From NCBI GenBank assembly GCA_049296775.1, contig JBAQTB010000001.1, positions 224,992 to 288,991 on the forward strand: a stretch of 64,000 nt of DNA. The letters are read 5' to 3'. A program made the position numbers and the translations under genes. Each line of letters begins with the position of its first letter. The first letter of the stretch is position 1. The stretch is from Patescibacteria group bacterium (GTDB taxonomy: Bacteria > Patescibacteriota > Patescibacteriia > UBA9934). Under the pieces are notes generated by a model. That model did not search any database. It saw only the letters and a program-made list of their open reading frames with translations, and had not been told where the DNA came from. Shown piece after piece: positions 1 to 64,000 of this stretch.

Positions 1-1
1 C

Positions 2-643
2 TTACTCCCGATTTTGACCATGGCTTGGAGTCAAAAGAGACCCAAGGATTTTCAACAGCACTTACAAACTGGTTTTGATATTTTAGCCATCATTTCTGTG
101 CCCTTTGCCTGTGGCGCGATCGTCCTTGGCGTGCCGCTCATGATGGCCGTCAAACCAGATCTGGTTTTAGCTGGTCAAGTCTTGCGTATTTTAGGACCAG
201 CCATAGCGGTGCTGTGTTTCGGCTCGCTCTACGGACATGCGGTAGTGGCCATTAACAAACAAAAACCGATGATGTTGGCGTATGCACTCGTGGCCGTGTT
301 TGCAGTCACCGGCTATGTGCTGTACATCCCGCTTTACGGCGCCTGGGCCGCAGCTTGGATTACCCTGGCCTCAGAAATTTTGATCGGTGTGCTAGCGTAC
401 TTAGTGGTTACCCTGACCGTCAAACAACCTTTGCAACTCAAACAACTCGGCCGCGTGATCATAGCCAGCGTGATTATGACCGTTGCCATTACGTTCATTC
501 CGACCCCCCACGTCGCCCTCAGTGTCCTCATGGGTATGCTGGTCTACGGCATTGTGCTCGCTGGATTAGGTGGCCCAAATCCTAATAGCTTGTTGAAAGT
601 CTTCAAAGCGGATAAGTTGATGCCTCCAACTATCACCGCCTAA
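2..643 (+). CDS. C-terminal part of a polytopic membrane protein, probable polysaccharide/oligosaccharide flippase (MOP/Wzx-like); 5' end lies outside the window
   Basis: ORF track 14..643, but the frame is open back to the window edge. At least 6 predicted TM helices, which are hydrophobic stretches rich in Ala/Gly/Leu/Val. Lies directly upstream of an O-antigen-ligase-like gene. Confidence 0.45.
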   Translation, partial: LLPILTMAWSQKRPKDFQQHLQTGFDILAIISVPFACGAIVLGVPLMMAVKPDLVLAGQVLRILGPAIAVLCFGSLYGHAVVAINKQKPMMLAYALVAVFAVTGYVLYIPLYGAWAAAWITLASEILIGVLAYLVVTLTVKQPLQLKQLGRVIIASVIMTVAITFIPTPHVALSVLMGMLVYGIVLAGLGGPNPNSLLKVFKADKLMPPTITA

Positions 644-644
644 C

Positions 645-1844
645 ATGTCACTTTTACTCATCGCAATTTTACTGGGAGGTTTTGCCTGGCTAGCCTGGCG
701 TGATTTGAAGTTGGCCCTGATGCTGATTGCCTGCACTATGCCTATCTACTTGCTCCGTTTCGACTTGCTGGTGCCGTGGACGGTGCTAGAAGCCTGTATC
801 TTGATCGCGTTTGGCGTGTGGCTAATGAAACATCATGATCTCAGAGTGGCGTGGAAGAGCTTAGGCGTGTTACGAGCACCACTTGCATGCTTAATCATCG
901 TAGCGACCTTGGCGATCCTCTGGGCACCTGACCAGCTGAGTGCGCTTGGAACGTGGAAAGCGTATTTCATCGAACCGCTGTTAGTCTTAGTCATGCTACG
1001 CACCACCCTGACGCAGCCGGAAGATTGGCAGAAGTTATTAAATGGCCTCGGCCTCAGCGTCATCATGATTGCTAGCATAGCGATCTTACAAAAGCTCACC
1101 GGACTTGGCTTACCGATTCCGTGGGACACTGAACGCCGGGTCACGAGCGTCTTTGAGTACCCTAATGCTGTTGGACTATACCTAGCGCCAATTGTCGCGG
1201 CCTTAATTATCAGCAAACAGAAAATTGCTTACGTAGCCGTACCGCTCGGCCTTATTGCAATTTACTTCGCCAAAACTGAAGCCGCTTTAGTGGCGATCCC
1301 AGCCTCCGTCATTTTCAGTTTAGCGATAGCGAACATCAAAGCAAAGTCCAGACTCGTGAGCCTGTTGCTGATCGCCGTACTGGGTGTGGCTACAGCTTTA
1401 GCGATTCCAAGCGTACGCGCTAAACTTTTCTTACAAGATTACTCCGGCGGCGTACGACGTTCACAGTGGACAGAGACTTTACAGCTGCTCAGCGATCGAC
1501 CGTTCCAAGGTGCCGGACTCTCCGGCTACCCTACTGCCCTCGCGCCGTATCATGATTCAATCGTGTATGAAATTTTTCAATACCCACACAACCTGGTGTT
1601 GAACTTCTGGGTAGAACTGGGAATCTTAGGCGTTATCGCTGGCCTGTGGCTAGGCTTAATAAGCTTAAAACTCGGTTGGCAAGGTCGCGATAACTTGTTC
1701 GCCCTAACCGCACTCACCGCTTTAGTGTGCATGGCCGTTCATGGTTTAGTCGATGTACCGTTTTTCAAAAATGACCTATCCGTCCTCACGGCGATTTTTC
1801 TAGCCATGCTTTTAGCCTCAAATAAACTCGAGCAGCACTCATAA
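645..1844 (+). CDS. O-antigen ligase / Wzy-like polymerase family membrane protein
   Basis: 399 aa with about 10 TM helices and a large loop. The region YPHNLVLNFWVELGILGV...AVHGLVDVPFF is typical of Wzy_C/O-antigen ligase proteins. Its start codon sits 1 nt after the preceding stop, so the two genes are probably cotranscribed. Confidence 0.55.
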   Translation: MSLLLIAILLGGFAWLAWRDLKLALMLIACTMPIYLLRFDLLVPWTVLEACILIAFGVWLMKHHDLRVAWKSLGVLRAPLACLIIVATLAILWAPDQLSALGTWKAYFIEPLLVLVMLRTTLTQPEDWQKLLNGLGLSVIMIASIAILQKLTGLGLPIPWDTERRVTSVFEYPNAVGLYLAPIVAALIISKQKIAYVAVPLGLIAIYFAKTEAALVAIPASVIFSLAIANIKAKSRLVSLLLIAVLGVATALAIPSVRAKLFLQDYSGGVRRSQWTETLQLLSDRPFQGAGLSGYPTALAPYHDSIVYEIFQYPHNLVLNFWVELGILGVIAGLWLGLISLKLGWQGRDNLFALTALTALVCMAVHGLVDVPFFKNDLSVLTAIFLAMLLASNKLEQHS

Positions 1845-1922
1845 AAACAAAACGCGGCCGGAAATGTACGCCGTGTAGAGAGACTTTCGATCTCTACACG
1901 TCACATTTCCGACCGCTAATCC

Positions 1923-4073
1923 TCACGAACCTTCCGAACTCGCGTACGTCTGTTGCGACGCGGGACAGGTGCATGGGAACCGACCGCCGGCCATATCACA
2001 GGCCTCGGCCAGCGTCATACCAGCGTCTTCGACCCGCTTCTTGAAGGCCGGCAGCTTCTCTGCGCACATCGCTTCATCCGGCTGAACTAGCACCTCCTGT
2101 GCTTGCGGGCAAGTGCAGGGAAACCTGTCACCAGCCAGCTCACAAGCATCGGTCACGCTCATGCCCGCGTTTTCAACCTTCTGCTTGAAGGCCGGGAACT
2201 TCTCCGCGCAGTTTTGCGCACTGGGCGGGAGGTCAACACCGGCCCAACCAGCGACTGTATCCAACGTGACGTTGAACACGCCCGTGCCGAACTGACTGAC
2301 GCGCTGCGCGTCTTCTTTACCTACGAACATGAAGTAGCCCACTGCCAACACCATGAAGGCGGTCGCAATCGCGCTGGCCCAAGTTGGGAAGCGCTCCAAG
2401 CTCTGTCGGATATATTCAGCCGAGAGCCTGTCGTTATACTTATTGGTGAACTCGGCCATCACGATGATGATCCAAACGCTCACCATAAACAGGGCCGAAC
2501 CAGCATCGTTGATCCAGTCCAGCCCCCAACCCAGGAGCATGGTGCCGAGCCCAACTGCACTCAGAATGAGACGAATAGTCTGAATCCTGGGACGCAGAAG
2601 CTTACCCAATTTTTCGTTGAACAAGAAGATGACTGGCAGAAGCACCAAGGTCAACCAGGCCGTTACCACCCCCTGTTGGATGGTGAGTAGCGTCCAGTTC
2701 ATCGCGTTCGCGAAGAGCTGGTACAGGTGCATGATGCCGTTCTGAACGAAGTCCATGAGCGGCAGCAACAACCCGACCGTAAAGAGGCCAAAGACGTTGA
2801 CCACACACCAGCTCACGACCGAGATCGTCAGCATGCACAACACACCGAGGGGCGACGTGAGCATGTTGAACACTCGTGGCCAAGTGAGACGCTTTAGTGT
2901 TGGCAGGCGCAGATTCAACCTGTCCAGCCAATCTTTACCCTTATTCTCAAGCATTGAGGGCGGATGCATTCCTCGCTGTACCGCCAACAATGTCCGAATG
3001 TAAACCTGAGCCGATTCTGGCAAGACCCGTTTTGGCTTTTTAACCACGGGTGTCTCACCATGAAAGTAAGATGAAAGCTTCTTGAAGAAGCCCTGCTTCA
3101 CCTTTTCCGTCGGTGGCTCAGGTTCAGGATCGGCACCGAGCTCAATTAACCGCTTGGCGTCCTCTAGGCTATCAGGCAGAATCTTTTGAAGACCTTCAGG
3201 GTCTGCCAAAAGTAGTTCGGCCTGTGCTGCCAGGACCTGACTCGCGATACCTTCCAGACCAAGATCATCGTCTACCATAACCTCTTTCGAGGCCAGAGTT
3301 TCGATGCCCGCCAGGAATGTTCGCTGTGCGACAGTTAGCCGTGACAGGACTTCCAAAGCACTCGGCTTTGGCGGGGCCTGTGGCATGGACGAGGCGACAA
3401 CTGCGTCACCGTCCACATCCGCGCTCGAACCAGTGGCGGCACCCGCGTCAGTGTCAGTGTCGGTTGGCATGGGTGCTCCTCCTTCGGCGGTTGGGTTGGC
3501 GAATCCCTGATCAATGGCGGCCTGCAACACCGCAGCAGGATTGCCTTGAAGTTTGTAGAACCAAGACCAGCCCTTGCGGATTTCCGCGTCAATGGCAGGC
3601 AGGGCATCGAGCTCGATTTTACTCGGATCGATCTTCTGATCCTCAATCAGGTTCTCGACAATTTCCGGCACTTTATTCAGTGCCGCAACTGCCAAGAACT
3701 TGGCACCGGAAACAGCAATGGTGGCTACCGGGCTGTTAAGCTTGGGGCCACTCCAGTGCTCGATCGTGGTCGCGAGGCCAAAAAAGAGCAAACGCCGTTG
3801 GTCTTTATTAGACTTAGCAACGAGCCTGGCCAAGAGTCCGACCATCCCTTTGTCCAGGATGTACTTTTCGAACTCATACTTCCTAAGGAAGTCTTTGACC
3901 CAGCCCTCGGTCATACCCAAGGCGAGTTCGGTAGGGGCCGAGGCCCAATTGCCGATGGCGTCCTGTGAGATCTTTTCGAAGTTCGATGCCATGATGGCTC
4001 CTAGACCCGCAATTTGCGGGATTTTGTAGGTTAACACGAATTGTGAGAGAACGCTGTCTGAATGAACTCCCAC
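1923..4073 (-). CDS. hypothetical large membrane protein with soluble N-terminal domain, central polytopic TM region and a C-terminal tandem cysteine-motif repeat
   Basis: 716 aa. The C-terminus carries two ~40-aa repeats C-x-E-K-[FL]-P-A-F-K-x-[KR]-V-E-[ND]-A-G-M-[ST]-x-x-[DE]-A-C-[ED]-[LM]-A-G-[DG]-R-F-P-C-T-C-P. High GC and GC3 compared with the rest of the window. Confidence 0.5.
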   Translation of the reverse strand: MGVHSDSVLSQFVLTYKIPQIAGLGAIMASNFEKISQDAIGNWASAPTELALGMTEGWVKDFLRKYEFEKYILDKGMVGLLARLVAKSNKDQRRLLFFGLATTIEHWSGPKLNSPVATIAVSGAKFLAVAALNKVPEIVENLIEDQKIDPSKIELDALPAIDAEIRKGWSWFYKLQGNPAAVLQAAIDQGFANPTAEGGAPMPTDTDTDAGAATGSSADVDGDAVVASSMPQAPPKPSALEVLSRLTVAQRTFLAGIETLASKEVMVDDDLGLEGIASQVLAAQAELLLADPEGLQKILPDSLEDAKRLIELGADPEPEPPTEKVKQGFFKKLSSYFHGETPVVKKPKRVLPESAQVYIRTLLAVQRGMHPPSMLENKGKDWLDRLNLRLPTLKRLTWPRVFNMLTSPLGVLCMLTISVVSWCVVNVFGLFTVGLLLPLMDFVQNGIMHLYQLFANAMNWTLLTIQQGVVTAWLTLVLLPVIFLFNEKLGKLLRPRIQTIRLILSAVGLGTMLLGWGLDWINDAGSALFMVSVWIIIVMAEFTNKYNDRLSAEYIRQSLERFPTWASAIATAFMVLAVGYFMFVGKEDAQRVSQFGTGVFNVTLDTVAGWAGVDLPPSAQNCAEKFPAFKQKVENAGMSVTDACELAGDRFPCTCPQAQEVLVQPDEAMCAEKLPAFKKRVEDAGMTLAEACDMAGGRFPCTCPASQQTYASSEGS

Positions 4074-4180
4074 AGAAACAGAAATTTCAGACCTTATAGA
4101 GTAGCAGAAAAAAGGGGTTTTGTCAAGGTGATAAACAGATAAATCTAGCTAATATTAGCTATTTTTTACTGATTACTCCC

Positions 4181-4209
4181 TTGACATTTTACCAATTTTA
4201 TGCTATCTT
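4181..4209 (+). promoter_or_regulatory. sigma70-like promoter (TTGACA-17-TATCTT) upstream of 4304 gene; AGGAGG RBS at 4294-4299
   Basis: TTGACA at 4181-4186, a 17-nt spacer, TATCTT at 4204-4209. A strong SD sequence lies 5 nt before the ATG at 4304. Confidence 0.5.
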
Positions 4210-4303
4210 TAGACGTTCGGAGTTGGGTGCGCCAGGGCCTGTCCCAGCCAAAACCAACACGAATATCTGGACTTTCACAAATCAAACCAACTAGGAGGTC
4301 ATC

Positions 4304-5140
4304 ATGACCCGCATGCTGTTCGTCATTGCTTTCGCTGTGCTCGTGACCACGCCCGCCTACGGGCAGGACGCACCGTCACCCACGAAGGCCAAGATCTACC
4401 TTACTGAAGGCTGGGAACAAAACGCTCAGACCTACAACGAGGATGCCCCTCAAACGAGTGACGGCACGGCGGAGGCGCCCAGCGCCGCCGCCACGACCAA
4501 CCAGCACGCCGAGGAGGAATTGTCATTTCTCCGGGAGCAGAACGAGATTCTGCTGCACCGTCTGAAGGACCCCACCGACAACACCTTGTTGCTCGGCCGG
4601 CCGACGGTGTCGACAGCGTCGAACCCGAATGAGCTCAGTGTCTGTGGGTTCGCGATGAACTCTGAGGCGCTGAGCGCACGGCAACAGCGCAAGCTGGCGC
4701 CGTACGTGAGCGGTTGCCTCACGGCTCAGGCTGGGTTGGTGAAAGCCAACAACCAGCTGCCGCTTGGGGCCATGGCCATCCAACACGGCGCACAGCTGTC
4801 GGCCACCGATCGCGGTGTCGCCGTCGGCGAAATGCCAGCCACTGTGCTGGCCAGCGTCAGTGGACAACAAAACTTCCAAAACGGTTGGGGTGGGTACGGC
4901 AGCTCAATGTCGGCACAAGTTGCAAACTTGATGTCAGCGAGCCAACTCACGGGCATGACCATGGGTAGCGGCTGGTCCAATTCTGATCCAGACCCTGACC
5001 CGGAACCCGAAACGGATCCTGAAACGGATCCTGAACCCAAGCCGGTTTCTGCGGCAGAAGCAGCACAACAAGCAGGGCGCGCAGCGGCTGCCGCCAAGAA
5101 GGCGGCGGTGTTGCAAGCGGTTCGTGAGGCGGCAGAGTAG
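4304..5140 (+). CDS. secreted hypothetical protein with C-terminal (Asp/Glu-Pro)n low-complexity linker
   Basis: Signal peptide MTRMLFVIAFAVLVTTPAYGQ. Contains the tract [20 protein letters not shown] and an Ala/Lys-rich tail. GC-rich codon usage. Confidence 0.6.
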   Translation: MTRMLFVIAFAVLVTTPAYGQDAPSPTKAKIYLTEGWEQNAQTYNEDAPQTSDGTAEAPSAAATTNQHAEEELSFLREQNEILLHRLKDPTDNTLLLGRPTVSTASNPNELSVCGFAMNSEALSARQQRKLAPYVSGCLTAQAGLVKANNQLPLGAMAIQHGAQLSATDRGVAVGEMPATVLASVSGQQNFQNGWGGYGSSMSAQVANLMSASQLTGMTMGSGWSNSDPDPDPEPETDPETDPEPKPVSAAEAAQQAGRAAAAAKKAAVLQAVREAAE

Positions 5141-5232
5141 CCGCTCGCATCGACGCCCCCTTTCCCCCTCTTCATAAGAGGGGGTGTCACCTAAGCAATT
5201 CAATCGGGCTATGGCCCAACCTGGAGAACATC

Positions 5233-5847
5233 ATGTTCAAAAGCCTCTTTGCATTCGCAATCACGACCGTCGTCATCCTCAATGTGGGGACGGCGATGGC
5301 CTCACCGCCGACAGCCGGGTCAGACTACCTGGTGCCAGCCGAATGGAGCACCAACCGTGGTCTGTGCGGCGCTGAATGCCGCGCAATCAAAAACAACAGC
5401 AAGCGAGGCAACTGCATCGGCTTTGGCTTTAGTGGTGAGTCGAGAGGACACGTTGAAGGCAATTTGATCATCACCGGCGATGGCAGGCTGCCGCTCGGCG
5501 TCCTCACGCCTGACGGGCCTGACCCCGATACACTGCCGGACTTCAAATACTGCATTCCACCAGGGGAGACAGTATACGGGTCAGTGAATCTGCTGGGACA
5601 AGCACGTGTCCAGCCAAACGGAGAAACGCTACTCTATTTGGTCATGACGAGCACCGCGTATGAAGTCGCGGTGAACATGACGCAGAACGAATATCCGCTA
5701 GGAAAATCGCTACTGCTGATTGTGAACGTACTCAATGAGCTCAGCGGAAGGCCAACTCTCGCCACTGGCAGACGCCTCAACCGCGCATTCATTCCAAAAG
5801 AAAGGCCGATCATCGACCTCAGCCTGAACACAGTGGCTACCAGATAG
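5233..5847 (+). CDS. secreted hypothetical Cys-containing protein
   Basis: Signal peptide MFKSLFAFAITTVVILNVGTAMA; 204 aa; GC-rich like the two neighbouring genes. Confidence 0.55.
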   Translation: MFKSLFAFAITTVVILNVGTAMASPPTAGSDYLVPAEWSTNRGLCGAECRAIKNNSKRGNCIGFGFSGESRGHVEGNLIITGDGRLPLGVLTPDGPDPDTLPDFKYCIPPGETVYGSVNLLGQARVQPNGETLLYLVMTSTAYEVAVNMTQNEYPLGKSLLLIVNVLNELSGRPTLATGRRLNRAFIPKERPIIDLSLNTVATR

Positions 5848-5908
5848 CCACGCTACCTTGCGAGCAATTACTTGAGCCGAGCTCGAGTAATTGCCGCTAA
5901 AACCAAAA

Positions 5909-5941
5909 CTCCCCTCGATCGAAATCGACGGGAGTTTTTTT
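5909..5941. terminator. bidirectional rho-independent terminator (hairpin CTCCCCTCGATCGAAATCGACGGGAG + T7)
   Basis: Perfect stem flanked by an A-tract on one side and a T-tract on the other. It sits between the convergent genes ending at 5847 (+) and 5958 (-). Confidence 0.7.
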
Positions 5942-5957
5942 AATTGCTCTTTTAAAT

Positions 5958-6431
5958 TTAGGTGCCGTCTGTGCCGGTGGCTGAGATCAACTGATCGAGA
6001 ACAAATGAGCTGATAGCGTAAGCGGACAAGAGGATGACCAAGCCGATAACAGCGGTAATAATGATTTGCTTTGCCTTGGCGACGTTCTTTTCATCACCGC
6101 CAGCGGTCATCCACAAGAAACCAGCGTAAATCACGAGTACCAAGAAAATGATACCGAGCAAACCAAGTAACACGTTAATCAAAAGTCCCAAAGTTTCGTC
6201 CAATTCCTTGTTGCCCAAGCCCGTATTAGACTGAACGGCATCTAGATTATCCGTCAAAGCACCAGCTTCGGTAGCAGCGAAAAGCTGCGGCGCGAACACG
6301 CTAAACGGAGTGGCGATCAGCGCTGCACCTAAGATAAAGTTTTTGAATTTGCTCATAAGGTAATGAAATTTTGATGAGATAAGTATAGCACGTTTTAAAC
6401 CACCCCGCCCCACCTGTTCACAACTTCCCAT
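5958..6431 (-). CDS. TrbC/VirB2-like T4SS-pilin family small membrane protein (paralog 6 of 6)
   Basis: Signal peptide plus two TM helices. Conserved core GLLGIIFLVLVIYAGFLWMTAGGDEKNVAKAKQIIITAVIGLVILLSAYAI. Likely true start is the internal Met (MSKFKNF...), about 6356. Confidence 0.7.
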   Translation of the reverse strand: MGSCEQVGRGGLKRAILISSKFHYLMSKFKNFILGAALIATPFSVFAPQLFAATEAGALTDNLDAVQSNTGLGNKELDETLGLLINVLLGLLGIIFLVLVIYAGFLWMTAGGDEKNVAKAKQIIITAVIGLVILLSAYAISSFVLDQLISATGTDGT

Positions 6432-6435
6432 TCAA

Positions 6436-6870
6436 CTAGGTTGCACCCGTTGCAGTGATGAGCTGACTTAGTACAAAATCCGTAATGGAATAAGCTGCTA
6501 AAGCAATAACCAAACCGATCACAGCCGTAGATAAAGTCCCCTTAGCTTGAGCGATCTTCTTCTCTTCACCCCCAGCCGTCATCCAGGTGATGCCAGCGTA
6601 AATCGTCAACACTAGGAAAATTACTCCTAACAAGCCAATCACGACCTTGATCAGACTGCCAACGAGCTGGGGTAGTTGCTGGCTAATATTATAACCAGCT
6701 CCAATGTCACCAGCAGCAGAGTCTAAGCCACTATCTAAAACTAGTGCAAGGGCTGGATGAGCTAAGCTCATAACCAAGAAACCGACGGCCAGTACGATGA
6801 AAAAACGTTTAAACATATTAATCCTATAATTGCTCGGCGACGCTCCCTGGCGTGGCCGAAAGTGCATCAA
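6436..6870 (-). CDS. TrbC/VirB2-like T4SS-pilin family small membrane protein (paralog 5)
   Basis: Same core W-M-T-A-G-G-x-E-K...A-K...A-V-I-G-L-V-I...A-Y. Probable start is the internal Met (MFKRFFIVLAV), about 6816, which removes the overlap with the upstream paralog. Confidence 0.7.
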   Translation of the reverse strand: MMHFRPRQGASPSNYRINMFKRFFIVLAVGFLVMSLAHPALALVLDSGLDSAAGDIGAGYNISQQLPQLVGSLIKVVIGLLGVIFLVLTIYAGITWMTAGGEEKKIAQAKGTLSTAVIGLVIALAAYSITDFVLSQLITATGAT

Positions 6871-7228
6871 TTACGGTACTTGTAATGACATAAGCTGAAG
6901 CAATAATCACTGCTCCGACCACGGAGGCAACCAGAATATTTTTAGCATTTTCAATACGTTTAGAGTCGCCAGCTGAGGTCATCCACATTAACCCAGCATA
7001 AACTGTTAGCACCAAAAATACCACACCGGTCAGTCCGATTAATGGCTGAATAATAAAACCACCTACAAAAGTAGCAATATTGGTACGGGCCGGGTCTTTG
7101 ACCTGTTCACCATACGCCTGACCTCCGGTCTCCACTAGGCCGGAGCCGTCGACGGATAATTGAGCGGACACTAAGCTAGGCAGGGCTAGGCTGGTCACAA
7201 GGGCTAGAACGGCGAGGAGTTTTCGCAT
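6824..7228 (-). CDS. TrbC/VirB2-like T4SS-pilin family small membrane protein (paralog 4)
   Basis: Signal peptide MRKLLAVLALVTSLALPSLVSA. Core LMWMTSAGDSKRIENAKNILVASVVGAVIIASAYVI. Confidence 0.75.
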   Translation of the reverse strand: MRKLLAVLALVTSLALPSLVSAQLSVDGSGLVETGGQAYGEQVKDPARTNIATFVGGFIIQPLIGLTGVVFLVLTVYAGLMWMTSAGDSKRIENAKNILVASVVGAVIIASAYVITSTVIDALSATPGSVAEQL

Positions 7229-7309
7229 AGCGCAGGGCTCGCATGGGCTAACCTACGGCAGGTAGGCGCAAAAGGATGCGAACCGAGCGGCGTGAGAAAA
7301 CGCGAGTGC

Positions 7310-7762
7310 TTAGATACCTGAGTCGGTCGTGGTCGCGTCAATAAGTGACTGCAGTACAAAGGTCGTAATAGCGTAAGCTGACAAGATGATCGCAACACCA
7401 ATGATACCGGCGATTATCAAACGCTTAGCCTCACCGACTTTCTCATCATTACCACCAGCTGTCATCCACTTGAAACCACCGAACAAGATAATGATAACCG
7501 CTACGATACCTAGGAAACCGAGAGCTACGTTAATGAGCTCACCTAGACTTTCCTTCAAGTCTCGCTGACCAAGACCAGTTCGATCACTGAAAGAGGTCGG
7601 AAGAATATCGCTGACGTCATTAATCTCTTGAGCGCGCACCTGAGCTGCAAATGGCAGAGCCAAGGCTGCGCCAAGCATAACACTCATACCGATTCTTATA
7701 AAAGACTTCACCATACGTTTAGTGCGTAAAGTAATGATTAATATCTGAGAGAAGTATAGCAT
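7310..7762 (-). CDS. TrbC/VirB2-like T4SS-pilin family small membrane protein (paralog 3)
   Basis: Core FKWMTAGGNDEKVGEAKRLIIAGIIGVAIILSAYAI. Probable start at the internal Met (MVKSFIRIG), about 7714. Confidence 0.7.
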   Translation of the reverse strand: MLYFSQILIITLRTKRMVKSFIRIGMSVMLGAALALPFAAQVRAQEINDVSDILPTSFSDRTGLGQRDLKESLGELINVALGFLGIVAVIIILFGGFKWMTAGGNDEKVGEAKRLIIAGIIGVAIILSAYAITTFVLQSLIDATTTDSGI

Positions 7763-7782
7763 AGCTCCAGAGCTGTGCTGAA

Positions 7783-8148
7783 CTATGCCTGACCACCGAT
7801 CGCTGAACCAGTTACCAGACCGTTAATCACGGCGTTCACAAGTACATAAGCAGAGGCGATGAGGGCCAAACCGAGCACTGCCCAAGTGATGACCGTTTTA
7901 CCGCGCTCAATCCGTTTAGATTCTCCAAAAGAGGTGATCCACAAGACACCGCCGTACACAAACATTAGCAAGGCCGCCGAACCAACCACAGATAAAATCG
8001 CCTTAATCACGTTACCCACAATAATACGTGGATCTGAAGTGTCGCCAAGTGGATTGACTAGGACCACCTGTGCGGCGACTAAGCGCGGGGCACACACCAG
8101 GCCAAGCGCGAGTAAGCTCCAGCTAAGACGTTTTAATGACAATTGCAT
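7783..8148 (-). CDS. TrbC/VirB2-like T4SS-pilin family small membrane protein (paralog 2)
   Basis: Signal peptide plus core VLWITSFGESKRIERGKTVITWAVLGLALIASAYVL. Confidence 0.7.
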   Translation of the reverse strand: MQLSLKRLSWSLLALGLVCAPRLVAAQVVLVNPLGDTSDPRIIVGNVIKAILSVVGSAALLMFVYGGVLWITSFGESKRIERGKTVITWAVLGLALIASAYVLVNAVINGLVTGSAIGGQA

Positions 8149-8183
8149 ATAGTTTATAAACCTGAGGGACTAGAGCTGATATT

Positions 8184-8714
8184 TTATTGCTGGGCTTCTT
8201 CAATAGTTTCCTGAATAGTCTGGCTCTGTTCATCACCAGCCAAGGCAGAAATCAAGAAGTTGATTAATGAGTAAGACATAATAATGATAACAAAGCCGAT
8301 AGTCGCGTTAATAACTGTTTCTTTGCCTTTCTCAATTCTATCCGGCTGACCAAGTGAGGTGGTCCACAAAAAGCCGCCGTACACGAACATGAGCAAGACC
8401 AGGGAACCACTCACGCCTAAAATCAAAATGGTGACGTTAACAAAAACCTGCAAAATTTGATTGAGCGTACACTGCCCCGCGAGCTTACAGGCCTCAGCTG
8501 AAGTACAGTTACCGTCAACATCGTCATCGGTGATGTTGGCAAAAATGATGCCGTCAATCAAAATCCTATCAAAACCTGCCTCTTGATCAGTAGTCTTGAT
8601 CCCCGAACCCGAACATTCGGCTGCGTAGGCCACAAAATGACTAGGTACACTAAACGCCCCCAGGAGTACGAGGGCGCTCATGAATCCAACTAAGGCTCTG
8701 ACTAGAGAACGCAT
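8184..8714 (-). CDS. TrbC/VirB2-like T4SS-pilin family small membrane protein (paralog 1, longer Cys-containing ectodomain)
   Basis: Signal peptide, a Cys-rich ~80-aa insert, then the core FLWTTSLGQPDRIEKGKETVINATIGFVIIIMSYSLI. Confidence 0.65.
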   Translation of the reverse strand: MRSLVRALVGFMSALVLLGAFSVPSHFVAYAAECSGSGIKTTDQEAGFDRILIDGIIFANITDDDVDGNCTSAEACKLAGQCTLNQILQVFVNVTILILGVSGSLVLLMFVYGGFLWTTSLGQPDRIEKGKETVINATIGFVIIIMSYSLINFLISALAGDEQSQTIQETIEEAQQ

Positions 8715-8737
8715 AACGCTCTCAGTATAGCATGCGA

Positions 8738-10123
8738 CTAATAGGTCTGCCGCACAACCTGTGCCGCTCGGTTCACGGTTTCTTCTGGATCATTGCCGGC
8801 CAAGATTTGATCAGCGAAATCATTCAAAGCTTTCTCCATAGCATCTGCATCTCTACCCCGGTACCAGCTTTGAGCAGTTAAAACTTGCTCCGCAAATGGG
8901 CCCAGCTCCTCACTGTTAAGTTGTGAATTGATCAAACCACGCAAAGCTGTGGGCTTACCGGCTCTAGTTAAATATTTGCTGGCCTGTTCAGCAGAAGTAG
9001 CAAATTGCAAGAAATCCCAAGCGTAGTCTGACTCGTCAGAATTATTCGCCACAACTTCCACCCAGTAGTTAGCGTAATTAACCTGCTTACCCCCGGCAAT
9101 CTGTGGAATCTTGCTCACGGCGTAATTCAACTTAGGGGCTGCGGCTAATAAGTAAGGAATGTGGTAACTGTAGCCAAAGAAAAAGGCAGCTTGGCCGTTA
9201 GCAAAGGCTTCAAAGGAACCAGCGAAATCGCTATTCCAGGTGTAAACCTCCTTGGTAGGGTTAGCGAAATCAGTGTAAAAAACGGCAGCATCGATAGCTG
9301 GAAATAAACCTTCTGGCGTACCCTTGGGCACACTAGCAAACGCAACAGAATTACCCTCTGTCATAACCGTACCGTTTTGCAACATGAGCAATGACAGCAA
9401 ATCGACCGAACGTTCTACGTTATCCGTGGTACCAAGAGCCGCTCCAGCTTGGGTAACTTCACCTTCAGCATTCAGCACTGTCAATTTGATCACGTCGTCC
9501 TGGAAGGTCTCCCAATCTGTGGGTGGCTGGGCGATGCCGGCAGAATTCAATAAATCTTTATTGTAAAACAGGACCAAGCTATCAACAGACATGGGTAAAC
9601 CGTAAATGCGGTTAGCCGGCGCCACACTCGGGCTAGCCTGGTATGGCTTAATCACGTCTGAAGCCACCACATCCACAAACTGTTGTTTCAATGCCTTCTC
9701 ACTCAACGTTGGCTGTTCACGGGCTACAAAGATCGTTTCTTTACGCAACGTACCCACCGTTTCCTGGTAAGCCACGGTCACAGCGGCTGGCATGGGCTGC
9801 ATCAAAGTCTGCATTTCACCAAGCTTACTGTTATGCACGGAAAACATGTCCGGTCCCCTGCCCTCCGCAAAAGCACGAATAAGTTCCGTCTCATATTCTT
9901 CCGTGCGAAGTTTGCGGTAATTGATTCTGACGTTTGGATGCAAAGCAGAATACGCAGCAATAATGCTGTCAAAAGTATCTTCACCATCAAACACCCGCCA
10001 GTAATCCAAAACAACCGGTGCGCCGCCAGTGCTGGCCGTCTTTCCGCCCCCAAAACATCCCGCCCCCAGCGTGAGCAGGAGCGTGAAGGCTAAACCGGCA
10101 CCAAACAAGCGCTTAATCACCAT
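8738..10123 (-). CDS. lipoprotein, extracellular solute-binding protein (ABC transporter substrate-binding, family-1/sugar-type)
   Basis: Lipobox LTLGAGC. About 440-aa periplasmic-binding-protein-like fold. Its stop lies 23 nt upstream of the pilin paralog array and its start 1 nt after the galU stop. Confidence 0.55.
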   Translation of the reverse strand: MVIKRLFGAGLAFTLLLTLGAGCFGGGKTASTGGAPVVLDYWRVFDGEDTFDSIIAAYSALHPNVRINYRKLRTEEYETELIRAFAEGRGPDMFSVHNSKLGEMQTLMQPMPAAVTVAYQETVGTLRKETIFVAREQPTLSEKALKQQFVDVVASDVIKPYQASPSVAPANRIYGLPMSVDSLVLFYNKDLLNSAGIAQPPTDWETFQDDVIKLTVLNAEGEVTQAGAALGTTDNVERSVDLLSLLMLQNGTVMTEGNSVAFASVPKGTPEGLFPAIDAAVFYTDFANPTKEVYTWNSDFAGSFEAFANGQAAFFFGYSYHIPYLLAAAPKLNYAVSKIPQIAGGKQVNYANYWVEVVANNSDESDYAWDFLQFATSAEQASKYLTRAGKPTALRGLINSQLNSEELGPFAEQVLTAQSWYRGRDADAMEKALNDFADQILAGNDPEETVNRAAQVVRQTY

Positions 10124-10124
10124 A

Positions 10125-11027
10125 TTATTTTTTAAGAGCTTTCAAGTAAGCCTTAAGCTCTTTCTTAACTTCATCATGCTCTAGCCCAAGCTCAATTTGC
10201 GCCAAAATAAACTGGAGTTTATTGCCACAGTCATACCGCACGCCCTCAAACTTACAGGCGTACATGGGGCCGTTCTCTTTCAAGAGTGTCTCAAAAGCAT
10301 CAGCCAATCTAATCTCACCGTCTTTGCCGGGCGTCTGTACCTTGAGCAACCTAATTATGTCTGGAGTAATCACATACCGGCCCACTGCCGCCAAATTAGA
10401 TGGCGCGTCTTCCGGCTTGGGCTTTTCTACGAATTTATCGATCTTCCACACCTTAGACCCCACATTCTTACCCGCGATCACGCCGTAACTAGACACCTTA
10501 GCCTTAGGCACGGGCTGAATAGCCACCACTGGAGCGTGATATTTCTCGTAAGTTTCCATGAGCTGCCCAATGGCTGGTTGTTTGCCAGTAATAATGTCAT
10601 CGCCAAACAATACTGCAACTGATTCGTCATCGCCCACAAACGGAGCAGCAGACAAAATAGCATGGCCGTCACCAAGCGGTTTTTGCTGACGCACAAAGGC
10701 GAATTTAGCTAATTTTCCAAGCTCCTGAATCTGCTCTAGCTCTTTATACTTACGCTTCTGTTCTAAGCGATACTCCAACTCAAAGTTACGATCAAAATGA
10801 TCTTCAATGGCGCGTTTACCAATGGCAGTCACGAAAATAATTTCTTCGATCCCAGCGGCCACGGCTTCCTCTACAATATATTGAATCACCGGTTTATCAA
10901 CCACCGGCAACATCTCCTTAGGCTGAGCCTTAGTAGCAGGCAAAAATCTCGTGCCCATACCGGCCACAGGAATGATAGCTTTACGAATAGTCTGAGACAT
11001 AGCTTTTACAGTATAGCAAACATGCAT
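10125..11027 (-). CDS. galU: UTP--glucose-1-phosphate uridylyltransferase
   Basis: Motifs AIIPVAGMGTRFLPATKAQPKEMLPVVDKPVIQYIVEEA and VGRYV. Probable true start at MSQTIRK, about 11000. Confidence 0.9.
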   Translation of the reverse strand: MHVCYTVKAMSQTIRKAIIPVAGMGTRFLPATKAQPKEMLPVVDKPVIQYIVEEAVAAGIEEIIFVTAIGKRAIEDHFDRNFELEYRLEQKRKYKELEQIQELGKLAKFAFVRQQKPLGDGHAILSAAPFVGDDESVAVLFGDDIITGKQPAIGQLMETYEKYHAPVVAIQPVPKAKVSSYGVIAGKNVGSKVWKIDKFVEKPKPEDAPSNLAAVGRYVITPDIIRLLKVQTPGKDGEIRLADAFETLLKENGPMYACKFEGVRYDCGNKLQFILAQIELGLEHDEVKKELKAYLKALKK

Positions 11028-11135
11028 ACGTTGAATACAAAAAACTCCCCGTGGGAGTTTGAAAACGTAATCTGCAAAGAAAAAGCCAACCTTGATGTAA
11101 TCGCTGGTTGGCCATGTTGAGAGTTCCGCGACTTG

Positions 11136-11633
11136 TCATGTCTTATCCGCCAGCAACACCGCGATAGCGAGAAGAACATCGGGATCTGTCAAAGAGTTGT
11201 AATGATCTCCCAGACGCAGATGCACAGGACCCCACGGAAGCTTTCCCTCAAGCTTTTGACCCGTCAACCGAAGCTCGATACGACCCCACGGAAGCTTTCC
11301 AGTGAGTGCGATGTCACTGACGGTAAGGCTTGCACTACCCCACGGCACTCGTCCCGATAGTCGATCATTCGCGTAGGTCAGATCAACACTACCCCACGGT
11401 GATTTGCCGAATATACGAGTCCCTTCTAGTTGAAGTTTTGTGTTGCCACAAGGGAGCTTCCCCTCAATACTGCCGTCTGCAGCTTTTCGCAGCTCGACAC
11501 GCCCCCACGGATCTTGTCCTGCGACAACTAATTGTGGATCTGCGTAGTTAATGGGTGACTGCGATAAAGAGTTACCGCCTCCCGCAAGTAGAGCGAATGG
11601 AAGCAACAAGAACACCATCCCTATTATCAACAT
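11136..11633 (-). CDS. secreted repeat protein with about six ~15-aa G-K-L-P-W-G-x-[VI]-x-L-x-L repeats
   Basis: N-terminal signal or TM segment MLIIGMVFLLLPFALLAGG. Repeats KLPCGNTKLQL / KSPWGSVDLTY / RVPWGSASLTV / KLPWGRIELRL / KLPWGPVHLRL. AGGAGG RBS upstream. Confidence 0.6.
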   Translation of the reverse strand: MLIIGMVFLLLPFALLAGGGNSLSQSPINYADPQLVVAGQDPWGRVELRKAADGSIEGKLPCGNTKLQLEGTRIFGKSPWGSVDLTYANDRLSGRVPWGSASLTVSDIALTGKLPWGRIELRLTGQKLEGKLPWGPVHLRLGDHYNSLTDPDVLLAIAVLLADKT

Positions 11634-11689
11634 CTACATCCTCCTTTTAAAGAACTCTGTGATTCCTTCCGGCAGTATTTCCGGATGAT

Positions 11690-11720
11690 TTAATATAATA
11701 TATTTTTCTATAAAAATCAA
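11690..11720 (-). promoter_or_regulatory. putative promoter (TTGATT-17-TATATT on minus strand) for the LPWG-repeat gene
   Basis: AT-rich region with -35 and -10 elements followed by a strong SD (AAGGAGG). Confidence 0.35.
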
Positions 11721-11797
11721 GAGCCCAGCGATATCCCAACGTAGCCCGACTTGTCCGACATAGCCCGTGGGGCGACGGCGGAAGGGCGAAAATGTCC

Positions 11798-11960
11798 GTC
11801 CTTCGATTAACTCAGGGCATTCGACTCACTTCGTCTTCCCAAGTGGTCGGAGACCATGAGCGAACGAAGCCTGATGGTAAGCCCTTCGATTGACTCAGGG
11901 CATTCGACTCACTTCGTCTTCCCAGCGGTCGGAGACCATGAGCGAACGAAGTGAGTCGAA
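11798..11960. repeat. two tandem direct copies of an ~83-bp unit, each with a 16-19-bp internal inverted repeat, directly abutting the 3' end of tRNA-Ser
   Basis: Copy 1 at ~11798-11880 and copy 2 at ~11881-11960. Unit: CCTTCGATTRACTCAGGGCATTCGACTCACTTCGTCTTCCCA..GGTCGGAGACCATGAGCGAACGAAG. CATTCGACTCACTTCG pairs with CGAAGTGAGTCGAATG. Confidence 0.7.
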
Positions 11961-12050
11961 TGGCGGAAAAGGGGGGATTCGAACCCCCGATACCTTTGCA
12001 GGTATACATGATTTCGAGTCATGCGCATTCGACCACTCTGCCACTTTTCC
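11961..12050 (-). tRNA. tRNA-Ser (anticodon CGA), 90 nt with long variable arm, CCA encoded
   Basis: Reverse complement reads GGAAAAGTGGCAGAGTGGTCGAATGCGCATGACTCGAAATCATG..GGGGGTTCGAATCCCCCCTTTTCCGCCA. Acceptor, D, anticodon (loop CTCGAAA) and T arms all pair. Confidence 0.9.
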
Positions 12051-12105
12051 ACGCACCCCCAGAGCTTACCTATAAATGTCTGGGGAGACAACATTGTTGT
12101 GATGT

Positions 12106-12879
12106 TTACACAAGATTACCGTCTCGACGTTCGCAGAATGTGAGCATAGCGGTGTGCATAAACTGTGCTAAACCTGGGGCGACATTTTCGTAGTTTGCTT
12201 TAAAGCGTGCGTCATTAATGTACGCGTTGGCGAGACCACGATAAATTTCAAGATTGGGCTCATAGAAGGCGCGTAGACCGGCGTAATGTTCGGCAATCAG
12301 CTCCTGAACCTCCGCGCTGGCTGGATCAAGGCCGGACTGCATGGCGGTTGCAATTTTTACGGTCAAGGCACCAGCGGCAGCTAAAACTTTTCGCAAACCA
12401 GCTCTGCCCATCTTTTTGACGCGCTCTTCTGATTGCTTAAAAGCGTCGGTGTGTCCCCATCTGGATTTAGCTTCAGCGGCATAAGCTTGTTCCTCAGTTT
12501 TGCTAAATGACGTGTACAGAGCTTGATCGTCCATAGGTGTTTGGTTAGTTAAGTTATTGATCGTCTGATTAATCGTCTTAATAAGCTTACTTAGTCGTTT
12601 CTGTTTTAATTCCAGGAGTGTCTTTTGATCATTTAAGGCTCGCTGCAGTTCAAAGGTGGGGCTACTCAGAATTTTAATGATGTCGGCCAACGAAAAGTCT
12701 AGTTCCCTAAAAAACATGATCTGCTGGAGTCTCAAGAGATCCGCATCGGAATATGTACGGTAGCCATTCCGCTCTTGCCGGTCTGGTCGCAATAAGCCAA
12801 TGGCATCGTAATGATGCAAAGTTCTGACGCTAATCCCGGCCAATTTGGCTAAGTGCTGAATGGAGTAAGACATAAACAT
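12106..12879 (-). CDS. MerR-family transcriptional regulator with C-terminal TipAS-like effector domain
   Basis: N-terminal HTH YSIQHLAKLAGISVRTLHHYDAIGLLRPDRQERNGYRTY. Probable start at MSYSIQ. Confidence 0.8.
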   Translation of the reverse strand: MFMSYSIQHLAKLAGISVRTLHHYDAIGLLRPDRQERNGYRTYSDADLLRLQQIMFFRELDFSLADIIKILSSPTFELQRALNDQKTLLELKQKRLSKLIKTINQTINNLTNQTPMDDQALYTSFSKTEEQAYAAEAKSRWGHTDAFKQSEERVKKMGRAGLRKVLAAAGALTVKIATAMQSGLDPASAEVQELIAEHYAGLRAFYEPNLEIYRGLANAYINDARFKANYENVAPGLAQFMHTAMLTFCERRDGNLV

Positions 12880-12922
12880 GCTCTTTTTAGTAATCGACCG
12901 TACTGTAACTTAGTCTAAACTA

Positions 12923-12935
12923 TGACGCAACGTCA
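12923..12935. promoter_or_regulatory. perfect palindrome TGACGCAACGTCA in the MerR/ABC divergent promoter region; second dyad ACAAAAGTAAGTTTTTGT at ~12960-12978
   Basis: Inverted repeats lie between the divergent merR-like and ABC transporter genes, consistent with a MerR-type operator. Confidence 0.4.
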
Positions 12936-12985
12936 GAGTCAAGGGCCTCAAAAGACTAGACAAAAGTAAGTTTTTGTGCTAATCT

Positions 12986-13675
12986 TTGCCAGTTATGAAA
13001 ACTCTCATTGAAGCCAAAGCGATTGCTAAAATCTATCCAAGTGGCGGTGAAGACACCGTGGCCCTCAAAGATATCAATGTAAATATTAAGCAGGGTGAAA
13101 GTGTCGCCATTATTGGTAAGTCCGGGAGCGGAAAATCGACCTTAATGCATATTTTAGCCACCTTGGACACCCCAAGTGATGGCGAATTATTGTTTGCCGG
13201 CAGACACGCCCACGCGTTAACACCGGCGCAGATTGATCACGTTAGAAATAAGCGTTTTGGCTTTGTCTTCCAACAGTTCTTCTTGAACGCCAAGAACACC
13301 GTGCTTGAAAACGTAATTTTGCCGCTCGTCATTGCTGGCGTACCGGTTGCGGAACGAAATAGTCGTGGTTTAGCCATGCTAGAAAGCGTCGGACTGTCTG
13401 ATAAAGCTCAGCAACTGGCCGGTAACTTGTCTGGTGGACAGAAGCAGAGAGCCTGTATTGCGCGTGCTTTAGTGACTAAGCCGCTCGTGATCTTTGCAGA
13501 TGAACCAACCGGAAATCTGGACACTGAAAACGGTGAAATTGTGACGGAAATTTTGTTCAAACTACACAAGCAGCACAACATCACTCTAGTTATTGTGACG
13601 CATGATCCTGACTTAGCGAAATTGTGTGATCGCGCCATTGAAATGAAAGACGGCCGCATTACTAACGGTGAATAG
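12986..13675 (+). CDS. ABC transporter ATP-binding protein (LolD/MacB/FtsE-like)
   Basis: Walker A GKSGSGKST, signature LSGGQKQR, Walker B VIFADEPTGNLD. The ATG at ~12995 is the more likely start. Confidence 0.9.
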   Translation: MPVMKTLIEAKAIAKIYPSGGEDTVALKDINVNIKQGESVAIIGKSGSGKSTLMHILATLDTPSDGELLFAGRHAHALTPAQIDHVRNKRFGFVFQQFFLNAKNTVLENVILPLVIAGVPVAERNSRGLAMLESVGLSDKAQQLAGNLSGGQKQRACIARALVTKPLVIFADEPTGNLDTENGEIVTEILFKLHKQHNITLVIVTHDPDLAKLCDRAIEMKDGRITNGE

Positions 13676-13689
13676 CCGCTGCTAAACTT

Positions 13690-14958
13690 ATGAAACTTCT
13701 TGATATCATCAAAATTTCGCAAAAGAACTTGTTGCGCTCTAAATTGCGCACACTGTTAACCGTGGGCGCGGTGTTTATTGGTGCACTGACCTTGTCTTTA
13801 ACCAACGGCCTCGGTAACGGCGTCAAGTCTTACGTCAATGATCAGCTCGGTAACTTGGGCGTGGAACATACGCTCATGGTTCACGTTAAACAGAGTCAAC
13901 AGAATCCGGTCAGCACTGACGTAACCGCCTACAATCCAGATCGAGAAGTGGGTACATTCAATATCGCCCTGTTGAACCAGGAAGATTTTGCTAAAATTGA
14001 ACAGACAGAAGGCGTGATCAAAATTACGCCGGAACGCATGCCGCAATTAGAGTACATTGGGCATGATGCTGAGAAATTTGAAGTGGCGGCTTACCAAAAT
14101 TTGGAAGGGTTGAATTTGACCATTTCAGAAGGTGAACGCGTCCGTGAAGATCTCCCAAACGGGATCACCATCCCTCACAAGTACGTGGAGCCACTCGGTT
14201 TTAGCGACGATCATGACAGCTTGGGTAAAACAGTGACCCTGGCCTACAAAAACGCCGCTCAAGTCACACAAACAGCGGATGTGACGATTATCGGTGTGCA
14301 GGAACCGTCTATCCTTGGCAACACTAACATCGTTATCAGCCAGGCCTTGGCTAAGTTGATCGTGGATGATCAAACTAAGGGTGTACCGGCCCTGGAAGGC
14401 AAGTACATGAATGCCGTGGTCAAGTTCGATGCCAGCTATTCTGATGAAGATATTGCCGCGCTCAAACAGCGCTTTGAAGACCAAGGCTATGCCGCTCAGA
14501 CCATCCAAGATCAGATTGGCATTATCAGCACCGTGATCGACACGATTTTGATTGTGCTAAATGTCTTTGGTGTTATCACGTTGATCGCCGCGGCCTTCGG
14601 TATCGTCAACACTCAACTCATGTCAGTCAATGAACGTACGAGTGAAATTGGCTTAATGAAAGCGCTTGGCGCCAGCCGCAGAAATATCTTCACGATGTTT
14701 TCCATTGAAGCCGCCAGTATCGGTTTCTGGGGAGCGGCACTCGGCACACTCGTCAGTATCGTGATCGGCACCTTAGTGAGTGGTTATGCTACTAACAATT
14801 TCTTGAAAGATTTTGTCGGGTTCCAGTTACTGTCATTTCCGATCGTCTCCACAGCCGGCGTCGTCCTAGCCATTATGTGTTTATCCTTCTTGGCCGGAGC
14901 GCTGCCGTCACTCAAGGCTAGTCGTTTAGACCCAATCAAGGCCTTACGCCACGAATAA
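13690..14958 (+). CDS. ABC transporter permease, FtsX/MacB-like (N-terminal TM, large extracytoplasmic domain, C-terminal 3-TM FtsX domain)
   Basis: 422 aa with MacB-like topology and a C-terminal FtsX-type TM bundle. Cotranscribed with the ATPase. Confidence 0.8.
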   Translation: MKLLDIIKISQKNLLRSKLRTLLTVGAVFIGALTLSLTNGLGNGVKSYVNDQLGNLGVEHTLMVHVKQSQQNPVSTDVTAYNPDREVGTFNIALLNQEDFAKIEQTEGVIKITPERMPQLEYIGHDAEKFEVAAYQNLEGLNLTISEGERVREDLPNGITIPHKYVEPLGFSDDHDSLGKTVTLAYKNAAQVTQTADVTIIGVQEPSILGNTNIVISQALAKLIVDDQTKGVPALEGKYMNAVVKFDASYSDEDIAALKQRFEDQGYAAQTIQDQIGIISTVIDTILIVLNVFGVITLIAAAFGIVNTQLMSVNERTSEIGLMKALGASRRNIFTMFSIEAASIGFWGAALGTLVSIVIGTLVSGYATNNFLKDFVGFQLLSFPIVSTAGVVLAIMCLSFLAGALPSLKASRLDPIKALRHE

Positions 14959-15016
14959 ACTTTTGACTACCAAAAACCCTCGCACTGGCGAGGGTTTTTA
15001 GTTATTTTCGTGTGAC

Positions 15017-16084
15017 TTAACTTTTAGCCATGCGCTTCTTAAGAGCGTCTACGAATTTAATGTCGGTCGTCACCATCTTATTCTCCATGGCCAAGTACCA
15101 AGCCACGTAGCTACCAAATTGTAGCACTTCTCCAACCTCATCTAGCCTAGTGTGACCGGCTGCCACATACTCGACCACGGACAAGTGTTGATCTTCAAAA
15201 AGATCAGCCGTGATGTCATAACGTTTTTGCGTACGTTCGTGATACAAGCTAGAACGCAGCATCACCGCAACGCTCTGCTTAGCAAAAGTCTTGGGGTACG
15301 TCAGACCTTCTAGCAAATGATGGTTGAGTTCCGGTAATTGAAAGTTAGTCGCGAACTGTTTGCCGTTTTCATTGATGCTGTTCTGCAAAATATGTGCATT
15401 CCCCGTGAGGTGCTCGGATGACACAATTAGCACGCTCTTACCCGCAATCGCCTTGGCGATCATCTTGGCTGGATTGTCAGCTGATTTCACATCTACGGCG
15501 CAAGAGTCGATAACTTCATTCATGCACGTCATCATGCTGTTTAACTCGGCCTCTTTGATTTTTATCAGGCCAGCCCGATCTAAAAGTCCCAAAATCCCAA
15601 CCAACAAAAAACCACCACCAAATCTAGGCTGCTTGGCCAAATCACCCGGCGTAAAAATATAGGCTGGCAATTTATGCTCTTTAGCAAATTGCGCCAACGG
15701 ACCACCGGTACAAATCACCATGAGTTTAGCCTTGCGACTCCGTGCTTCAGCCGCAGCAGCAAGCACTTCTTCTGTGGTTCCAGAAAAACTGGATAAAATT
15801 ACGAGTGTCTTAGAGTTCACTGAAGCTGGGAGCACGTAATCTCGTACTACTGACGCAGGCAATTTCAATTTATCACTACAAGCCGCAATCAACATCTCCG
15901 GCCCCAGGGCGGAGCCGCCCATGCCACACATCACTATGTGGTTAACTTGTTGATAGCTCTTAGGTACTACGATTTCACGCGTATCGTGCCAAGCGCAACG
16001 CACTTGATCCGGTAAACGTTCGATCCCAAAGCCAACATCAGCTGGGTCGTAAGTCTTGTAAGTGGTAGACGTGTCTAAGTTCAT
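15017..16084 (-). CDS. bifunctional phosphoglucose/phosphomannose isomerase (SIS-domain, PGI/PMI family)
   Basis: SIS-domain motifs HIVMCGMGGSALGPEM and VILSSFSGTTEE, with length and architecture of archaeal-type PGI/PMI. Confidence 0.7.
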   Translation of the reverse strand: MNLDTSTTYKTYDPADVGFGIERLPDQVRCAWHDTREIVVPKSYQQVNHIVMCGMGGSALGPEMLIAACSDKLKLPASVVRDYVLPASVNSKTLVILSSFSGTTEEVLAAAAEARSRKAKLMVICTGGPLAQFAKEHKLPAYIFTPGDLAKQPRFGGGFLLVGILGLLDRAGLIKIKEAELNSMMTCMNEVIDSCAVDVKSADNPAKMIAKAIAGKSVLIVSSEHLTGNAHILQNSINENGKQFATNFQLPELNHHLLEGLTYPKTFAKQSVAVMLRSSLYHERTQKRYDITADLFEDQHLSVVEYVAAGHTRLDEVGEVLQFGSYVAWYLAMENKMVTTDIKFVDALKKRMAKS

Positions 16085-17286
16085 AAGCTTTTACCTATGC
16101 TGTGTGTCAAAACGGCTCTGGCCGTTACGTCTCCAATCATGACCGCTCCAACCAGCTTACCACTCCTGAAAAAGAGTTCCTGGGAAGCGTCTGGCTTAGC
16201 AATACCTGCTCTAACCTCATCGGCATGCTCGCGGCTGACATCGCCCAAGAAGACAATGTGCATCCCGAGCAAATTAGTCGAGTAAGATGACACCAGCTTA
16301 AAGGCCGTCCGCTCACCCGCCATGGTTGCGCCCACTACCCTACCCTGCATTTGAGCATTCATCCAGTTACCGTATTTTACCTGACGATTAACCTGTGTAT
16401 CCAGGAACTGGGCCACGTCCCCCGCAGCATACACGTTTGGCAGGCTGGTTTCCAAAAATTCGTTGGTTAACACGCCCTGATCCATAGGGATTTTAGCGGT
16501 TTTCAACAAGTGATGATCAGACTTGGCGCCAATACCCACGCCTAACAGTCGAGCCGGCAATTCGGTGCCGTCTTGAAGCTTAAGACCCGTCAACTCCTGT
16601 TCTCCGATCAGCTCAGGCATCGGCTCGTTGGTATGCACGGTTACGCCGTTTGATTCCGCTTGATGACGCAACACGGCCTGACTGTGAGCTGACAAAATCT
16701 GTGACCAGAAGCCTGAGCCACGCATTATGATGCGCGTTGGTAACTCGAAGTGTTGGAAAGCGTTGGCGTATTCGCAGGCAATAAAACCACCACCGTAAAT
16801 CGCTGTCTGACGTTCAGCTGGCTTCAAGGATCGCACTTCATTCAGCAAAACTTTCAAATGGTCAGCGTCATCAACCGTATGCAAATACGACACCCCGCGG
16901 AGATCGTCATGAAACAAAGAAATTTCGCCACCGGTTGTAATGAGTAATTTATCAAACGGCAGCTCACGCTCTTCAGAAGTTTTAACAAATTGATTCTCAA
17001 TATTTATACTCAACGCTCTCACGCCGGGCATGAACTCTAGATTATGATCGTAATACCAAGCAGCCGTACGCAAAAAAACTTTGTCTCTGATAACCTTATC
17101 CTTCACGTAATGCGGCAATAAAACTCTGGAGTAGCAGACATGCTGCTCTTCAGACAAAATTGTGATGCGCGCCTTAGGGTCACGCTTCCTAATTTCTTCG
17201 GCCGCCGTGGTGCCGGCAATGCCACCGCCAATGATCAGGATATCCATGTTAAAAACTTGGGTAAAGCTGATTACCCTCTTCATCAA
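16081..17286 (-). CDS. FAD-dependent pyridine nucleotide-disulfide oxidoreductase (ferredoxin/rubredoxin-NAD(P)+ reductase-like)
   Basis: N-terminal FAD motif ILIIGGGIAGTTAAEE, a second Rossmann motif IYGGGFIACE, and a C-terminal dimerisation domain. The start at MDILIIGGG (~17247) would abut the ferredoxin stop. Confidence 0.75.
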   Translation of the reverse strand: MMKRVISFTQVFNMDILIIGGGIAGTTAAEEIRKRDPKARITILSEEQHVCYSRVLLPHYVKDKVIRDKVFLRTAAWYYDHNLEFMPGVRALSINIENQFVKTSEERELPFDKLLITTGGEISLFHDDLRGVSYLHTVDDADHLKVLLNEVRSLKPAERQTAIYGGGFIACEYANAFQHFELPTRIIMRGSGFWSQILSAHSQAVLRHQAESNGVTVHTNEPMPELIGEQELTGLKLQDGTELPARLLGVGIGAKSDHHLLKTAKIPMDQGVLTNEFLETSLPNVYAAGDVAQFLDTQVNRQVKYGNWMNAQMQGRVVGATMAGERTAFKLVSSYSTNLLGMHIVFLGDVSREHADEVRAGIAKPDASQELFFRSGKLVGAVMIGDVTARAVLTHSIGKSL

Positions 17287-17515
17287 AGATGAGAATGGCT
17301 AAAGTCGGGCAAGACTGCGCAGCGACGATGATGTTATCTTTTTCCGCTTCAGTCACTTCAACTGTACGTTCGTACTGAGGGCCATCCGGAGCCTCACCTT
17401 TATCTAAAACCTCAGCTTTATTCTCAACATTCAACACAAAACTTTCCGGCGCGACCGTTACACAACTGGCCGCCCCAATACACAAATCTGGATCCACCAC
17501 GATACGAAGCTTCAT
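17249..17515 (-). CDS. small [4Fe-4S] ferredoxin
   Basis: 88 aa with DPDLCIGAASC...C and a C-terminal AAQSCP motif, the single-cluster ferredoxin pattern. Lies immediately upstream of the reductase. Confidence 0.7.
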   Translation of the reverse strand: MKLRIVVDPDLCIGAASCVTVAPESFVLNVENKAEVLDKGEAPDGPQYERTVEVTEAEKDNIIVAAQSCPTLAILIFDEEGNQLYPSF

Positions 17516-17532
17516 ACAGCCCTAGAATACGT

Positions 17533-18699
17533 TTAGGAACTCAACTGGTCAACACATTTAGCCACTAATTGCGCCGCGCGCTTGGCCTCTGCCGCACTCG
17601 TCTGACGCCCAAAAGAGAACCTTACTGTAGCACGAATCTCCGCTTCGGGTAGCCCAATGGCCCGTAAAACGTGGCTCGGGAAGTCAGATGACTTACATGC
17701 CGCCGCGGTAGAGCACGCAATCCCGAGCGCATCTAATCGTAACACCAGCTCTTCCCCATCCAGCCCTACAAAGGTTAGGTTCAAAATGTGCGGTGCCCTA
17801 GCCTGACTATCACCGTTCACTCTGACCTGCGGACACTCAGCCTGCAGGACTTTCAAGAAAGTCGCTCTGACTGAGTCTAAATGGGCTCGATGTTTACCAA
17901 GATGAACGGTGGCCAATTGAGCGGCCAAACCAAAACCGACGATAGCGGGCACGTTCTCTGTGCCTGGCCTGTAGCCAAATTCATGGTTACCGCCCGCCAT
18001 GATCTGACGTAATTTAGTGCCGGTGCGCAAATACATAGCACCAATACCTTTGGGGCCATACATTTTAGCCGCCGACAACGTCATGAGATCAACATGAAGC
18101 TGCTCAACGTCCAACTCAATCACACCGTTAGCCTGTGCGGCATCAGTGTGGAGCAAGGCTTGATGCTTCAGCAAACCTTTACCAATGTCTGCGACGGGTG
18201 CGAGTACACCAAGTTCATTATTGACCAACATGACCGAGACTAAAATCGTGTCTGGTCTGACCGCGGCTAAAACTTGGGCAGCCGTCACCTGACCGTGCGC
18301 ATTGACCGGCACAAGTGTGATCTCAAAACCCTCCAGCTCTAAAGCGCGTAAAGTCGCCTTGTGCTCAGTAGTAACGGACACGATGTGTTTACCTAAGTGC
18401 GCGTTGGCTCGAGCAGCTCCTAAAATGGCTAAGTTGATTGACTCCGTAGCACCACTTGTAAAGATAATTTCAGTAGGTCGCGCTTTGATGAGTTTAGCTA
18501 CTTGCACTCTAGCTTCATCAATCGCGCGCCTAGCCCGCACACCCCCAGCATGAATACTCGACGGGTTCGCAAAGTCAGTTTTCAAAAACGGCAACATCAC
18601 CTTCAAGACCTGGGGGTCAAGCGGCGTAGCAGCGGCGTAATCAAGATAAATACGTTTAATCATCACAACCCCGGAAGGTAAAGGCAAACAACTGCACAT
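17533..18699 (-). CDS. cysteine desulfurase (NifS/IscS class V aminotransferase)
   Basis: YLDYAAATPLDP and FTSGATESINLAI near the N-terminus, a PLP-lysine region and an active-site Cys loop. Start probably at MIKRIYLDY (~18663). Confidence 0.85.
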   Translation of the reverse strand: MCSCLPLPSGVVMIKRIYLDYAAATPLDPQVLKVMLPFLKTDFANPSSIHAGGVRARRAIDEARVQVAKLIKARPTEIIFTSGATESINLAILGAARANAHLGKHIVSVTTEHKATLRALELEGFEITLVPVNAHGQVTAAQVLAAVRPDTILVSVMLVNNELGVLAPVADIGKGLLKHQALLHTDAAQANGVIELDVEQLHVDLMTLSAAKMYGPKGIGAMYLRTGTKLRQIMAGGNHEFGYRPGTENVPAIVGFGLAAQLATVHLGKHRAHLDSVRATFLKVLQAECPQVRVNGDSQARAPHILNLTFVGLDGEELVLRLDALGIACSTAAACKSSDFPSHVLRAIGLPEAEIRATVRFSFGRQTSAAEAKRAAQLVAKCVDQLSS

Positions 18700-19660
18700 T
18701 ACCCGAAGCCGTCTTTATTTTCAATGTTGCCCGGTGGTACATGGCGGCATTCACCAGCTGATAAAGCCTATGTTCCTTCACCGTCACCGTGGCGCGACCG
18801 TCACGGGTAATTCTGACATCTTCCCCCGCCAAGTCCTTAGGCAAGGGTTTACCGTCTAACTCAAGCTCAATCACAGCCGTACGGCCATCACTGGTGCCTA
18901 AAATTAAATTCACCGCAAAGGCGCTGTATTTCAGCAGCAAATACTCGTTGGCAACCGACAATTTTCTGGAATGTTCAATGAATTCAGACCTAACAGTCCA
19001 GTGTCCGTACACATACGGCCGATCTTCAGCGTGTTTAGCAACATCGGCAAAGATTTGCTCAGCATCAGGCAAATAGTTTTCTCGATTTCCCAACTCACCC
19101 CGCAAAAAACCTAAATAAACCTCGGGCGTAGTCCGGTAACACACCGCCCCACCCACAGCCTCATCAGGCGGCACTAACGGCAAATTCTTAGCGCCCGTAG
19201 CAATCAAAGCTTTCTGTAACGCCATCTCCGTCTCAGCATAGCCGCCTTCACCAATATGATCGTAAACAATGTAACCTTCGTGATCGACAACGTACTTGCG
19301 TGGCCAGTATTGGTTGCCGTACGCGTGCCACAACTCGTAATCTGGATCCAGTACCACCGGATAGTCAATCTCAGCCACCAACATGGCGCGCTCAACATTC
19401 TTAGGCTCTTTTTCAAAGGCAAATTCCGGCGTGTGGACACCAACAATGACTAAGCCGTGCTCAGCGTACAGTTTATGCCAACGATTCAGCATAGCCTGAG
19501 TCCGAATACAGTTCACGCAAGAATACGTCCAAAAATCGACCAACACCACTTTACCGCGCAACTTACGCAAACTTAACGGCCCGCCCTGCAGCCACTCGAG
19601 CTTATTAGGAAATTCTGGCGCTTTAGCGTGTGATAAGCGGTGTAAAAACATACTAGTCAA
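18656..19660 (-). CDS. thioredoxin-fold redoxin family protein (CxxC = CVNC) with extra C-terminal domain
   Basis: VVLVDFWTYSCVNCIRTQAMLNRWHKLYAEHGLVIVGVHTPEF is typical of TlpA/ResA/DipZ-like redoxins. Confidence 0.7.
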   Translation of the reverse strand: MTSMFLHRLSHAKAPEFPNKLEWLQGGPLSLRKLRGKVVLVDFWTYSCVNCIRTQAMLNRWHKLYAEHGLVIVGVHTPEFAFEKEPKNVERAMLVAEIDYPVVLDPDYELWHAYGNQYWPRKYVVDHEGYIVYDHIGEGGYAETEMALQKALIATGAKNLPLVPPDEAVGGAVCYRTTPEVYLGFLRGELGNRENYLPDAEQIFADVAKHAEDRPYVYGHWTVRSEFIEHSRKLSVANEYLLLKYSAFAVNLILGTSDGRTAVIELELDGKPLPKDLAGEDVRITRDGRATVTVKEHRLYQLVNAAMYHRATLKIKTASGNVQLFAFTFRGCDD

Positions 19661-20381
19661 ACCAGACTGAGGTCGACATGCCAGATAACAGTCTGCCGAT
19701 CAAAATTCCCACCAAAGCTGCCGCCAAAGAGATGGTCAGCATTTCAATCCCGCTTTTAACTTTAGGCGTACCCGTTAGATTCGCTTTCCAAACACCCAAG
19801 AAGAACAAAGCGACGACTGTCACGCCAACTGCGACCGGTAAGGCCCAAGCCAAGGGCAAAAAGAGGTAAGAGGCGAGTACCAGACAGCCCCCAAGAATAT
19901 AAAATAGTCCCATCACCAAGCCTGCCAAAGCTGGCGAACCAGACGTAGCTGGTGAAAATCTATACTCACACCGGCGTACCTCATCCAGCCACAACTTACG
20001 TTCTTTACCAATAGCCTGCATGGCCACCTGAATGTCCGCCGCTGACAAACCTTTGCGGGTGAACATGTCCTTCAGTGACTCATCATCAGAAATGCGTTCT
20101 GCCAGGACACGAGTAGCATCCTGCCTTGCACGCTCATCATACAGTTGCTGGGTCGATTTAGACGATAAGTAACTGCCAGCCGCCATGGATAAGGCTTCTA
20201 CAAATACAAGGACCACGCCAGAGAGAATGACGATATACCGGTCTCCGCTCCCCACCGCGACACCACTAACGGCGCCCAAAGTAGACACGAGACTGTCCTC
20301 CAGTCCAAACACGACTTCACGAAGGCTCGCGCTGAGCTTTTCGCGTAGTGTTCCTCCTTTCATACCCTCAAATTGTAACAC
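19653..20381 (-). CDS. VIT1/CCC1-family iron/manganese transporter
   Basis: GLEDSLVSTLGAVSGVA motif and a 5-TM C-terminal half with a cytoplasmic helical metal-binding domain. Confidence 0.7.
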   Translation of the reverse strand: MLQFEGMKGGTLREKLSASLREVVFGLEDSLVSTLGAVSGVAVGSGDRYIVILSGVVLVFVEALSMAAGSYLSSKSTQQLYDERARQDATRVLAERISDDESLKDMFTRKGLSAADIQVAMQAIGKERKLWLDEVRRCEYRFSPATSGSPALAGLVMGLFYILGGCLVLASYLFLPLAWALPVAVGVTVVALFFLGVWKANLTGTPKVKSGIEMLTISLAAALVGILIGRLLSGMSTSVWFD

Positions 20382-20383
20382 GC

Positions 20384-20938
20384 TTACGCCCCCATCTGAT
20401 CATTCTTGCGTGAATCTTGGCTTTCCTCATCTTTAGCAGCCCGATCTTCTTCCACCGCGACCATCAACTTTTCGTTCGCCTCTCGCAACGCACGTCTATC
20501 AGCAGCGAAGCGTTTATCTTTTTGCGCTTCTTCACGAGCAACTACAGCAACACGATCGGCCTCTAGATCTCTAGCCGCCATACCTTTCAAATCTCCACCA
20601 AGAGCTCCCAAATTAGTTGAAATTTCATTTAAAGTGTAAATGCGCTGATCAACAGCTTCCCTAAACTCCTCCCCTTCTTGGGTTTCAACTAAATCTTTGA
20701 TCGCGAAAAGATCATTATTCGCAGCAGAAAAATCTCGGTATAAATTCATGACGTCAGCATGCTTCATACTTTTTAGCTTATCGACCGTAGGCACCGCCAT
20801 CATGGGATAAGTGTTAAAATATGCCTCAATTTTAGCTTTTGGGCCAAGCTCAGCAGTCTCGACAACGTTCTTTTTAGACTCGACCTGTTCTGCGCCTTTT
20901 CTAAAGAATGAGGCGGCGCGTTCCATTAAACCGGACAT
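20384..20938 (-). CDS. hypothetical coiled-coil/charged protein
   Basis: 184 aa, Glu/Lys/Arg/Asp-rich, with no recognisable motif. Confidence 0.4.
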   Translation of the reverse strand: MSGLMERAASFFRKGAEQVESKKNVVETAELGPKAKIEAYFNTYPMMAVPTVDKLKSMKHADVMNLYRDFSAANNDLFAIKDLVETQEGEEFREAVDQRIYTLNEISTNLGALGGDLKGMAARDLEADRVAVVAREEAQKDKRFAADRRALREANEKLMVAVEEDRAAKDEESQDSRKNDQMGA

Positions 20939-21011
20939 AGATATAAACTAAGGATTTGCTCATAGCATACACAAGTCTGAAAAAATGCTAAACTAAGTTC
21001 AACTTAAGCCT

Positions 21012-21428
21012 ATGCAAATCTCAGACCATTATCGCGCCTTTGAAGGTAAGTTGGTGATTGCAGTCACCAACAATGAAAAAGCTCGGCTCATTTGCGCAGA
21101 AGGCCGTGAAGTTGAGGAAATTGAACTCATTGCCCTGCCAGAAACTGCTACAGAGGAAAGATCCGGGGTGCCTGGTCCTAATCCAAATTTTGATGCCCTC
21201 AAAGAACAGCGCCTAAAACAGCTTTACACAGCTCTCGGCGACCGGCTGCAAGATATGTTGGTGCATGAAGGTTATGACAAGGCCATTGTCTGCGTGCCAG
21301 AAGTTAACAAAAACTTTTTCAACGAATACCTACCAACCGATGTCCAAAAACGCATCTCAGAAGTGATCCCCAAAAACCTGGCTTCCATGGACATTCCTCA
21401 CATAATTAGAATTCTCCTAGAAGGCTAG
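21012..21428 (+). CDS. hypothetical protein
   Basis: 138-aa ORF with good coding look and no recognisable motif. Confidence 0.4.
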   Translation: MQISDHYRAFEGKLVIAVTNNEKARLICAEGREVEEIELIALPETATEERSGVPGPNPNFDALKEQRLKQLYTALGDRLQDMLVHEGYDKAIVCVPEVNKNFFNEYLPTDVQKRISEVIPKNLASMDIPHIIRILLEG

Positions 21429-21491
21429 CTCCAGCCCAACCCCGCTCTTGTAACACTCCAGTTTTTCTGCTAATCTGCCTCTGTTCATTAG

Positions 21492-21566
21492 GGCCACATG
21501 GCGAAGTGGGAACGCTGGGGTCTGCAAAACCTCCATGAGCCGGTTCGATCCCGGCTGTGGCCTCCA
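21492..21566 (+). tRNA. tRNA-Cys (anticodon GCA), CCA encoded
   Basis: GGCCACA acceptor pairs with TGTGGCC, D arm GCG..CGC, anticodon loop CTGCAAA, T arm GCCGGTTCGATCCCGGC. Confidence 0.85.
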
Positions 21567-21588
21567 AACATTTCATGTCTACAAAAAA

Positions 21589-21618
21589 ATCACTCCGCCA
21601 AATGCGGGGTGATTTTTT
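21589..21618. terminator. rho-independent terminator after tRNA-Cys (hairpin ATCACTCCGCCAAATGCGGGGTGAT + T6)
   Basis: Stem-loop followed by TTTTTT. Probably bidirectional with the convergent lipoprotein gene. Confidence 0.6.
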
Positions 21619-21623
21619 GATAG

Positions 21624-22208
21624 TTATTCTTGTGAATCGAGAGTGACGAGTTTGGAAGATAAGATGATCTTTTCGGCGGCGGTAATGTCTTGGCCGTAAA
21701 CGATAAACTTGTAGTTGGCGTCATCAGTCTTGAGGTAGTAGTCGTAATTGTAACGACCACTCAACTGACAGTCGCCACCGTCTTCACATAACATCAATTT
21801 GTAAAAATCGTCACCGAGTGACTCAGCCTCAGACGGCACAACACGGCGAGGGTCTAGGCGACTGACACGAACTTGGGTGTGTTCGTTAATACTGACGTAA
21901 GACTCTGCTGGAACATCTACCTCTGGAGCAGCGCCAGCACTAACGATAGGTTTATCGCTAGTCTGCAGGAAAATCTCGTTCAAATCCCGAGTAATTGTTT
22001 TAACGGTGTCGACAGCCTTAGTATCTGGTTCTTGATACGGCGCTAAGGTCAACCAACCAACTGGGAGACTAAAGGTCAGATACCAATCACCTTCCACGGT
22101 CTTTTGTCCGCCACCTTTACCAAGAGACAAACAGCCACCACCAACGATTAAGAGTGCACCCAAGACTACGAGTAACTTTTTCATACGTTTGTGGTTAGAG
22201 ATTAGCAC
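21624..22208 (-). CDS. hypothetical lipoprotein
   Basis: Internal Met start MKKLLVVLGALLIVGGGC carries a lipobox (~22184). Confidence 0.5.
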   Translation of the reverse strand: MLISNHKRMKKLLVVLGALLIVGGGCLSLGKGGGQKTVEGDWYLTFSLPVGWLTLAPYQEPDTKAVDTVKTITRDLNEIFLQTSDKPIVSAGAAPEVDVPAESYVSINEHTQVRVSRLDPRRVVPSEAESLGDDFYKLMLCEDGGDCQLSGRYNYDYYLKTDDANYKFIVYGQDITAAEKIILSSKLVTLDSQE

Positions 22209-22239
22209 CTGATCATTGTACCGCGTTTACAAGATCTGG

Positions 22240-22764
22240 CTAGCCACCGGTGTACACGTGAATCTTAACGGCTCGTCTACCAAAACGCTTAGCGTCCGTG
22301 ACGCTTTCCATCCAAATATCAATCGTGTTGGTGTAGCGAGCGTTCATGCGGTCTTCAACTACGAAAATTTGATCACCATAATAATCAGGAATCGTGATCA
22401 AGGTTCCGATCGGTAAAAAATTGGCGGCAATCACGCCGTGACGCACCGTGGTACCGGAAGCGGTAGTAAATGGCGTGTCATCTGTCTGTTCAGGCACGCT
22501 GTTATACGCCGAAGCCGTAACCACTTTGGTATAAAACGGTCCGCGCAAAGAAGCCTGGGGCAAAGTCCCAAACGGCACCGTCTGGTTCTGCATCGCAGCC
22601 ACTGACAGTGCTACAGAATGATCTTCTGTGATCTCGGCGGTCACAATATCGGCCGACTGTAAAACCAACACGTAACCCAAGACCGCTGCCAAAGCTACAA
22701 TCAAAAATGTCTCAAGCGGAGACCGACGAACTAACGCTGGTAGAGCCTTAATTTGCTGAAACAT
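22240..22764 (-). CDS. 3D-domain (MltA/RlpA-like double-psi beta-barrel) cell-wall protein
   Basis: N-terminal TM anchor and a C-terminal TASAYNSVPEQTDDTPFTTASGTTVRHGVIAAN...IWM region typical of 3D domains. Confidence 0.7.
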   Translation of the reverse strand: MFQQIKALPALVRRSPLETFLIVALAAVLGYVLVLQSADIVTAEITEDHSVALSVAAMQNQTVPFGTLPQASLRGPFYTKVVTASAYNSVPEQTDDTPFTTASGTTVRHGVIAANFLPIGTLITIPDYYGDQIFVVEDRMNARYTNTIDIWMESVTDAKRFGRRAVKIHVYTGG

Positions 22765-22851
22765 AGAATATAAAAATCTCGGAATCCTCCGAGATCTTGG
22801 ACAAGAGTATACGCCATTTTGCTTAAAATGTCAATGTAAAATCCCATTTTT

Positions 22852-25803
22852 TTGCGATTTATAGCCAGATTCAGTATGATTCAAGTATCTATGTATCGAT
22901 ATTCTCAAGGGCGACGGGAGCGTAAAGCGATTTTCAGTCTCGCTGGACTAAAACAACGCTTAAAAAACCTCAAAAAGGGGTCGATTATCAAAAATCTGAT
23001 TCTCCTGTGTTTGGCGGTTGGCCTAGGCGGCGCCTTATTGCTCTTGAGTCTGTTTGCTTGGTACTCCCAGGGGTTGCCAGATCCAGGCACCATCCTCAAC
23101 CGTGAGGTTGCGCAATCTACCAAAATTTACGACCGGACTGGTACGCATTTGTTGTATGAAATTGCACCAGACCAAAAACGTACGCTCGTGACCATTGAGC
23201 AGATCCCGCTGTCGGTTCAGCAAGCGACGATTACGGCTGAGGATCGTAATTTTTATGAGCACGACGGCATTAGCATCAAGGGCATTATCCGCTCCGTGCT
23301 GTCAAACGTGATTTCGCTTGACCCCACCGGACAAGGTGCGTCGACTATTACTCAGCAGTTCATCAAAAAAGCTTTCTTGACTGATGATCAAACGTACTCC
23401 AGAAAGATCAAAGAGATCATGATCGCCTTAGCTTTGGAGAAGAAGTTTGAAAAAAATGAAATTCTCCAGCTTTATTTGAATGAGATCCCTTACGGTGGCA
23501 CAAACTACGGCATTGAATCCGCAGCACAGGCGTATTTCAAAAAACCAGTCACAGATGTCAGCTTAGCTGAAGCTGCAACCTTAGCCGCCCTCCCCAACCG
23601 CCCCTCAACGTTCTTGAACAATCCCGAGCTCTTAAAAGCACGCCGTGATTGGATTTTAAACGGCATGGTGGAAGAAGGTTACGTCAGCCGCGAAGAAGCT
23701 GATGTAGCTTTGGCTCAAGAAACACCAGTCGTCGTGTCATTACGCAACATTGAAGCGCCGCACTTTGTGCTGTGGGTCAAAGAACAGTTAGAAGAAAAGT
23801 ATGGCGCTAGAACCACAGAAACTGGTGGTCTAAAAGTCATTACCACCCTCGACTACGATAAACAATTGATTGCGGAAGAGGCGGTCACTAATGGCGTCAC
23901 GGCCAAAAGTGCCACTTACGCTTTTGATGACGCCGGCCTAGTAGCCCTCGACCCTAAAACCGGTCAGATTTTATCTATGGTCGGTTCGCCGGACTACTGG
24001 AATGATGAAGCTGACGGACAGGTGAACGTCACCTTACGCCCGCTCCAACCAGGCTCAAGCATTAAACCCATGGTTTATGCGGCTGCCTTTGAACGTGGCT
24101 ATACTCCCAACACCATTGTTTGGGACGTAAAAACTACTTTCCCAACTACCACCGGTAACTACTCGCCTAACAACTATGACGGCGGTGAACATGGTTTTGT
24201 CACACTGCGCAAAGCGTTACAAGGCTCACTGAACATTCCAGCCGTAAAAACGTTGTACTTAGCCGGCATTGAAAACGCGCTGAACCTCGGCAAGCGCCTA
24301 GGCTACACCACACTGGAAGATGAGTACGTTGGCTTGTCTATGGTGCTTGGTGGCGTTCGTGTGACTCCGCTAGAACATGCCGCCGCCTTTGCGACCTTTG
24401 CCAACAACGGCGTCCGTCACGACACAGTAGCGATTTTAAGCGTACAGAGCCCAGACGGAACCATGCTAGAAGAATGGAGGGCAGAAGAACACACGGGTAC
24501 CCAAGCTACAGACAAGAACATTGCCGCCATGTTGTCTAACGTGTTGTCAGATAACGTTGCGCGCTCTTACATTTTTGGAGCCAACAATTACCTCACCCTA
24601 AGCGGCCGACCAGCGGCCTCAAAAACCGGTACCACCAACGAATACAAAGACGCCTGGACAGCTGGCTACACGCCATCCCTAGTAAGCGTGGTGTGGGTCG
24701 GTAACGCTGACGGAACGCTCATGAAAACCAGAGCGGACGGCTCAGTGGTAGCGGCGCCAATTTGGAAAGAGTACATGGACAGATCCCTAAAGGGCACGCC
24801 CGCCGAAGCTTTCCCAATTCCAGCGATTCCAATGACTGGGAAAGATATCTTAGACGGCAAAATGCCATCCACAACCGTTGTCATTGATAGCGCTTCCGGT
24901 AAATTAGCCACGGAACTCACACCGGAACGCTTCAGAGTAGAAAAAGTTTGTGGCGATTATCACAACATCTTGACCTACATCAATCGTGAAGATCCGTTAG
25001 GCGCAGCACCAAAAGATCCAGCCAAAGCGGACGTCATGTATGGCCCGTGGGAAAGTGGCGTGGTAGCTTACCTGGCCCAAACAGGTGAAGACGGGCAACC
25101 AAAGTTGGAGGCCTGTGAAGTTCCCACCGAAAGTGATGACGTGCACACTCAAAGAAACAAGCCAGATATTAACTTCGACCAACCAAACAGCAATGAGAGT
25201 GTCGGCAGAAGCTTCACAACCAGCCTAGATATCGACACTCGTCGCGCCTTTAACCGCGTGGATTACAGTGTCGATGGCGCCTATATCCTGACGTCATTTA
25301 GCGCTTCGGGAGCAAGCATTACGCTGCCAGCTTGGGTGTCGTCCGGTCAGCACACCCTGACCGCCACGGTTTACGACGACGTCGACAACAGCGCGCAAGA
25401 TAGCGTGCAGATCAACGTCACTGAGACCGGCTCACAAGGCAGCTTCCGGATTACCAACCCTTTCCAGAATCAAACGATCATAAAAACTGGGGCCAACTAT
25501 GATATTGCCATAGAAGTCCCGAACGCTAGCGATCTTTCCAGCCTCAAAATTACCGCCCAGAATCTCTGGACTGGAGAAACGCTTCTAGTGGGAGAAACCA
25601 GCTCACCGAGTGCTATCACCACGATTAGCTGGAATCTACCTGCAGTCGCTCAATACGCCCTCACAGCCACGGCTACAAGCAAAACTGGCAGCACCGACCC
25701 GCTCGCCTCTCCACCGGTGGTGGTCTTCGTCAAAGACGCCTCACCCGTTAATACCATCACACTCCTCAGTAACGACGATATACCTTTAGTCACAGCAGAA
25801 TAA
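22852..25803 (+). CDS. class A penicillin-binding protein (PBP1A-type transglycosylase/transpeptidase) with C-terminal Ig-like extension
   Basis: GT51 motifs EDRNFYEHDGIS and GASTITQQ; transpeptidase motifs SSIKP, SxN and KTGT. Confidence 0.9.
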   Translation: MRFIARFSMIQVSMYRYSQGRRERKAIFSLAGLKQRLKNLKKGSIIKNLILLCLAVGLGGALLLLSLFAWYSQGLPDPGTILNREVAQSTKIYDRTGTHLLYEIAPDQKRTLVTIEQIPLSVQQATITAEDRNFYEHDGISIKGIIRSVLSNVISLDPTGQGASTITQQFIKKAFLTDDQTYSRKIKEIMIALALEKKFEKNEILQLYLNEIPYGGTNYGIESAAQAYFKKPVTDVSLAEAATLAALPNRPSTFLNNPELLKARRDWILNGMVEEGYVSREEADVALAQETPVVVSLRNIEAPHFVLWVKEQLEEKYGARTTETGGLKVITTLDYDKQLIAEEAVTNGVTAKSATYAFDDAGLVALDPKTGQILSMVGSPDYWNDEADGQVNVTLRPLQPGSSIKPMVYAAAFERGYTPNTIVWDVKTTFPTTTGNYSPNNYDGGEHGFVTLRKALQGSLNIPAVKTLYLAGIENALNLGKRLGYTTLEDEYVGLSMVLGGVRVTPLEHAAAFATFANNGVRHDTVAILSVQSPDGTMLEEWRAEEHTGTQATDKNIAAMLSNVLSDNVARSYIFGANNYLTLSGRPAASKTGTTNEYKDAWTAGYTPSLVSVVWVGNADGTLMKTRADGSVVAAPIWKEYMDRSLKGTPAEAFPIPAIPMTGKDILDGKMPSTTVVIDSASGKLATELTPERFRVEKVCGDYHNILTYINREDPLGAAPKDPAKADVMYGPWESGVVAYLAQTGEDGQPKLEACEVPTESDDVHTQRNKPDINFDQPNSNESVGRSFTTSLDIDTRRAFNRVDYSVDGAYILTSFSASGASITLPAWVSSGQHTLTATVYDDVDNSAQDSVQINVTETGSQGSFRITNPFQNQTIIKTGANYDIAIEVPNASDLSSLKITAQNLWTGETLLVGETSSPSAITTISWNLPAVAQYALTATATSKTGSTDPLASPPVVVFVKDASPVNTITLLSNDDIPLVTAE

Positions 25804-25820
25804 TCACCATCAACTAAAAA

Positions 25821-25843
25821 ACGAGCCTGAGGCTCGTTTTTTT
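25821..25843. terminator. bidirectional terminator (AAAAAACGAGCCTGAGGCTCGTTTTTTT)
   Basis: Perfect 7-bp stem with a 3-nt loop, flanked by A6 and T7. Sits between the PBP1A gene (+) and dnaN (-). Confidence 0.8.
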
Positions 25844-25853
25844 AGTTCAATAC

Positions 25854-26987
25854 TTACTGTCTAATGGGCATGACGATATACACGTATGGTTGACCAGCTT
25901 CTTCTTTAGGCACTACCACACACGGGCTCACGGCATCAATGAGTTTGAGCACGACCTTCTCTGAGCCAATAGCGCCAACGCCGTCGAGTAAGTAGCGGTA
26001 GTTGAGGGTAGCAATGTTATCTTCACCCGTAATTTCCGCATCCACGGCCACGCTGTTCTCGCCCCGGCCAGCATCTGTAGCTGACAGCTCAACTTGGTTA
26101 CCGCCAGCCTTTACTTCCAATCTGACATCGAATAATCCGGCCTTAGAAAACAAGCTCGTCCGCTTCACCGCCTGCATAAACGCAACGCGGTTAACCGTGA
26201 TCTCAGTCTTAGCGTGCTTGGGGATAATCTCTTGATAAGGTGGATAAACTCCATCCAAAGTTCTTGATAGCAATTCGGCACTGCCGTACCTGAACGCCAC
26301 TTGGTTATCCGTCAGTTCAACCTCAAGTTCAGCGGGCATTTCCGCGCTATCTTTAAGGACGCCAATAATCCGTCTGAGCTCGGCCATGGTTCTAGCTGGA
26401 ATAATCACCCGGCGCTCACCCATGACTTCACCCTTCAAACTAATTACGCTCTCACCCAAACGATAACTATCGGTCGCGGCCACCGTTAAGCTCTTGGTCT
26501 CCCCAACAAAATTCATGAAGACACCGGTCAAAACCTGTCTAGCCTCGCTCGTGGCGACCGCAAACAGCGTCCTAGACAACGCAATTTCTAGAGCCGCCAC
26601 TGGAATCATGAACTTTGTGCCCCCAGAGATCTGCGGAACCAACGGAAATTCGCCTGAAGACATGCCGTTAATCTTGGTCTTAGAGGCACCACACACCACC
26701 GACAGGGCCGTGTCGAGTAAATCCAGGTCAACCCGCTCGTCTGGCAATAAGCTGACGTAATCTGAAAATAAACGAGAAGGCAAAGTGTATTCACCTGGTT
26801 GATCGACCTTACCCCGTACCTGACAAGTAACCGTTAAATCTAAATTTGTCGCCGTTAGCCGTACTCCACCTACATCTGCTCTCAATAAAACGTTATTCAG
26901 AATAGGTAGGTTGGCATTCTTAGCACTTAAATGACTGACAACCGCGAGTCCTTGGTGCAGATTCTCTTTCGTACAGGAAAGCTTCAC
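25854..26987 (-). CDS. dnaN: DNA polymerase III beta sliding clamp
   Basis: 377 aa with three-domain clamp architecture. N-terminus MKLSCTKENLHQGLAVVSHLSAKNANLPILNNVLL. Directly downstream of dnaA. Confidence 0.9.
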   Translation of the reverse strand: MKLSCTKENLHQGLAVVSHLSAKNANLPILNNVLLRADVGGVRLTATNLDLTVTCQVRGKVDQPGEYTLPSRLFSDYVSLLPDERVDLDLLDTALSVVCGASKTKINGMSSGEFPLVPQISGGTKFMIPVAALEIALSRTLFAVATSEARQVLTGVFMNFVGETKSLTVAATDSYRLGESVISLKGEVMGERRVIIPARTMAELRRIIGVLKDSAEMPAELEVELTDNQVAFRYGSAELLSRTLDGVYPPYQEIIPKHAKTEITVNRVAFMQAVKRTSLFSKAGLFDVRLEVKAGGNQVELSATDAGRGENSVAVDAEITGEDNIATLNYRYLLDGVGAIGSEKVVLKLIDAVSPCVVVPKEEAGQPYVYIVMPIRQ

Positions 26988-27325
26988 AGGGCGGGAATTT
27001 AATTTTAATTTCTAAAAAGTAACTATAGTAAGGCTGTGGATAGTGTGGACAGATGCGTTGCGAGGCTATTTTACTTGAGATCCGCGGAGTTGGCTTGTGG
27101 ATGAAAACTGCATGGAGGTGTTCATGGGGTGTGGGGAAAAGAACTTCCCAGGTCTGGGTCAGGGTTTACTCGCTGTTTGTCCCCTGGTCTATCCCCCTAC
27201 TTATCCGGGGGTCTGTCCACGGCCTTGTCCACACTTTATACCCGATTCCGGGTTATCCGCTAGGTATCAACACTGTGTACACAGCATGGATAAGTTACTC
27301 GGTTTATACAGAGGTTATCCGCAGT
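26988..27325. promoter_or_regulatory. candidate oriC: dnaA-dnaN intergenic region with at least 8 DnaA-box-like 9-mers and an AT-rich DUE
   Basis: Boxes TGTGGATAG 27035, TGTGGACAG 27044, TGTGGATGA 27096, TTGTCCACA 27225, TTATCCGCT 27253, TGGATAAGT 27287, TTATCCGCA 27314. AT-rich stretch AATTTAATTTTAATTTCTAAAAAGTAACTATAGTAA at 26995-27030. Confidence 0.7.
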
Positions 27326-28810
27326 CTAAGAGCCAACGTACAGACGTTGTTTGATTAATTCCAAGTCTTTTTGGAGCTTTTCATCCGTATCGACCATGCC
27401 GGCGATTTTGGTGTGAGCGTGCATAGCGGTGGTGTGATCGCGGCCGCCGAGTTCTGTGCCAATGGTTGGATATGAACTCTTCATCTCTTCTCTTAGAAGG
27501 TACATGATGATTTGGCGTGGGAAGGCTAAACGCTTTTCTCGACTTTTACCCAGAACTTCTTCCAGACTGATATCGAAATATTCAGCGACCACCTGAATAA
27601 CTTGTTTGGGAGTAACGGTTTTCTTGATATTTTCCGCTTCAAAGCTAGCAACGATGGGCTTGATGCTTTCAAGAGTCGGTTCCATGTTGCGGAATTGGTG
27701 GATCGCCGAAATTTTATTCAGAGCACCTTCTAGCTCACGCACATTAGAAGAGATGCTAGAGGCAATGTACTGGAGGATCTCGCGACTCAAATTAAAGCCA
27801 CGTTCTAGACATTTCTTTTGCAAAATCGCAATCCTGGTTTCTAGGTCTGGTGTACCGACGTCGACTAACATGCCCCACTCCAGGCGTGATTGTAAGCGTT
27901 TTTCCAGTCCCGCAATTGATTTTGGGGGTCGGTCAGAAGAAATCACGATTTGGCGATTTTCTTGATGTAAAGAATTGAAAGTATGGAAGAACTCCTCTTG
28001 AGTCCCCTCTTTACCGGTAATAAATTGAATGTCATCAATGAGTAAAAGGTCGACGTTGCGATAACGATCTTTAAATTCTTTACCTTTTCCAGCTCTAACG
28101 GAATGGATGAAGTCATTCGTGAAGTGTTCACAAGTGACGTACATGATACGAGCGGAAGACCAGCGGCGTTTAATTTCATTAGCAATGGCGTGGAGCAGGT
28201 GAGTTTTACCCAGTCCGACTCCACCGTAAATGAACAAGGGGTTATACGTGCCACCGGGTTGAGCAGCGACGGCTTGGGCCGCAGCGTGAGCGAGTTCATT
28301 TTGCTTACCCACGACAAAAGTTTGGAAAGTGTAATTGGGATTAATTGTAATGTTGCCAGATGGTGGCGCCATTTCTACCGCGCCGGTTTGGACAAAGCCG
28401 TAGTCTTCTTGAGTTGAGCCGCCGGCGTGGGCTGGCATTTTCGATTCAATGACGAGTGGTTGTGGGTCAATGGGTTTAGTTTCTACGCGGCAAGTCAGGC
28501 TGCGGACGGGTTGATCAGTAATGTTTTGTACGGCTTCCACGATATCGCGGAAAAACTTCTTCTCAAGCCAAGACTGCGCTAATGAATTGGGAACGGCAAT
28601 GACGATCTCTCCACTGCGGTATTCGCTAACAAAAGTATTGCGAAACCAGGTGGTGAAATTGGCCTTGCTCATTTTGAGCTCGAGCTGTCCGAGTACGGCT
28701 TCCCAAAGTTCATGAGTGTTCATAGTTGGGGCGAAGAAGCTAATCACCTGGGTGGACCGACAACAAGGTTCGGCGTAGACGATTTGCCACATCATAACCA
28801 ATTTGTCCAC
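27326..28810 (-). CDS. dnaA: chromosomal replication initiator protein DnaA
   Basis: AAA+ Walker A GGVGLGKTHLL, box VII and a C-terminal HTH. Probable true start at MNTHELWEAVL (~28722). Confidence 0.95.
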   Translation of the reverse strand: MDKLVMMWQIVYAEPCCRSTQVISFFAPTMNTHELWEAVLGQLELKMSKANFTTWFRNTFVSEYRSGEIVIAVPNSLAQSWLEKKFFRDIVEAVQNITDQPVRSLTCRVETKPIDPQPLVIESKMPAHAGGSTQEDYGFVQTGAVEMAPPSGNITINPNYTFQTFVVGKQNELAHAAAQAVAAQPGGTYNPLFIYGGVGLGKTHLLHAIANEIKRRWSSARIMYVTCEHFTNDFIHSVRAGKGKEFKDRYRNVDLLLIDDIQFITGKEGTQEEFFHTFNSLHQENRQIVISSDRPPKSIAGLEKRLQSRLEWGMLVDVGTPDLETRIAILQKKCLERGFNLSREILQYIASSISSNVRELEGALNKISAIHQFRNMEPTLESIKPIVASFEAENIKKTVTPKQVIQVVAEYFDISLEEVLGKSREKRLAFPRQIIMYLLREEMKSSYPTIGTELGGRDHTTAMHAHTKIAGMVDTDEKLQKDLELIKQRLYVGS

Positions 28811-29089
28811 AGCCTACAAACAGGCAAAAGTGAATGAATGGTGGATGGAAATGGGGATAAGTAGGCAATATCTGGGGATAAGACCGGAAGTTATGCACAT
28901 TTTCACTGTAAAAGCTGTCAAGAATCGTGGTTTAATAGATGATGTAATTGTGACCCTGTTTAGACGTAGGCCGGGTATGGCCGTCGGCTAAAACTAGTCA
29001 CTAGAGCCCTAAGAGGCTAAAAGTCCGCCCAGTCAGGAGCGAATATTTGACATTTTTCAACGGGAGCCTTATGCTCTCAGCACTTTTCT

Positions 29090-29242
29090 ATGCCTAAGCG
29101 CACATATCAACCTAAAAAGCGCAGACGCGCCAAGGTACAAGGCTTTCGCCAGCGCATGAAGACCAAAGACGGCCGAGCCGTTCTGAAGCGTCGTCGTGCA
29201 AAGGGCCGCAAGCGTCTAACTTTGACCGCCCGTCCCCGCTAG
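29090..29242 (+). CDS. rpmH: 50S ribosomal protein L34 (not in supplied ORF track; <60 aa)
   Basis: Translates to [50 protein letters not shown]. Divergent from dnaA and immediately upstream of rnpA. Confidence 0.9.
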
Positions 29243-29300
29243 AACATTGATAAATCCTGGCAGCAATGCTGGGATTTATTATTTGCAGTACACTATACGT

Positions 29301-29657
29301 ATGTTTTCTGATAAGCACAGATTGCGTCACGATCAAGACATTGCCAGAGTTCTTAAGTCTAAGAAGAGCGTTTTTGATGCTGCCGCTGGACTTAAGTACG
29401 CGGTTAACGAAAAAGCTCACAATCGCGTCACGGTGGTGGTGGGGATTAAGGTAAGTAAGAATGCTACAGACAGAAACAGAGTTAAACGTCAGTATCGGGA
29501 AATCGTCCGGTTATTGATGCCTGACTTGAAGACTGGCTTTGATATTATCATTTTAGTCTCAAAACCAGCTCTGGCTTTAGATTATGAACAAAAGCGGACA
29601 CGCCTTACGCAAGTTTTCAAAAAATCCGGTTTACTCCAAGCTTCAGCAAGAAGTTAG
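29301..29657 (+). CDS. rnpA: ribonuclease P protein component
   Basis: KVSKNATDRNRVKRQYREIVR motif. The ORF track begins at TTG 29247, but the ATG at 29301 (MFSDKHRLRH) fits the family length. Confidence 0.8.
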   Translation: MFSDKHRLRHDQDIARVLKSKKSVFDAAAGLKYAVNEKAHNRVTVVVGIKVSKNATDRNRVKRQYREIVRLLMPDLKTGFDIIILVSKPALALDYEQKRTRLTQVFKKSGLLQASARS

Positions 29658-29661
29658 GAAG

Positions 29662-29883
29662 GTGGCGGTTTTACCGATTGTAGCGTATCAACATACGCTA
29701 TCTTTCGATCACGGCCCGTTAAAAGGTTTATATCCGTACGGGTACTGCAAGTTTTATCCTAGCTGTTCGGAATATTGTCGCCAGGCGGTGTTAAAAGATG
29801 GGATTCTAAAGGGCTATTCCAAAGGCGCCTGGAGAATCGTACGCTGTAATCCCCTATCACAAGGCGGGATCGACAAGCCGTAA
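29662..29883 (+). CDS. yidD: membrane protein insertion efficiency factor YidD
   Basis: YQHTLS...CKFYPSCSEYCRQAV...GAWRIVRCNPLSQGGID matches the YidD signature. The ORF track start 29584 overlaps rnpA by 74 nt. The GTG at 29662 gives a typical 73-aa product, but the start is uncertain. Confidence 0.7.
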   Translation: MAVLPIVAYQHTLSFDHGPLKGLYPYGYCKFYPSCSEYCRQAVLKDGILKGYSKGAWRIVRCNPLSQGGIDKP

Positions 29884-30117
29884 CAGATCGATGCTATCCG
29901 GGACTTCAAGATGTTTGACGCGGCTGTTATGGCCGCGTTTGAGGTTGATAAAGGTTTTGGCGAGGTTGAGTTTTTCAGAGAGAAACTCAACGAGTTCTTC
30001 GTTGGCACGACCTTCCGTAGCTGGGGCATGCAGGGTGATAACAAAAGTATGCTCGTCCAGTTTAGAGACGACTTTGGTGAGTTTGGCGTTGGGTTTAACG
30101 TGAATGATGAGCAACAT
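29857..30117 (-). CDS. DUF167/YggU-family small protein
   Basis: VKPNAKLTKVV...ITLHAPATEGRANEELVEFLSEKLNLAKTFINLKRGHNSRVK matches the YggU pattern. Convergent with yidD, overlapping it by 27 nt. Confidence 0.65.
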   Translation of the reverse strand: MLLIIHVKPNAKLTKVVSKLDEHTFVITLHAPATEGRANEELVEFLSEKLNLAKTFINLKRGHNSRVKHLEVPDSIDLLRLVDPAL

Positions 30118-30120
30118 GGG

Positions 30121-30972
30121 CTAGCCGCGGAATTTTTTCAGTAGCTCTAAGTCGGCCAGACGCGGGTCATTAGCCACACCTTCTTTTTCGTACGGAGTTT
30201 CTAGAATGAGGTCGAGATGTTGGAGATCTGGGTGTTGGACGATAAATTTAAAAGCGTCTTGCCCCATGGTGCCGTGGCCTAAGTGCTCGTGTCGGTCTTT
30301 ATGTGAGCCAAATTCAACCTTGGAGTCATTGCAATGACTTGCTACGAGTTTATTTAAGCCGATGGTTTTATCGAAAAGTTTGAAAGTGTTATTGACTCCC
30401 TCTTTAGTACGCAAATCGTAACCAGAGGCAAAGGCGTGCTGCGTATCAAAACAAATACCAATGTCTTTACCACGCTCAGCGCCGTCGACAAAGGCCGCCA
30501 GCTCTTCAAAAGTATCGCCCATGACCGCGCCGGCCCCCGCTGAGATCTCAATCAGTAGCTGACAGGAGCCGGTATAGCCATCCATAATGCGGTTTAGACC
30601 CTCAATGACCTTGTCTACACCTGCGGCTTGCCCAAGCTCTTTGGCAGAACCTGGGTGAAACATCATGGCAGTGACCCCAAGCTGACTACAGCGATCTAGC
30701 TCATCTTTGAGCATAGAGACTGAGCCGTGACGGGTGCGGTTATTGCCAGAAGCTAGGTTAATCAAATACGGAGCATGCACATATGCTCGCTGTATGCCTT
30801 GTTCTTTCAGGGTGAGTTTGAATTTCTCCGCATCGTCTGGAGTGATGGGCTTAGCACTCCAGCTTTGCGGTGGTCGACTAAAAAATTGGATCACCTCACA
30901 GCCTAGCGCAGCCCCGTGAATAGGTGCGTTCCAAGGTCCCCCAGCCGCAGATACATGAGCTCCAAATAACAT
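30121..30972 (-). CDS. nfo: deoxyribonuclease IV (endonuclease IV, AP endonuclease family 2)
   Basis: MLFGAHVSAAGG, HAPYLINL, FHPGS and CFDTQHAFASGYD are metal-ligand motifs of Nfo. Confidence 0.9.
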   Translation of the reverse strand: MLFGAHVSAAGGPWNAPIHGAALGCEVIQFFSRPPQSWSAKPITPDDAEKFKLTLKEQGIQRAYVHAPYLINLASGNNRTRHGSVSMLKDELDRCSQLGVTAMMFHPGSAKELGQAAGVDKVIEGLNRIMDGYTGSCQLLIEISAGAGAVMGDTFEELAAFVDGAERGKDIGICFDTQHAFASGYDLRTKEGVNNTFKLFDKTIGLNKLVASHCNDSKVEFGSHKDRHEHLGHGTMGQDAFKFIVQHPDLQHLDLILETPYEKEGVANDPRLADLELLKKFRG

Positions 30973-31022
30973 ATAATTTTAGTCTAAATGAGAAAGTTGA
31001 AAATGGAAAGAGCTATAACCTA

Positions 31023-31541
31023 TCATTTCTTACGATTTATCTTGTAGCCGATTTCGGGTTTTTGGTCTTCTTCGATCGTTAGTACTTTTCTAAGTGCATC
31101 GAAAACAATTTTGAATTGGTCGTTGTAGTGTTTCTCGAGGAACTCGATTTTGTGATTAAGGTCGCTGTTGCTCGTGGCTAGATCGCGAAGCGTGATGAAT
31201 GTTCGGATGATTTGAATGTTGATAGCAATAGCTTCTTCGCTTTTTAATACGCTAGATAGCATTGCAACTCCGTGTTCTGTGAAGGCGAACGGCTGATGAC
31301 GTAAACCCATTTTATCTGAATTGGAGGTCACAAATTGTGACCTCCAATTTGCGAGTTCATCTTTTGTTAGTTGAAACATGAAATCCTTAGGAAATCGATC
31401 AGCATTGCGCCTAATGGTTTGTTTAAAGACTTTTGTGCTTACTTTATAAAGTCTAGCTAAATCTCGATCTAACATGACTTTTAGACCTCGGATGACAAAT
31501 ATTTTATTTTCAATTAACTCAGCCGGCATCAGACTCTCCAT
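31023..31541 (-). CDS. ORF6N-domain (KilA-N-like) protein
   Basis: The stretch IFVIRGLKVMLDRDLARLYKVSTKVFKQTIRRNADRFPKDFMFQLT is a canonical ORF6N domain. Confidence 0.7.
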   Translation of the reverse strand: MESLMPAELIENKIFVIRGLKVMLDRDLARLYKVSTKVFKQTIRRNADRFPKDFMFQLTKDELANWRSQFVTSNSDKMGLRHQPFAFTEHGVAMLSSVLKSEEAIAINIQIIRTFITLRDLATSNSDLNHKIEFLEKHYNDQFKIVFDALRKVLTIEEDQKPEIGYKINRKK

Positions 31542-31629
31542 ATATCTTCGAGGTCACAAATTATGAACTCAGCTTCATGCCTTTAAGTGTAGCCTTGCTT
31601 AACTGAAAAAACAACGCGTCTGCCCTTAA

Positions 31630-31660
31630 AACAAAACGAGCCTTGCGGCTCGTGTTTTGC
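31630..31660 (-). terminator. rho-independent terminator downstream of tig (hairpin ACGAGCC-GCAA-GGCTCGT followed by TTTTGTTTT on minus strand)
   Basis: Perfect 7-bp stem with a GNRA loop and a U-rich tail. Confidence 0.7.
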
Positions 31661-32950
31661 TTACTTCACCATTTTAGCTTTTAAGAAATCGACGGTTTTG
31701 CGGTTTCTTAATTGTGCTTCAATGCGGTCGCGATACTCTGGGCTAAAGATATGTTCCTTAGCGGCTGGATCTTTGGCTACGGCGGCTCCGATGCGATCAA
31801 CTTCGGCATCAATCTCTGTTTCAGTTGGAGCGATCTTTTCTTCTTTGGCGACAGTCTCCAGAATCAGCGCGACTTTGATGCGGATCAGGGCCTGTTTAGC
31901 AAAATCGAGTTTAAGATCAGGGACGGATTTCTTAACGGATTGAAGATATTCGTCGAACTCCATGCCATTTTGGGTCACCCACTGGCGGAGTTCAAAGATC
32001 ATCTTGTCGATTTCTTGGTTTAATAAGAGGTCGCTAATGACTGGAAAACTGGATTTTTCTGCTAAAAGTTCTAGCACGGCCTTTTCTTGGCGACGATTTT
32101 CTTGCTCAGTTTTCTCGTCTTGGAGATTTTCACGGAGCTTAGTCTCAAGTTCGGCGAGATTTTTAAAGCCGAGGGCGGTGGCAAAAGTTTCATCGTAGGC
32201 TGGTGCTTCTAGGGTATGGATCTCATTGATTTTAACAGTGAAATCTACAGCCTCACCGGCAAGATGTTTCTGATAATGATCCTTAGGGAATTTGAGAGCA
32301 AAGGCTCGCTCCTCCCCTTCTTTGGCGCCAAGAATTTGCTCAATGAAACCAGCGATGTAATATTCTTCGCCGGTGTAGATGCCATGGTTTTGAGCTTCGC
32401 CACCTTCCAGGGTGACACCGTTACGTTTCATGGTCATGTTGACCACGGTTTTATCACCCTTTTTGAGAGCCTGATCCGCCACGGCCCGAACTTCAGTGGT
32501 CCGCATGCGCAGCAGATCTTTTTTGGCTTGTTCAAAAATTTCATCGTTGGCATTAGCACTTTCTGCTGAAACGGACAGGTTATTGTAATCGGCGAGTTTG
32601 GTCACTTCTGGCATGAGGGCGATTTCGGCAGAGTAGATGAGCTCGTTGCCAGGCACCATTTTCTCCATGGTGAAGTATGGTTGGCCAACAATGTTTAAAT
32701 CTTCTTCAATCAAAGCAGCAGATAAAGTGGCCCTGATAATCTCTTCCGCGGCGTGTTCTAAAAGTTTCATTTCACCAATGCGCTCTTTGATAACTTCATA
32801 AGAGGCCTTGCCTGGGCGGAAGCCTGGGATTTTGGTGTCTTCTGTCATGTGCTCAGCGGCGTGGCGCATGCCGCGTTCGACTTGTTCGACGGGTACAGTG
32901 ACCGTAATCTTAACTTGACCTTCGTTTAAGCGCTCGAGTTTGTGAGACAT
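31661..32950 (-). CDS. tig: trigger factor
   Basis: 429 aa with a ribosome-binding N-terminal domain, a central PPIase-like domain and a C-terminal arm. Confidence 0.85.
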   Translation of the reverse strand: MSHKLERLNEGQVKITVTVPVEQVERGMRHAAEHMTEDTKIPGFRPGKASYEVIKERIGEMKLLEHAAEEIIRATLSAALIEEDLNIVGQPYFTMEKMVPGNELIYSAEIALMPEVTKLADYNNLSVSAESANANDEIFEQAKKDLLRMRTTEVRAVADQALKKGDKTVVNMTMKRNGVTLEGGEAQNHGIYTGEEYYIAGFIEQILGAKEGEERAFALKFPKDHYQKHLAGEAVDFTVKINEIHTLEAPAYDETFATALGFKNLAELETKLRENLQDEKTEQENRRQEKAVLELLAEKSSFPVISDLLLNQEIDKMIFELRQWVTQNGMEFDEYLQSVKKSVPDLKLDFAKQALIRIKVALILETVAKEEKIAPTETEIDAEVDRIGAAVAKDPAAKEHIFSPEYRDRIEAQLRNRKTVDFLKAKMVK

Positions 32951-33047
32951 AACGATACAGAAAAATGAGTTTGCAGAGTGTAGGCTATTTGGCTAACTAC
33001 GTCAACGCTTTTGTCTAAAGTTGGCCAAATTGTTGTTTATATCTTTT

Positions 33048-33076
33048 GACCACTAGGGTAAAATGCGGTACACTGA
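33048..33076 (+). promoter_or_regulatory. putative promoter TTGACC-17-TACACT upstream of the M23 peptidase gene
   Basis: The sequence TTGACCACTAGGGTAAAATGCGGTACACT carries -35 and -10 elements. Confidence 0.4.
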
Positions 33077-33187
33077 CTAATGCACATTGTAGTTATGGTC
33101 GGTCGTGCTTAGTTTTAAAAAGCCCATATTCCAAATACACGAACGCCTCTCTATGTCCGCGTAGGTCTCGAGCTGATTCGTGGCCTA

Positions 33188-34498
33188 GTGCGTCTCAAAG
33201 CCATTGTGATTACTTTGGTTGGTTTAGTGTTGGCCTTATTTAGACCGCTTGGTAGGTCTGTGATTCGACACTTGATTTTGCCAGTTTACGGCGTAATTTA
33301 CGGTTTACGGAGGCGCATGGGGAATTTTTACCGACCGGCTAAGAACCGGGTCATGTTTTTGTTGACTAATCGTTACGCTGTACATGTGGTGGTGATTGGC
33401 GTGGCCTGTGTGGCCGGAACAGTCAATTTTGGTTTAGGTAAAGTGCGCGCTGAATCGGATTCATTTGGACAGCGGAGTATTTTGTACAGCATTGTGACTA
33501 ACCAAGAGTTGGAAGTGATTGAAGAGTACGCCACTTTTGGTACGGCCAGTGACTATATCGCAGTCAGTTCTTATGGCGACGACGGTTTGCGCGCGCCAAT
33601 TGGTGGCAGTGTGGCCATTGACCCAACTACGTCTATGCCTGGTTTGAGTCAGAGTGGTTTGGCGTTGTCTCCGATTACTACTGCTGAACCTTTGGCAACA
33701 CCAGCGGCGCCACGTACGGAGATTGAGAAATACGTGGTTGATACTGGTGATACGTTGTCTACCATCTCTCAGCACTTTGGGATTTCTTTGAATACCTTAT
33801 TGTGGGCGAATAACTTAACGGTTAGATCGGTCATTAAGCCAGGTATGGAATTGACGATTTTGCCGGTAACTGGCGTGCAGCATGCGGTTAAGAACGGTGA
33901 AACGTTGTCTGCGATTGCTAAGAAGTACGGCGTGGGTACAGACGTAATTTTGACCGCGAATAACTTGGAAAGTGCCAACGCCTTGAAGATTGGCCAGAGT
34001 TTATTAGTGCCAGGCGGACAGGTTATTGCACCGGCGCCAAGTAGTCGTCCAGTAGCGGTACGAGATATTTTCACCACAGCCCCCGTGGGTTCAGGCGGCT
34101 CTACGATTACTAATCCAGGCGCTAAAATGGTGTGGCCCACGGACTTACGTTACATTGTGCGCGGTTTGAGCTACGTGCACACGGGTGTAGACATTGACTG
34201 TAACGGACGCGCCAACGGTACGTCTACCAATGACAACTACGCTGCTATGGACGGGATTGTGCAGTTTTCTGGTTCAAAATCTGGTTACGGTTATGCCGTT
34301 GAGATTGACCACGGCAATGGTCTCGTGACACGTTACGGCCACTTCCATACTCTGTACGTGAGTAAAGGAGCGGTGGTGACAGCAGGTACGCCACTTGGCC
34401 GCTGTGGTTCAACAGGAAATTCCACCGGTACCCACTTGCACTTTGAAGTTATCGCTAACGGTAGCTTCAAGAACCCGGCTAACTATCTAGGTTACTAA
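33188..34498 (+). CDS. M23-family metallopeptidase with two LysM domains and N-terminal membrane anchor
   Basis: LysM motifs YVVDTGDTLSTISQHFGISLNTLLWANNL and AVKNGETLSAIAKKYGVGTDVILTANNL. M23 motifs HTGVDID and GSTGNSTGTHLHFEV. Confidence 0.9.
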   Translation: MRLKAIVITLVGLVLALFRPLGRSVIRHLILPVYGVIYGLRRRMGNFYRPAKNRVMFLLTNRYAVHVVVIGVACVAGTVNFGLGKVRAESDSFGQRSILYSIVTNQELEVIEEYATFGTASDYIAVSSYGDDGLRAPIGGSVAIDPTTSMPGLSQSGLALSPITTAEPLATPAAPRTEIEKYVVDTGDTLSTISQHFGISLNTLLWANNLTVRSVIKPGMELTILPVTGVQHAVKNGETLSAIAKKYGVGTDVILTANNLESANALKIGQSLLVPGGQVIAPAPSSRPVAVRDIFTTAPVGSGGSTITNPGAKMVWPTDLRYIVRGLSYVHTGVDIDCNGRANGTSTNDNYAAMDGIVQFSGSKSGYGYAVEIDHGNGLVTRYGHFHTLYVSKGAVVTAGTPLGRCGSTGNSTGTHLHFEVIANGSFKNPANYLGY

Positions 34499-34505
34499 GT
34501 CCTGC

Positions 34506-34535
34506 AAACACCGTGCCAGAGCACGGTGTTTGTGT
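34506..34535. terminator. bidirectional terminator hairpin (AAACACCGTGC-CAGA-GCACGGTGTTT)
   Basis: Perfect 11-bp stem between convergent genes. Confidence 0.7.
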
Positions 34536-36125
34536 TTACGTGCGTAAATCTTTCGGCCTGTATTGTAAGGCTTCGGCCAAGTGGTTAGAGTTCAGAGTCT
34601 CGGATTCGGCCAGATCAGCAATGGTTCTCGCGACCTTGAGTACGCGTGTATAAGCTCTAGCTGATAAAGCTAATTTGTTAACGGCGCTAGTCATGAGGGC
34701 TTGGCCGGCTTCATCAAGCTGACAGTATTGCCGTAGTTCAGGTGATTGTAATTCAGAATTAGTGTCGATATTCAGCTCGTGATAGCGGTGTGATTGTAAC
34801 TGTCTTGCGGCCAGAACGCGGGCACGGATTGCTGCAGAAGATTCACCTAGTGCAGCTTGTGAGAGTTTTTCAATGTCTATCCGTGGTACTTCCGTAATAA
34901 TATCGATCCTGTCTAATAATGGTCCGGAAATTTTGTTTTGATACTTGATGATTTGTTGTGGATTGCAGCTGCAATGACGTTTTTGATCGTGCAGATAGCC
35001 GCAGGGACATGGATTCATGGCTGCGACCAACATAAAGCGGGCCGGATACTCAAAGGTGCCGTGCGCGCGTGACACAGTAATAATCCCATCTTCAAGGGGT
35101 TGCCGGAGATTTTCTAAAACTTGTCTAGAAAATTCTGGGAATTCATCCAGAAACAGAATGCCACGATGCGCTAAGCTAATTTCGCCTGGCTTTGCCCAGG
35201 CACCACCGCCAACCAGAGCGACACCGCTGGCGGTATGGTGCGGAGTGCGGAACGGTCGATCGGTGATCAAAGAATTTTGTTCATGCAGCTGGCCAGCCAC
35301 AGAGTGAATGGCCGTGACTTCCAGCATGTCTTCAAAGCTGAGGGCGGGTAAGAGTGACGGCAAAGCTCTGGCGAGCATGGTTTTGCCGCTCCCAGGTGAG
35401 CCGTACATGAGGAGATTGTGATTGCCGGCTGCGGCAATTTCTAAAGCCCGTTTGACCTGTTCTTGGCCGTGGATGTGGGCCATGTCATGATCTTCGTTTG
35501 GTTTGAATTGGAGGGTGCTAGGCGCTTGGGGCGTGAGTTTGTGGCCGTTTAGATAGGCTACGACTTCGTTCAAATGATTGGCGGCATACACCAGGAGATT
35601 TTTGACTAATGCGGCTTCTGCGGCATTACCAGCAGCCACAATGATGCAACTGTAACCTTGCGCTTTGGCCATGAGTGCAGTGAGCAAAATGCCGCGCACT
35701 GGTCTAACCGAGCCATCTAAGGCTAACTCACCAAGAAACAAGATATTTTGGCTATCAACCACGTTGTTTAGCTGATCACTAGCTCCAAGCAGGCTGATGG
35801 CAATGGCTAGATCATACATGGGGCCCTGCTTTTTGACGTCGGCCGGGGCCAGATTGACGGTGATAGCGGTACGCGGGAAGGCGAGGCCACTATTTTTGAT
35901 GGCCGCCCTCACCCGTTCTCTCGATTCACTGACGGCCGCATCTGGTAAGCCGACAACGGTGAAACGCGGTAAACCGTTACTAATATCGGTTTCAACTCTG
36001 ACAGGTACGGCTTTAAGGCCAACCAAAGTGGAGGCGTAAACAAAAGAAAAACCCATAACACAAAAATGTTTGGGGAGTTTTGGAATTAAGTTTGCCTCTG
36101 GCTGGGGATGCGTTGATCGTACCAA
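34536..36125 (-). CDS. comM: YifB/ComM-family Mg-chelatase-like AAA+ ATPase
   Basis: N-terminal Lon-like domain, Walker A GSPGSGKTM, and the MCM/chelatase fold. Probable start at MGFSFVYAST (~36056). Confidence 0.85.
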   Translation of the reverse strand: MVRSTHPQPEANLIPKLPKHFCVMGFSFVYASTLVGLKAVPVRVETDISNGLPRFTVVGLPDAAVSESRERVRAAIKNSGLAFPRTAITVNLAPADVKKQGPMYDLAIAISLLGASDQLNNVVDSQNILFLGELALDGSVRPVRGILLTALMAKAQGYSCIIVAAGNAAEAALVKNLLVYAANHLNEVVAYLNGHKLTPQAPSTLQFKPNEDHDMAHIHGQEQVKRALEIAAAGNHNLLMYGSPGSGKTMLARALPSLLPALSFEDMLEVTAIHSVAGQLHEQNSLITDRPFRTPHHTASGVALVGGGAWAKPGEISLAHRGILFLDEFPEFSRQVLENLRQPLEDGIITVSRAHGTFEYPARFMLVAAMNPCPCGYLHDQKRHCSCNPQQIIKYQNKISGPLLDRIDIITEVPRIDIEKLSQAALGESSAAIRARVLAARQLQSHRYHELNIDTNSELQSPELRQYCQLDEAGQALMTSAVNKLALSARAYTRVLKVARTIADLAESETLNSNHLAEALQYRPKDLRT

Positions 36126-36580
36126 AGTATACCGATGATGCCTACTAAGATAAGCACATCTGACAAATTGATAGCTGAAGTTCTAAATAAAATAATGTAA
36201 TCCGTGGTGAAATTATGGAGAATGCGGTCGATGCCGTTGCCGAGAGCTCCAACCACTGCGGTTAAAGCGGCCAGCGATTGCTTGGGCTTAGTCCCCCACT
36301 GTTTGTAGGCAATACGGGCAAAGATTAAGCAGATGAGGCCGGTAATCGGAATGACGACGCCGAGCGGAACGGGGATGTTAAAGGCGATGCCGAGATTTTT
36401 ATGCACGGCAAAATCCAAAATAGGCTGGAGTGGCGCGGCTTGTTCATCTGGCAGGTGACGCAGCGCGTAGCTTTTGAAGCCAGCGTCGAGAGCAGCAATT
36501 ACCAGCAAAAAGATCGGAATAATTAGCTTGAGCCCTTTCAAGCGTGAATTCTCGATCTGTGATGGCGCATCAAGCCTCAT
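36086..36580 (-). CDS. lspA: lipoprotein signal peptidase II
   Basis: Four TM helices. Motifs HKNLGIAFN, VVGALGNGIDR and INLSDVLILVG match LspA conserved boxes. Confidence 0.8.
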   Translation of the reverse strand: MRLDAPSQIENSRLKGLKLIIPIFLLVIAALDAGFKSYALRHLPDEQAAPLQPILDFAVHKNLGIAFNIPVPLGVVIPITGLICLIFARIAYKQWGTKPKQSLAALTAVVGALGNGIDRILHNFTTDYIILFRTSAINLSDVLILVGIIGILWYDQRIPSQRQT

Positions 36581-36581
36581 G

Positions 36582-36959
36582 CTAAACCTCTTGAGTCAAA
36601 GTTTTTTTACAGGCAATACAAGAAGTGGAAGTCGGGCGTGCGCGGAGTCTGTCTTCGGCAATATTTTGCTTGCAGTACTTACATACGCCGTAAGTGCCAG
36701 CATCGACAGCTTTTAAAGCAGATTCTACGTCTTTGAGGCCAGATTCAAGTTCTTGTTCAAGAGAAAGATTATCACCAAACTGAGCAATTTCAGAAGCATT
36801 TTCATCTTCTGAGGAGCCAAAATTATCATCCTGGACGGCAAAAGCATCATTTTGACCAGTTTGAGGTTTGCGGTGAGAAAGACCAGCTAATTCCGCTTCT
36901 AGTTTACTTTTTTCTACGGCTAGAGCAGTTTTCATCTCTTCGAAAAATCGAGTCTTCAT
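36582..36959 (-). CDS. DksA/TraR-family C4 zinc-finger protein
   Basis: Coiled-coil N-terminus and C-terminal CKYC...CIAC. Confidence 0.7.
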   Translation of the reverse strand: MKTRFFEEMKTALAVEKSKLEAELAGLSHRKPQTGQNDAFAVQDDNFGSSEDENASEIAQFGDNLSLEQELESGLKDVESALKAVDAGTYGVCKYCKQNIAEDRLRARPTSTSCIACKKTLTQEV

Positions 36960-37534
36960 ACAAAAGGGCGATTATAGAGACTGTGAGCTAATTTATGTCG
37001 GTACGATACGGGAATAATGAGAAAAAGAAAAGGGGTACTGAGACGTCAGGCGGTAAAAATATATGCCTGCGTGGCAGAACCCCGGGTAGCTTATGCGTAG
37101 AACTGGTGTCGTTGGGCTTTAAAGTGATGATGAGATCACTGCAAGGCTCAACGCTCCAGATAATACTGAATTAAGCTGTCAAATGACCTGCTTTACCCCG
37201 CTCTGGGTTTGCTCGCTTGCAGATTACATACCTAAACTCAGCAATTGGTCCCGAATGCTTTAAAAAGCTAGTACAGCAGTGAGGTATCTCCCGAAGACGT
37301 TTGTGGGGCTTCGGGAAACTTCCCCTAAGTCATTTCTCGGAATAGGTACCGAGAAAAAGGATAATGAGAAAGAACGATTACCTATAAATAATAGACCCCC
37401 TGAACACTAAATGTAAACACCTATATGACTCAATAAACATAAGGCGTTTATTGGCTTGTGGATAAAATAAACTACTATTGTATTCAGCTGCCTGTGGACA
37501 AGTAAGCTGATTTTGCGGAGTTACACACAGGTTA

Positions 37535-38788
37535 TCACCAGCAGATTTTGAGGGTATTTTTGCGGTAGGCAACTTGGCTAGCTAACTGCAGATGGGTAAC
37601 GAGATCGTGATTATTGAGATTGATTGGCGCTAACAGTAGTTGTTTTAAGGCTTGGGGTGCGATGAACCCTTGTGGATGTTTCAGACAACTAGCTGGATAT
37701 TCGGTTGTGGCGGCATCTATAATGGAAGGTCTGTTACTAAAAATGAGTTGATTATTGGCTTGGGTTAGCCTAAACATCTCGCCGGTTGGGGCAGTGGCTG
37801 TGGCGGTTGTAATGCCGTCGCTGGTGTTGAGTTCAGTGATGACGTTGGGATTGGCACGGATCTCTAAACTGTCGGGTAAACCTTCAATTGTCAACCCTGA
37901 TGTAGACAAACTTTGTAAATTAGCGGCTTCGGTGGCGAGTGCGCCAAGTTCCTCTAGGCTCAGGTTAGGGCTCGTCAGTGCCAGCACGAAGGCGGGGCCA
38001 AGACTGTCTTGGCCGATCATGACATCCAAATCTTGGTTAGCAGTAATGTGCTTAAGAATTTGCAGGCCTGGGAAATTGCTAGGGATAACGGCTAGTGAAT
38101 TGTTGGAAAATACGCGTGCAGGCACTCGGAAAGCACCTAAAAGTTCCGTGCTGGCAGCGAGAGCCGGCGCGCGCGGAGCGATGAACGGAGTCGAGTTTAG
38201 CGGGAAGATTAAATCATTATGTTTAGAGAATCTGAATGGCAGGCGTCTGATGCGCTCATCGTTACTGCTTTTTATAGCTACACTGCCGTCAAAGCGTGGA
38301 AAGAGTAACCATGGGTCTAAGTGACGTTCATTTTGGTCTAAAACTGGTGTTTCAGCTGAAGTGATTAAAGTTTTATTTGCAAAAGAGGTGGTTTTTAGAT
38401 TCCAAAGCTTAAGATTTGCGCTGACGTTGGTTGGGACTTCCCCATCAACCGTAAAGCCAATGATACGGTTACCGTCTGAATATAAAAGAAATTCTCGTTT
38501 AGACCAGGTTATGGCCTCGGCCAGGTCCCAAGGAGTGGCCGCGATGGCTGGGACACCTGCAAACGTTTGTTCAACTATGCTGGTGATTCTATCCGTGGTG
38601 ATCAAGCGAATTTCTGAGGTGGCTGTGGTTGGCCAAATGGATGCGCTCGTCCTGAAGTGCCAGGCCCGATCGAGAATGAGTCCGGTGAGCACACTTAAAA
38701 TTAAGCTACTAGATAAGCCAATGGCCCGCCAAAGTTGTTGGCGGGCCGGGTTAACCGATAACGGAATGGCTAAACGATCAATTGGCAT
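37535..38788 (-). CDS. hypothetical membrane-anchored extracytoplasmic protein
   Basis: 417 aa with an N-terminal TM helix and no recognisable domain. Confidence 0.45.
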   Translation of the reverse strand: MPIDRLAIPLSVNPARQQLWRAIGLSSSLILSVLTGLILDRAWHFRTSASIWPTTATSEIRLITTDRITSIVEQTFAGVPAIAATPWDLAEAITWSKREFLLYSDGNRIIGFTVDGEVPTNVSANLKLWNLKTTSFANKTLITSAETPVLDQNERHLDPWLLFPRFDGSVAIKSSNDERIRRLPFRFSKHNDLIFPLNSTPFIAPRAPALAASTELLGAFRVPARVFSNNSLAVIPSNFPGLQILKHITANQDLDVMIGQDSLGPAFVLALTSPNLSLEELGALATEAANLQSLSTSGLTIEGLPDSLEIRANPNVITELNTSDGITTATATAPTGEMFRLTQANNQLIFSNRPSIIDAATTEYPASCLKHPQGFIAPQALKQLLLAPINLNNHDLVTHLQLASQVAYRKNTLKICW

Positions 38789-38789
38789 G

Positions 38790-41045
38790 TTAGGCGCGTG
38801 GTTTTGGGGCTGAACTGCTAGGCTTTTGCACCTTAGCTTTCATAGCGTCAGTATACACGTTGCCTTCTGCTTGTTTCATGGACAGATTGATGCGGCCTTT
38901 TTCATCAATTTCGATCACTTTGACTTTGACCATGTCCCCTACTTTGACGATATCGGTGACCTGGTCAACGCGCCAAGGAGCGAGTTCAGATACGTGGACT
39001 AGACCATCTTTGCCAGGTAGTACTTGCACGAAAGCTCCAAAATCCATGAGTCTCACCACTTCACCATTGAAGAGTTCTCCAGGTTGAATTTCGCGGGTAA
39101 GGTTATTGACCCAGTCGTAAGCAGCTTGTCCGGATACGCCGTCAACGGCAGTGATTAGAACTAAGCCGTCTTGCTCGATATCAATTCCGGTAACTCCAGT
39201 TTTCGCGATGATTTCGTTAATCATTTTGCCACCAGGACCAATAACTTCACGAATCTTGTCTGGGTTGATCTTGAGCTTGAGGATACGTGGCGCATTGGGT
39301 GATAATTCAGCGCGTGGGGCGGCAATAGTCGCGGTCATGACATCGAGGAGCTTAAGTCTGGCCTCACGTGACTTAGTAATCGCCTCGGTTACTACAGAGT
39401 GGGGTACGCCATCAGTTTTAGTGTCCAACTGAATGGCGGTAATACCGGTGTGGCTACCAGTGATTTTGAAGTCCATGCCACCAACGCCGTCTTCTAGATC
39501 TTGAATATCGGTAATGACCTGGTAATTTTCACCGTCACTCGCCAGTCCCATGGCAATACCAGCAATCGGAGCTTTGATAGGCACGCCGGCGTCCATTAAG
39601 GCCAAAGTCGTGGCGCAAGTTGACGCCATGGAGCTGGAACCATTGGACATGAGGGTTTCTGAAACGACTCTGATAGCGTAAGGGAACTCCTCTGGTTCTG
39701 GGATCATGAAAGCGAGCGCTTTTTCTGCTAACGCACCGTGACCAATTTCGCGGCGACCGGCGCCACGCAATGGTTTGGCCTCGCCCACCGAGAACGGAGG
39801 AAAGTTGTAATGATGCATGAAGCGTCTTTCACCTACGATCTCCATGCCATCCAGGGTTTGTTTGTCACCAGGGGCGCCAAGGGTACAAACGGACAGAACC
39901 TGAGTTTCACCACGGGTGAAGTAGCCGCTGCCATGAACGCAAGGCAAAAGTGCGACTTCAGCGGTGAGCTGACGAATGTCATTCAAACCACGACCGTCAA
40001 CGCGTTGTTTGCGGTCAATAATGGCACGTGTAATGGCGGAATCGATAAACTCGCCCAACATGCCTAGGCCGAGTTTAATACTCTCATCATCGAGGTTTTG
40101 AGTTTTGAGGAATTCAGCTGATAGTGTTTTGAGTTCAGACTTGGCAGATGCCCGTTCTGCTTTGGTAGCCTGAGGTGCGCCGAAAAAGAGTGTTTCAATG
40201 GTTTTATCAGCGAACGGCTTGAGAATAGCTTTGACTTCAGTAGCTTTGGCGAGTTTAGCCGTGTCTTCAGGAGTTTTTGGATCAAGAAGATTGACTTTAG
40301 CTTTGCCGTGATCATCACGCACCTCTTCAATTAAGGCGATAACTGGACCAAGGCTGGCTTGGCCAAATTCAATCGCCTCAAGTACCTGGCTCTCTGGAGC
40401 TTCATCGCAGCCAGCTTCAAGCATGATGACTTTGTCTGGTGTGCCGGCAACGTCAACGTCAAACTTGGTTTGCTCACGCTCAGCGTAGGTTCCGTTTAAA
40501 ATTAGCTGTTCGTTGAGGCGATTAACTCGGGCTGCGGCAATTGGGCCGTTCCAAGGAATATCAGACATGTGCAGAGCGCAAGAAGCGGCGATGAGTCCAG
40601 GAACATCAGCGTCATTCACGCCATCAAAGGCCAGGACGGAGATGATGATCTGAACGTCGTTCTTGATCCGCTGATCAAAGAGTGGACGAATGGCGCGATC
40701 GATAAAACGTGCTGCGAGCACAGCCTCATCAGTTGGGCGACCTTCGCGCTTAATGAAACGAGAGCCCTTGATTCTGCCCGCGGCGTAAAGTTTTTCTTCA
40801 AAATCCACCATGAGTGGGAAGAAATCCATGCCTCCGCGCACGTCTTTTGACAAGACGGCCGTGGCGAGTACGACGGTGTCACCGTATCTAACGGTACAAG
40901 TGCCGTTGGCGGCTTGGGCGAATTTACCAACTTCAATGGTGAGTGGCTTGCCTCCAAACTCTAATGCGTAGCTGGTCTTGGTCATAGACATAAAGATAAT
41001 CGGCCAGAGGTGAAAGGGCGCGTAAGGAATTACACGCCGTTTCAC
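38790..41045 (-). CDS. pnp: polyribonucleotide nucleotidyltransferase (PNPase)
   Basis: Two RNase PH domains, a KH domain and a C-terminal S1 domain (GEVVRLMDFGAFVQV). Probable start at MSMTKTSYAL (~40991). Confidence 0.95.
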   Translation of the reverse strand: MKRRVIPYAPFHLWPIIFMSMTKTSYALEFGGKPLTIEVGKFAQAANGTCTVRYGDTVVLATAVLSKDVRGGMDFFPLMVDFEEKLYAAGRIKGSRFIKREGRPTDEAVLAARFIDRAIRPLFDQRIKNDVQIIISVLAFDGVNDADVPGLIAASCALHMSDIPWNGPIAAARVNRLNEQLILNGTYAEREQTKFDVDVAGTPDKVIMLEAGCDEAPESQVLEAIEFGQASLGPVIALIEEVRDDHGKAKVNLLDPKTPEDTAKLAKATEVKAILKPFADKTIETLFFGAPQATKAERASAKSELKTLSAEFLKTQNLDDESIKLGLGMLGEFIDSAITRAIIDRKQRVDGRGLNDIRQLTAEVALLPCVHGSGYFTRGETQVLSVCTLGAPGDKQTLDGMEIVGERRFMHHYNFPPFSVGEAKPLRGAGRREIGHGALAEKALAFMIPEPEEFPYAIRVVSETLMSNGSSSMASTCATTLALMDAGVPIKAPIAGIAMGLASDGENYQVITDIQDLEDGVGGMDFKITGSHTGITAIQLDTKTDGVPHSVVTEAITKSREARLKLLDVMTATIAAPRAELSPNAPRILKLKINPDKIREVIGPGGKMINEIIAKTGVTGIDIEQDGLVLITAVDGVSGQAAYDWVNNLTREIQPGELFNGEVVRLMDFGAFVQVLPGKDGLVHVSELAPWRVDQVTDIVKVGDMVKVKVIEIDEKGRINLSMKQAEGNVYTDAMKAKVQKPSSSAPKPRA

Positions 41046-41132
41046 CTAAAGTGTCCGGCCGAAGATTAAGTTAATCATGAAGGAACGATGACGGTGGCTC
41101 ACTTGAATCAAGTGGGCCACCGAGCATCGGGA

Positions 41133-41795
41133 CTACACGGCAGCGTTTGGAGTGGCTTTACGGCGGCGGCGTGGGCGTTCTGATTGAGCGGCAGGCGCAA
41201 CGGGCTCAGAGTGCTCTTTCTGTTGCTGCTCGGCGATGACATCATCAAAGGTGTCTACAGCCGATGATTTAGTGTTGGGCGTTGGTCGATATTTTGGATC
41301 GTTGATAAGGAAGCTGCCGAGATCATCAGAAAAGTTGGTGTAAATATCGGCGCATTCCACCAGCTTAGATGAAGTTGATTCGCGGAAGGAGGCCACGTGG
41401 AAGATGCGGCCGCGATTTTTTACGTACTCACCAAGAGGCACGTAGTCTCCATCACCGGAAACGATGATGACGACGTCCAGCATGTCGATCATGCGAATGA
41501 TATCCACGGTGATACCTACGTCCCAGTCCCCTTTCTTATGGCCTGAATCGTATTCTAGCAATTCTTTTGTGTTCACTTCAATGCCCATCTTGTGCAGGGC
41601 TTCAAAGAATGGGAGCTCCTCACCGGTTTTGGTAGAAACGGTGTAAGCAATAGCGCGTACCAAGCGTTGATCGCCTAAAGTTTTCAGGACGATGTTTCCA
41701 AAGTTGACCTTACTGCCATAAATATTTCTGGCACTGTAGTACATGTTTTGCACGTCGATGAAAACTCCGACGCGTCTGTGGCTCAAATCGAGCAT
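41133..41795 (-). CDS. NYN/LabA-like PIN-fold domain protein
   Basis: GVFIDVQNMYYSARN...IIVSGDGDYVPL is the NYN signature. Basic C-terminal tail. Confidence 0.7.
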   Translation of the reverse strand: MLDLSHRRVGVFIDVQNMYYSARNIYGSKVNFGNIVLKTLGDQRLVRAIAYTVSTKTGEELPFFEALHKMGIEVNTKELLEYDSGHKKGDWDVGITVDIIRMIDMLDVVIIVSGDGDYVPLGEYVKNRGRIFHVASFRESTSSKLVECADIYTNFSDDLGSFLINDPKYRPTPNTKSSAVDTFDDVIAEQQQKEHSEPVAPAAQSERPRRRRKATPNAAV

Positions 41796-41935
41796 AGCGT
41801 TTTTAAAATAGACTTAGAGATTAGATATTAGCAGACTTTAGCAGCGCTGTGCGCGAACTAAGTTCTACTAATGACTGACCTCTAGATAATGTGTAAAGAC
41901 CCCAAGCCGACTGGCCCGGGGTCTTTGGGGAATAG

Positions 41936-42217
41936 TTACTTCTTTAGGCCGAGCTCGGCAATGATGTCTGCGTAGGCCTTAGCGTCTTCACGCTCAAGGT
42001 ACTGCAATAAGCTGCGGCGCTCAGAGACCATCTTGATCAGACCACGGCGTGAGCTGACGTCCTTACGGTGAGTTTTCAAGTGCTTAGTTAACTCTTCAAT
42101 TTCTTTGGTGAGAAGAGCAATTTGCACCTGAGGTGAACCGGTGTCTTTCTCATGGATACGGAACTTTTTGATGATCTTATCCTTTTTTGACTTGTCGAGC
42201 ATAAAACATGATTTCAT
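41936..42217 (-). CDS. rpsO: 30S ribosomal protein S15
   Basis: MLDKSKKDKIIKKFRIHEKDTGSPQVQIALLTKEIEELTKHLKTHRKDVSSRRGLIKMVSERRSLLQYL. The start at MLDK (~42202) gives an 88-aa product. Confidence 0.9.
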   Translation of the reverse strand: MKSCFMLDKSKKDKIIKKFRIHEKDTGSPQVQIALLTKEIEELTKHLKTHRKDVSSRRGLIKMVSERRSLLQYLEREDAKAYADIIAELGLKK

Positions 42218-42671
42218 CCGTATAGTCGTAGTGAGAGGGACTCAAGCCTCAAACCATGGCTATCGGCAGGTTATTTATGGGAGAAGTCTAGCTAAAAAAG
42301 CGCTAAACGTCAAGTTTTGAGCCTTAAAGAAAAACCGTCGCCTCCAGGGGAAGCGACGGCCGCGTGACAAGCGTCACAAGTCTGCAAGTGGAGTGCCTAC
42401 GAGGGGCACTCTGTAAACGGGTTTATGCCGAGCGTTGCTCGGCGTCAGTGGGTATCGTCAGAAGGTGGGGGCCCGGATGCCGAGGGGAAGGACCGGCGGC
42501 TCTCTGAGCGCTTCATGGCGTACCTCAAGCCAGTTTTACCTGGCTAGGAGTTGGGGGCTGGCTGAATCGCCATCTTTGCGACTCCAACACAAAGACAAGA
42601 CTATTCATGCCTGGTTTGGTAGGATTCGTCAATGCGCATGGTACAATTTACGACACATAAAGCTTCCGAAT

Positions 42672-43595
42672 ATGGAGAATGTTTTTGGCAAGTACTTAAA
42701 AGAATTTTTGGAGTATTTGGAAATTGAGCGGGGTCGTTCCGACAAGACGGTTCGTAACTACCATTTTTATTTAAAACGATTTTCGGATTGGGCGAATAAT
42801 CCTAACCCAGCTGAAATCAGTGGTGAATTAGTGCGTAAGTATCGCTTGCATTTGAATCGCAATGTCGCGGGGAGAGAAGAAGCGCAACTCAAAAAGAACA
42901 CTCAGAATTATCACTTGATTGCGCTAAGAGCCTTTTTGAAATATTTAGCTAAGCGTGATGTGCAGACACTGGCGCCAGAAAAGATCGAGTTATCCAAACA
43001 AGGGAGTCGACATGTGTCTTTTCTTGAGGCTGAGGAGTTAAAACGCTTTCTAGAGGCACCTGTGGGGGACCCAAGTATTGTTGGTGCCAGAGACAAAGCG
43101 ATTTTGGAGTTATTATTTTCTACCGGCCTACGTGTTTCTGAGATTGCGAACTTACGTATTGACGCGATCAATTTGAAATTGGACGAATTTACGGTGTTAG
43201 GCAAAGGCAGTAAGCACCGCGTAGTGTTTCTAGCTAATCCAGCCAGAATTGCGATTAAGACTTATTTGGAACGTCGTCGAGATGTGTCACCGTATTTGTT
43301 TGTGCGGCATGACAGAGCGCGTAAGTTTACCCCCGGCGCTCACCCCCTCACCCCACGATCAATTCAAAGAATCGTAGACAGATACGCGCGCATGGCCGGC
43401 ATCACCAAGCGCGTCACGCCGCATACTTTGCGGCATACTTACGCGACTGATTTATTGCGTAATGGTGCGGATATTCGTTCCGTACAATCTTTACTAGGTC
43501 ATGAGTCAATTACGACCACGCAGGTGTACACCCATATTACAGATAAAGAATTAAAACGGGTTTATCATCAATTTCATGATAAGACCGGAGAATAA
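42672..43595 (+). CDS. tyrosine site-specific recombinase, XerC/XerD family
   Basis: R..HxxR...Y catalytic set (HTLRHTYATDLL, LLGHESITTTQVYTHI). The ORF track starts at 42435, but that extension is GC-rich and non-coding-looking. MENVFGKYLKEF at 42672 is the likely start, with TGGTACAAT extended -10 upstream. Confidence 0.85.
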   Translation: MENVFGKYLKEFLEYLEIERGRSDKTVRNYHFYLKRFSDWANNPNPAEISGELVRKYRLHLNRNVAGREEAQLKKNTQNYHLIALRAFLKYLAKRDVQTLAPEKIELSKQGSRHVSFLEAEELKRFLEAPVGDPSIVGARDKAILELLFSTGLRVSEIANLRIDAINLKLDEFTVLGKGSKHRVVFLANPARIAIKTYLERRRDVSPYLFVRHDRARKFTPGAHPLTPRSIQRIVDRYARMAGITKRVTPHTLRHTYATDLLRNGADIRSVQSLLGHESITTTQVYTHITDKELKRVYHQFHDKTGE

Positions 43596-43703
43596 TTTGA
43601 TATTTTGTGAATTTTCTGCTAATATCCGTCCTGCAAGTCTGGGGGCTTAGTAAAATTTGAGCCGTAATGTTGCGGGTCGAGATTTCACCGGATTTACATT
43701 GAT

Positions 43704-43780
43704 GCCTCGATAGCTCAGTTGGATAGAGCAAGGGACTTCTAAGCCCGAGGTCGCAGGTTCGAACCCTGCTCGAGGCACCA
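43704..43780 (+). tRNA. tRNA-Arg (anticodon TCT), CCA encoded; anticodon stem has only 3 G-C pairs flanked by A/G mismatches
   Basis: GCCTCGATAGCTCAGTTGGATAGAGCAAGGGACTTCTAAGCCCGAGGTCGCAGGTTCGAACCCTGCTCGAGGCACCA. Acceptor, D and T arms are perfect. Confidence 0.8.
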
Positions 43781-43785
43781 AAAAA

Positions 43786-43812
43786 ACAGAAGCAAAATGC
43801 TTCTGTTTTTTT
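43786..43812. terminator. bidirectional terminator (ACAGAAGC-AAAAT-GCTTCTGT + T7)
   Basis: Perfect 8-bp stem flanked by A7 and T7, between tRNA-Arg and the convergent gene. Confidence 0.8.
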
Positions 43813-43822
43813 ATGTGTGGTC

Positions 43823-44530
43823 TTAGGCGTTTTTAAATTGTTCTAAAAGTGGATGATCGGGCATGAGCTCTTTGAGAAGTTGCGGTGTTTGGTTGTACCA
43901 CTCTGTGACGACATCGGTATGTGACATGCCTTGAGCTTGGCGTTCACGGAAGAAGGTGAATTTACGTGCAAAGAATTCATGGTGCAGCTCTAGACGTTCT
44001 GGTTTTTCTAGCGTCCACAATGATTCTAGGAGCGCAGCCTGTTCTTTGCGGCGAATAATTTTAGGATCGAGATATCTATTTTTTGAAATGTCGAAATCAA
44101 TTGATTCAACCTTGATATCTGAGCCTAGGATGGCATGTGCTGTAGCCAGAATACGTTCTTGACGTGATTCCTCGCAAAACACCGTGACTGGTCCGCGCAG
44201 CTGTTGCTGTTCAATGATGCGTTTGGCGAAGAGTAGATTTTCAAGGGTTGAGAGTGATTCATCTTCTAAAACGATCTGCCATTGCTCGGTAGCGTTTTCA
44301 AGTTCAGCCCGTGACATGAATTCTTGTATGTATGCACCAATTGCAGCGGCTTCCGTTCCCTCGTATGGAGGCTCTGTGGCTGTTGAACCGCCGCACGGAA
44401 TAATTACCGCTTCTTTTTCAAGTGCATGCGAATATATACGATTGAATGCAATATTCAAATACGTCCGATAATTTTCATCGGTTTTAATGTCCTTTGGAAT
44501 CCCGTATCCGCAAACAATAAAGATGTTCAT
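43823..44530 (-). CDS. DUF218 (YdcF/ElyC-like) domain protein
   Basis: NIFIVCGYG...VIIPCGG Rossmann-like core typical of DUF218. Confidence 0.5.
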   Translation of the reverse strand: MNIFIVCGYGIPKDIKTDENYRTYLNIAFNRIYSHALEKEAVIIPCGGSTATEPPYEGTEAAAIGAYIQEFMSRAELENATEQWQIVLEDESLSTLENLLFAKRIIEQQQLRGPVTVFCEESRQERILATAHAILGSDIKVESIDFDISKNRYLDPKIIRRKEQAALLESLWTLEKPERLELHHEFFARKFTFFRERQAQGMSHTDVVTEWYNQTPQLLKELMPDHPLLEQFKNA

Positions 44531-44589
44531 ATCATTTCACAGTATGCCCGAATAATTGTGAGGTTTCAATGATGACGGCATTAGGATAG

Positions 44590-44882
44590 CAGATCTGTTT
44601 ATACGTAACGAGTTTGAGCGAAACGGATGTTTCTATCGGGTGTCAGTGGTAGTCAGCTAAGACGGAATGACTCAAACAAAAAACCGTTTTATTTGTGACG
44701 AGTTTGGGTGACCGGGGAGAAAATCTTGAGGCGTAGGTTGAGCTTACGGTAAACAGAAAACCAGTTTATTCGTGACGAATTTGGATGAACGGGAAAGAAA
44801 TTTTCGAGGCGTAGGCAATCCTACGGAGAGAAAATTTTAGGGACCCGTGAGTCCGAAGTCGGCCGAATAAACTGGTTTTCCA
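44590..44882. repeat. three degenerate ~72-75-bp tandem repeats plus a 16-bp inverted repeat (GAAAACCAGTTTATTC 44756-44771 / GAATAAACTGGTTTTC 44865-44880) abutting the 3' end of tRNA-His
   Basis: Units begin GTTTATNCGTRACGARTTTG and end with the hairpin CGTAGG..CCTACG. The last unit's head is repeated inverted 2 nt from the tRNA. Confidence 0.6.
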
Positions 44883-44958
44883 TGGGGTGGCTAACGGGAA
44901 TTGAACCCGTACTAGAGGTACCACAAACCTCTGTGATAACCATTTCACCATAGCCACC
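44883..44958 (-). tRNA. tRNA-His (anticodon GTG) with genomically encoded G-1 and CCA
   Basis: Reverse complement reads G-GTGGCTA-TG-GTGAAATGGTTATCAC-A-GAGGTTTGTGGTACCTC-TAGT-ACGGGTTCAATTCCCGT-TAGCCAC-C-CCA. Confidence 0.9.
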
Positions 44959-45132
44959 ATGCGGCTAGGAATTAAGGGTCTTACCAACAAAGTGGCAGTA
45001 AGGGCTTAATTTCTGGGCGTGGGCCTGAATTGTCTTTAGAAGGTCCATTGCGAGGCGTAGTTTAGCAGCTTTTTAAGAAAAAGGCAACTTTTAAGGGTCT
45101 GGGCCGTATTTGGCTAATACAAAGGTAAAAGA

Positions 45133-45519
45133 CTTGACTGGATTTAGATTTTATGCTAATCTACTTCCCTCGCAGCGCTCTTTGCCGCGAGACGGAGGTT
45201 CCTTTGAAACTCGATCACGTTCCGAAGCCGCAAGGCTCTACAAAAGTAAAAACAAACCCATTGGACATCGAGTTCAACGCCGACACCGACGCCATCGACA
45301 ACTGCTGACACCCGCGACGGCCTGGAGAGTGAAGGTCTGGACGGAGGGCTCCTCTTCCGTCCAAGCCTTCAACGGCTGCCGTGAAACTGGTCCTCGGACT
45401 GGTGGAACGGCAGCATAAGTCTGGTGACCTGCCTTTGGTCCCAGCGAGTAAACATCAGCTTCGGCTGACGCGTGCTCAGGCACTTGCACCCAACAGTTCG
45501 CTGTTGGGTGTATTTTTTT
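45133..45519 (+). ncRNA. candidate ~350-nt structured non-coding RNA (promoter TTGACT-17-TGcTAATCT at 45133-45161; intrinsic terminator 45487-45519), identity unknown
   Basis: No credible ORF; the only one is a TTG-start Arg-rich artefact. GC-rich and contains several perfect hairpins with GNRA/UUCG tetraloops (GGACGGA..TCCGTCC, CAGC-TTCG-GCTG, CACCCAACAG-TTCG-CTGTTGGGTG+T8). Lies 41 nt upstream of polA. Confidence 0.4.
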
Positions 45520-48199
45520 GCTTTTGCTTTTAGCGGGCATCAGCTACACTTCCGGGTATATGGAATCTCATGACAAAACATTTATCATTCTAGACGGTAA
45601 CGCCTTGTTGCACAGAGCTTGGCACGCTATTCCCCCACTCACTACTAAAGATGGCTTGGTAGTGAATGCAGCTTACGGCTTTACTAATGTAGTTGAGAAA
45701 ATGCTACAAACGTATAAACCGGATTACATGGCGGTGGCCTGGGACTTGCCCGGTGGAACGTTTAGACATGAGGAGTACGCTCCATACAAGGCTACACGTG
45801 AGAAGAAAGCGGATGAATTGTATGCGCAGATCCCAATTATTCAGGAGATTTTGGCTGCTTACGGTTTGCCGTCCTTCTCAGTAAAGGGTTTTGAGGCTGA
45901 TGACATTTTAGGTACGGTGGCGAGGTTGAATGAAGAACATGGCGGGATTGAAACTCTGATTGTGACGGGTGATTTGGATAGTTTGCAGTTGGTAAGCGAT
46001 AAAACTAAAGTCGTCTTTTTTGTTAAAGGTTTGTCAGAAGTCAAAATTTACGATGCCGCTGCTATTCACGAGCGTTATGGCTTGAGTCCGCTGCAGTTGA
46101 TCGATCTTAAGACGTTGTTGGGAGATACTTCTGACAATTTGCCGGGAGTAGCCGGGATTGGTGCTAAAAGTGCCTCAGAATTGTTGCAGACTTACGGAAC
46201 TTTGGAGAAGTTGCTAGAAGCGATGCAAGCTGGCACGTTGCCGGACAAGTACGCTAAGAAATTGAAGGATCAAGAAAAAACTATCGAACTCATGCGTCAT
46301 TTAGTGACGATTGTGAAAGATGTCCCGCTCAAGGAATTTGATTTGGAACAAACAGTTACTAGCAGTCCAGATGTGGAGAAGCTGTTGGGCTTGTTCAAAA
46401 CTTACGAGTTTAAGCAGTTAATTAAGAAATACGAAGGCAAATTAAGCGGTGAGGGTGTAGTGGCGGAGGTGCCGGTCAAGCAGATCAAAACTACTAAACT
46501 CAAAGGAGCGACAAGTTTGACTGAGGTGTCGAGTTTGCAGGCTTTAGACGCGCATATGTTGATGTTTTGGGTCGAGGTTAAGGCGACGGATTTATTTGGC
46601 GGCGGGATCGCGAGAATTTTAGTCAGCGATGGCACGAAAGTGTATGTGAAGTCTGAGCCGCAGACGGAGGATTTGCAGGCGGCGGTAGAGTTTGTGATGA
46701 CGGCTAAGGTGGTGGTGATGCATGACAGTAAGGCCATTTTGCACGCCCTTGCTCAGGCCGAAGTAGATTTTAGTGCGGTGTTTGCCGGATCAGAGGTAGT
46801 CGACACCATGTTGGCAGCGTATTTGATCGCCTCAAGTGTGCGTGACTTTGGTTTTAATGAAGTGGTGGCAGATCATTTGAACCTGACCGTGACTGAGACT
46901 TCTTCTGCAGTAGAACTCATGAGTGCCTTGGCGCAGTTAGCGGATAAACTAGTGACAAGATTGCAGACAGATGGCATGGCGGCGCTGTATAGGGATATCG
47001 AAGTCCCATTAGTGCCGGTGTTGTTTGGCATGGAGCGAGCCGGCATTGCAGTAGATAAACGTAAGTTAGAACAGTTATCTCAGGATTTTGCGACTACTTT
47101 AGAGGCTTTGACCAAGAAAATTTATAAGTTAGCTGGCAAGGAATTTAATATTAACTCCCCTGCCCAACTGGCTGAAATTTTGTTTACAACTTTAGGCTTG
47201 CCAACCAAGGGCATCAAAAAGACCAAGAGCGGTTACTCAACCGCGGCACCTGAGCTAGAAAAACTTGCTGAGACTAGTCCGATTATTGCCATGATTGAGG
47301 AATATCGCGAGGTCGCCAAACTTAAGTCAACGTATGCGGATTCATTGCCTTTGCTCGTGGCGGCTGATGGCAGAATTCATACTACGTTTAGTCAGGTTGT
47401 TGCGGCTACGGGTAGATTATCTTCTGCTAATCCTAACGTTCAGAATATTCCGATTCGGAGTGAATTAGGCTTAGAGATCAGAAAAGCGTTTATTGCGGAC
47501 AAGGGACGAGTGTTATTATCCGCTGACTATTCGCAGATTGAATTACGGTTAGCCGCACATATTGCTCATGATGAATCGTTTATCACCGCGTTTAAGTCTG
47601 GCACAGACATTCACAGGCTGACGGCGGCTGAAGTGTGGGAAGTGGCAGAAGATGCAGTTACCAAGCAGCAGCGTGCTGCCGCTAAAGCAATTAACTTCAG
47701 TATTTTGTACGGTGTGGGCGCACGTTCATTGGGACGAGCGACCGGACTTAGCTTTGCGGACGCTAAGCAATTTATCGCCAAATATTTTGAAGCACATCCA
47801 GCCATTTTGCAATACATGGACGCGATGAAGTTAAAGGCGCGCACGGATGGCTTTGTGGAGACTTTGTTTGGAAGACGTCGCTATTTGCCAGATGCGCAGT
47901 CAGGTATGCCGCAATTAGTGGCTGGCGCTGAACGGATGGCTGTGAACATGCCCATTCAGGGCACGCAGGCCGATATTCTGAAGATCGCCATGATTAGGAT
48001 TGCAGATTGGCTGAAAACCAGTAAGCTAGAGGCTAAGATGCTGTTGCAAGTGCACGATGAATTAGTGTTTGAAGTTTTAGAGTCTGAAGTTGAGGAGTTA
48101 GCCAAGAAAGTTCAGGAGTTAATGGCGGCAGTGATTGATTTGTCCGTGCCGTTAGTGGTGGACGTGGGATCAGCTAAGCGTTGGGGTGAGATTGATTAG
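45518..48199 (+). CDS. polA: DNA polymerase I
   Basis: 5'-3' exonuclease N-terminus (FIILDGNALLHRAWHA); polymerase motifs A (LLSADYSQIELR), B (RRAAKAINFSILYG) and C (QVHDELVFE). Start probably at MESHDKTF (~45560). Confidence 0.95.
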   Translation: MLLLLAGISYTSGYMESHDKTFIILDGNALLHRAWHAIPPLTTKDGLVVNAAYGFTNVVEKMLQTYKPDYMAVAWDLPGGTFRHEEYAPYKATREKKADELYAQIPIIQEILAAYGLPSFSVKGFEADDILGTVARLNEEHGGIETLIVTGDLDSLQLVSDKTKVVFFVKGLSEVKIYDAAAIHERYGLSPLQLIDLKTLLGDTSDNLPGVAGIGAKSASELLQTYGTLEKLLEAMQAGTLPDKYAKKLKDQEKTIELMRHLVTIVKDVPLKEFDLEQTVTSSPDVEKLLGLFKTYEFKQLIKKYEGKLSGEGVVAEVPVKQIKTTKLKGATSLTEVSSLQALDAHMLMFWVEVKATDLFGGGIARILVSDGTKVYVKSEPQTEDLQAAVEFVMTAKVVVMHDSKAILHALAQAEVDFSAVFAGSEVVDTMLAAYLIASSVRDFGFNEVVADHLNLTVTETSSAVELMSALAQLADKLVTRLQTDGMAALYRDIEVPLVPVLFGMERAGIAVDKRKLEQLSQDFATTLEALTKKIYKLAGKEFNINSPAQLAEILFTTLGLPTKGIKKTKSGYSTAAPELEKLAETSPIIAMIEEYREVAKLKSTYADSLPLLVAADGRIHTTFSQVVAATGRLSSANPNVQNIPIRSELGLEIRKAFIADKGRVLLSADYSQIELRLAAHIAHDESFITAFKSGTDIHRLTAAEVWEVAEDAVTKQQRAAAKAINFSILYGVGARSLGRATGLSFADAKQFIAKYFEAHPAILQYMDAMKLKARTDGFVETLFGRRRYLPDAQSGMPQLVAGAERMAVNMPIQGTQADILKIAMIRIADWLKTSKLEAKMLLQVHDELVFEVLESEVEELAKKVQELMAAVIDLSVPLVVDVGSAKRWGEID

Positions 48200-49190
48200 C
48201 GTTAGGTTGTGTATGATCATCTTTATTTACGGCGATGATGCTTTGCGTGTCAAAGAACGCGTGGCCGAGATGCGTCAGAAATTTGTAGATAAATTTGATG
48301 TCTCGGGCATGAACGTGGATGAATTGGTGTCACGAGACGGCTTGCATGTTGAACGCGGAGCTATGATTGGCGCGGCTCAGGCTTCCCCGTTTCTGTCTGA
48401 GAAACGCATGGTTGTGATTAGAAATTTAGCCTCATCTTTGAAGAAAGCTGAGGCTAAGGCTTGGGTAGACGGTTTTTCTAGAACACCAGAATCTACAATT
48501 TTGGTGTTTGCAGATGCAGTACCGGCGGCAACGCTAGAGAAATCAGAGTTATTTAAAGCGCTGAAGGCTTTACCGGACGTGCATGCGTATCCTTTGCCAC
48601 AGTTAGAGGGCGCTGAATTGTCGGCCTGGGCTTTGAGCCGGGCTGGAGTGCACGGCGCGAGTGTGTCGCCATCTGTGTTGAGTGTATTGCTAAATCGAAC
48701 GGGTAATGACAGTTGGAAGATTGATGCTGAGTTGCAGAAGCTGTCTGCTTACGCGCACGGTGAGGCCATTACCGGCGCTATGATCACTGAACTGGTGCGA
48801 GTTGAGTCTCACGCTGATATCTTTGGTTTCATGGATGCCTTGGCTTCAGGCCAGCCAGCACGAGCTTTGCGACAATTAGCTGAGGAGCGTGAAGCCGGCG
48901 CCGATGAATTCCAGCTGTTCGGCATGCTGTTGCGACAGATTAGGTTATTGATTCAGGCTAGAGATGTGCTAGACGGTAATCCGAGGGCGCAGAAACAAGA
49001 CTTGGCGGATAACCTAGGCATTCATCCGTTTGTAGCTCAAAAACTCTTAACTGAAGTCCGGTCTTGGCCCGCTGAAAAGCTAGAAAAATTACACGGATTA
49101 GCGTTTGGATTAGATAAATCGATGAAATTGGGGCTGACCTCTGGAATTGCCGTAGATAGGCTGGTTTCTGGCTTCCTCAAGGTTTCTTGA
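48186..49190 (+). CDS. holA: DNA polymerase III delta subunit
   Basis: IIFIYGDDALRVKERV N-terminus and a clamp-loader delta fold. Start probably at MIIFIYG (~48213). Confidence 0.75.
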   Translation: MRLISVRLCMIIFIYGDDALRVKERVAEMRQKFVDKFDVSGMNVDELVSRDGLHVERGAMIGAAQASPFLSEKRMVVIRNLASSLKKAEAKAWVDGFSRTPESTILVFADAVPAATLEKSELFKALKALPDVHAYPLPQLEGAELSAWALSRAGVHGASVSPSVLSVLLNRTGNDSWKIDAELQKLSAYAHGEAITGAMITELVRVESHADIFGFMDALASGQPARALRQLAEEREAGADEFQLFGMLLRQIRLLIQARDVLDGNPRAQKQDLADNLGIHPFVAQKLLTEVRSWPAEKLEKLHGLAFGLDKSMKLGLTSGIAVDRLVSGFLKVS

Positions 49191-49229
49191 CGATTTTAAA
49201 GTTCTCCGCTATCCTTTGCCCACTTTCCT

Positions 49230-49499
49230 ATGCCAAATCTACAAAATGCAAAAAAGGCTTTGCGTCAAAGCATTGTCCGCGCTGGTCGTAATAAGCTCAT
49301 GCGTGAGCGTATTGACTATATGCGCCGCAGCTTCCGCAAGCTTTTAACTGCGAATAAGCTCGATGAAGCTAAGACGTTGATCAAGGATCTCGTCCAAGCT
49401 CTGGATAAAGCCGCAGGCAAAAATCTTATCAAAAAGAACACAGCCGCTCGCGTTAAGAGCCGCGCTATGGCTCAGTTGAATAAGATCACCAAAAAGTAA
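49230..49499 (+). CDS. rpsT: 30S ribosomal protein S20
   Basis: MPNLQNAKKALRQSIVRAGRNKLMRERIDYMRRSFRKLL is typical of S20. Confidence 0.9.
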   Translation: MPNLQNAKKALRQSIVRAGRNKLMRERIDYMRRSFRKLLTANKLDEAKTLIKDLVQALDKAAGKNLIKKNTAARVKSRAMAQLNKITKK

Positions 49500-49504
49500 G
49501 CCTA

Positions 49505-49542
49505 CAAAAAATACTCTGAGTAATATGCTCAGAGTATTTTAA
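49505..49542. terminator. bidirectional terminator (TACTCTGAG-TAATATG-CTCAGAGTA + T4)
   Basis: Perfect 9-bp stem between rpsT (+) and rmuC (-). Confidence 0.65.
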
Positions 49543-49551
49543 TTTACCGCT

Positions 49552-50658
49552 TTAATTCTCAATCACCGGTGAGTCGACGAGTTCTAGGTCTAGGACTTCT
49601 CCGCCTTTGCCAGCGGTGATTTTGTTGACGTCTTTGCTGATTTTACGTAATTCGCTGGATGATTGATTGAACTGGCTCACGGTGGTGTTGAGGTGTTTGC
49701 CGACCTTGCTGTGGTAATCGGCGTAAGCTCTGACGTGTTTGCCGAGTTCTTCCACCTGTTTTTGGATCATGACAGCATTTTCTTCGATCTTTAAAGCGCG
49801 GAGACCTTGTAAAACGGTTTGTAAAAAGGCAAAAAATGAAGTTGGTGATACAACAATAACTTTGTATTTTGAGGCGGCTCTGGCGATTAGGCTGTCGGTT
49901 TCATCAGATACTACGCCGATTTTATTGACGAGGAGATCGTAATACACGGCCTCATGTGGAATGAACATGAAAGCAAAGTCCATAGTGCCCTCTTCTGGCC
50001 GGATGTATTTTGAGGTTTCTTGAATTCTGAGTTTTAGGTCATTTAAAAAGGTCTTTTCTAGTTTTTCGCGGGCATCTGGATTCTGTTCAACGGCGAGTCG
50101 GTTGTAATTTTCCAGACTAAACTTGGAGTCGATCGGAATAACTTTGTTGTCTAACAAAATCGCAGCATCAACGATTTCACCATTATTGAATTTGTATTGC
50201 ATCTTGTAATGTTCAGGCGCGAGCACGTTCTTGAGCGCGGTTTCAAGGAAATATTCGCCTAAAATCCCACGTCCTTTAGGATTTTTCAGCACATCTTGGA
50301 GGCTTTGTAGCTGTGAAGAGAAATCCAGAACCTGTTTATTAGTAGCATCGAGGGTGGTTAGTCTTAAAGTAATATCCTCAATAATCTTGGAGGTTTGGGC
50401 AAACTGGGTTTGCATGGCCTTTTGGGAGTCGCTCATGCCTTTATAAACTTGATCGTTGACACGCCCTAACTGAGACTGCATCTCTACCCTACCTTTATCC
50501 TGGACCTCATAGAGCTCTTTGCGCATGGTGTTTAACTGCTCGAGTAATGCCAGGGTTGGATCTGCAGTTTTTTGGCTAACTAAACGGTAAAAAATGGCAC
50601 CTACGGCCACTAGAGTGAAGATTAGTAAACAGATAACGATCAAAAATTCGGTTTGCAT
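49552..50658 (-). CDS. rmuC: DNA recombination protein RmuC
   Basis: N-terminal TM, coiled coil, and a C-terminal RmuC nuclease-like domain (HYKMQYKFNNGEIVDAAILLDNKVIPIDSKF). Confidence 0.8.
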   Translation of the reverse strand: MQTEFLIVICLLIFTLVAVGAIFYRLVSQKTADPTLALLEQLNTMRKELYEVQDKGRVEMQSQLGRVNDQVYKGMSDSQKAMQTQFAQTSKIIEDITLRLTTLDATNKQVLDFSSQLQSLQDVLKNPKGRGILGEYFLETALKNVLAPEHYKMQYKFNNGEIVDAAILLDNKVIPIDSKFSLENYNRLAVEQNPDAREKLEKTFLNDLKLRIQETSKYIRPEEGTMDFAFMFIPHEAVYYDLLVNKIGVVSDETDSLIARAASKYKVIVVSPTSFFAFLQTVLQGLRALKIEENAVMIQKQVEELGKHVRAYADYHSKVGKHLNTTVSQFNQSSSELRKISKDVNKITAGKGGEVLDLELVDSPVIEN

Positions 50659-50754
50659 ATTTGACCTTTGGGGATTATGAAGACTATAATGTGTTCGCTT
50701 AGTGTTCGTAGTATAGCATATGCGGAGACGCTAGTTTTACGACTCTATGAGCCT

Positions 50755-50830
50755 GTCCCTATAGTTCAACTGGATAGAACATGGGCGTCCTAAGCCTGGG
50801 ATCTTGGTTCAAGTCCAAGTGGGGGCACCA
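50755..50830 (+). tRNA. tRNA-Arg (anticodon CCT), CCA encoded, two G-U pairs in acceptor stem
   Basis: GTCCCTATAGTTCAACTGGATAGAACATGGGCGTCCTAAGCCTGGGATCTTGGTTCAAGTCCAAGTGGGGGCACCA. Confidence 0.75.
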
Positions 50831-50869
50831 CAAGAAAATGGCTAAAGTTAGCCAAATAACAATGAAAAC

Positions 50870-51215
50870 GTTTCACGTGAAACATTCACTTTCAGAATGT
50901 TCCATATGAAACGTTTTTGTTTTTAGCGATATAATTCCGTACTCACATCGTCTATTCTCGTACCTCATGTTTCACGTGAAGCGTGTAGATCGAGATCCTG
51001 GGTGTCGACCAAGAACTGACGTTGCTAGTCGTGTAGATTGCGATGGCGTCGACAGGACGACCTCTGAATCCAAAGTATCAATTGAGACGCAGATGTTTTA
51101 CGTGAAACATTGCTAATTAAAGTATCGAAATAATAAATTTGAGTGTCCGGGTCGACCGATTGAGAAGTTATCAACTGTTGTGGACTAAAGGGGGATAAGA
51201 TTTGGCCACGTGAAG
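50870..51215. promoter_or_regulatory. three copies of a 12-14-bp palindrome (G)TTTCACGTGAAA(C) plus a fourth half-like site, upstream of the surface-protein operon; TATAAT at 50930-50935
   Basis: GTTTCACGTGAAAC 50870-50883 is a perfect 14-mer. GTTTCACGTGAAG at 50969-50981, GTTTTACGTGAAAC at 51095-51108 and CCACGTGAAG at 51206-51215. Confidence 0.5.
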
Positions 51216-51329
51216 AACTACGAATAATTGTCAACGCTAGTGTAGACAAAGTTACTAACAATCTATACCCAAGTTATCCACAAAGTTATCCCCTTTTTGC
51301 GCTTGTGGGATATTTGCTGACGACATATT

Positions 51330-52265
51330 GTGTTCAGAGGGAATATGTTGAAGTTTTTTAAAGGCCTGGTTGTTTACTTTTCGCTTGGATTAGCGATTTT
51401 TTTGCCTTCCCTCGTAAATGCGGCCATGAGCTCAACGAATTATCGCATCCAGTTTGATTCTGTGGGTGTTGGGGGACTCGATAATCCGTCCTCGGCCTCC
51501 TACGGGCTCAGAGACACTTTGGAGTTTATTCAGGGGATCGGAACTTCAGCATCTTATAGGGTAGATGAGGGTTATAGAGGCGGGATTTACGACCCAATTG
51601 TGCATTTTACGGTGATTGCACAAGATACGGCGTCGCAAGTAGCAGCGACCGCAATTACGAGCACCTCGGTTTCAGTGACGTTGGCTACCGGTTACGTGAC
51701 CGGTGATTATATAGCCGTCATTCAAAATGAGGGGCTTAGTCAAATAGCGGCGATTGGTAGGATTACGAGTGTTGCGGGCGCTACCCTGAATATCGATTTC
51801 TTTACTGACGGCGGCACCTTTCCGGTGATCGATAGTGTCAATGATTATGTGTATGAGCTGACGGACACGGGTATCCCACTTAGTTCTTTAACACCGAGTA
51901 CGGCCCAGACCGGTATTTTGGCTTGGGATGTTGATGCTAGTGTGCCGGAAGGCTACAGCGTATATGTGTTTGAAGATCATGATCTGTGGGTTAGCTCTGG
52001 TACGGCGATTAATGATGTCGAGGACGGCGCTGTGACCACGAGTAATGAGGAGTATGGCGGCAGATCATCGGATACGACCTTGTCAGGCTCAACATTTGAT
52101 ACTGCGGATACGTCTTTCACGACTAGCTTACAGCAAGTAGCCAGTCGGAATGTTTCAACTTTGAAATCACGGGATTTTTTGACGCTGAAAGTGGCCGCCG
52201 CGGAGACCACGGTGGACGGCGCTTACTCGCATACGCTGACAGTAGTGTTCGTGGGTGATTATTAG
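51330..52265 (+). CDS. secreted protein with N-terminal S-x-N-Y-R-[IL]..V-G-V-G-G...S-S-A-S-Y-G-L motif domain, Thr/Ser-rich
   Basis: Signal peptide LKFFKGLVVYFSLGLAIFLPSLVNA. First gene of a same-strand cluster with 0-10-nt gaps and overlaps. Confidence 0.55.
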   Translation: MFRGNMLKFFKGLVVYFSLGLAIFLPSLVNAAMSSTNYRIQFDSVGVGGLDNPSSASYGLRDTLEFIQGIGTSASYRVDEGYRGGIYDPIVHFTVIAQDTASQVAATAITSTSVSVTLATGYVTGDYIAVIQNEGLSQIAAIGRITSVAGATLNIDFFTDGGTFPVIDSVNDYVYELTDTGIPLSSLTPSTAQTGILAWDVDASVPEGYSVYVFEDHDLWVSSGTAINDVEDGAVTTSNEEYGGRSSDTTLSGSTFDTADTSFTTSLQQVASRNVSTLKSRDFLTLKVAAAETTVDGAYSHTLTVVFVGDY

Positions 52266-53133
52266 TATGCGTAAGTTTTGGATGTTTACAGGGTGTTTGC
52301 TAATTTTTGGTCTGAGCTGCCACCGCTCGGCCTTAGCGCTTGTAGCCACGCCGTCAGCAGCGACACTTCAGGTTGAAATTGGGGAGCAGGCCATTCAGAG
52401 CTTGAATTACGAGAACGATGCGGGGGTTACGGAAGAGTTTCAATTGAGTTTAATGGAGGTGGAGTTTGGTGAATCAGCGGACGATCTCCGTTTTTTGCCA
52501 TTATCCGAGTCTAAACGAGCGGCAGTTAGCCTCAGCGCGGAGACTTTACATTTAGAGCCAGGTACCAGTCAGGCTGTCGAAGTGCGTATCAACGCTGGGC
52601 AGATATCAGAAAATTACGCATTAGCAGTGTTGGCGATGGGAGTCGCCCAAGGTGGGGCTGGAGTGAATGTAGCGAGTGCGCAGGCGAATTTGGTGTTTGT
52701 GAATGTGGGTGCTGTGGCGCCAGTAACTTTAAATATCGATTCATTTTCGACCATTCCAGAACAGGACCACGCTTCTCCAATCAAATTTGCAGTTTTACTG
52801 AGTAATCAAGGGGATGGCGTAGCGCAACCAAAAGTTGGCGTGCAGATCAAGAATATGTGGGGCAAGGAAGTTGAAGTGGTGCCGCTTAACCCTACCGGGC
52901 GTCGTATTCCGGGTCAGACAAGCCGGATTTTTTCTGCAGATTGGCAGGCGAGTAAATTTCAAACTGGCGTGTACCGGGCGACTGTTTACGTTTATCCGGA
53001 CGATTCCGAGCAAGTGCTCACGCAAGAATTGCGCGTGGTACTATTTAGCTGGCGATTGCTTTGCATTTTAGCTGGCGCGGGCGTGCTTTTGATAGCGTCA
53101 GGACTAATTTTAAGGCGAGCAATGAGTCGATAA
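52255..53133 (+). CDS. exported beta-rich protein with C-terminal TM anchor and basic tail
   Basis: Signal peptide, then a C-terminal [27 protein letters not shown]. The start overlaps the upstream stop by 11 nt. Confidence 0.55.
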
Positions 53134-53134
53134 T

Positions 53135-55591
53135 GTGAGTTTAAGGCAGCGAGTTTATTTTAGATTAGTTGGGATATTTTTGACGATCATTGTTTCAATG
53201 TCGCCATTTTTTGGTGGGTTACAAGTGGCGAAAGCAAGTACGGTAAATGATTTAACGGATCAACCTTCGAGTTTATTGATCTCGACGGATTCGAATCACA
53301 AATTCACCTTCACGTTAACTTCTGATATTGCTGAAGGTGAAACGTTTACATTCGATTTTCCAGCGGCTTTTGATACTGCCGCAATCACAGAAAATGATGT
53401 TGACGTGACTTCGGATGGCATTGATCTAGTCACAGATAGTACCTGTAGTTTGGGGACCGAAATGAGTATCGCGATGGCGGCGGACAGTTTGACTTTGACG
53501 AGTTGCGCGGGCTCGGGAGGGCTGAGTATTGGACGTGTTTTGCAGGTAGAAGTGGGGACTAACGCTTCGGCATCAGGTTCTGGAACGGAAAAAATTACTA
53601 ATCCAAGTACAGAAGGTACGTATTCTATTGGGATTGCAGGGACATCTGGCAATTTAGGTGCGATTCCGTTACCAATTGGGACGCGGAGCGGAGCGGGAGT
53701 ATCGGTCAATTTCAGCGGCGGATCTTCTGGAGGAGGGCCGACAGGTGGTGGCGGAGGGGGTGGAGGTGGCGGTGGGCTTCCCGATCCTGATCCAGACCCT
53801 GATCCTGAACCTGAACCGGAGCCCGAGCCTGAACCAGAGCCTGAACCGGAACCAACTCCTGACCCTGAACCGGAACCTGAGCCAACACCGGATCCTGATC
53901 CTGAGCCAGAACCTGACCCGGAGCCCGAGCCTCCAATTGAGCCTGAGCCTGATGAACCGGTGGAAGATGAGGATGAACCAACTGACACTCAAGTGAATGA
54001 TCCGGCGGTAAGAATACGGATTTTTGGAGCACCAGGCTTGCAATTAAGCGTGGGAGAGGCGAGTGTGGACGTGATTGCGGGCACAAGGGTGCGCGTCAAT
54101 ATCGAAGTCGATTCTGCGCCGGATATCCGTGCAGTACTTTTGATCATTGGTGACGATCAGTACGTTTTGTCAGATGACGGTACGGGTAAATTTACTGGTA
54201 GCCTGACGATTCCAGCATCGGATGAAGTCATCAGCGGCTTAGTTTTGTTAGCTGACGGCGCGCAGTTATCGACTAATTTGGCGCTTCACATAGTCTCTGC
54301 GGGCTCAGTTTATGTTGTGATTGACGGACAGCGGCAAAATTTGAGTGACAGTGTGATTACGGCGTATACGCAGGCTCAAGGACGTGAAGCGGCTTGGGGG
54401 GCGTCTGGTTACGGTCAAGCCAACCCGGTTCTTTCAGCCTCGGGGAGTTTTTACTGGTACGTGCCGAACGGTGGTTATGTGGTTTATGCCAGTCACGACG
54501 GGTATGGAGAAGGGAGACAAACGGTGCAGGTGAGAAACAATATTTTGGCACCGAGCATGCAATTGTTTGTGCCGGTTGTTGAGGTTCAAGATTCGATTTT
54601 GCCGTTGCCGGCGGCTGAGGCCATAGCCGCAATTCAGGACATTTTAGCGACCCCAGAGGCGCAAACGGTGGCTAAAGTGGCTTTACCGACCACGATCGCA
54701 CTGACCGTTGGTTTGATTACGCTCTTGGCGTTTGGGTTCAATTTATTGCCGTATCTTCAATACTTTTTAACGTCACCATTCCTATTTTTCGGTCGTAAAC
54801 GCCGGAACGCATACGGGGTAGTTTATAACTCGATTAGTAAGATTCCGATTGAATTAGCAACAGTACGTTTGTACAACTGGGCGGATAATCGACTAGTCAA
54901 AAGTGTGGTCACAAGTCCGGATGGTAGGTATTCGATGATCGTTAATCCGGGTGAGTATCGTCTGCTGGTGGTGAAACCTGGTTTTGAGTGTCCGAGTCAA
55001 TACGTGGGAGAAGTGAAGACTGATGGGAAATATCTTGATGTCTACACCGGTCAGATGTTGAAAGTGACGGAGACAGAGGCTTTAGTGGCCGCAAATATTC
55101 CGATTGATCCGTCTCAAGCGGATGCTCATCATGCCCCACGATTATTGGCATTGAAACGTTTCGCTAGAACGCTACAGCAGATTTTGGCTCCAATTGGCGT
55201 GTTATTGTCGGTAATTGTTTACATAATTTCTCCGTCGACCTTTGCTTTGGTGATGGCGATCGCGCAATTTGTGGTTTGGTTACTTGTGATCAGATTGGTG
55301 AAGCCGACCAAGCCGCAAGGTTGGGGGATTGTGTATGACGAAAAGAGTCAACAGCCTGTGGGCAATACTGTCATTCGGGTGTTTGAACCGAAGTATAATA
55401 AGTTAGTCGAGACTGCTCTCACTGACAGTCGCGGTAGGTACTCGTTCATACTCGGGCCGAACGAATATTTTGTGACTTACAACAAGCCCGGATACACGGA
55501 AAAGATTGTGCGCCCAATCGATTACACTAATAAGCCGGAGCCAACGCCCGTGGCGATGAACGTTGCGTTGCAACATGTATCGGGGGAGTAG
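53135..55591 (+). CDS. large membrane protein with poly-Gly/(Asp-Pro, Glu-Pro)n spacer and two C-terminal carboxypeptidase-regulatory-like beta-sandwich domains
   Basis: N-terminal TM; tract G4-G15 followed by [36 protein letters not shown]...; central TM helices; motifs [27 protein letters not shown] and [27 protein letters not shown]. Confidence 0.6.
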
Positions 55592-55592
55592 C

Positions 55593-58500
55593 ATGTTCCA
55601 GATCGGAAAATACAGCTTTAAACGAACACTCGCCAGAGTGCTACTGGTGGGTATTTGTGTTTTGCAAGGGTTGAGTGCGGTGACTCCGGTGAGTCCTGTC
55701 TTGGCTGCTTCGGCTCCAAATATTTTGAATTATCAAGGACGCGTTTTAAATGCGAATGGTATTCCAGTGACGGATACTTCCTTGACCATGATCTTTGAGT
55801 TTTACACCTCGTTGGCTGGTGGCACGTGTGTGTGGTCAAACAGTTCAGCGACTTGTGCATCAGCAACAGGCAAGGCTGTGACTTTGACGGATGGATTGTT
55901 TACCCAGAGTCTGGGTGACACAACGGACTCATTTGCGGCAATCGGTGATGATATTTTTGGAGATAACGCGGCTTTGTTTTTGCAGGTCACTATTGCTGGT
56001 GAAGTTTTAACGCCAAGAAAGCAGATGGTAGCCGCACCGTACGCTTTGAATTCTGAAACTTTGGATGGCTTGAATGCGGATACAGATGGAGCCACGAGTA
56101 GCGCGATCGTAGCTTTGAGTTCAGCAGGAAATGTTATTTTTACCGGTGATTCAACGGGCGCTACGGTTGATGCGGGTGTGGCGTATATCAATCCAGCTGC
56201 GGCTGGAGCTAATGAAACCTTGTTAGGAATTGGTGATAACGGAACGGAGAGATTTAGGATCGATAAAGAGGGGGACGTGTTTATTAAGTCGATTGAATTA
56301 GACGGTGTAGGTACGAACAACGTCACTTCTGGTGCTTCTCTGATAGGTACATTTAACGAATTTAGTTTGTCGGCGGGCACTACTGTTCAGGATGTTTTGG
56401 ACGATCTCGACCAGGCCATTGATGATATTGTAACGGGTGGAGCGGTTTCCAAATGGACTGATGATGGCACGTTTACGTATTTAACTTCCGTCACGGATGA
56501 CTTTGTGTTAGGTGACAGCACGATTGCTGGAGCTTCACTGTATTTCGATGTTGGTACTGGTCAGCTGGACCTTGGTACCGACGAAGCGCTAGGCGGTATT
56601 TTGCGCTTGTATAGCGTAACAGCTGCGACAGCTGATCCTACTTTAGCTGCGGATGCCAGTGGAAATTTGGATATTACGACTGCGACCGTAGAGATTTCTG
56701 GTGATTTAGAAGTGTCTGGTGGTGACATTACAACTGCGGCTGCGACCTTGAACTTGGCTGCGACGAACGCTACCACGGTCAACGCCTTCGCTGCGGCTAC
56801 GACGCTGAACATTAATGACGCCGCGGTTACCTCTACCATCGACATTGGTGGCGTGACATCGAGCGGTACGAACACCGTTAACATTGCGACTAACGCGACA
56901 GCTGCTGACGGTATTACCATCGGTAACAGTCACGCTTCGACAACTCTTGCTCTGACTGGAGGTGATGACTGGTCAATTGCAGCCACCGGCGTCATGACAT
57001 TGTCAGCTTCTGCTGCGGCAACTACCGCCATCGTCATCACTGACACCGATTACACCAACTCCTTGTCGATCGGCGACAACAACATTACCGGTACTACTTA
57101 CTCATTAATTGGTACGACATCAACGATTGACTTTACGAATTTTGACGTCGCCTCGACTGGAGCTATCACTGTCGCAGCTGGCACAGGGCTAGACACGAAC
57201 GGTGCTGGTGCTCTCGCCCTTGGTAACACGAATGCTACTTCAGTCTCAGTTTGTAACTCAGCCGCTTGTGACACGATTTCTATTGGTACCAACGCTGATG
57301 CTGACGCCATTACGATTGGTGACTCGAGCGACACTGTAATCATCAACGGTACGGCACTCTCTCTAGTTATCGGCGCTACCACCGTTGCTGGAGCTGAGAT
57401 CACTATCTTAGACGGTGGCATCGCTCTGTCAGAATTAACCGACTCCGGCACATTGACCGCTACTACTGTCGACATCAACGGAGGTGCCATTGATGGCACG
57501 GCCATTGGAGCTTCTTCGCCCTCAACCGGAGCCTTCACGACTCTGTCTAGCACTGGCGTCACGGCTCTCGGTAACAACTCGGCCACGGTCGCGATCAACT
57601 CCTCTGACTGGGACATCTCAGCTACGGGTGCTATGACAGGGATTGGGGCTATTACAGCTGATGGCTTGATCACTGGCTCAGCCGGCCTGACAGTTTCTGG
57701 CGGTAACATCACGACTTCAGCTGCTCAGATCCTAGGAGCTTCTCCATTTGTATTCGAAGGTGCGACTGATGATGATGTCACTACGACATTCGCCATTACT
57801 GATCCAACCGGAGCTAGAACGATCACTTTCCAGAACGCTTCAGGCACTGTCGCTTTCTTGACTGATACTGTTTCTCCGACACTGACAGATAACGTGGCTG
57901 ATGCGCTAGATATCCAAGAGGGCACTAACAACTACATCAACATTAATACTACGGATGCTTCAGAGAGCATCGCTTTTGGTAATGCCACGACTAACCCTAG
58001 TTTCTCTTTCTTGGGTAGTGGTACGGTGACCACTGCCGGAGACATCGCCCTGAACGGAGGAGATCTCACGAGTTCATCGGCGACCTTCAACCTGTTAGCT
58101 ACGGCCTCAACGACAGTCAACGCCTTCGCCGCTGCCACGACGCTTAACATTAATGACGCCGCGGTTACTTCTACCATCGACATTGGCGGTGTTACTTCTA
58201 GCGGCACTAACACCGTTAACATTGCGACTAATGCTACGGCCGCTGACGTGATTACCATCGGTAACAGTCACGTCTCGACGACTGTAGCTCTAACAGGTGG
58301 TGACGACTGGTCAATCGCTGCGACCGGTGTCATGACCCTGTCAGCTTCTGCTTCTGCGACAACTGCCATCGTCATTACTGACACCGACTACACCAACTCC
58401 TTGTCGATTGGCGATAACAACATTACCGGTACTACTTACTCACTGATTGGTACGACTTCTACCATCGACTTTACTAACTTTGACGTCGCCTCTACTGGAG

Positions 58501-61500
58501 CAATTACTGTCGCCGCCGGTACAGGCCTCGACACGAACGGTGCTGGTGCTCTAGCCCTCGGTAACACGAATGCTACTTCAGTCTCAGTGTGTAACTCAGC
58601 CGCTTGTGACACGATTTCTATCGGTACAAACACCGATGCTGACGCTATAAACATCGGTGACACTAATGACACCGTGACCATTAGCGGTACTTCACTGTCT
58701 CTAGTTATCGGCGCTACGACTGTCTCCGACGGTGAGATTACTATTCTTGATGGCGGCATCGCTCTCTCTGAACTGACTGACTCGGGCACTCTTACTGCTA
58801 CCACCGTCGACATCAACGGTGGCGCTATTGATGGTACTGCCATTGGTGCTAACTCTCCTTCATCTGGTGCCTTCACCACACTATCGAGTACTGGCGTCAC
58901 GGCTCTTGGTAATAACTCGGCTACAGTTGCGATTAACTCAAGTGACTGGGACATCTCAGCCACTGGAGCCATGACAGGGATTGGAGCTATTACTGCTGAT
59001 GGCTTGATCACTGGCTCAGCCGGCCTGACAGTTTCTGGCGGTAACATCACGACTTCAGCTGCTCAGATCCTGGGCGCTTCTCCATTTGTTTTTGAGGGCG
59101 CTACTGATGATGATGTAACTACTACTTTTGCGATTACTGATCCAACCGGAGCTAGAACGATCACTTTCCAGAACGCATCTGGCACTGTCGCTTTCTTAAC
59201 TGACACTCTGTCGTCGACATTAACAGATAACATCACTGACTCATTAGACATCCAAGAGGGTACTAACAATTACATCAACATTAATACTACGGATGCTTCC
59301 GAGAGCATCGCTTTTGGTAATGCCACCACTAACCCAAGTTTCTCGTTCCTTGGAAGCGGCACAGTTACTACTGCTGGAGACATCGCCCTGAACGGTGGCG
59401 ACTTAACGAGTTCATCCGCGACCTTCAACCTGTTAGCTACCGCTTCTACCACAGTTAACGCCTTCGCTGCGGCGACGACGCTTAACATTAACGATGCGGC
59501 GGTCACCTCTACCATCGACATTGGTGGCGTTGACTCGAGTGGCACTAACACGGTTAACATTGCGACTAACAGCACAGCAGCCGATGTAATTACGATCGGC
59601 AACACCAACGCCTCAACAACTCTCGCTCTGACTGGAGGTGATGACTGGTCAATTGCAGCAACGGGAGTCATGACTCTCTCTGCTAGCGCTGCCGCAACTA
59701 CAGCCATCGTCATTACTGACACCGACTACACCAACTCCTTGTCGATTGGCGATAACAACATTACCGGTACTACTTACTCACTGATCGGTACGACCTCGAC
59801 TATTAACTTCACTAACTTTGATGTCGCTTCAACTGGAGCTATTACTGTAGCGGCTGGTACAGGTTTAGACACTAATGGAGCCGGAGCCCTCGCACTCGGA
59901 AACACTAATGCTACCTCGGTCTCTGTCTGTAACTCAGCCGCTTGCGATACGATTAGTATTGGTACGAATGCTGATGCGGATGCCATTACGATCGGTGACT
60001 CGAGTGACACGGTGATCATTAACGGTACGGCACTCTCTCTCGTCATCGGAGCTACAACGGTCGCTGGAGCTGAGATCACTATCCTAGACGGTGGCATTGC
60101 TCTGTCCGAATTAACCGATTCTGGCACTCTGACTGCTACCACCGTCGACATCAATGGAGGTGCCATTGACGGCACGGCCATTGGCGCTGCTTCACCATCG
60201 ACGGGAGCTTTTACAACTTTATCGAGCACCGGTAACGTTACTTTGTCTAGTGCTCAGATCCTAGGAGCTTCTCCATTGGTATTCGAAGGAGTGACTGATG
60301 ACAACGTCACTACCACTTTTGCCATTACCGATCCAACCGGAGCTAGGACTATAACTTTTCAGAATGCGTCAGGTACAGTAGCTTTTCTAACGGATACCAT
60401 TTCTCCTACGCTGACGGATAACACTTCCGATGCTCTGGATATTCAGGAGGGAACGAATAATTACATCAACATTAATACCACCAATACCTCTGAGAATATT
60501 GCTTTTGGTAATGCCACCACCAACCCCAGCTTTTCTTTCCTGGGTAGTGGTACGGTGACCACTGCCGGAGACATCGCCCTGAACGGTGGCGACTTAACGA
60601 GCTCATCCGCAACTTTCAACCTGTTAGCTACGGCATCGACTACTGTCAACGCCTTCGCGGCTGCCACCACGCTTAACATTAATGACGCTGCAGTTACCTC
60701 GACCATCGACATCGGTGGTGTGACATCAAGTGGTACTAACACCATTAACATTGCGACTAACGCTACGGCCGCTGATGCTATCACGATTGGTAACACTCAC
60801 GTGGATACAGCTTTGGAGCTTAGAGGTGGTGATGACTGGTCGATTGCATCGAGTGGAGTTATGACTCTGTCAGCTAGTGCATCCGCGACTACAGCTATAG
60901 TCGTTACTGACACTGACTACACTAATGCTCTATCAATTGGAGACAATAACATCACGGGTACTACTTACTCATTAGTAGGTACAACAGCAACCATCAATTT
61001 TACCAACTTTGATCTATCCGGCACTGGAGACATTACGGTTGCTGCTAACGGTGGTCTGGATACGAATGGTGCTGGCTCATTGCTGTTAGGCGGAACTAAT
61101 GCCACCACTGTCTCAGTGTGTAACTCTGCCGCTTGCGATAATTTTAATCTTGCCACTAACGCTGATGCAGATATAATTTCAATTGGTGATTCAATGGATA
61201 GTCTAGCCTTATCATCAGCTAACTGGTCGATCACGACTGCTGGTTTGATTACGACTGCCGACGACCTCGCCTTGAACGGAGGGGATCTAACTAGCTCATC
61301 TGCCACCTTCAACTTGCTAGCTACTGCCTCGACCACCGTCAACGCCTTCGCCGCAGCCACGACACTCAACCTCAATGATGCAGCAGTGACGTCCACTATT
61401 CATATTGGTGGTGTGACTTCTAGCGGGACTAATACCGTGAATATCGCTACCAACGGTACAGCTGAAGATGAGATTAACATTGGTAATACTAATGCGGCTA

Positions 61501-64000
61501 CATCTTTGGAGCTGATTGGCGGTGATGATTGGTCGATTGCGAATACCGGAGTTATGACCCTGTCTACCAGCTCTACCCCCGCAACGGCGATTGTAGCTAC
61601 GGATACGGGTTACACTAATGCGCTCTCAATTGGAGATAACAATATTACCGGTACCACCTACTCATTGGTTGGTACTACGTCAACAATCGATTTTACTAAC
61701 TTTGACGTAGCCTCGACCGGAGCTATCACTGTCGCTGCGGGTACTGGACTAGACACTAACGGCGCAGGAGCTTTAGCTATCGGTAACACGAACGCTACTT
61801 CAGTCTCAGTCTGTAACTCAGCGGCTTGTGACACAATTACGATTGGTACTAACGCTGACGCCGATGCGATTACGATTGGTGACTCAAGTGATTCAGTATC
61901 AGCAGTTTCGGCTAACTGGTCGATTACGACGGCTGGTTTAATCACGACAGCCGACGATCTCGCCTTGAATGGAGGGGATCTCACTAGCTCATCCGCGACC
62001 TTTAACCTGCTTGCTACCGCCTCGACTACCGTTAACACCTTTGCCGCAGCCACTACGCTTAACATTAATGACGCTGCGGTTACTTCCACAATCGACATTG
62101 GAGGTGTTACCTCAAGCGGTACTAACACCGTCAACATTGCCACTAACTCGACTGCCGCTGATGTCATCACGATTGGTAACACGAATGCTTCGACCACTCT
62201 AGCTCTGACAGGTGGTGATGATTGGTCAATTGCAGCAACCGGTGTCATGACCCTGTCTGCTTCTGCTTCCGCGACAACCGCCATCGTTATCACGGACACC
62301 GATTACACCAACTCCTTGTCGATCGGCGACAATAACATCACCGGTACCACTTATTCACTGATTGGTACGACGTCAACGATTAATTTTACCAACTTTGACG
62401 TAGCCTCGACTGGAGCTATCACTGTCGCTGCGGGTACTGGACTAGACACAAATGGAGCTGGAGCATTGGCACTCGGTAACACTAACGCTACTTCAGTCTC
62501 AGTGTGTAACTCAGCTGCTTGTGACACGATTTCTATCGGTACCAATACAGACGCTGACGCTATAAGTATTGGTGATGCTAATGACACTTTGGCGATCGAT
62601 ACCTCGACGTGGTCAGTAACTACCGCTGGAGCTGCGTCATTTAGCACCCTTGCTACCAATAGCGATGTTAATTTCAACTTCACTACTGCCAGTAGTGGCA
62701 CGGAAAACTTCGTGATCGCCAGTACGCATGCGACTGACGCCACTTTGGTAGTCCAGCAAATTGGCATGACCAATACGGCCGCAGCCGACACCGGCACCAA
62801 TTACTTGCTCGCCCTAACTAATGAAAATGATGGCGGTGCTACCGGTACGCCTGATGCCTTATTGTTCATCTCCCAAGACGATACTAACGAAGCCGTGGCT
62901 AGCGGTATTCTTTTCGATGCTGCTGGCGGTGGCTTAACCACCGCGATCATGGCTACCGATGCACAAATTGATACCGCCCTCAGCGTGGGAGCTAATGACA
63001 TCGTGGGTACCACAGGTTTAATTAACTACACCAACTTCGATGTTGCCTCAACTGGGGCTATTACTGTCGCTGCAGGTACGGGGCTAGACACTAATGGCGC
63101 AGGCGCCCTCGCCCTTGGTAATACCAACGCTACTTCAGTCTCAGTCTGTAACTCTGCCGCCTGCGACACGTTTACGATTGGTACAAATACAGATGCCGAC
63201 GCTATCACCATCGGCGATACTAACGATACCCTCACCATCGGCGCCCTTACCTCAATCACCAACAACTCCGCGACCACATCCGAGGCAGTTACCATTACTA
63301 CTAATGGGCTTACATCGGGTAGATCGTTAATTGTGGCGAGTACAGGCGAAGCAGCGACAACGGGCACGGGAGCTCTTATTTATGTTAGTGGCACTAGAAC
63401 GTCTACCGGTACTATTTCCGGCCATGTTCTAGATGTTACGAGGCAAATGAATAATAGTTCAGGTGGTTTACTTTCTGTCACCGGAGATCTTCTGAGTATT
63501 TTAAGTAATAATTCCAATACTTCAGGCACTTTGACAGATTCTGCGACTTTGCTGAATGTCGAGCAAAGTAATACCGGCGCGACTGGCAGCGTTTTGAACA
63601 TTGGCAACAACGGCACTGGTTCCGCAATATTTGTTACTCAAGATAATGCTACTGGCACGACGGTTGACACGACTGCTGGTGGGGCTATTCATGTTGATAA
63701 TACCGGTAACGATAACTACGGACTCACGGTTTATAGCGATAATTCAGCAGCTTCGTCGCCTTTAGCTTACTTTTTCGCTGATCACACTACCTTTGCTAGT
63801 GATGTTGTTGCCATTCGGAATGATTCTTCCGCTTCTGCTTTGGTAATTACTCAAAATACTGTGGCGAATGCGACGGTGGGAGCGAATTCCCAAGCATTGG
63901 TGATTAATGTAAATGAAGCCGCAAACAGTGAGGAGGTGATTGTTATTATTTCAGATGCAGATGGGACGCCTGATTTAGAGTTTAGGTTCGAGAATGATGG
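55593..64000 (+). CDS. giant repetitive cell-surface fibre/adhesin-like protein (>2,800 aa within window; 3' end beyond window)
   Basis: ATG 2 nt after the upstream stop. Signal or TM segment FKRTLARVLLVGICVLQGLSAV. N-terminal domain with NILNYQGRVLNANGIPV...PRKQMVAAPYALNSETLDG. The frame is then uninterrupted to the window end, encoding Thr/Ala/Gly/Asn/Ser-rich repeats. Not in the ORF track because no stop codon occurs in-window. Confidence 0.8.
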   Translation, partial: MFQIGKYSFKRTLARVLLVGICVLQGLSAVTPVSPVLAASAPNILNYQGRVLNANGIPVTDTSLTMIFEFYTSLAGGTCVWSNSSATCASATGKAVTLTDGLFTQSLGDTTDSFAAIGDDIFGDNAALFLQVTIAGEVLTPRKQMVAAPYALNSETLDGLNADTDGATSSAIVALSSAGNVIFTGDSTGATVDAGVAYINPAAAGANETLLGIGDNGTERFRIDKEGDVFIKSIELDGVGTNNVTSGASLIGTFNEFSLSAGTTVQDVLDDLDQAIDDIVTGGAVSKWTDDGTFTYLTSVTDDFVLGDSTIAGASLYFDVGTGQLDLGTDEALGGILRLYSVTAATADPTLAADASGNLDITTATVEISGDLEVSGGDITTAAATLNLAATNATTVNAFAAATTLNINDAAVTSTIDIGGVTSSGTNTVNIATNATAADGITIGNSHASTTLALTGGDDWSIAATGVMTLSASAAATTAIVITDTDYTNSLSIGDNNITGTTYSLIGTTSTIDFTNFDVASTGAITVAAGTGLDTNGAGALALGNTNATSVSVCNSAACDTISIGTNADADAITIGDSSDTVIINGTALSLVIGATTVAGAEITILDGGIALSELTDSGTLTATTVDINGGAIDGTAIGASSPSTGAFTTLSSTGVTALGNNSATVAINSSDWDISATGAMTGIGAITADGLITGSAGLTVSGGNITTSAAQILGASPFVFEGATDDDVTTTFAITDPTGARTITFQNASGTVAFLTDTVSPTLTDNVADALDIQEGTNNYININTTDASESIAFGNATTNPSFSFLGSGTVTTAGDIALNGGDLTSSSATFNLLATASTTVNAFAAATTLNINDAAVTSTIDIGGVTSSGTNTVNIATNATAADVITIGNSHVSTTVALTGGDDWSIAATGVMTLSASASATTAIVITDTDYTNSLSIGDNNITGTTYSLIGTTSTIDFTNFDVASTGAITVAAGTGLDTNGAGALALGNTNATSVSVCNSAACDTISIGTNTDADAINIGDTNDTVTISGTSLSLVIGATTVSDGEITILDGGIALSELTDSGTLTATTVDINGGAIDGTAIGANSPSSGAFTTLSSTGVTALGNNSATVAINSSDWDISATGAMTGIGAITADGLITGSAGLTVSGGNITTSAAQILGASPFVFEGATDDDVTTTFAITDPTGARTITFQNASGTVAFLTDTLSSTLTDNITDSLDIQEGTNNYININTTDASESIAFGNATTNPSFSFLGSGTVTTAGDIALNGGDLTSSSATFNLLATASTTVNAFAAATTLNINDAAVTSTIDIGGVDSSGTNTVNIATNSTAADVITIGNTNASTTLALTGGDDWSIAATGVMTLSASAAATTAIVITDTDYTNSLSIGDNNITGTTYSLIGTTSTINFTNFDVASTGAITVAAGTGLDTNGAGALALGNTNATSVSVCNSAACDTISIGTNADADAITIGDSSDTVIINGTALSLVIGATTVAGAEITILDGGIALSELTDSGTLTATTVDINGGAIDGTAIGAASPSTGAFTTLSSTGNVTLSSAQILGASPLVFEGVTDDNVTTTFAITDPTGARTITFQNASGTVAFLTDTISPTLTDNTSDALDIQEGTNNYININTTNTSENIAFGNATTNPSFSFLGSGTVTTAGDIALNGGDLTSSSATFNLLATASTTVNAFAAATTLNINDAAVTSTIDIGGVTSSGTNTINIATNATAADAITIGNTHVDTALELRGGDDWSIASSGVMTLSASASATTAIVVTDTDYTNALSIGDNNITGTTYSLVGTTATINFTNFDLSGTGDITVAANGGLDTNGAGSLLLGGTNATTVSVCNSAACDNFNLATNADADIISIGDSMDSLALSSANWSITTAGLITTADDLALNGGDLTSSSATFNLLATASTTVNAFAAATTLNLNDAAVTSTIHIGGVTSSGTNTVNIATNGTAEDEINIGNTNAATSLELIGGDDWSIANTGVMTLSTSSTPATAIVATDTGYTNALSIGDNNITGTTYSLVGTTSTIDFTNFDVASTGAITVAAGTGLDTNGAGALAIGNTNATSVSVCNSAACDTITIGTNADADAITIGDSSDSVSAVSANWSITTAGLITTADDLALNGGDLTSSSATFNLLATASTTVNTFAAATTLNINDAAVTSTIDIGGVTSSGTNTVNIATNSTAADVITIGNTNASTTLALTGGDDWSIAATGVMTLSASASATTAIVITDTDYTNSLSIGDNNITGTTYSLIGTTSTINFTNFDVASTGAITVAAGTGLDTNGAGALALGNTNATSVSVCNSAACDTISIGTNTDADAISIGDANDTLAIDTSTWSVTTAGAASFSTLATNSDVNFNFTTASSGTENFVIASTHATDATLVVQQIGMTNTAAADTGTNYLLALTNENDGGATGTPDALLFISQDDTNEAVASGILFDAAGGGLTTAIMATDAQIDTALSVGANDIVGTTGLINYTNFDVASTGAITVAAGTGLDTNGAGALALGNTNATSVSVCNSAACDTFTIGTNTDADAITIGDTNDTLTIGALTSITNNSATTSEAVTITTNGLTSGRSLIVASTGEAATTGTGALIYVSGTRTSTGTISGHVLDVTRQMNNSSGGLLSVTGDLLSILSNNSNTSGTLTDSATLLNVEQSNTGATGSVLNIGNNGTGSAIFVTQDNATGTTVDTTAGGAIHVDNTGNDNYGLTVYSDNSAASSPLAYFFADHTTFASDVVAIRNDSSASALVITQNTVANATVGANSQALVINVNEAANSEEVIVIISDADGTPDLEFRFEND
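56746..63200 (+). repeat. tandem coding repeats inside the giant gene: three ~1,339-bp units (56746, 58086, 59425), then units of ~1,190, ~691, ~695 and ~650 bp; each carries the V-C-N-S-A-A-C-D motif
   Basis: Copies are about 85-90% identical at the nucleotide level, with differences concentrated at synonymous third positions. Confidence 0.8.

What the first reader, a model, noticed from the sequence alone, without database searches (positions are those of the whole stretch)
56746..63200. Giant gene is built of ~446-aa tandem repeats that are synonymously recoded, with later units shortening
The motif block ...FTNFDVASTGAITVAAGTGLDTNGAGALALGNTNATSVSVCNSAACDT... recurs seven times with spacings of 1338, 1339, 1189, 690, 695 and ~650 bp. 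Aligned copies differ mostly at codon third positions (e.g. GGTGGCGTGACATCGAGCGGTACG vs GGCGGTGTTACTTCTAGCGGCACT), so the amino-acid sequence is conserved while the DNA has diverged. This implies old duplications under purifying selection, or selection against homologous recombination between repeats. The repeat composition (T/A/G/N/S, IGDxxxTG, paired Cys C-x4-C) suggests a beta-helix or beta-solenoid fibre. Antisense frames stay open for 100-213 codons because of the codon bias, producing spurious minus-strand ORFs.
Basis: seen in the sequence. Interest (0 to 1): 0.7.

Follow-up and report, generated by a model that had tools for sequence, protein, structure and literature searches.

The report
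Giant repeat-built surface fibre gene (CPR)
This is the first 2,802 codons of a roughly 3,500-codon gene from a tiny symbiotic (Patescibacteria/CPR) bacterium; it most likely encodes a phage-tail-fibre-like surface fibre whose shaft grew by duplicating a 231-aa and a 446-aa module, and the copies kept their protein sequence while their DNA drifted apart, which is what ordinary strong purifying selection produces.

Summary
An ORF starting at 55593 runs off the window end (at least 2,802 aa). It contains (A+B)x2, one A+B with a 49-aa deletion, Ax3, and then a divergent older A-type module. The exact spacings are 1338, 1338, 1191, 693, 693 and 642 nt. Units are 90-97% identical in protein but 81-86% identical in DNA, with dN/dS of 0.03-0.13.

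Three tests found no evidence of active recoding against recombination:
- Codon sharing between units is never below random expectation.
- Identical DNA tracts (77-83 nt) are longer than a permutation null, not shorter.
- Paralogous units have the same dN/dS as orthologous modules in other genomes.

The best reading is lineage-specific duplications of an unusually constrained shaft module, now near synonymous saturation. The same signature recurs in three other Patescibacteria genomes.

The single-chain beta-helix idea is not supported. No beta-helix family matches, and the AlphaFold monomer has no intrachain sheets. The evidence points instead to a secreted, probably trimeric, phage-tail-fibre-like or MAT-like mosaic fibre. 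That evidence is a signal peptide, an N-terminal beta-sandwich with sub-threshold Bdellovibrio MAT hits, phage tail-fibre motifs, and an intramolecular-chaperone domain in complete orthologs exactly where the window ends. The gene closes a conserved four-gene cassette that begins with a distant Pam-type pilin. The antisense ORFs are compositional artefacts.

The parts
51345..52265 (+). orf1 (306 aa): secreted protein, a distant Pam-type pilin-like protein and the first gene of the conserved cassette
   Evidence: Signal-peptide-like N-terminus. Sub-threshold NCBIfam hit to CPR_pilus_PamT (E 4.5e-7). Orthologs in L003, L004, L006, L033 and L037 hit PamT (E down to 6e-12) and the full-length CPR_Pam_pilin_C model (E down to 1e-8), all below the curated cutoffs. 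The exact protein is on record in an independent assembly.
52267..53133 (+). orf2 (288 aa): N-terminal signal peptide, beta-rich body and C-terminal transmembrane helix; function unknown (chaperone-like topology)
   Evidence: Sequence inspection. No Pfam or NCBIfam hit. Conserved next to orf1 in L003 and L004. The topology matches the description of PamC/PamD in bioRxiv 10.64898/2026.03.03.709456, but homology was not shown.
53135..55591 (+). orf3 (818 aa): membrane protein with a Gly-run, a Pro/Glu/Asp-rich linker and two CarboxypepD_reg beta-sandwich domains; its stop lies 1 nt before the giant gene's start
   Evidence: Pfam CarboxypepD_reg, E 1.1e-20, two stretches. PE-rich tandem repeat at 53783-53932. 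Hydrophobic segments by inspection. Conserved upstream of the giant gene in L003, L004, L006, L033 and L037.
55593..63998 (+). Giant fibre gene, 5' part (2,802 codons, no stop within the window; about 660 more codons predicted by homology)
   Evidence: Open frame to the window end. The window's last residues align to aa 2035 of the complete 2,696-aa ortholog in L075.
55593..55715 (+). Sec-type signal peptide (aa 1-41, ...VLAA/SAP)
   Evidence: Basic n-region, hydrophobic core and an AxA-like site, by inspection. The N-terminus is conserved in the orthologs.
55665..56117 (+). N-terminal anchor domain (beta-sandwich; YQGR...W...G...PR...A signature), MAT-N-like
   Evidence: AlphaFold2 pLDDT 85 (core above 94), all-beta. 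No specific PDB or viral fold match. Sub-threshold Bdello_MAT_N hits here (E 3.7e-7) and in five relatives. The family has at least 449 proteins, mostly from Patescibacteria.
56118..56714 (+). Neck region (aa 176-374), non-repeated in this gene but reused as a module in relatives
   Evidence: The same segment (SGASL.G.F.EF...VQDVLDDLD...SKWTD.G.FTYLTS...) occurs internally in the L005 protein at aa 560-680.
56715..57407 (+). Module A1 (231 aa, contains CNSAAC)
57408..58052 (+). Module B1 (215 aa; phage-tail-fibre-like motifs DINGGAIDGTAIG..GAFTTL, INSSDWDISATG and LTDN..DIQEGTNNYININTT)
58053..58745 (+). Module A2
   Evidence: Used as the query.
58746..59390 (+). Module B2
   Evidence: 96.7% protein and 85% DNA identity to B1. 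Matches annotated phage tail fibre genes.
59391..60083 (+). Module A3
60084..60581 (+). Module B3 (166 aa): module B lacking the 49-aa INSSDWDISATG sub-module
60582..61274 (+). Module A4 (most diverged copy, 71-80% protein identity to the others)
61275..61967 (+). Module A5
61968..62660 (+). Module A6 (93-96% core identity to A1-A3)
62697..63236 (+). A7: a distinct, older A-type module (about 52% identical to A1-A6), orthologous to the distal A-type module of L075 (72%) and L074 (62%)
   Evidence: Identity matrix and neighbour-joining tree.
63273..63998 (+). Non-repeat distal region that leads into the C-terminal intramolecular-chaperone region (the latter lies outside the window)
   Evidence: Aligns to L075 aa 1817-2035. 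Peptidase_G2 IMC domain at L075 aa ~2022-2101, 28.9 bits against a cutoff of 25.

Best explanation
**What it is.** The ORF from 55593 encodes the first 2,802 residues of a secreted giant surface fibre, about 3,460 aa by homology. The organism is a Patescibacteria (CPR) bacterium. This is a chromosomal gene about 27 kb from dnaA.

**Architecture (shown).** Signal peptide, then a roughly 130-aa beta-sandwich anchor domain, a neck, a shaft made of modules A (231 aa) and B (215 aa), and a distal non-repeat region. In complete orthologs this is followed by a Peptidase_G2-type intramolecular-chaperone region and a Pro/Glu-rich tail.

**How the shaft arose (shown).** The shaft was lengthened by lineage-specific tandem duplication. 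A1-A6 form one clade, and the single first A module of each sister genome lies outside it. The duplications are old enough for synonymous sites to be half to fully saturated (pS 0.45-0.80). The protein sequence has been held by strong purifying selection (dN/dS 0.03-0.13). That is the same constraint the module experiences between species, and the module is the slowest-evolving part of the whole locus.

**Consequence of the DNA divergence (inferred).** The DNA divergence is a passive result of age plus constraint. It does make the array more stable and easier to assemble, but nothing shows it was selected for that. Patches of long identical DNA suggest occasional short gene conversion or partial re-duplication.

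**Function (inferred).** The chains assemble as an intertwined homotrimer, like phage tail fibres and Bdellovibrio MAT fibres, with help from the C-terminal chaperone. The N-domain sits at the cell surface. The number of modules sets the fibre's reach. The distal end contacts the host cell on which the episymbiont lives.

**Gene context.** The gene is the last of a conserved four-gene cassette (orf1, a distant Pam-type pilin; orf2; orf3; fibre). These products probably act together as one surface appendage.
For: **Repeats and selection.**

**No active recoding.**
- Codon sharing is at or above random in all 16 pairs.
- Identical tracts are longer than the null and patchy.
- Paralog dN/dS equals ortholog dN/dS. 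Between species, the A core has dN 0.09-0.11, against 0.19-0.34 for the N-domain, orf1 and orf3.

**Lineage-specific expansion.** Tree of A modules.

**The same signature elsewhere.**
- L005: 38 unit pairs at 93% protein identity or more, median DNA identity 0.85 and pS 0.49.
- L019: 93% protein against 79% DNA identity.
- L153: 86-89% protein against 76-78% DNA identity.
- Some relatives instead have ordinary young repeats: L033, L015 and L029.

**Fibre nature.**
- Module B motifs are shared with Gp10_C baseplate proteins and beta-helix depolymerase-like proteins. They also occur in annotated tail fibre genes of Pelagibacter and Roseobacter phages.
- Sub-threshold but reproducible Bdello_MAT_N hits immediately after the signal peptide in 6 family members.
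- Proteins with the same N-domain carry varied tips: Peptidase_S74, beta-helix, DUF4082 and CBM_4_9.
- Peptidase_G2 IMC domain in complete orthologs at the point where the window ends.
- The monomer AF2 model is extended with no intrachain sheets.

**Mosaicism.** P0001 has an N-domain 35-42% identical but an A1 module 95% identical.

**Cassette synteny.**

**Not a prophage.** Housekeeping genes on both sides: RmuC, PolA, S20, S15 and dnaA in the window, and TPR plus YchF downstream in the orthologs.

**Literature.** MAT fibres, PMC10769870. A 'tail fibre-like protein' co-localising with pam operons in CPR, bioRxiv 10.64898/2026.03.03.709456.
Against: - Trimerisation, surface location and host binding are not shown.
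- The unit model has low confidence (pLDDT 60), so 'no intrachain sheets' is weak evidence.
- All MAT_N and Pam hits fall below the curated cutoffs.
- The AlphaFold database, where MAT N-domains could have been compared by fold, was unavailable.
- The window lacks the C-terminus, so the chaperone domain and tip are inferred from orthologs that are 36-75% identical.
- dS is near saturation, so dN/dS values and relative ages are rough.
- The codon-sharing null uses gene-wide codon usage. It cannot exclude a weak 'survivorship' effect, in which only arrays that had already diverged in DNA persist.
- Copy number in the window rests on a single assembly. Identical 77-83-nt tracts could let an assembler skip or add a unit in frame.
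Confidence: 0.65

Rival explanations
1. Adaptive recoding. Synonymous differences between units were positively selected, or arrays were filtered by survival, because identical DNA repeats are deleted by homologous recombination or slippage. On this view the DNA divergence is itself the adaptation.
For: Protein identity of 93-100% with pS of 0.3-0.65 recurs in several independent genomes. The principle that synonymous changes lower the repeat mutability of coding tandem repeats is published for eukaryotes (PMC6162428). Short-read assemblers, and presumably recombination, see few long identical tracts.
Against: Codon sharing is never below random expectation (z = 0.4 to 10). Identical tracts of 77-83 nt (window) and up to 233 nt (L005) persist, well above typical recombination thresholds, and are longer than a permutation null. 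Paralogous dN/dS equals orthologous dN/dS for the same module. Other family members tolerate young repeats with 92-98% codon sharing (L033, L015, L029).
Confidence: 0.12
2. One reading: each chain folds on its own into a long parallel beta-helix or beta-solenoid, a monomeric adhesin like FHA, autotransporter passenger domains or pectate-lyase-like proteins.
For: T/A/G/N/S-rich composition with recurring hxhG[DN] motifs. Some proteins that share the B-module motif or the N-domain do carry right-handed beta-helix domains (P0070, P0180).
Against: No Beta_helix, NosD, pectate-lyase or haemagglutinin-repeat hit in 2,802 aa. The AF2 monomer shows zero DSSP strands despite pLDDT of about 70 across module A. 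Orthologs end in an intramolecular chaperone domain typical of trimeric phage appendages. No profile match to any solved structure.
Confidence: 0.1
3. The fibre is not anchored directly to the cell. It is displayed on, or assembled with, a Pam-like donor-strand-exchange pilus encoded by orf1-orf3. That would make it a composite appendage, with a pilus stalk carrying a phage-like fibre.
For: The order orf1-orf2-orf3-fibre is conserved in at least seven loci. orf1 orthologs hit PamT and the Pam pilin C-domain. orf2 has the signal-peptide plus C-terminal-TM topology described for Pam chaperones. The Pam preprint reports a tail fibre-like protein at the centre of pam neighbourhoods.
Against: All Pam hits are far below the curated cutoffs (29-45 bits against 240, and 21-35 against 55). 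orf2 and orf3 have no Pam hits. No ATP synthase genes were seen near the cassette. A related fibre gene (L153) sits instead beside a type IV pilus cluster, so the association is not universal.
Confidence: 0.15
4. Assembly artefact: the array, or its copy number, was produced by misassembly of a shorter or longer repeat region.
For: Public assemblies routinely fail here. The Logan contig stops at the first shared 31-mer. The L003 MAG has a 100-N gap in the repeats. Most database homologs are partial. Identical 77-83-nt tracts could allow in-frame unit skipping.
Against: There are no Ns in the window. The frame is intact over 8.4 kb and all spacings are multiples of 3. Every unit has its own pattern of synonymous differences. 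Complete relatives with similar arrays exist, and one was assembled near-identically in two independent assemblies, with 1 difference in 9,888 nt.
Confidence: 0.05
5. A prophage or phage tail-fibre gene, not a cellular gene.
For: Motifs are shared with annotated phage tail fibres and Gp10_C proteins. Orthologs carry an IMC domain.
Against: No PHROG match for any part. A Sec signal peptide is present. Housekeeping genes flank the gene on both sides, and the position in a cellular cassette is conserved across genomes.
Confidence: 0.03

Closest known systems
Bdellovibrio bacteriovorus MAT (mosaic adhesive trimer) fibres (Caulton et al. 2024, PMC10769870; NCBIfam NF053851 Bdello_MAT_N)
   Same: A signal peptide followed directly by a conserved beta-rich N-domain of about 130 aa that has no solved structural homologue. 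A long Thr/Ala/Gly/Ser-rich fibre. Mosaic, swappable distal parts. A phage-type intramolecular chaperone in part of the family. Use by a bacterium that lives on other bacteria. The HMM hits fall at the right position in 6 family members.
   Different: The hits are sub-threshold (20-32 bits against a cutoff of 60). The protein is about 3 times longer than MATs, which are roughly 1,000 aa. The shaft is built from 231-aa and 446-aa tandem modules, and module A is found in only 162 of 1.84 billion cluster representatives. The chaperone in orthologs is Peptidase_G2 and not S74. The organism is a monoderm-like CPR bacterium, and the gene sits in a cassette with a Pam-like pilin.
Phage tail fibres and appendages with C-terminal intramolecular chaperones (Peptidase_G2 of phi29/GA-1-type pre-neck appendage; Peptidase_S74 of endosialidase and T5 L-shaped fibre)
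   Same: Short motifs shared with annotated tail fibre genes and with Gp10_C proteins. A Peptidase_G2 IMC domain in orthologs. Modular, mosaic evolution.
   Different: This is a cellular, secreted protein in a chromosomal cassette. It has no PHROG match and is far larger and internally repeated.
Pam pilus system of CPR bacteria (Troman et al. 2026, bioRxiv 10.64898/2026.03.03.709456)
   Same: CPR-specific. The neighbouring orf1 resembles PamT and the Pam pilin C-domain. The preprint notes a conserved 'tail fibre-like protein' in pam neighbourhoods.
   Different: The giant protein itself is not a pilin. The Pam hits are weak. No PamA, PamB, PamC, PamD or PamR equivalents were detected, and no ATP synthase genes are adjacent.
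Tandem-repeat surface adhesins that evolve in concert (staphylococcal SasG/Aap, streptococcal alpha-C/Rib, Bap-type)
   Same: A surface protein whose length is set by the number of large tandem repeats.
   Different: In those proteins the repeats are near-identical in DNA and vary in number by recombination (from general knowledge). Here the DNA is 14-31% diverged while the protein is conserved.
Coding tandem repeats whose repetitiveness is lowered by synonymous mutations (Candida albicans, Arabidopsis, human; PMC6162428)
   Same: The amino-acid repeat is conserved while the DNA repeat is degraded by synonymous changes.
   Different: That work concerns short repeats and argues for adaptive tuning of the mutation rate. 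Here the units are 231-446 aa, and the tests give no sign of selection for divergence.

Membership tests
MAT (mosaic adhesive trimer) superfamily | Conserved beta-rich N-terminal domain of about 130 aa immediately after the signal peptide (NF053851) | tested here: inconclusive
   The window protein's aa 36-116 hit NF053851 at E 3.7e-7, 30.1 bits against a cutoff of 60. Five relatives hit at 20-32 bits. The domain models as a confident beta-sandwich with no PDB homologue, as reported for MATs. A fold comparison with MAT N-domains was not possible because afdb50 was unavailable.
MAT (mosaic adhesive trimer) superfamily | Intertwined homotrimeric beta-helix/beta-prism fibre | not testable with these tools
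The monomer model is extended with no intrachain sheets. That is compatible with a trimer but does not prove one.
MAT (mosaic adhesive trimer) superfamily | Variable C-terminal tip, with or without an S74 chaperone-protease | tested here: inconclusive
   The tip lies outside the window. Orthologs L074 and L075 carry Peptidase_G2 IMC, not S74. Other proteins with the same N-domain carry S74, beta-helix, DUF4082 or CBM_4_9.
Phage tail fibre/appendage with intramolecular chaperone | C-terminal IMC domain (Peptidase_G2 or S74) | tested here: inconclusive
   Met in ortholog L075 (28.9 bits, above the cutoff of 25) and marginal in L074 (23.2 bits). The window ends exactly where this domain begins.
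Phage tail fibre/appendage with intramolecular chaperone | Encoded in a phage or prophage structural module | tested here: not met
   Housekeeping neighbours. No PHROG hits. A signal peptide is present.
Right-handed parallel beta-helix / beta-solenoid proteins | Match to Beta_helix, NosD or pectate-lyase-type repeat models | tested here: not met
   The Pfam scan of all 2,802 aa gave only one marginal unrelated hit (ORF_12_N, 27.9 bits, no stretch passing the threshold on its own).
Right-handed parallel beta-helix / beta-solenoid proteins | Single chain forms stacked intrachain beta-rungs | tested here: not met
   The AF2 model of A2+B2 has 0 residues in strands by DSSP and pLDDT 59.7. The low confidence limits the weight of this result.
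Pam pilus system (CPR) | Pam pilin fold (N-terminal beta-sandwich plus truncated Ig C-domain) in a neighbouring gene | tested here: inconclusive
   orf1 and its orthologs hit PamT at E 4.5e-7 to 6e-12 (29-45 bits against 240). They hit Pam_pilin_C over its full length at E 2e-4 to 1e-8 (21-35 bits against 55).
Pam pilus system (CPR) | Membrane-anchored PamC/PamD chaperones and a PamR terminator in the operon | tested here: inconclusive
   orf2 has a signal peptide and a C-terminal TM helix but no family hit.
Concerted-evolution tandem-repeat adhesins | Repeat units near-identical at the DNA level | tested here: not met
   Units are 69-86% identical in DNA. TRF finds no tandem array in the gene.

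The most novel reading that the evidence does not exclude
The fibre and the three upstream genes form a previously undescribed composite appendage of CPR bacteria. In this reading a distant Pam-type, donor-strand pilus system (orf1-orf3) carries or anchors a phage-like trimeric fibre more than 3,000 aa long. The fibre's reach is tuned by expansions of an ultra-constrained 231-aa module, and arrays persist only once their DNA has diverged (survivorship selection for synonymous divergence).
Probability: 0.12. Interest if true: 0.7.

Novelty: new variant of a known kind. Interest (0 to 1): 0.4.

Why it matters
CPR/Patescibacteria are a large, mostly uncultured part of bacterial diversity, and they live attached to host cells. 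How they recognise and hold hosts is largely unknown.

This locus shows that they encode very large, phage-tail-fibre-like, MAT-like mosaic fibres in a conserved cassette with a pilin-like gene. These are concrete candidates for host-recognition structures.

The work also gives a practical warning. Such genes are nearly always truncated or gapped in public short-read assemblies, so their size and abundance are underestimated.

On the evolutionary question the result is sobering. A striking 'recoded repeat' pattern needs no special mechanism. Age plus strong constraint explains it, and simple codon-sharing and tract-length tests can tell the two readings apart.

Tried and rejected
- **BLASTP self-comparison.** It returned only the diagonal, so it was replaced by chunked queries.
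- **Tandem Repeats Finder.** It sees no array in the gene because the period exceeds 500 nt and the DNA has diverged.
- **Exact-protein look-ups.** The look-up of the 818-aa orf3 failed, probably because the called start differs. The look-up of P0001 also failed, so no DNA was available for the closest relative, and orthologous dS against P0001 could not be computed.
- **First GTDB scan.** Using the window's C-terminal part as the query found nothing.
- afdb50 was unavailable.
- **Pfam ORF_12_N hit.** A marginal hit (27.9 bits, summed from weak pieces) that I disregarded as spurious.
- **A misreading, corrected.** I first read the L003/L074 difference as a 415-codon copy-number indel. Reading the sequence showed a 100-N scaffold gap in L003. 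The claim is withdrawn, and the '1,927-aa' L003 ORF length is not real.
- **L153 against L154.** The two copies differ by a single synonymous site, too little to say anything about selection.
- **DGR-type hypermutation.** Considered and rejected without a dedicated test, because the differences are synonymous and spread over whole units.


Full report
**1. What is in the sequence**

The + strand, frame 3, is open from the stop at 55557 to the end of the window. The most likely start is ATG 55593. It is preceded by GGGGGAG and lies one base after the stop of the upstream ORF. This gives 2,802 codons with no stop.

The product is 18% Thr, 14% Ala, 10.5% Gly, 10% Ser, 8% Asn and 8% Asp. It contains almost no Lys, His, Trp, Met or Arg. 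It begins with a Sec-type signal peptide (MFQIGKYSFKRTLARVLLVGICVLQGLSAV...LAA/SAP).

Reading the translation and locating motifs gives a modular plan:
- An N-terminal region, aa 1-374.
- Module A (231 aa, with one CNSAAC pair), starting at aa 375, 821, 1267, 1664, 1895 and 2126.
- Module B (215 aa), following A1 and A2.
- B3, following A3, which lacks 49 aa.
- A divergent A-type module around aa 2519.
- A non-repeat region running to the window end.

CNSAAC-to-CNSAAC spacings are 1338, 1338, 1191, 693, 693 and 642 nt. Its spacings were slightly off. Its 'shortening' is really a change from A+B units to A-only units.

**2. The DNA really has diverged while the protein has not**

Nei-Gojobori estimates:

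| Pair | Protein identity | DNA identity |
|---|---|---|
| A1/A2/A3 | 90-94% | 81-83% |
| B1/B2 | 96.7% | 85% |
| A4, A5 vs others | 71-80% | 68-72% |

Differences concentrate at codon position 3. pS is 0.45-0.80 and dN/dS is 0.03-0.13.

**3. Old duplications or selection against recombination?**

I ran three tests.

(a) If codons had been pushed apart, units should share fewer codons at identical residues than random draws from the gene's own codon usage would give. In all 16 pairs, sharing is at or above expectation (z = 0.4 to 8.8).

(b) If identity tracts were being broken up, the longest identical DNA runs should be shorter than when the same synonymous differences are shuffled among sites of the same amino acid. 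They are longer: 77 nt for B1/B2 and 83 nt for A2/A3, with P <= 0.001. Divergence is also patchy, with 30-codon windows at 0.98 identity next to windows at 0.64-0.80. This points to occasional short gene conversion or partial re-duplication.

(c) Calibration against orthologs. Two complete, syntenic orthologs were recovered from metagenomes: L074 (2,342 aa) and L075 (2,696 aa). Between species, the A core has dN/dS of 0.04-0.06 and dN of 0.09-0.11. The N-domain, orf1 and orf3 have dN of 0.19-0.34. Paralogous units show the same dN/dS (0.03-0.10). Module A is simply the most constrained part of the locus.

A tree of A modules puts A1-A6, together with the A1 of the relative P0001, in one clade. 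The single first A module of L074 and of L075 falls outside it. The expansion is therefore lineage-specific and younger than that speciation. The distal A7 is an older type, orthologous to L075_2 and L074_3.

Together these results favour passive synonymous divergence of moderately old duplicates under strong purifying selection. A weak survivorship effect cannot be excluded. The general idea that synonymous changes reduce the mutability of coding repeats is already published (PMC6162428).

**4. The pattern is a family trait, not a one-off**

A scan of GTDB genomes gave 71 loci. Many contain giant ORFs: L005 at least 4,779 aa, L015 at least 5,456, L036 3,912, L023 3,657 and L034 3,268.

Genomes with the same signature:
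- L005 (another Patescibacteria MAG) has 11 copies of a 257-aa-period module. Thirty-eight pairs have at least 93% protein identity, with median DNA identity 0.85 and median pS 0.49. Codon sharing is again always above random, and identical runs reach 233 nt.
- L019 shows 93% protein against 79% DNA identity.
- L153, the gene for the complete 3,295-aa P0249, shows 86-89% protein against 76-78% DNA identity.

Other relatives (L033, L015, L029) have ordinary young repeats with 92-98% codon sharing. The family therefore tolerates identical DNA repeats.

Module A itself is rare. Only 162 of 1.84 billion cluster representatives match at E <= 1e-3.

**5. What the protein is**

The organism is a Patescibacteria (CPR) bacterium. 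The best hits are Patescibacteria, Uhrbacteria and Andersenbacteria MAG proteins, nearly all 'hypothetical' and partial.

Pfam finds no beta-helix or adhesin repeat family. No solved structure matches by sequence or profile.

Module B contains short motifs that are 60-75% identical to segments of unrelated proteins:
- DINGGAIDGTAIG..GAFTTL occurs in phage Gp10_C baseplate-type proteins.
- LTDN..DIQEGTNNYININTT..FGNATTNPSF occurs in beta-helix depolymerase-like proteins.
- tblastn finds these motifs inside annotated tail fibre and baseplate genes of Pelagibacter and Roseobacter phages.

The region just after the signal peptide hits the NCBIfam model for the N-domain of Bdellovibrio mosaic adhesive trimer (MAT) fibres. 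The hit is below the cutoff (30 bits against 60) but reproducible in five relatives. With a 79-sequence alignment it models as a confident beta-sandwich (pLDDT 85). It has no specific PDB or viral fold match, which is what the MAT paper reports for its N-domain (PMC10769870).

A profile of this domain finds at least 449 proteins, mostly from CPR, with very different C-terminal parts: Peptidase_S74 chaperone, right-handed beta-helix, DUF4082 and CBM_4_9. The protein P0001 has an N-domain only 35-42% identical to the window's but an A1 module 95% identical. The family is mosaic.

The window's last residues align to aa 2035 of L075. Immediately after that point, L075 and L074 carry a Peptidase_G2 intramolecular-chaperone domain (28.9 bits against a cutoff of 25, and 23.2 bits). 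This is the kind of domain that assists trimerisation of phage appendages. A globular region and a Pro/Glu-rich tail follow. By homology, about 660 aa are missing from the window.

The AF2 monomer of A2+B2 is an extended chain with no intrachain beta-sheet (pLDDT 60). That argues against a self-contained solenoid and is compatible with an intertwined oligomer. A direct trimer test was not possible.

I conclude that the product is most likely a secreted, trimeric, tail-fibre-like or MAT-like fibre whose shaft length is set by the number of modules. Trimerisation, surface display and host binding are inferred, not shown.

**6. Genomic setting**

The gene is the last of four co-oriented, abutting genes, 51345-55591 plus the fibre. 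The same order is conserved in L003, L004, L006, L033, L037, L074 and L075.
- orf1 and its orthologs give sub-threshold but consistent hits to the CPR pilus protein PamT and to the Pam pilin C-domain.
- orf2 has a signal peptide and a C-terminal TM helix.
- orf3 is a membrane protein with a PE-rich linker and CarboxypepD_reg domains.

The preprint describing Pam pili notes a 'tail fibre-like protein' at the centre of pam neighbourhoods. That may be this family, but I could not test it.

The flanks are housekeeping genes (RmuC, PolA, holA, S20, S15 and dnaA in the window; TPR protein and YchF downstream in the orthologs). This is not a prophage. In another genome (L153) a related fibre gene lies next to a type IV pilus cluster.

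**7. Antisense ORFs**

All eleven minus-strand ORFs inside the gene are in the same frame. In that frame, antisense codon position 1 pairs with sense position 2. A stop there needs a sense TAN or CAN codon. Tyr, His and Gln are each 0.3-1% of the protein. That frame has 39 stops in 2,801 codons, against 142 and 327 in the other two. The ORFs repeat with the 1338-nt period. They are compositional by-products.

**8. Assembly**

The window has no Ns. An independent short-read contig is identical up to 56978 and stops inside the first 31-mer that recurs in the gene. L003 has a 100-N gap in its repeats. I first misread that gap as an indel and have withdrawn the claim.

Diverged arrays can be assembled reproducibly. 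L153 and L154 differ at 1 of 9,888 nt. The window's unit count is still unverified.

**9. Verdict**

'Selection against recombination' and 'beta-helix/solenoid' are not.

The object is a new, very large CPR variant of the known kind 'mosaic phage-like surface fibre'. It has a rare, strongly constrained shaft module and a conserved pilin-like cassette. Interest is moderate.

Noticed in passing
window 26000-29000 (dnaA at 27326-28810, minus strand): dnaA lies where the cumulative GC skew reaches its minimum and flips sign (about 26-28 kb). The window probably contains the chromosomal replication origin, and the fibre cassette lies about 27 kb away on the leading strand.
   Followed up: partly
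window 56000-64000: GC skew turns negative inside the giant gene although the surrounding leading-strand region is positive. Codon position 2 is 41% C because of the Thr/Ala/Ser content, so amino-acid composition overrides the replication skew here.
   Followed up: partly
window 53783-53932 (inside orf3); also the C-termini of L074, L075 and P0249: orf3 has a Gly-run followed by a (Pro-Glu/Asp)n linker, which TRF detects as 6/18/24-nt repeats. The complete fibre orthologs end in similar Pro/Glu/Val-rich tails. These may be a shared wall-spanning or spacer element.
   Followed up: no
window 60084-60581 (B3) compared with L005: The 49-aa deletion in B3 removes exactly the 'INSSDWDISATG' sub-module. 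In L005 that sub-module is repeated on its own many times, so modules A and B are themselves assemblies of smaller mobile sub-modules.
   Followed up: partly
L003 10366-10465; L001 end (= window 56978): Public assemblies fail inside these genes. The L003 MAG has a 100-N scaffold gap in the repeats. The Logan contig ends at the first 31-mer shared between units. Most database homologs are labelled 'partial'. The sizes and counts of such genes in CPR are probably underestimated.
   Followed up: yes
L153 5607-21386: The complete 3,295-aa relative (P0249) is flanked upstream by a Phage_holin_4_2-family gene. Downstream are a response regulator and a type IV pilus cluster (T2SSE ATPase, T2SSF platform, N_methyl pilins). 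This is a different appendage context from the Pam-like cassette of the window.
   Followed up: no
L033, L037, L015 and others (record titles): Several TPA_asm MAG records titled 'uncultured Gammaproteobacteria bacterium' carry the same orf1-orf3-fibre cassette as the Patescibacteria loci. Their taxonomic labels look doubtful.
   Followed up: no
window 42435-43595 with tRNA-Arg at 43704-43780: A tyrosine recombinase (Phage_integrase plus SAM-like domains) sits next to a tRNA-Arg gene. It could be XerC/D or the edge of an integrated element. A protein with the fibre N-domain fused to integrase SAM-like domains (P0169) also appeared among the hits and is probably a gene-call fusion.
   Followed up: no
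window 55593-63998, all Cys positions: Apart from one Cys in the signal peptide and a pair in the N-domain (C79, C88), every Cys in the protein belongs to one C-N-S-A-A-C pair per A module. This motif is conserved as C[NS]SAAC in L074, L075 and P0249. It may form a local disulphide or an axial metal site in an oligomer.
   Followed up: no
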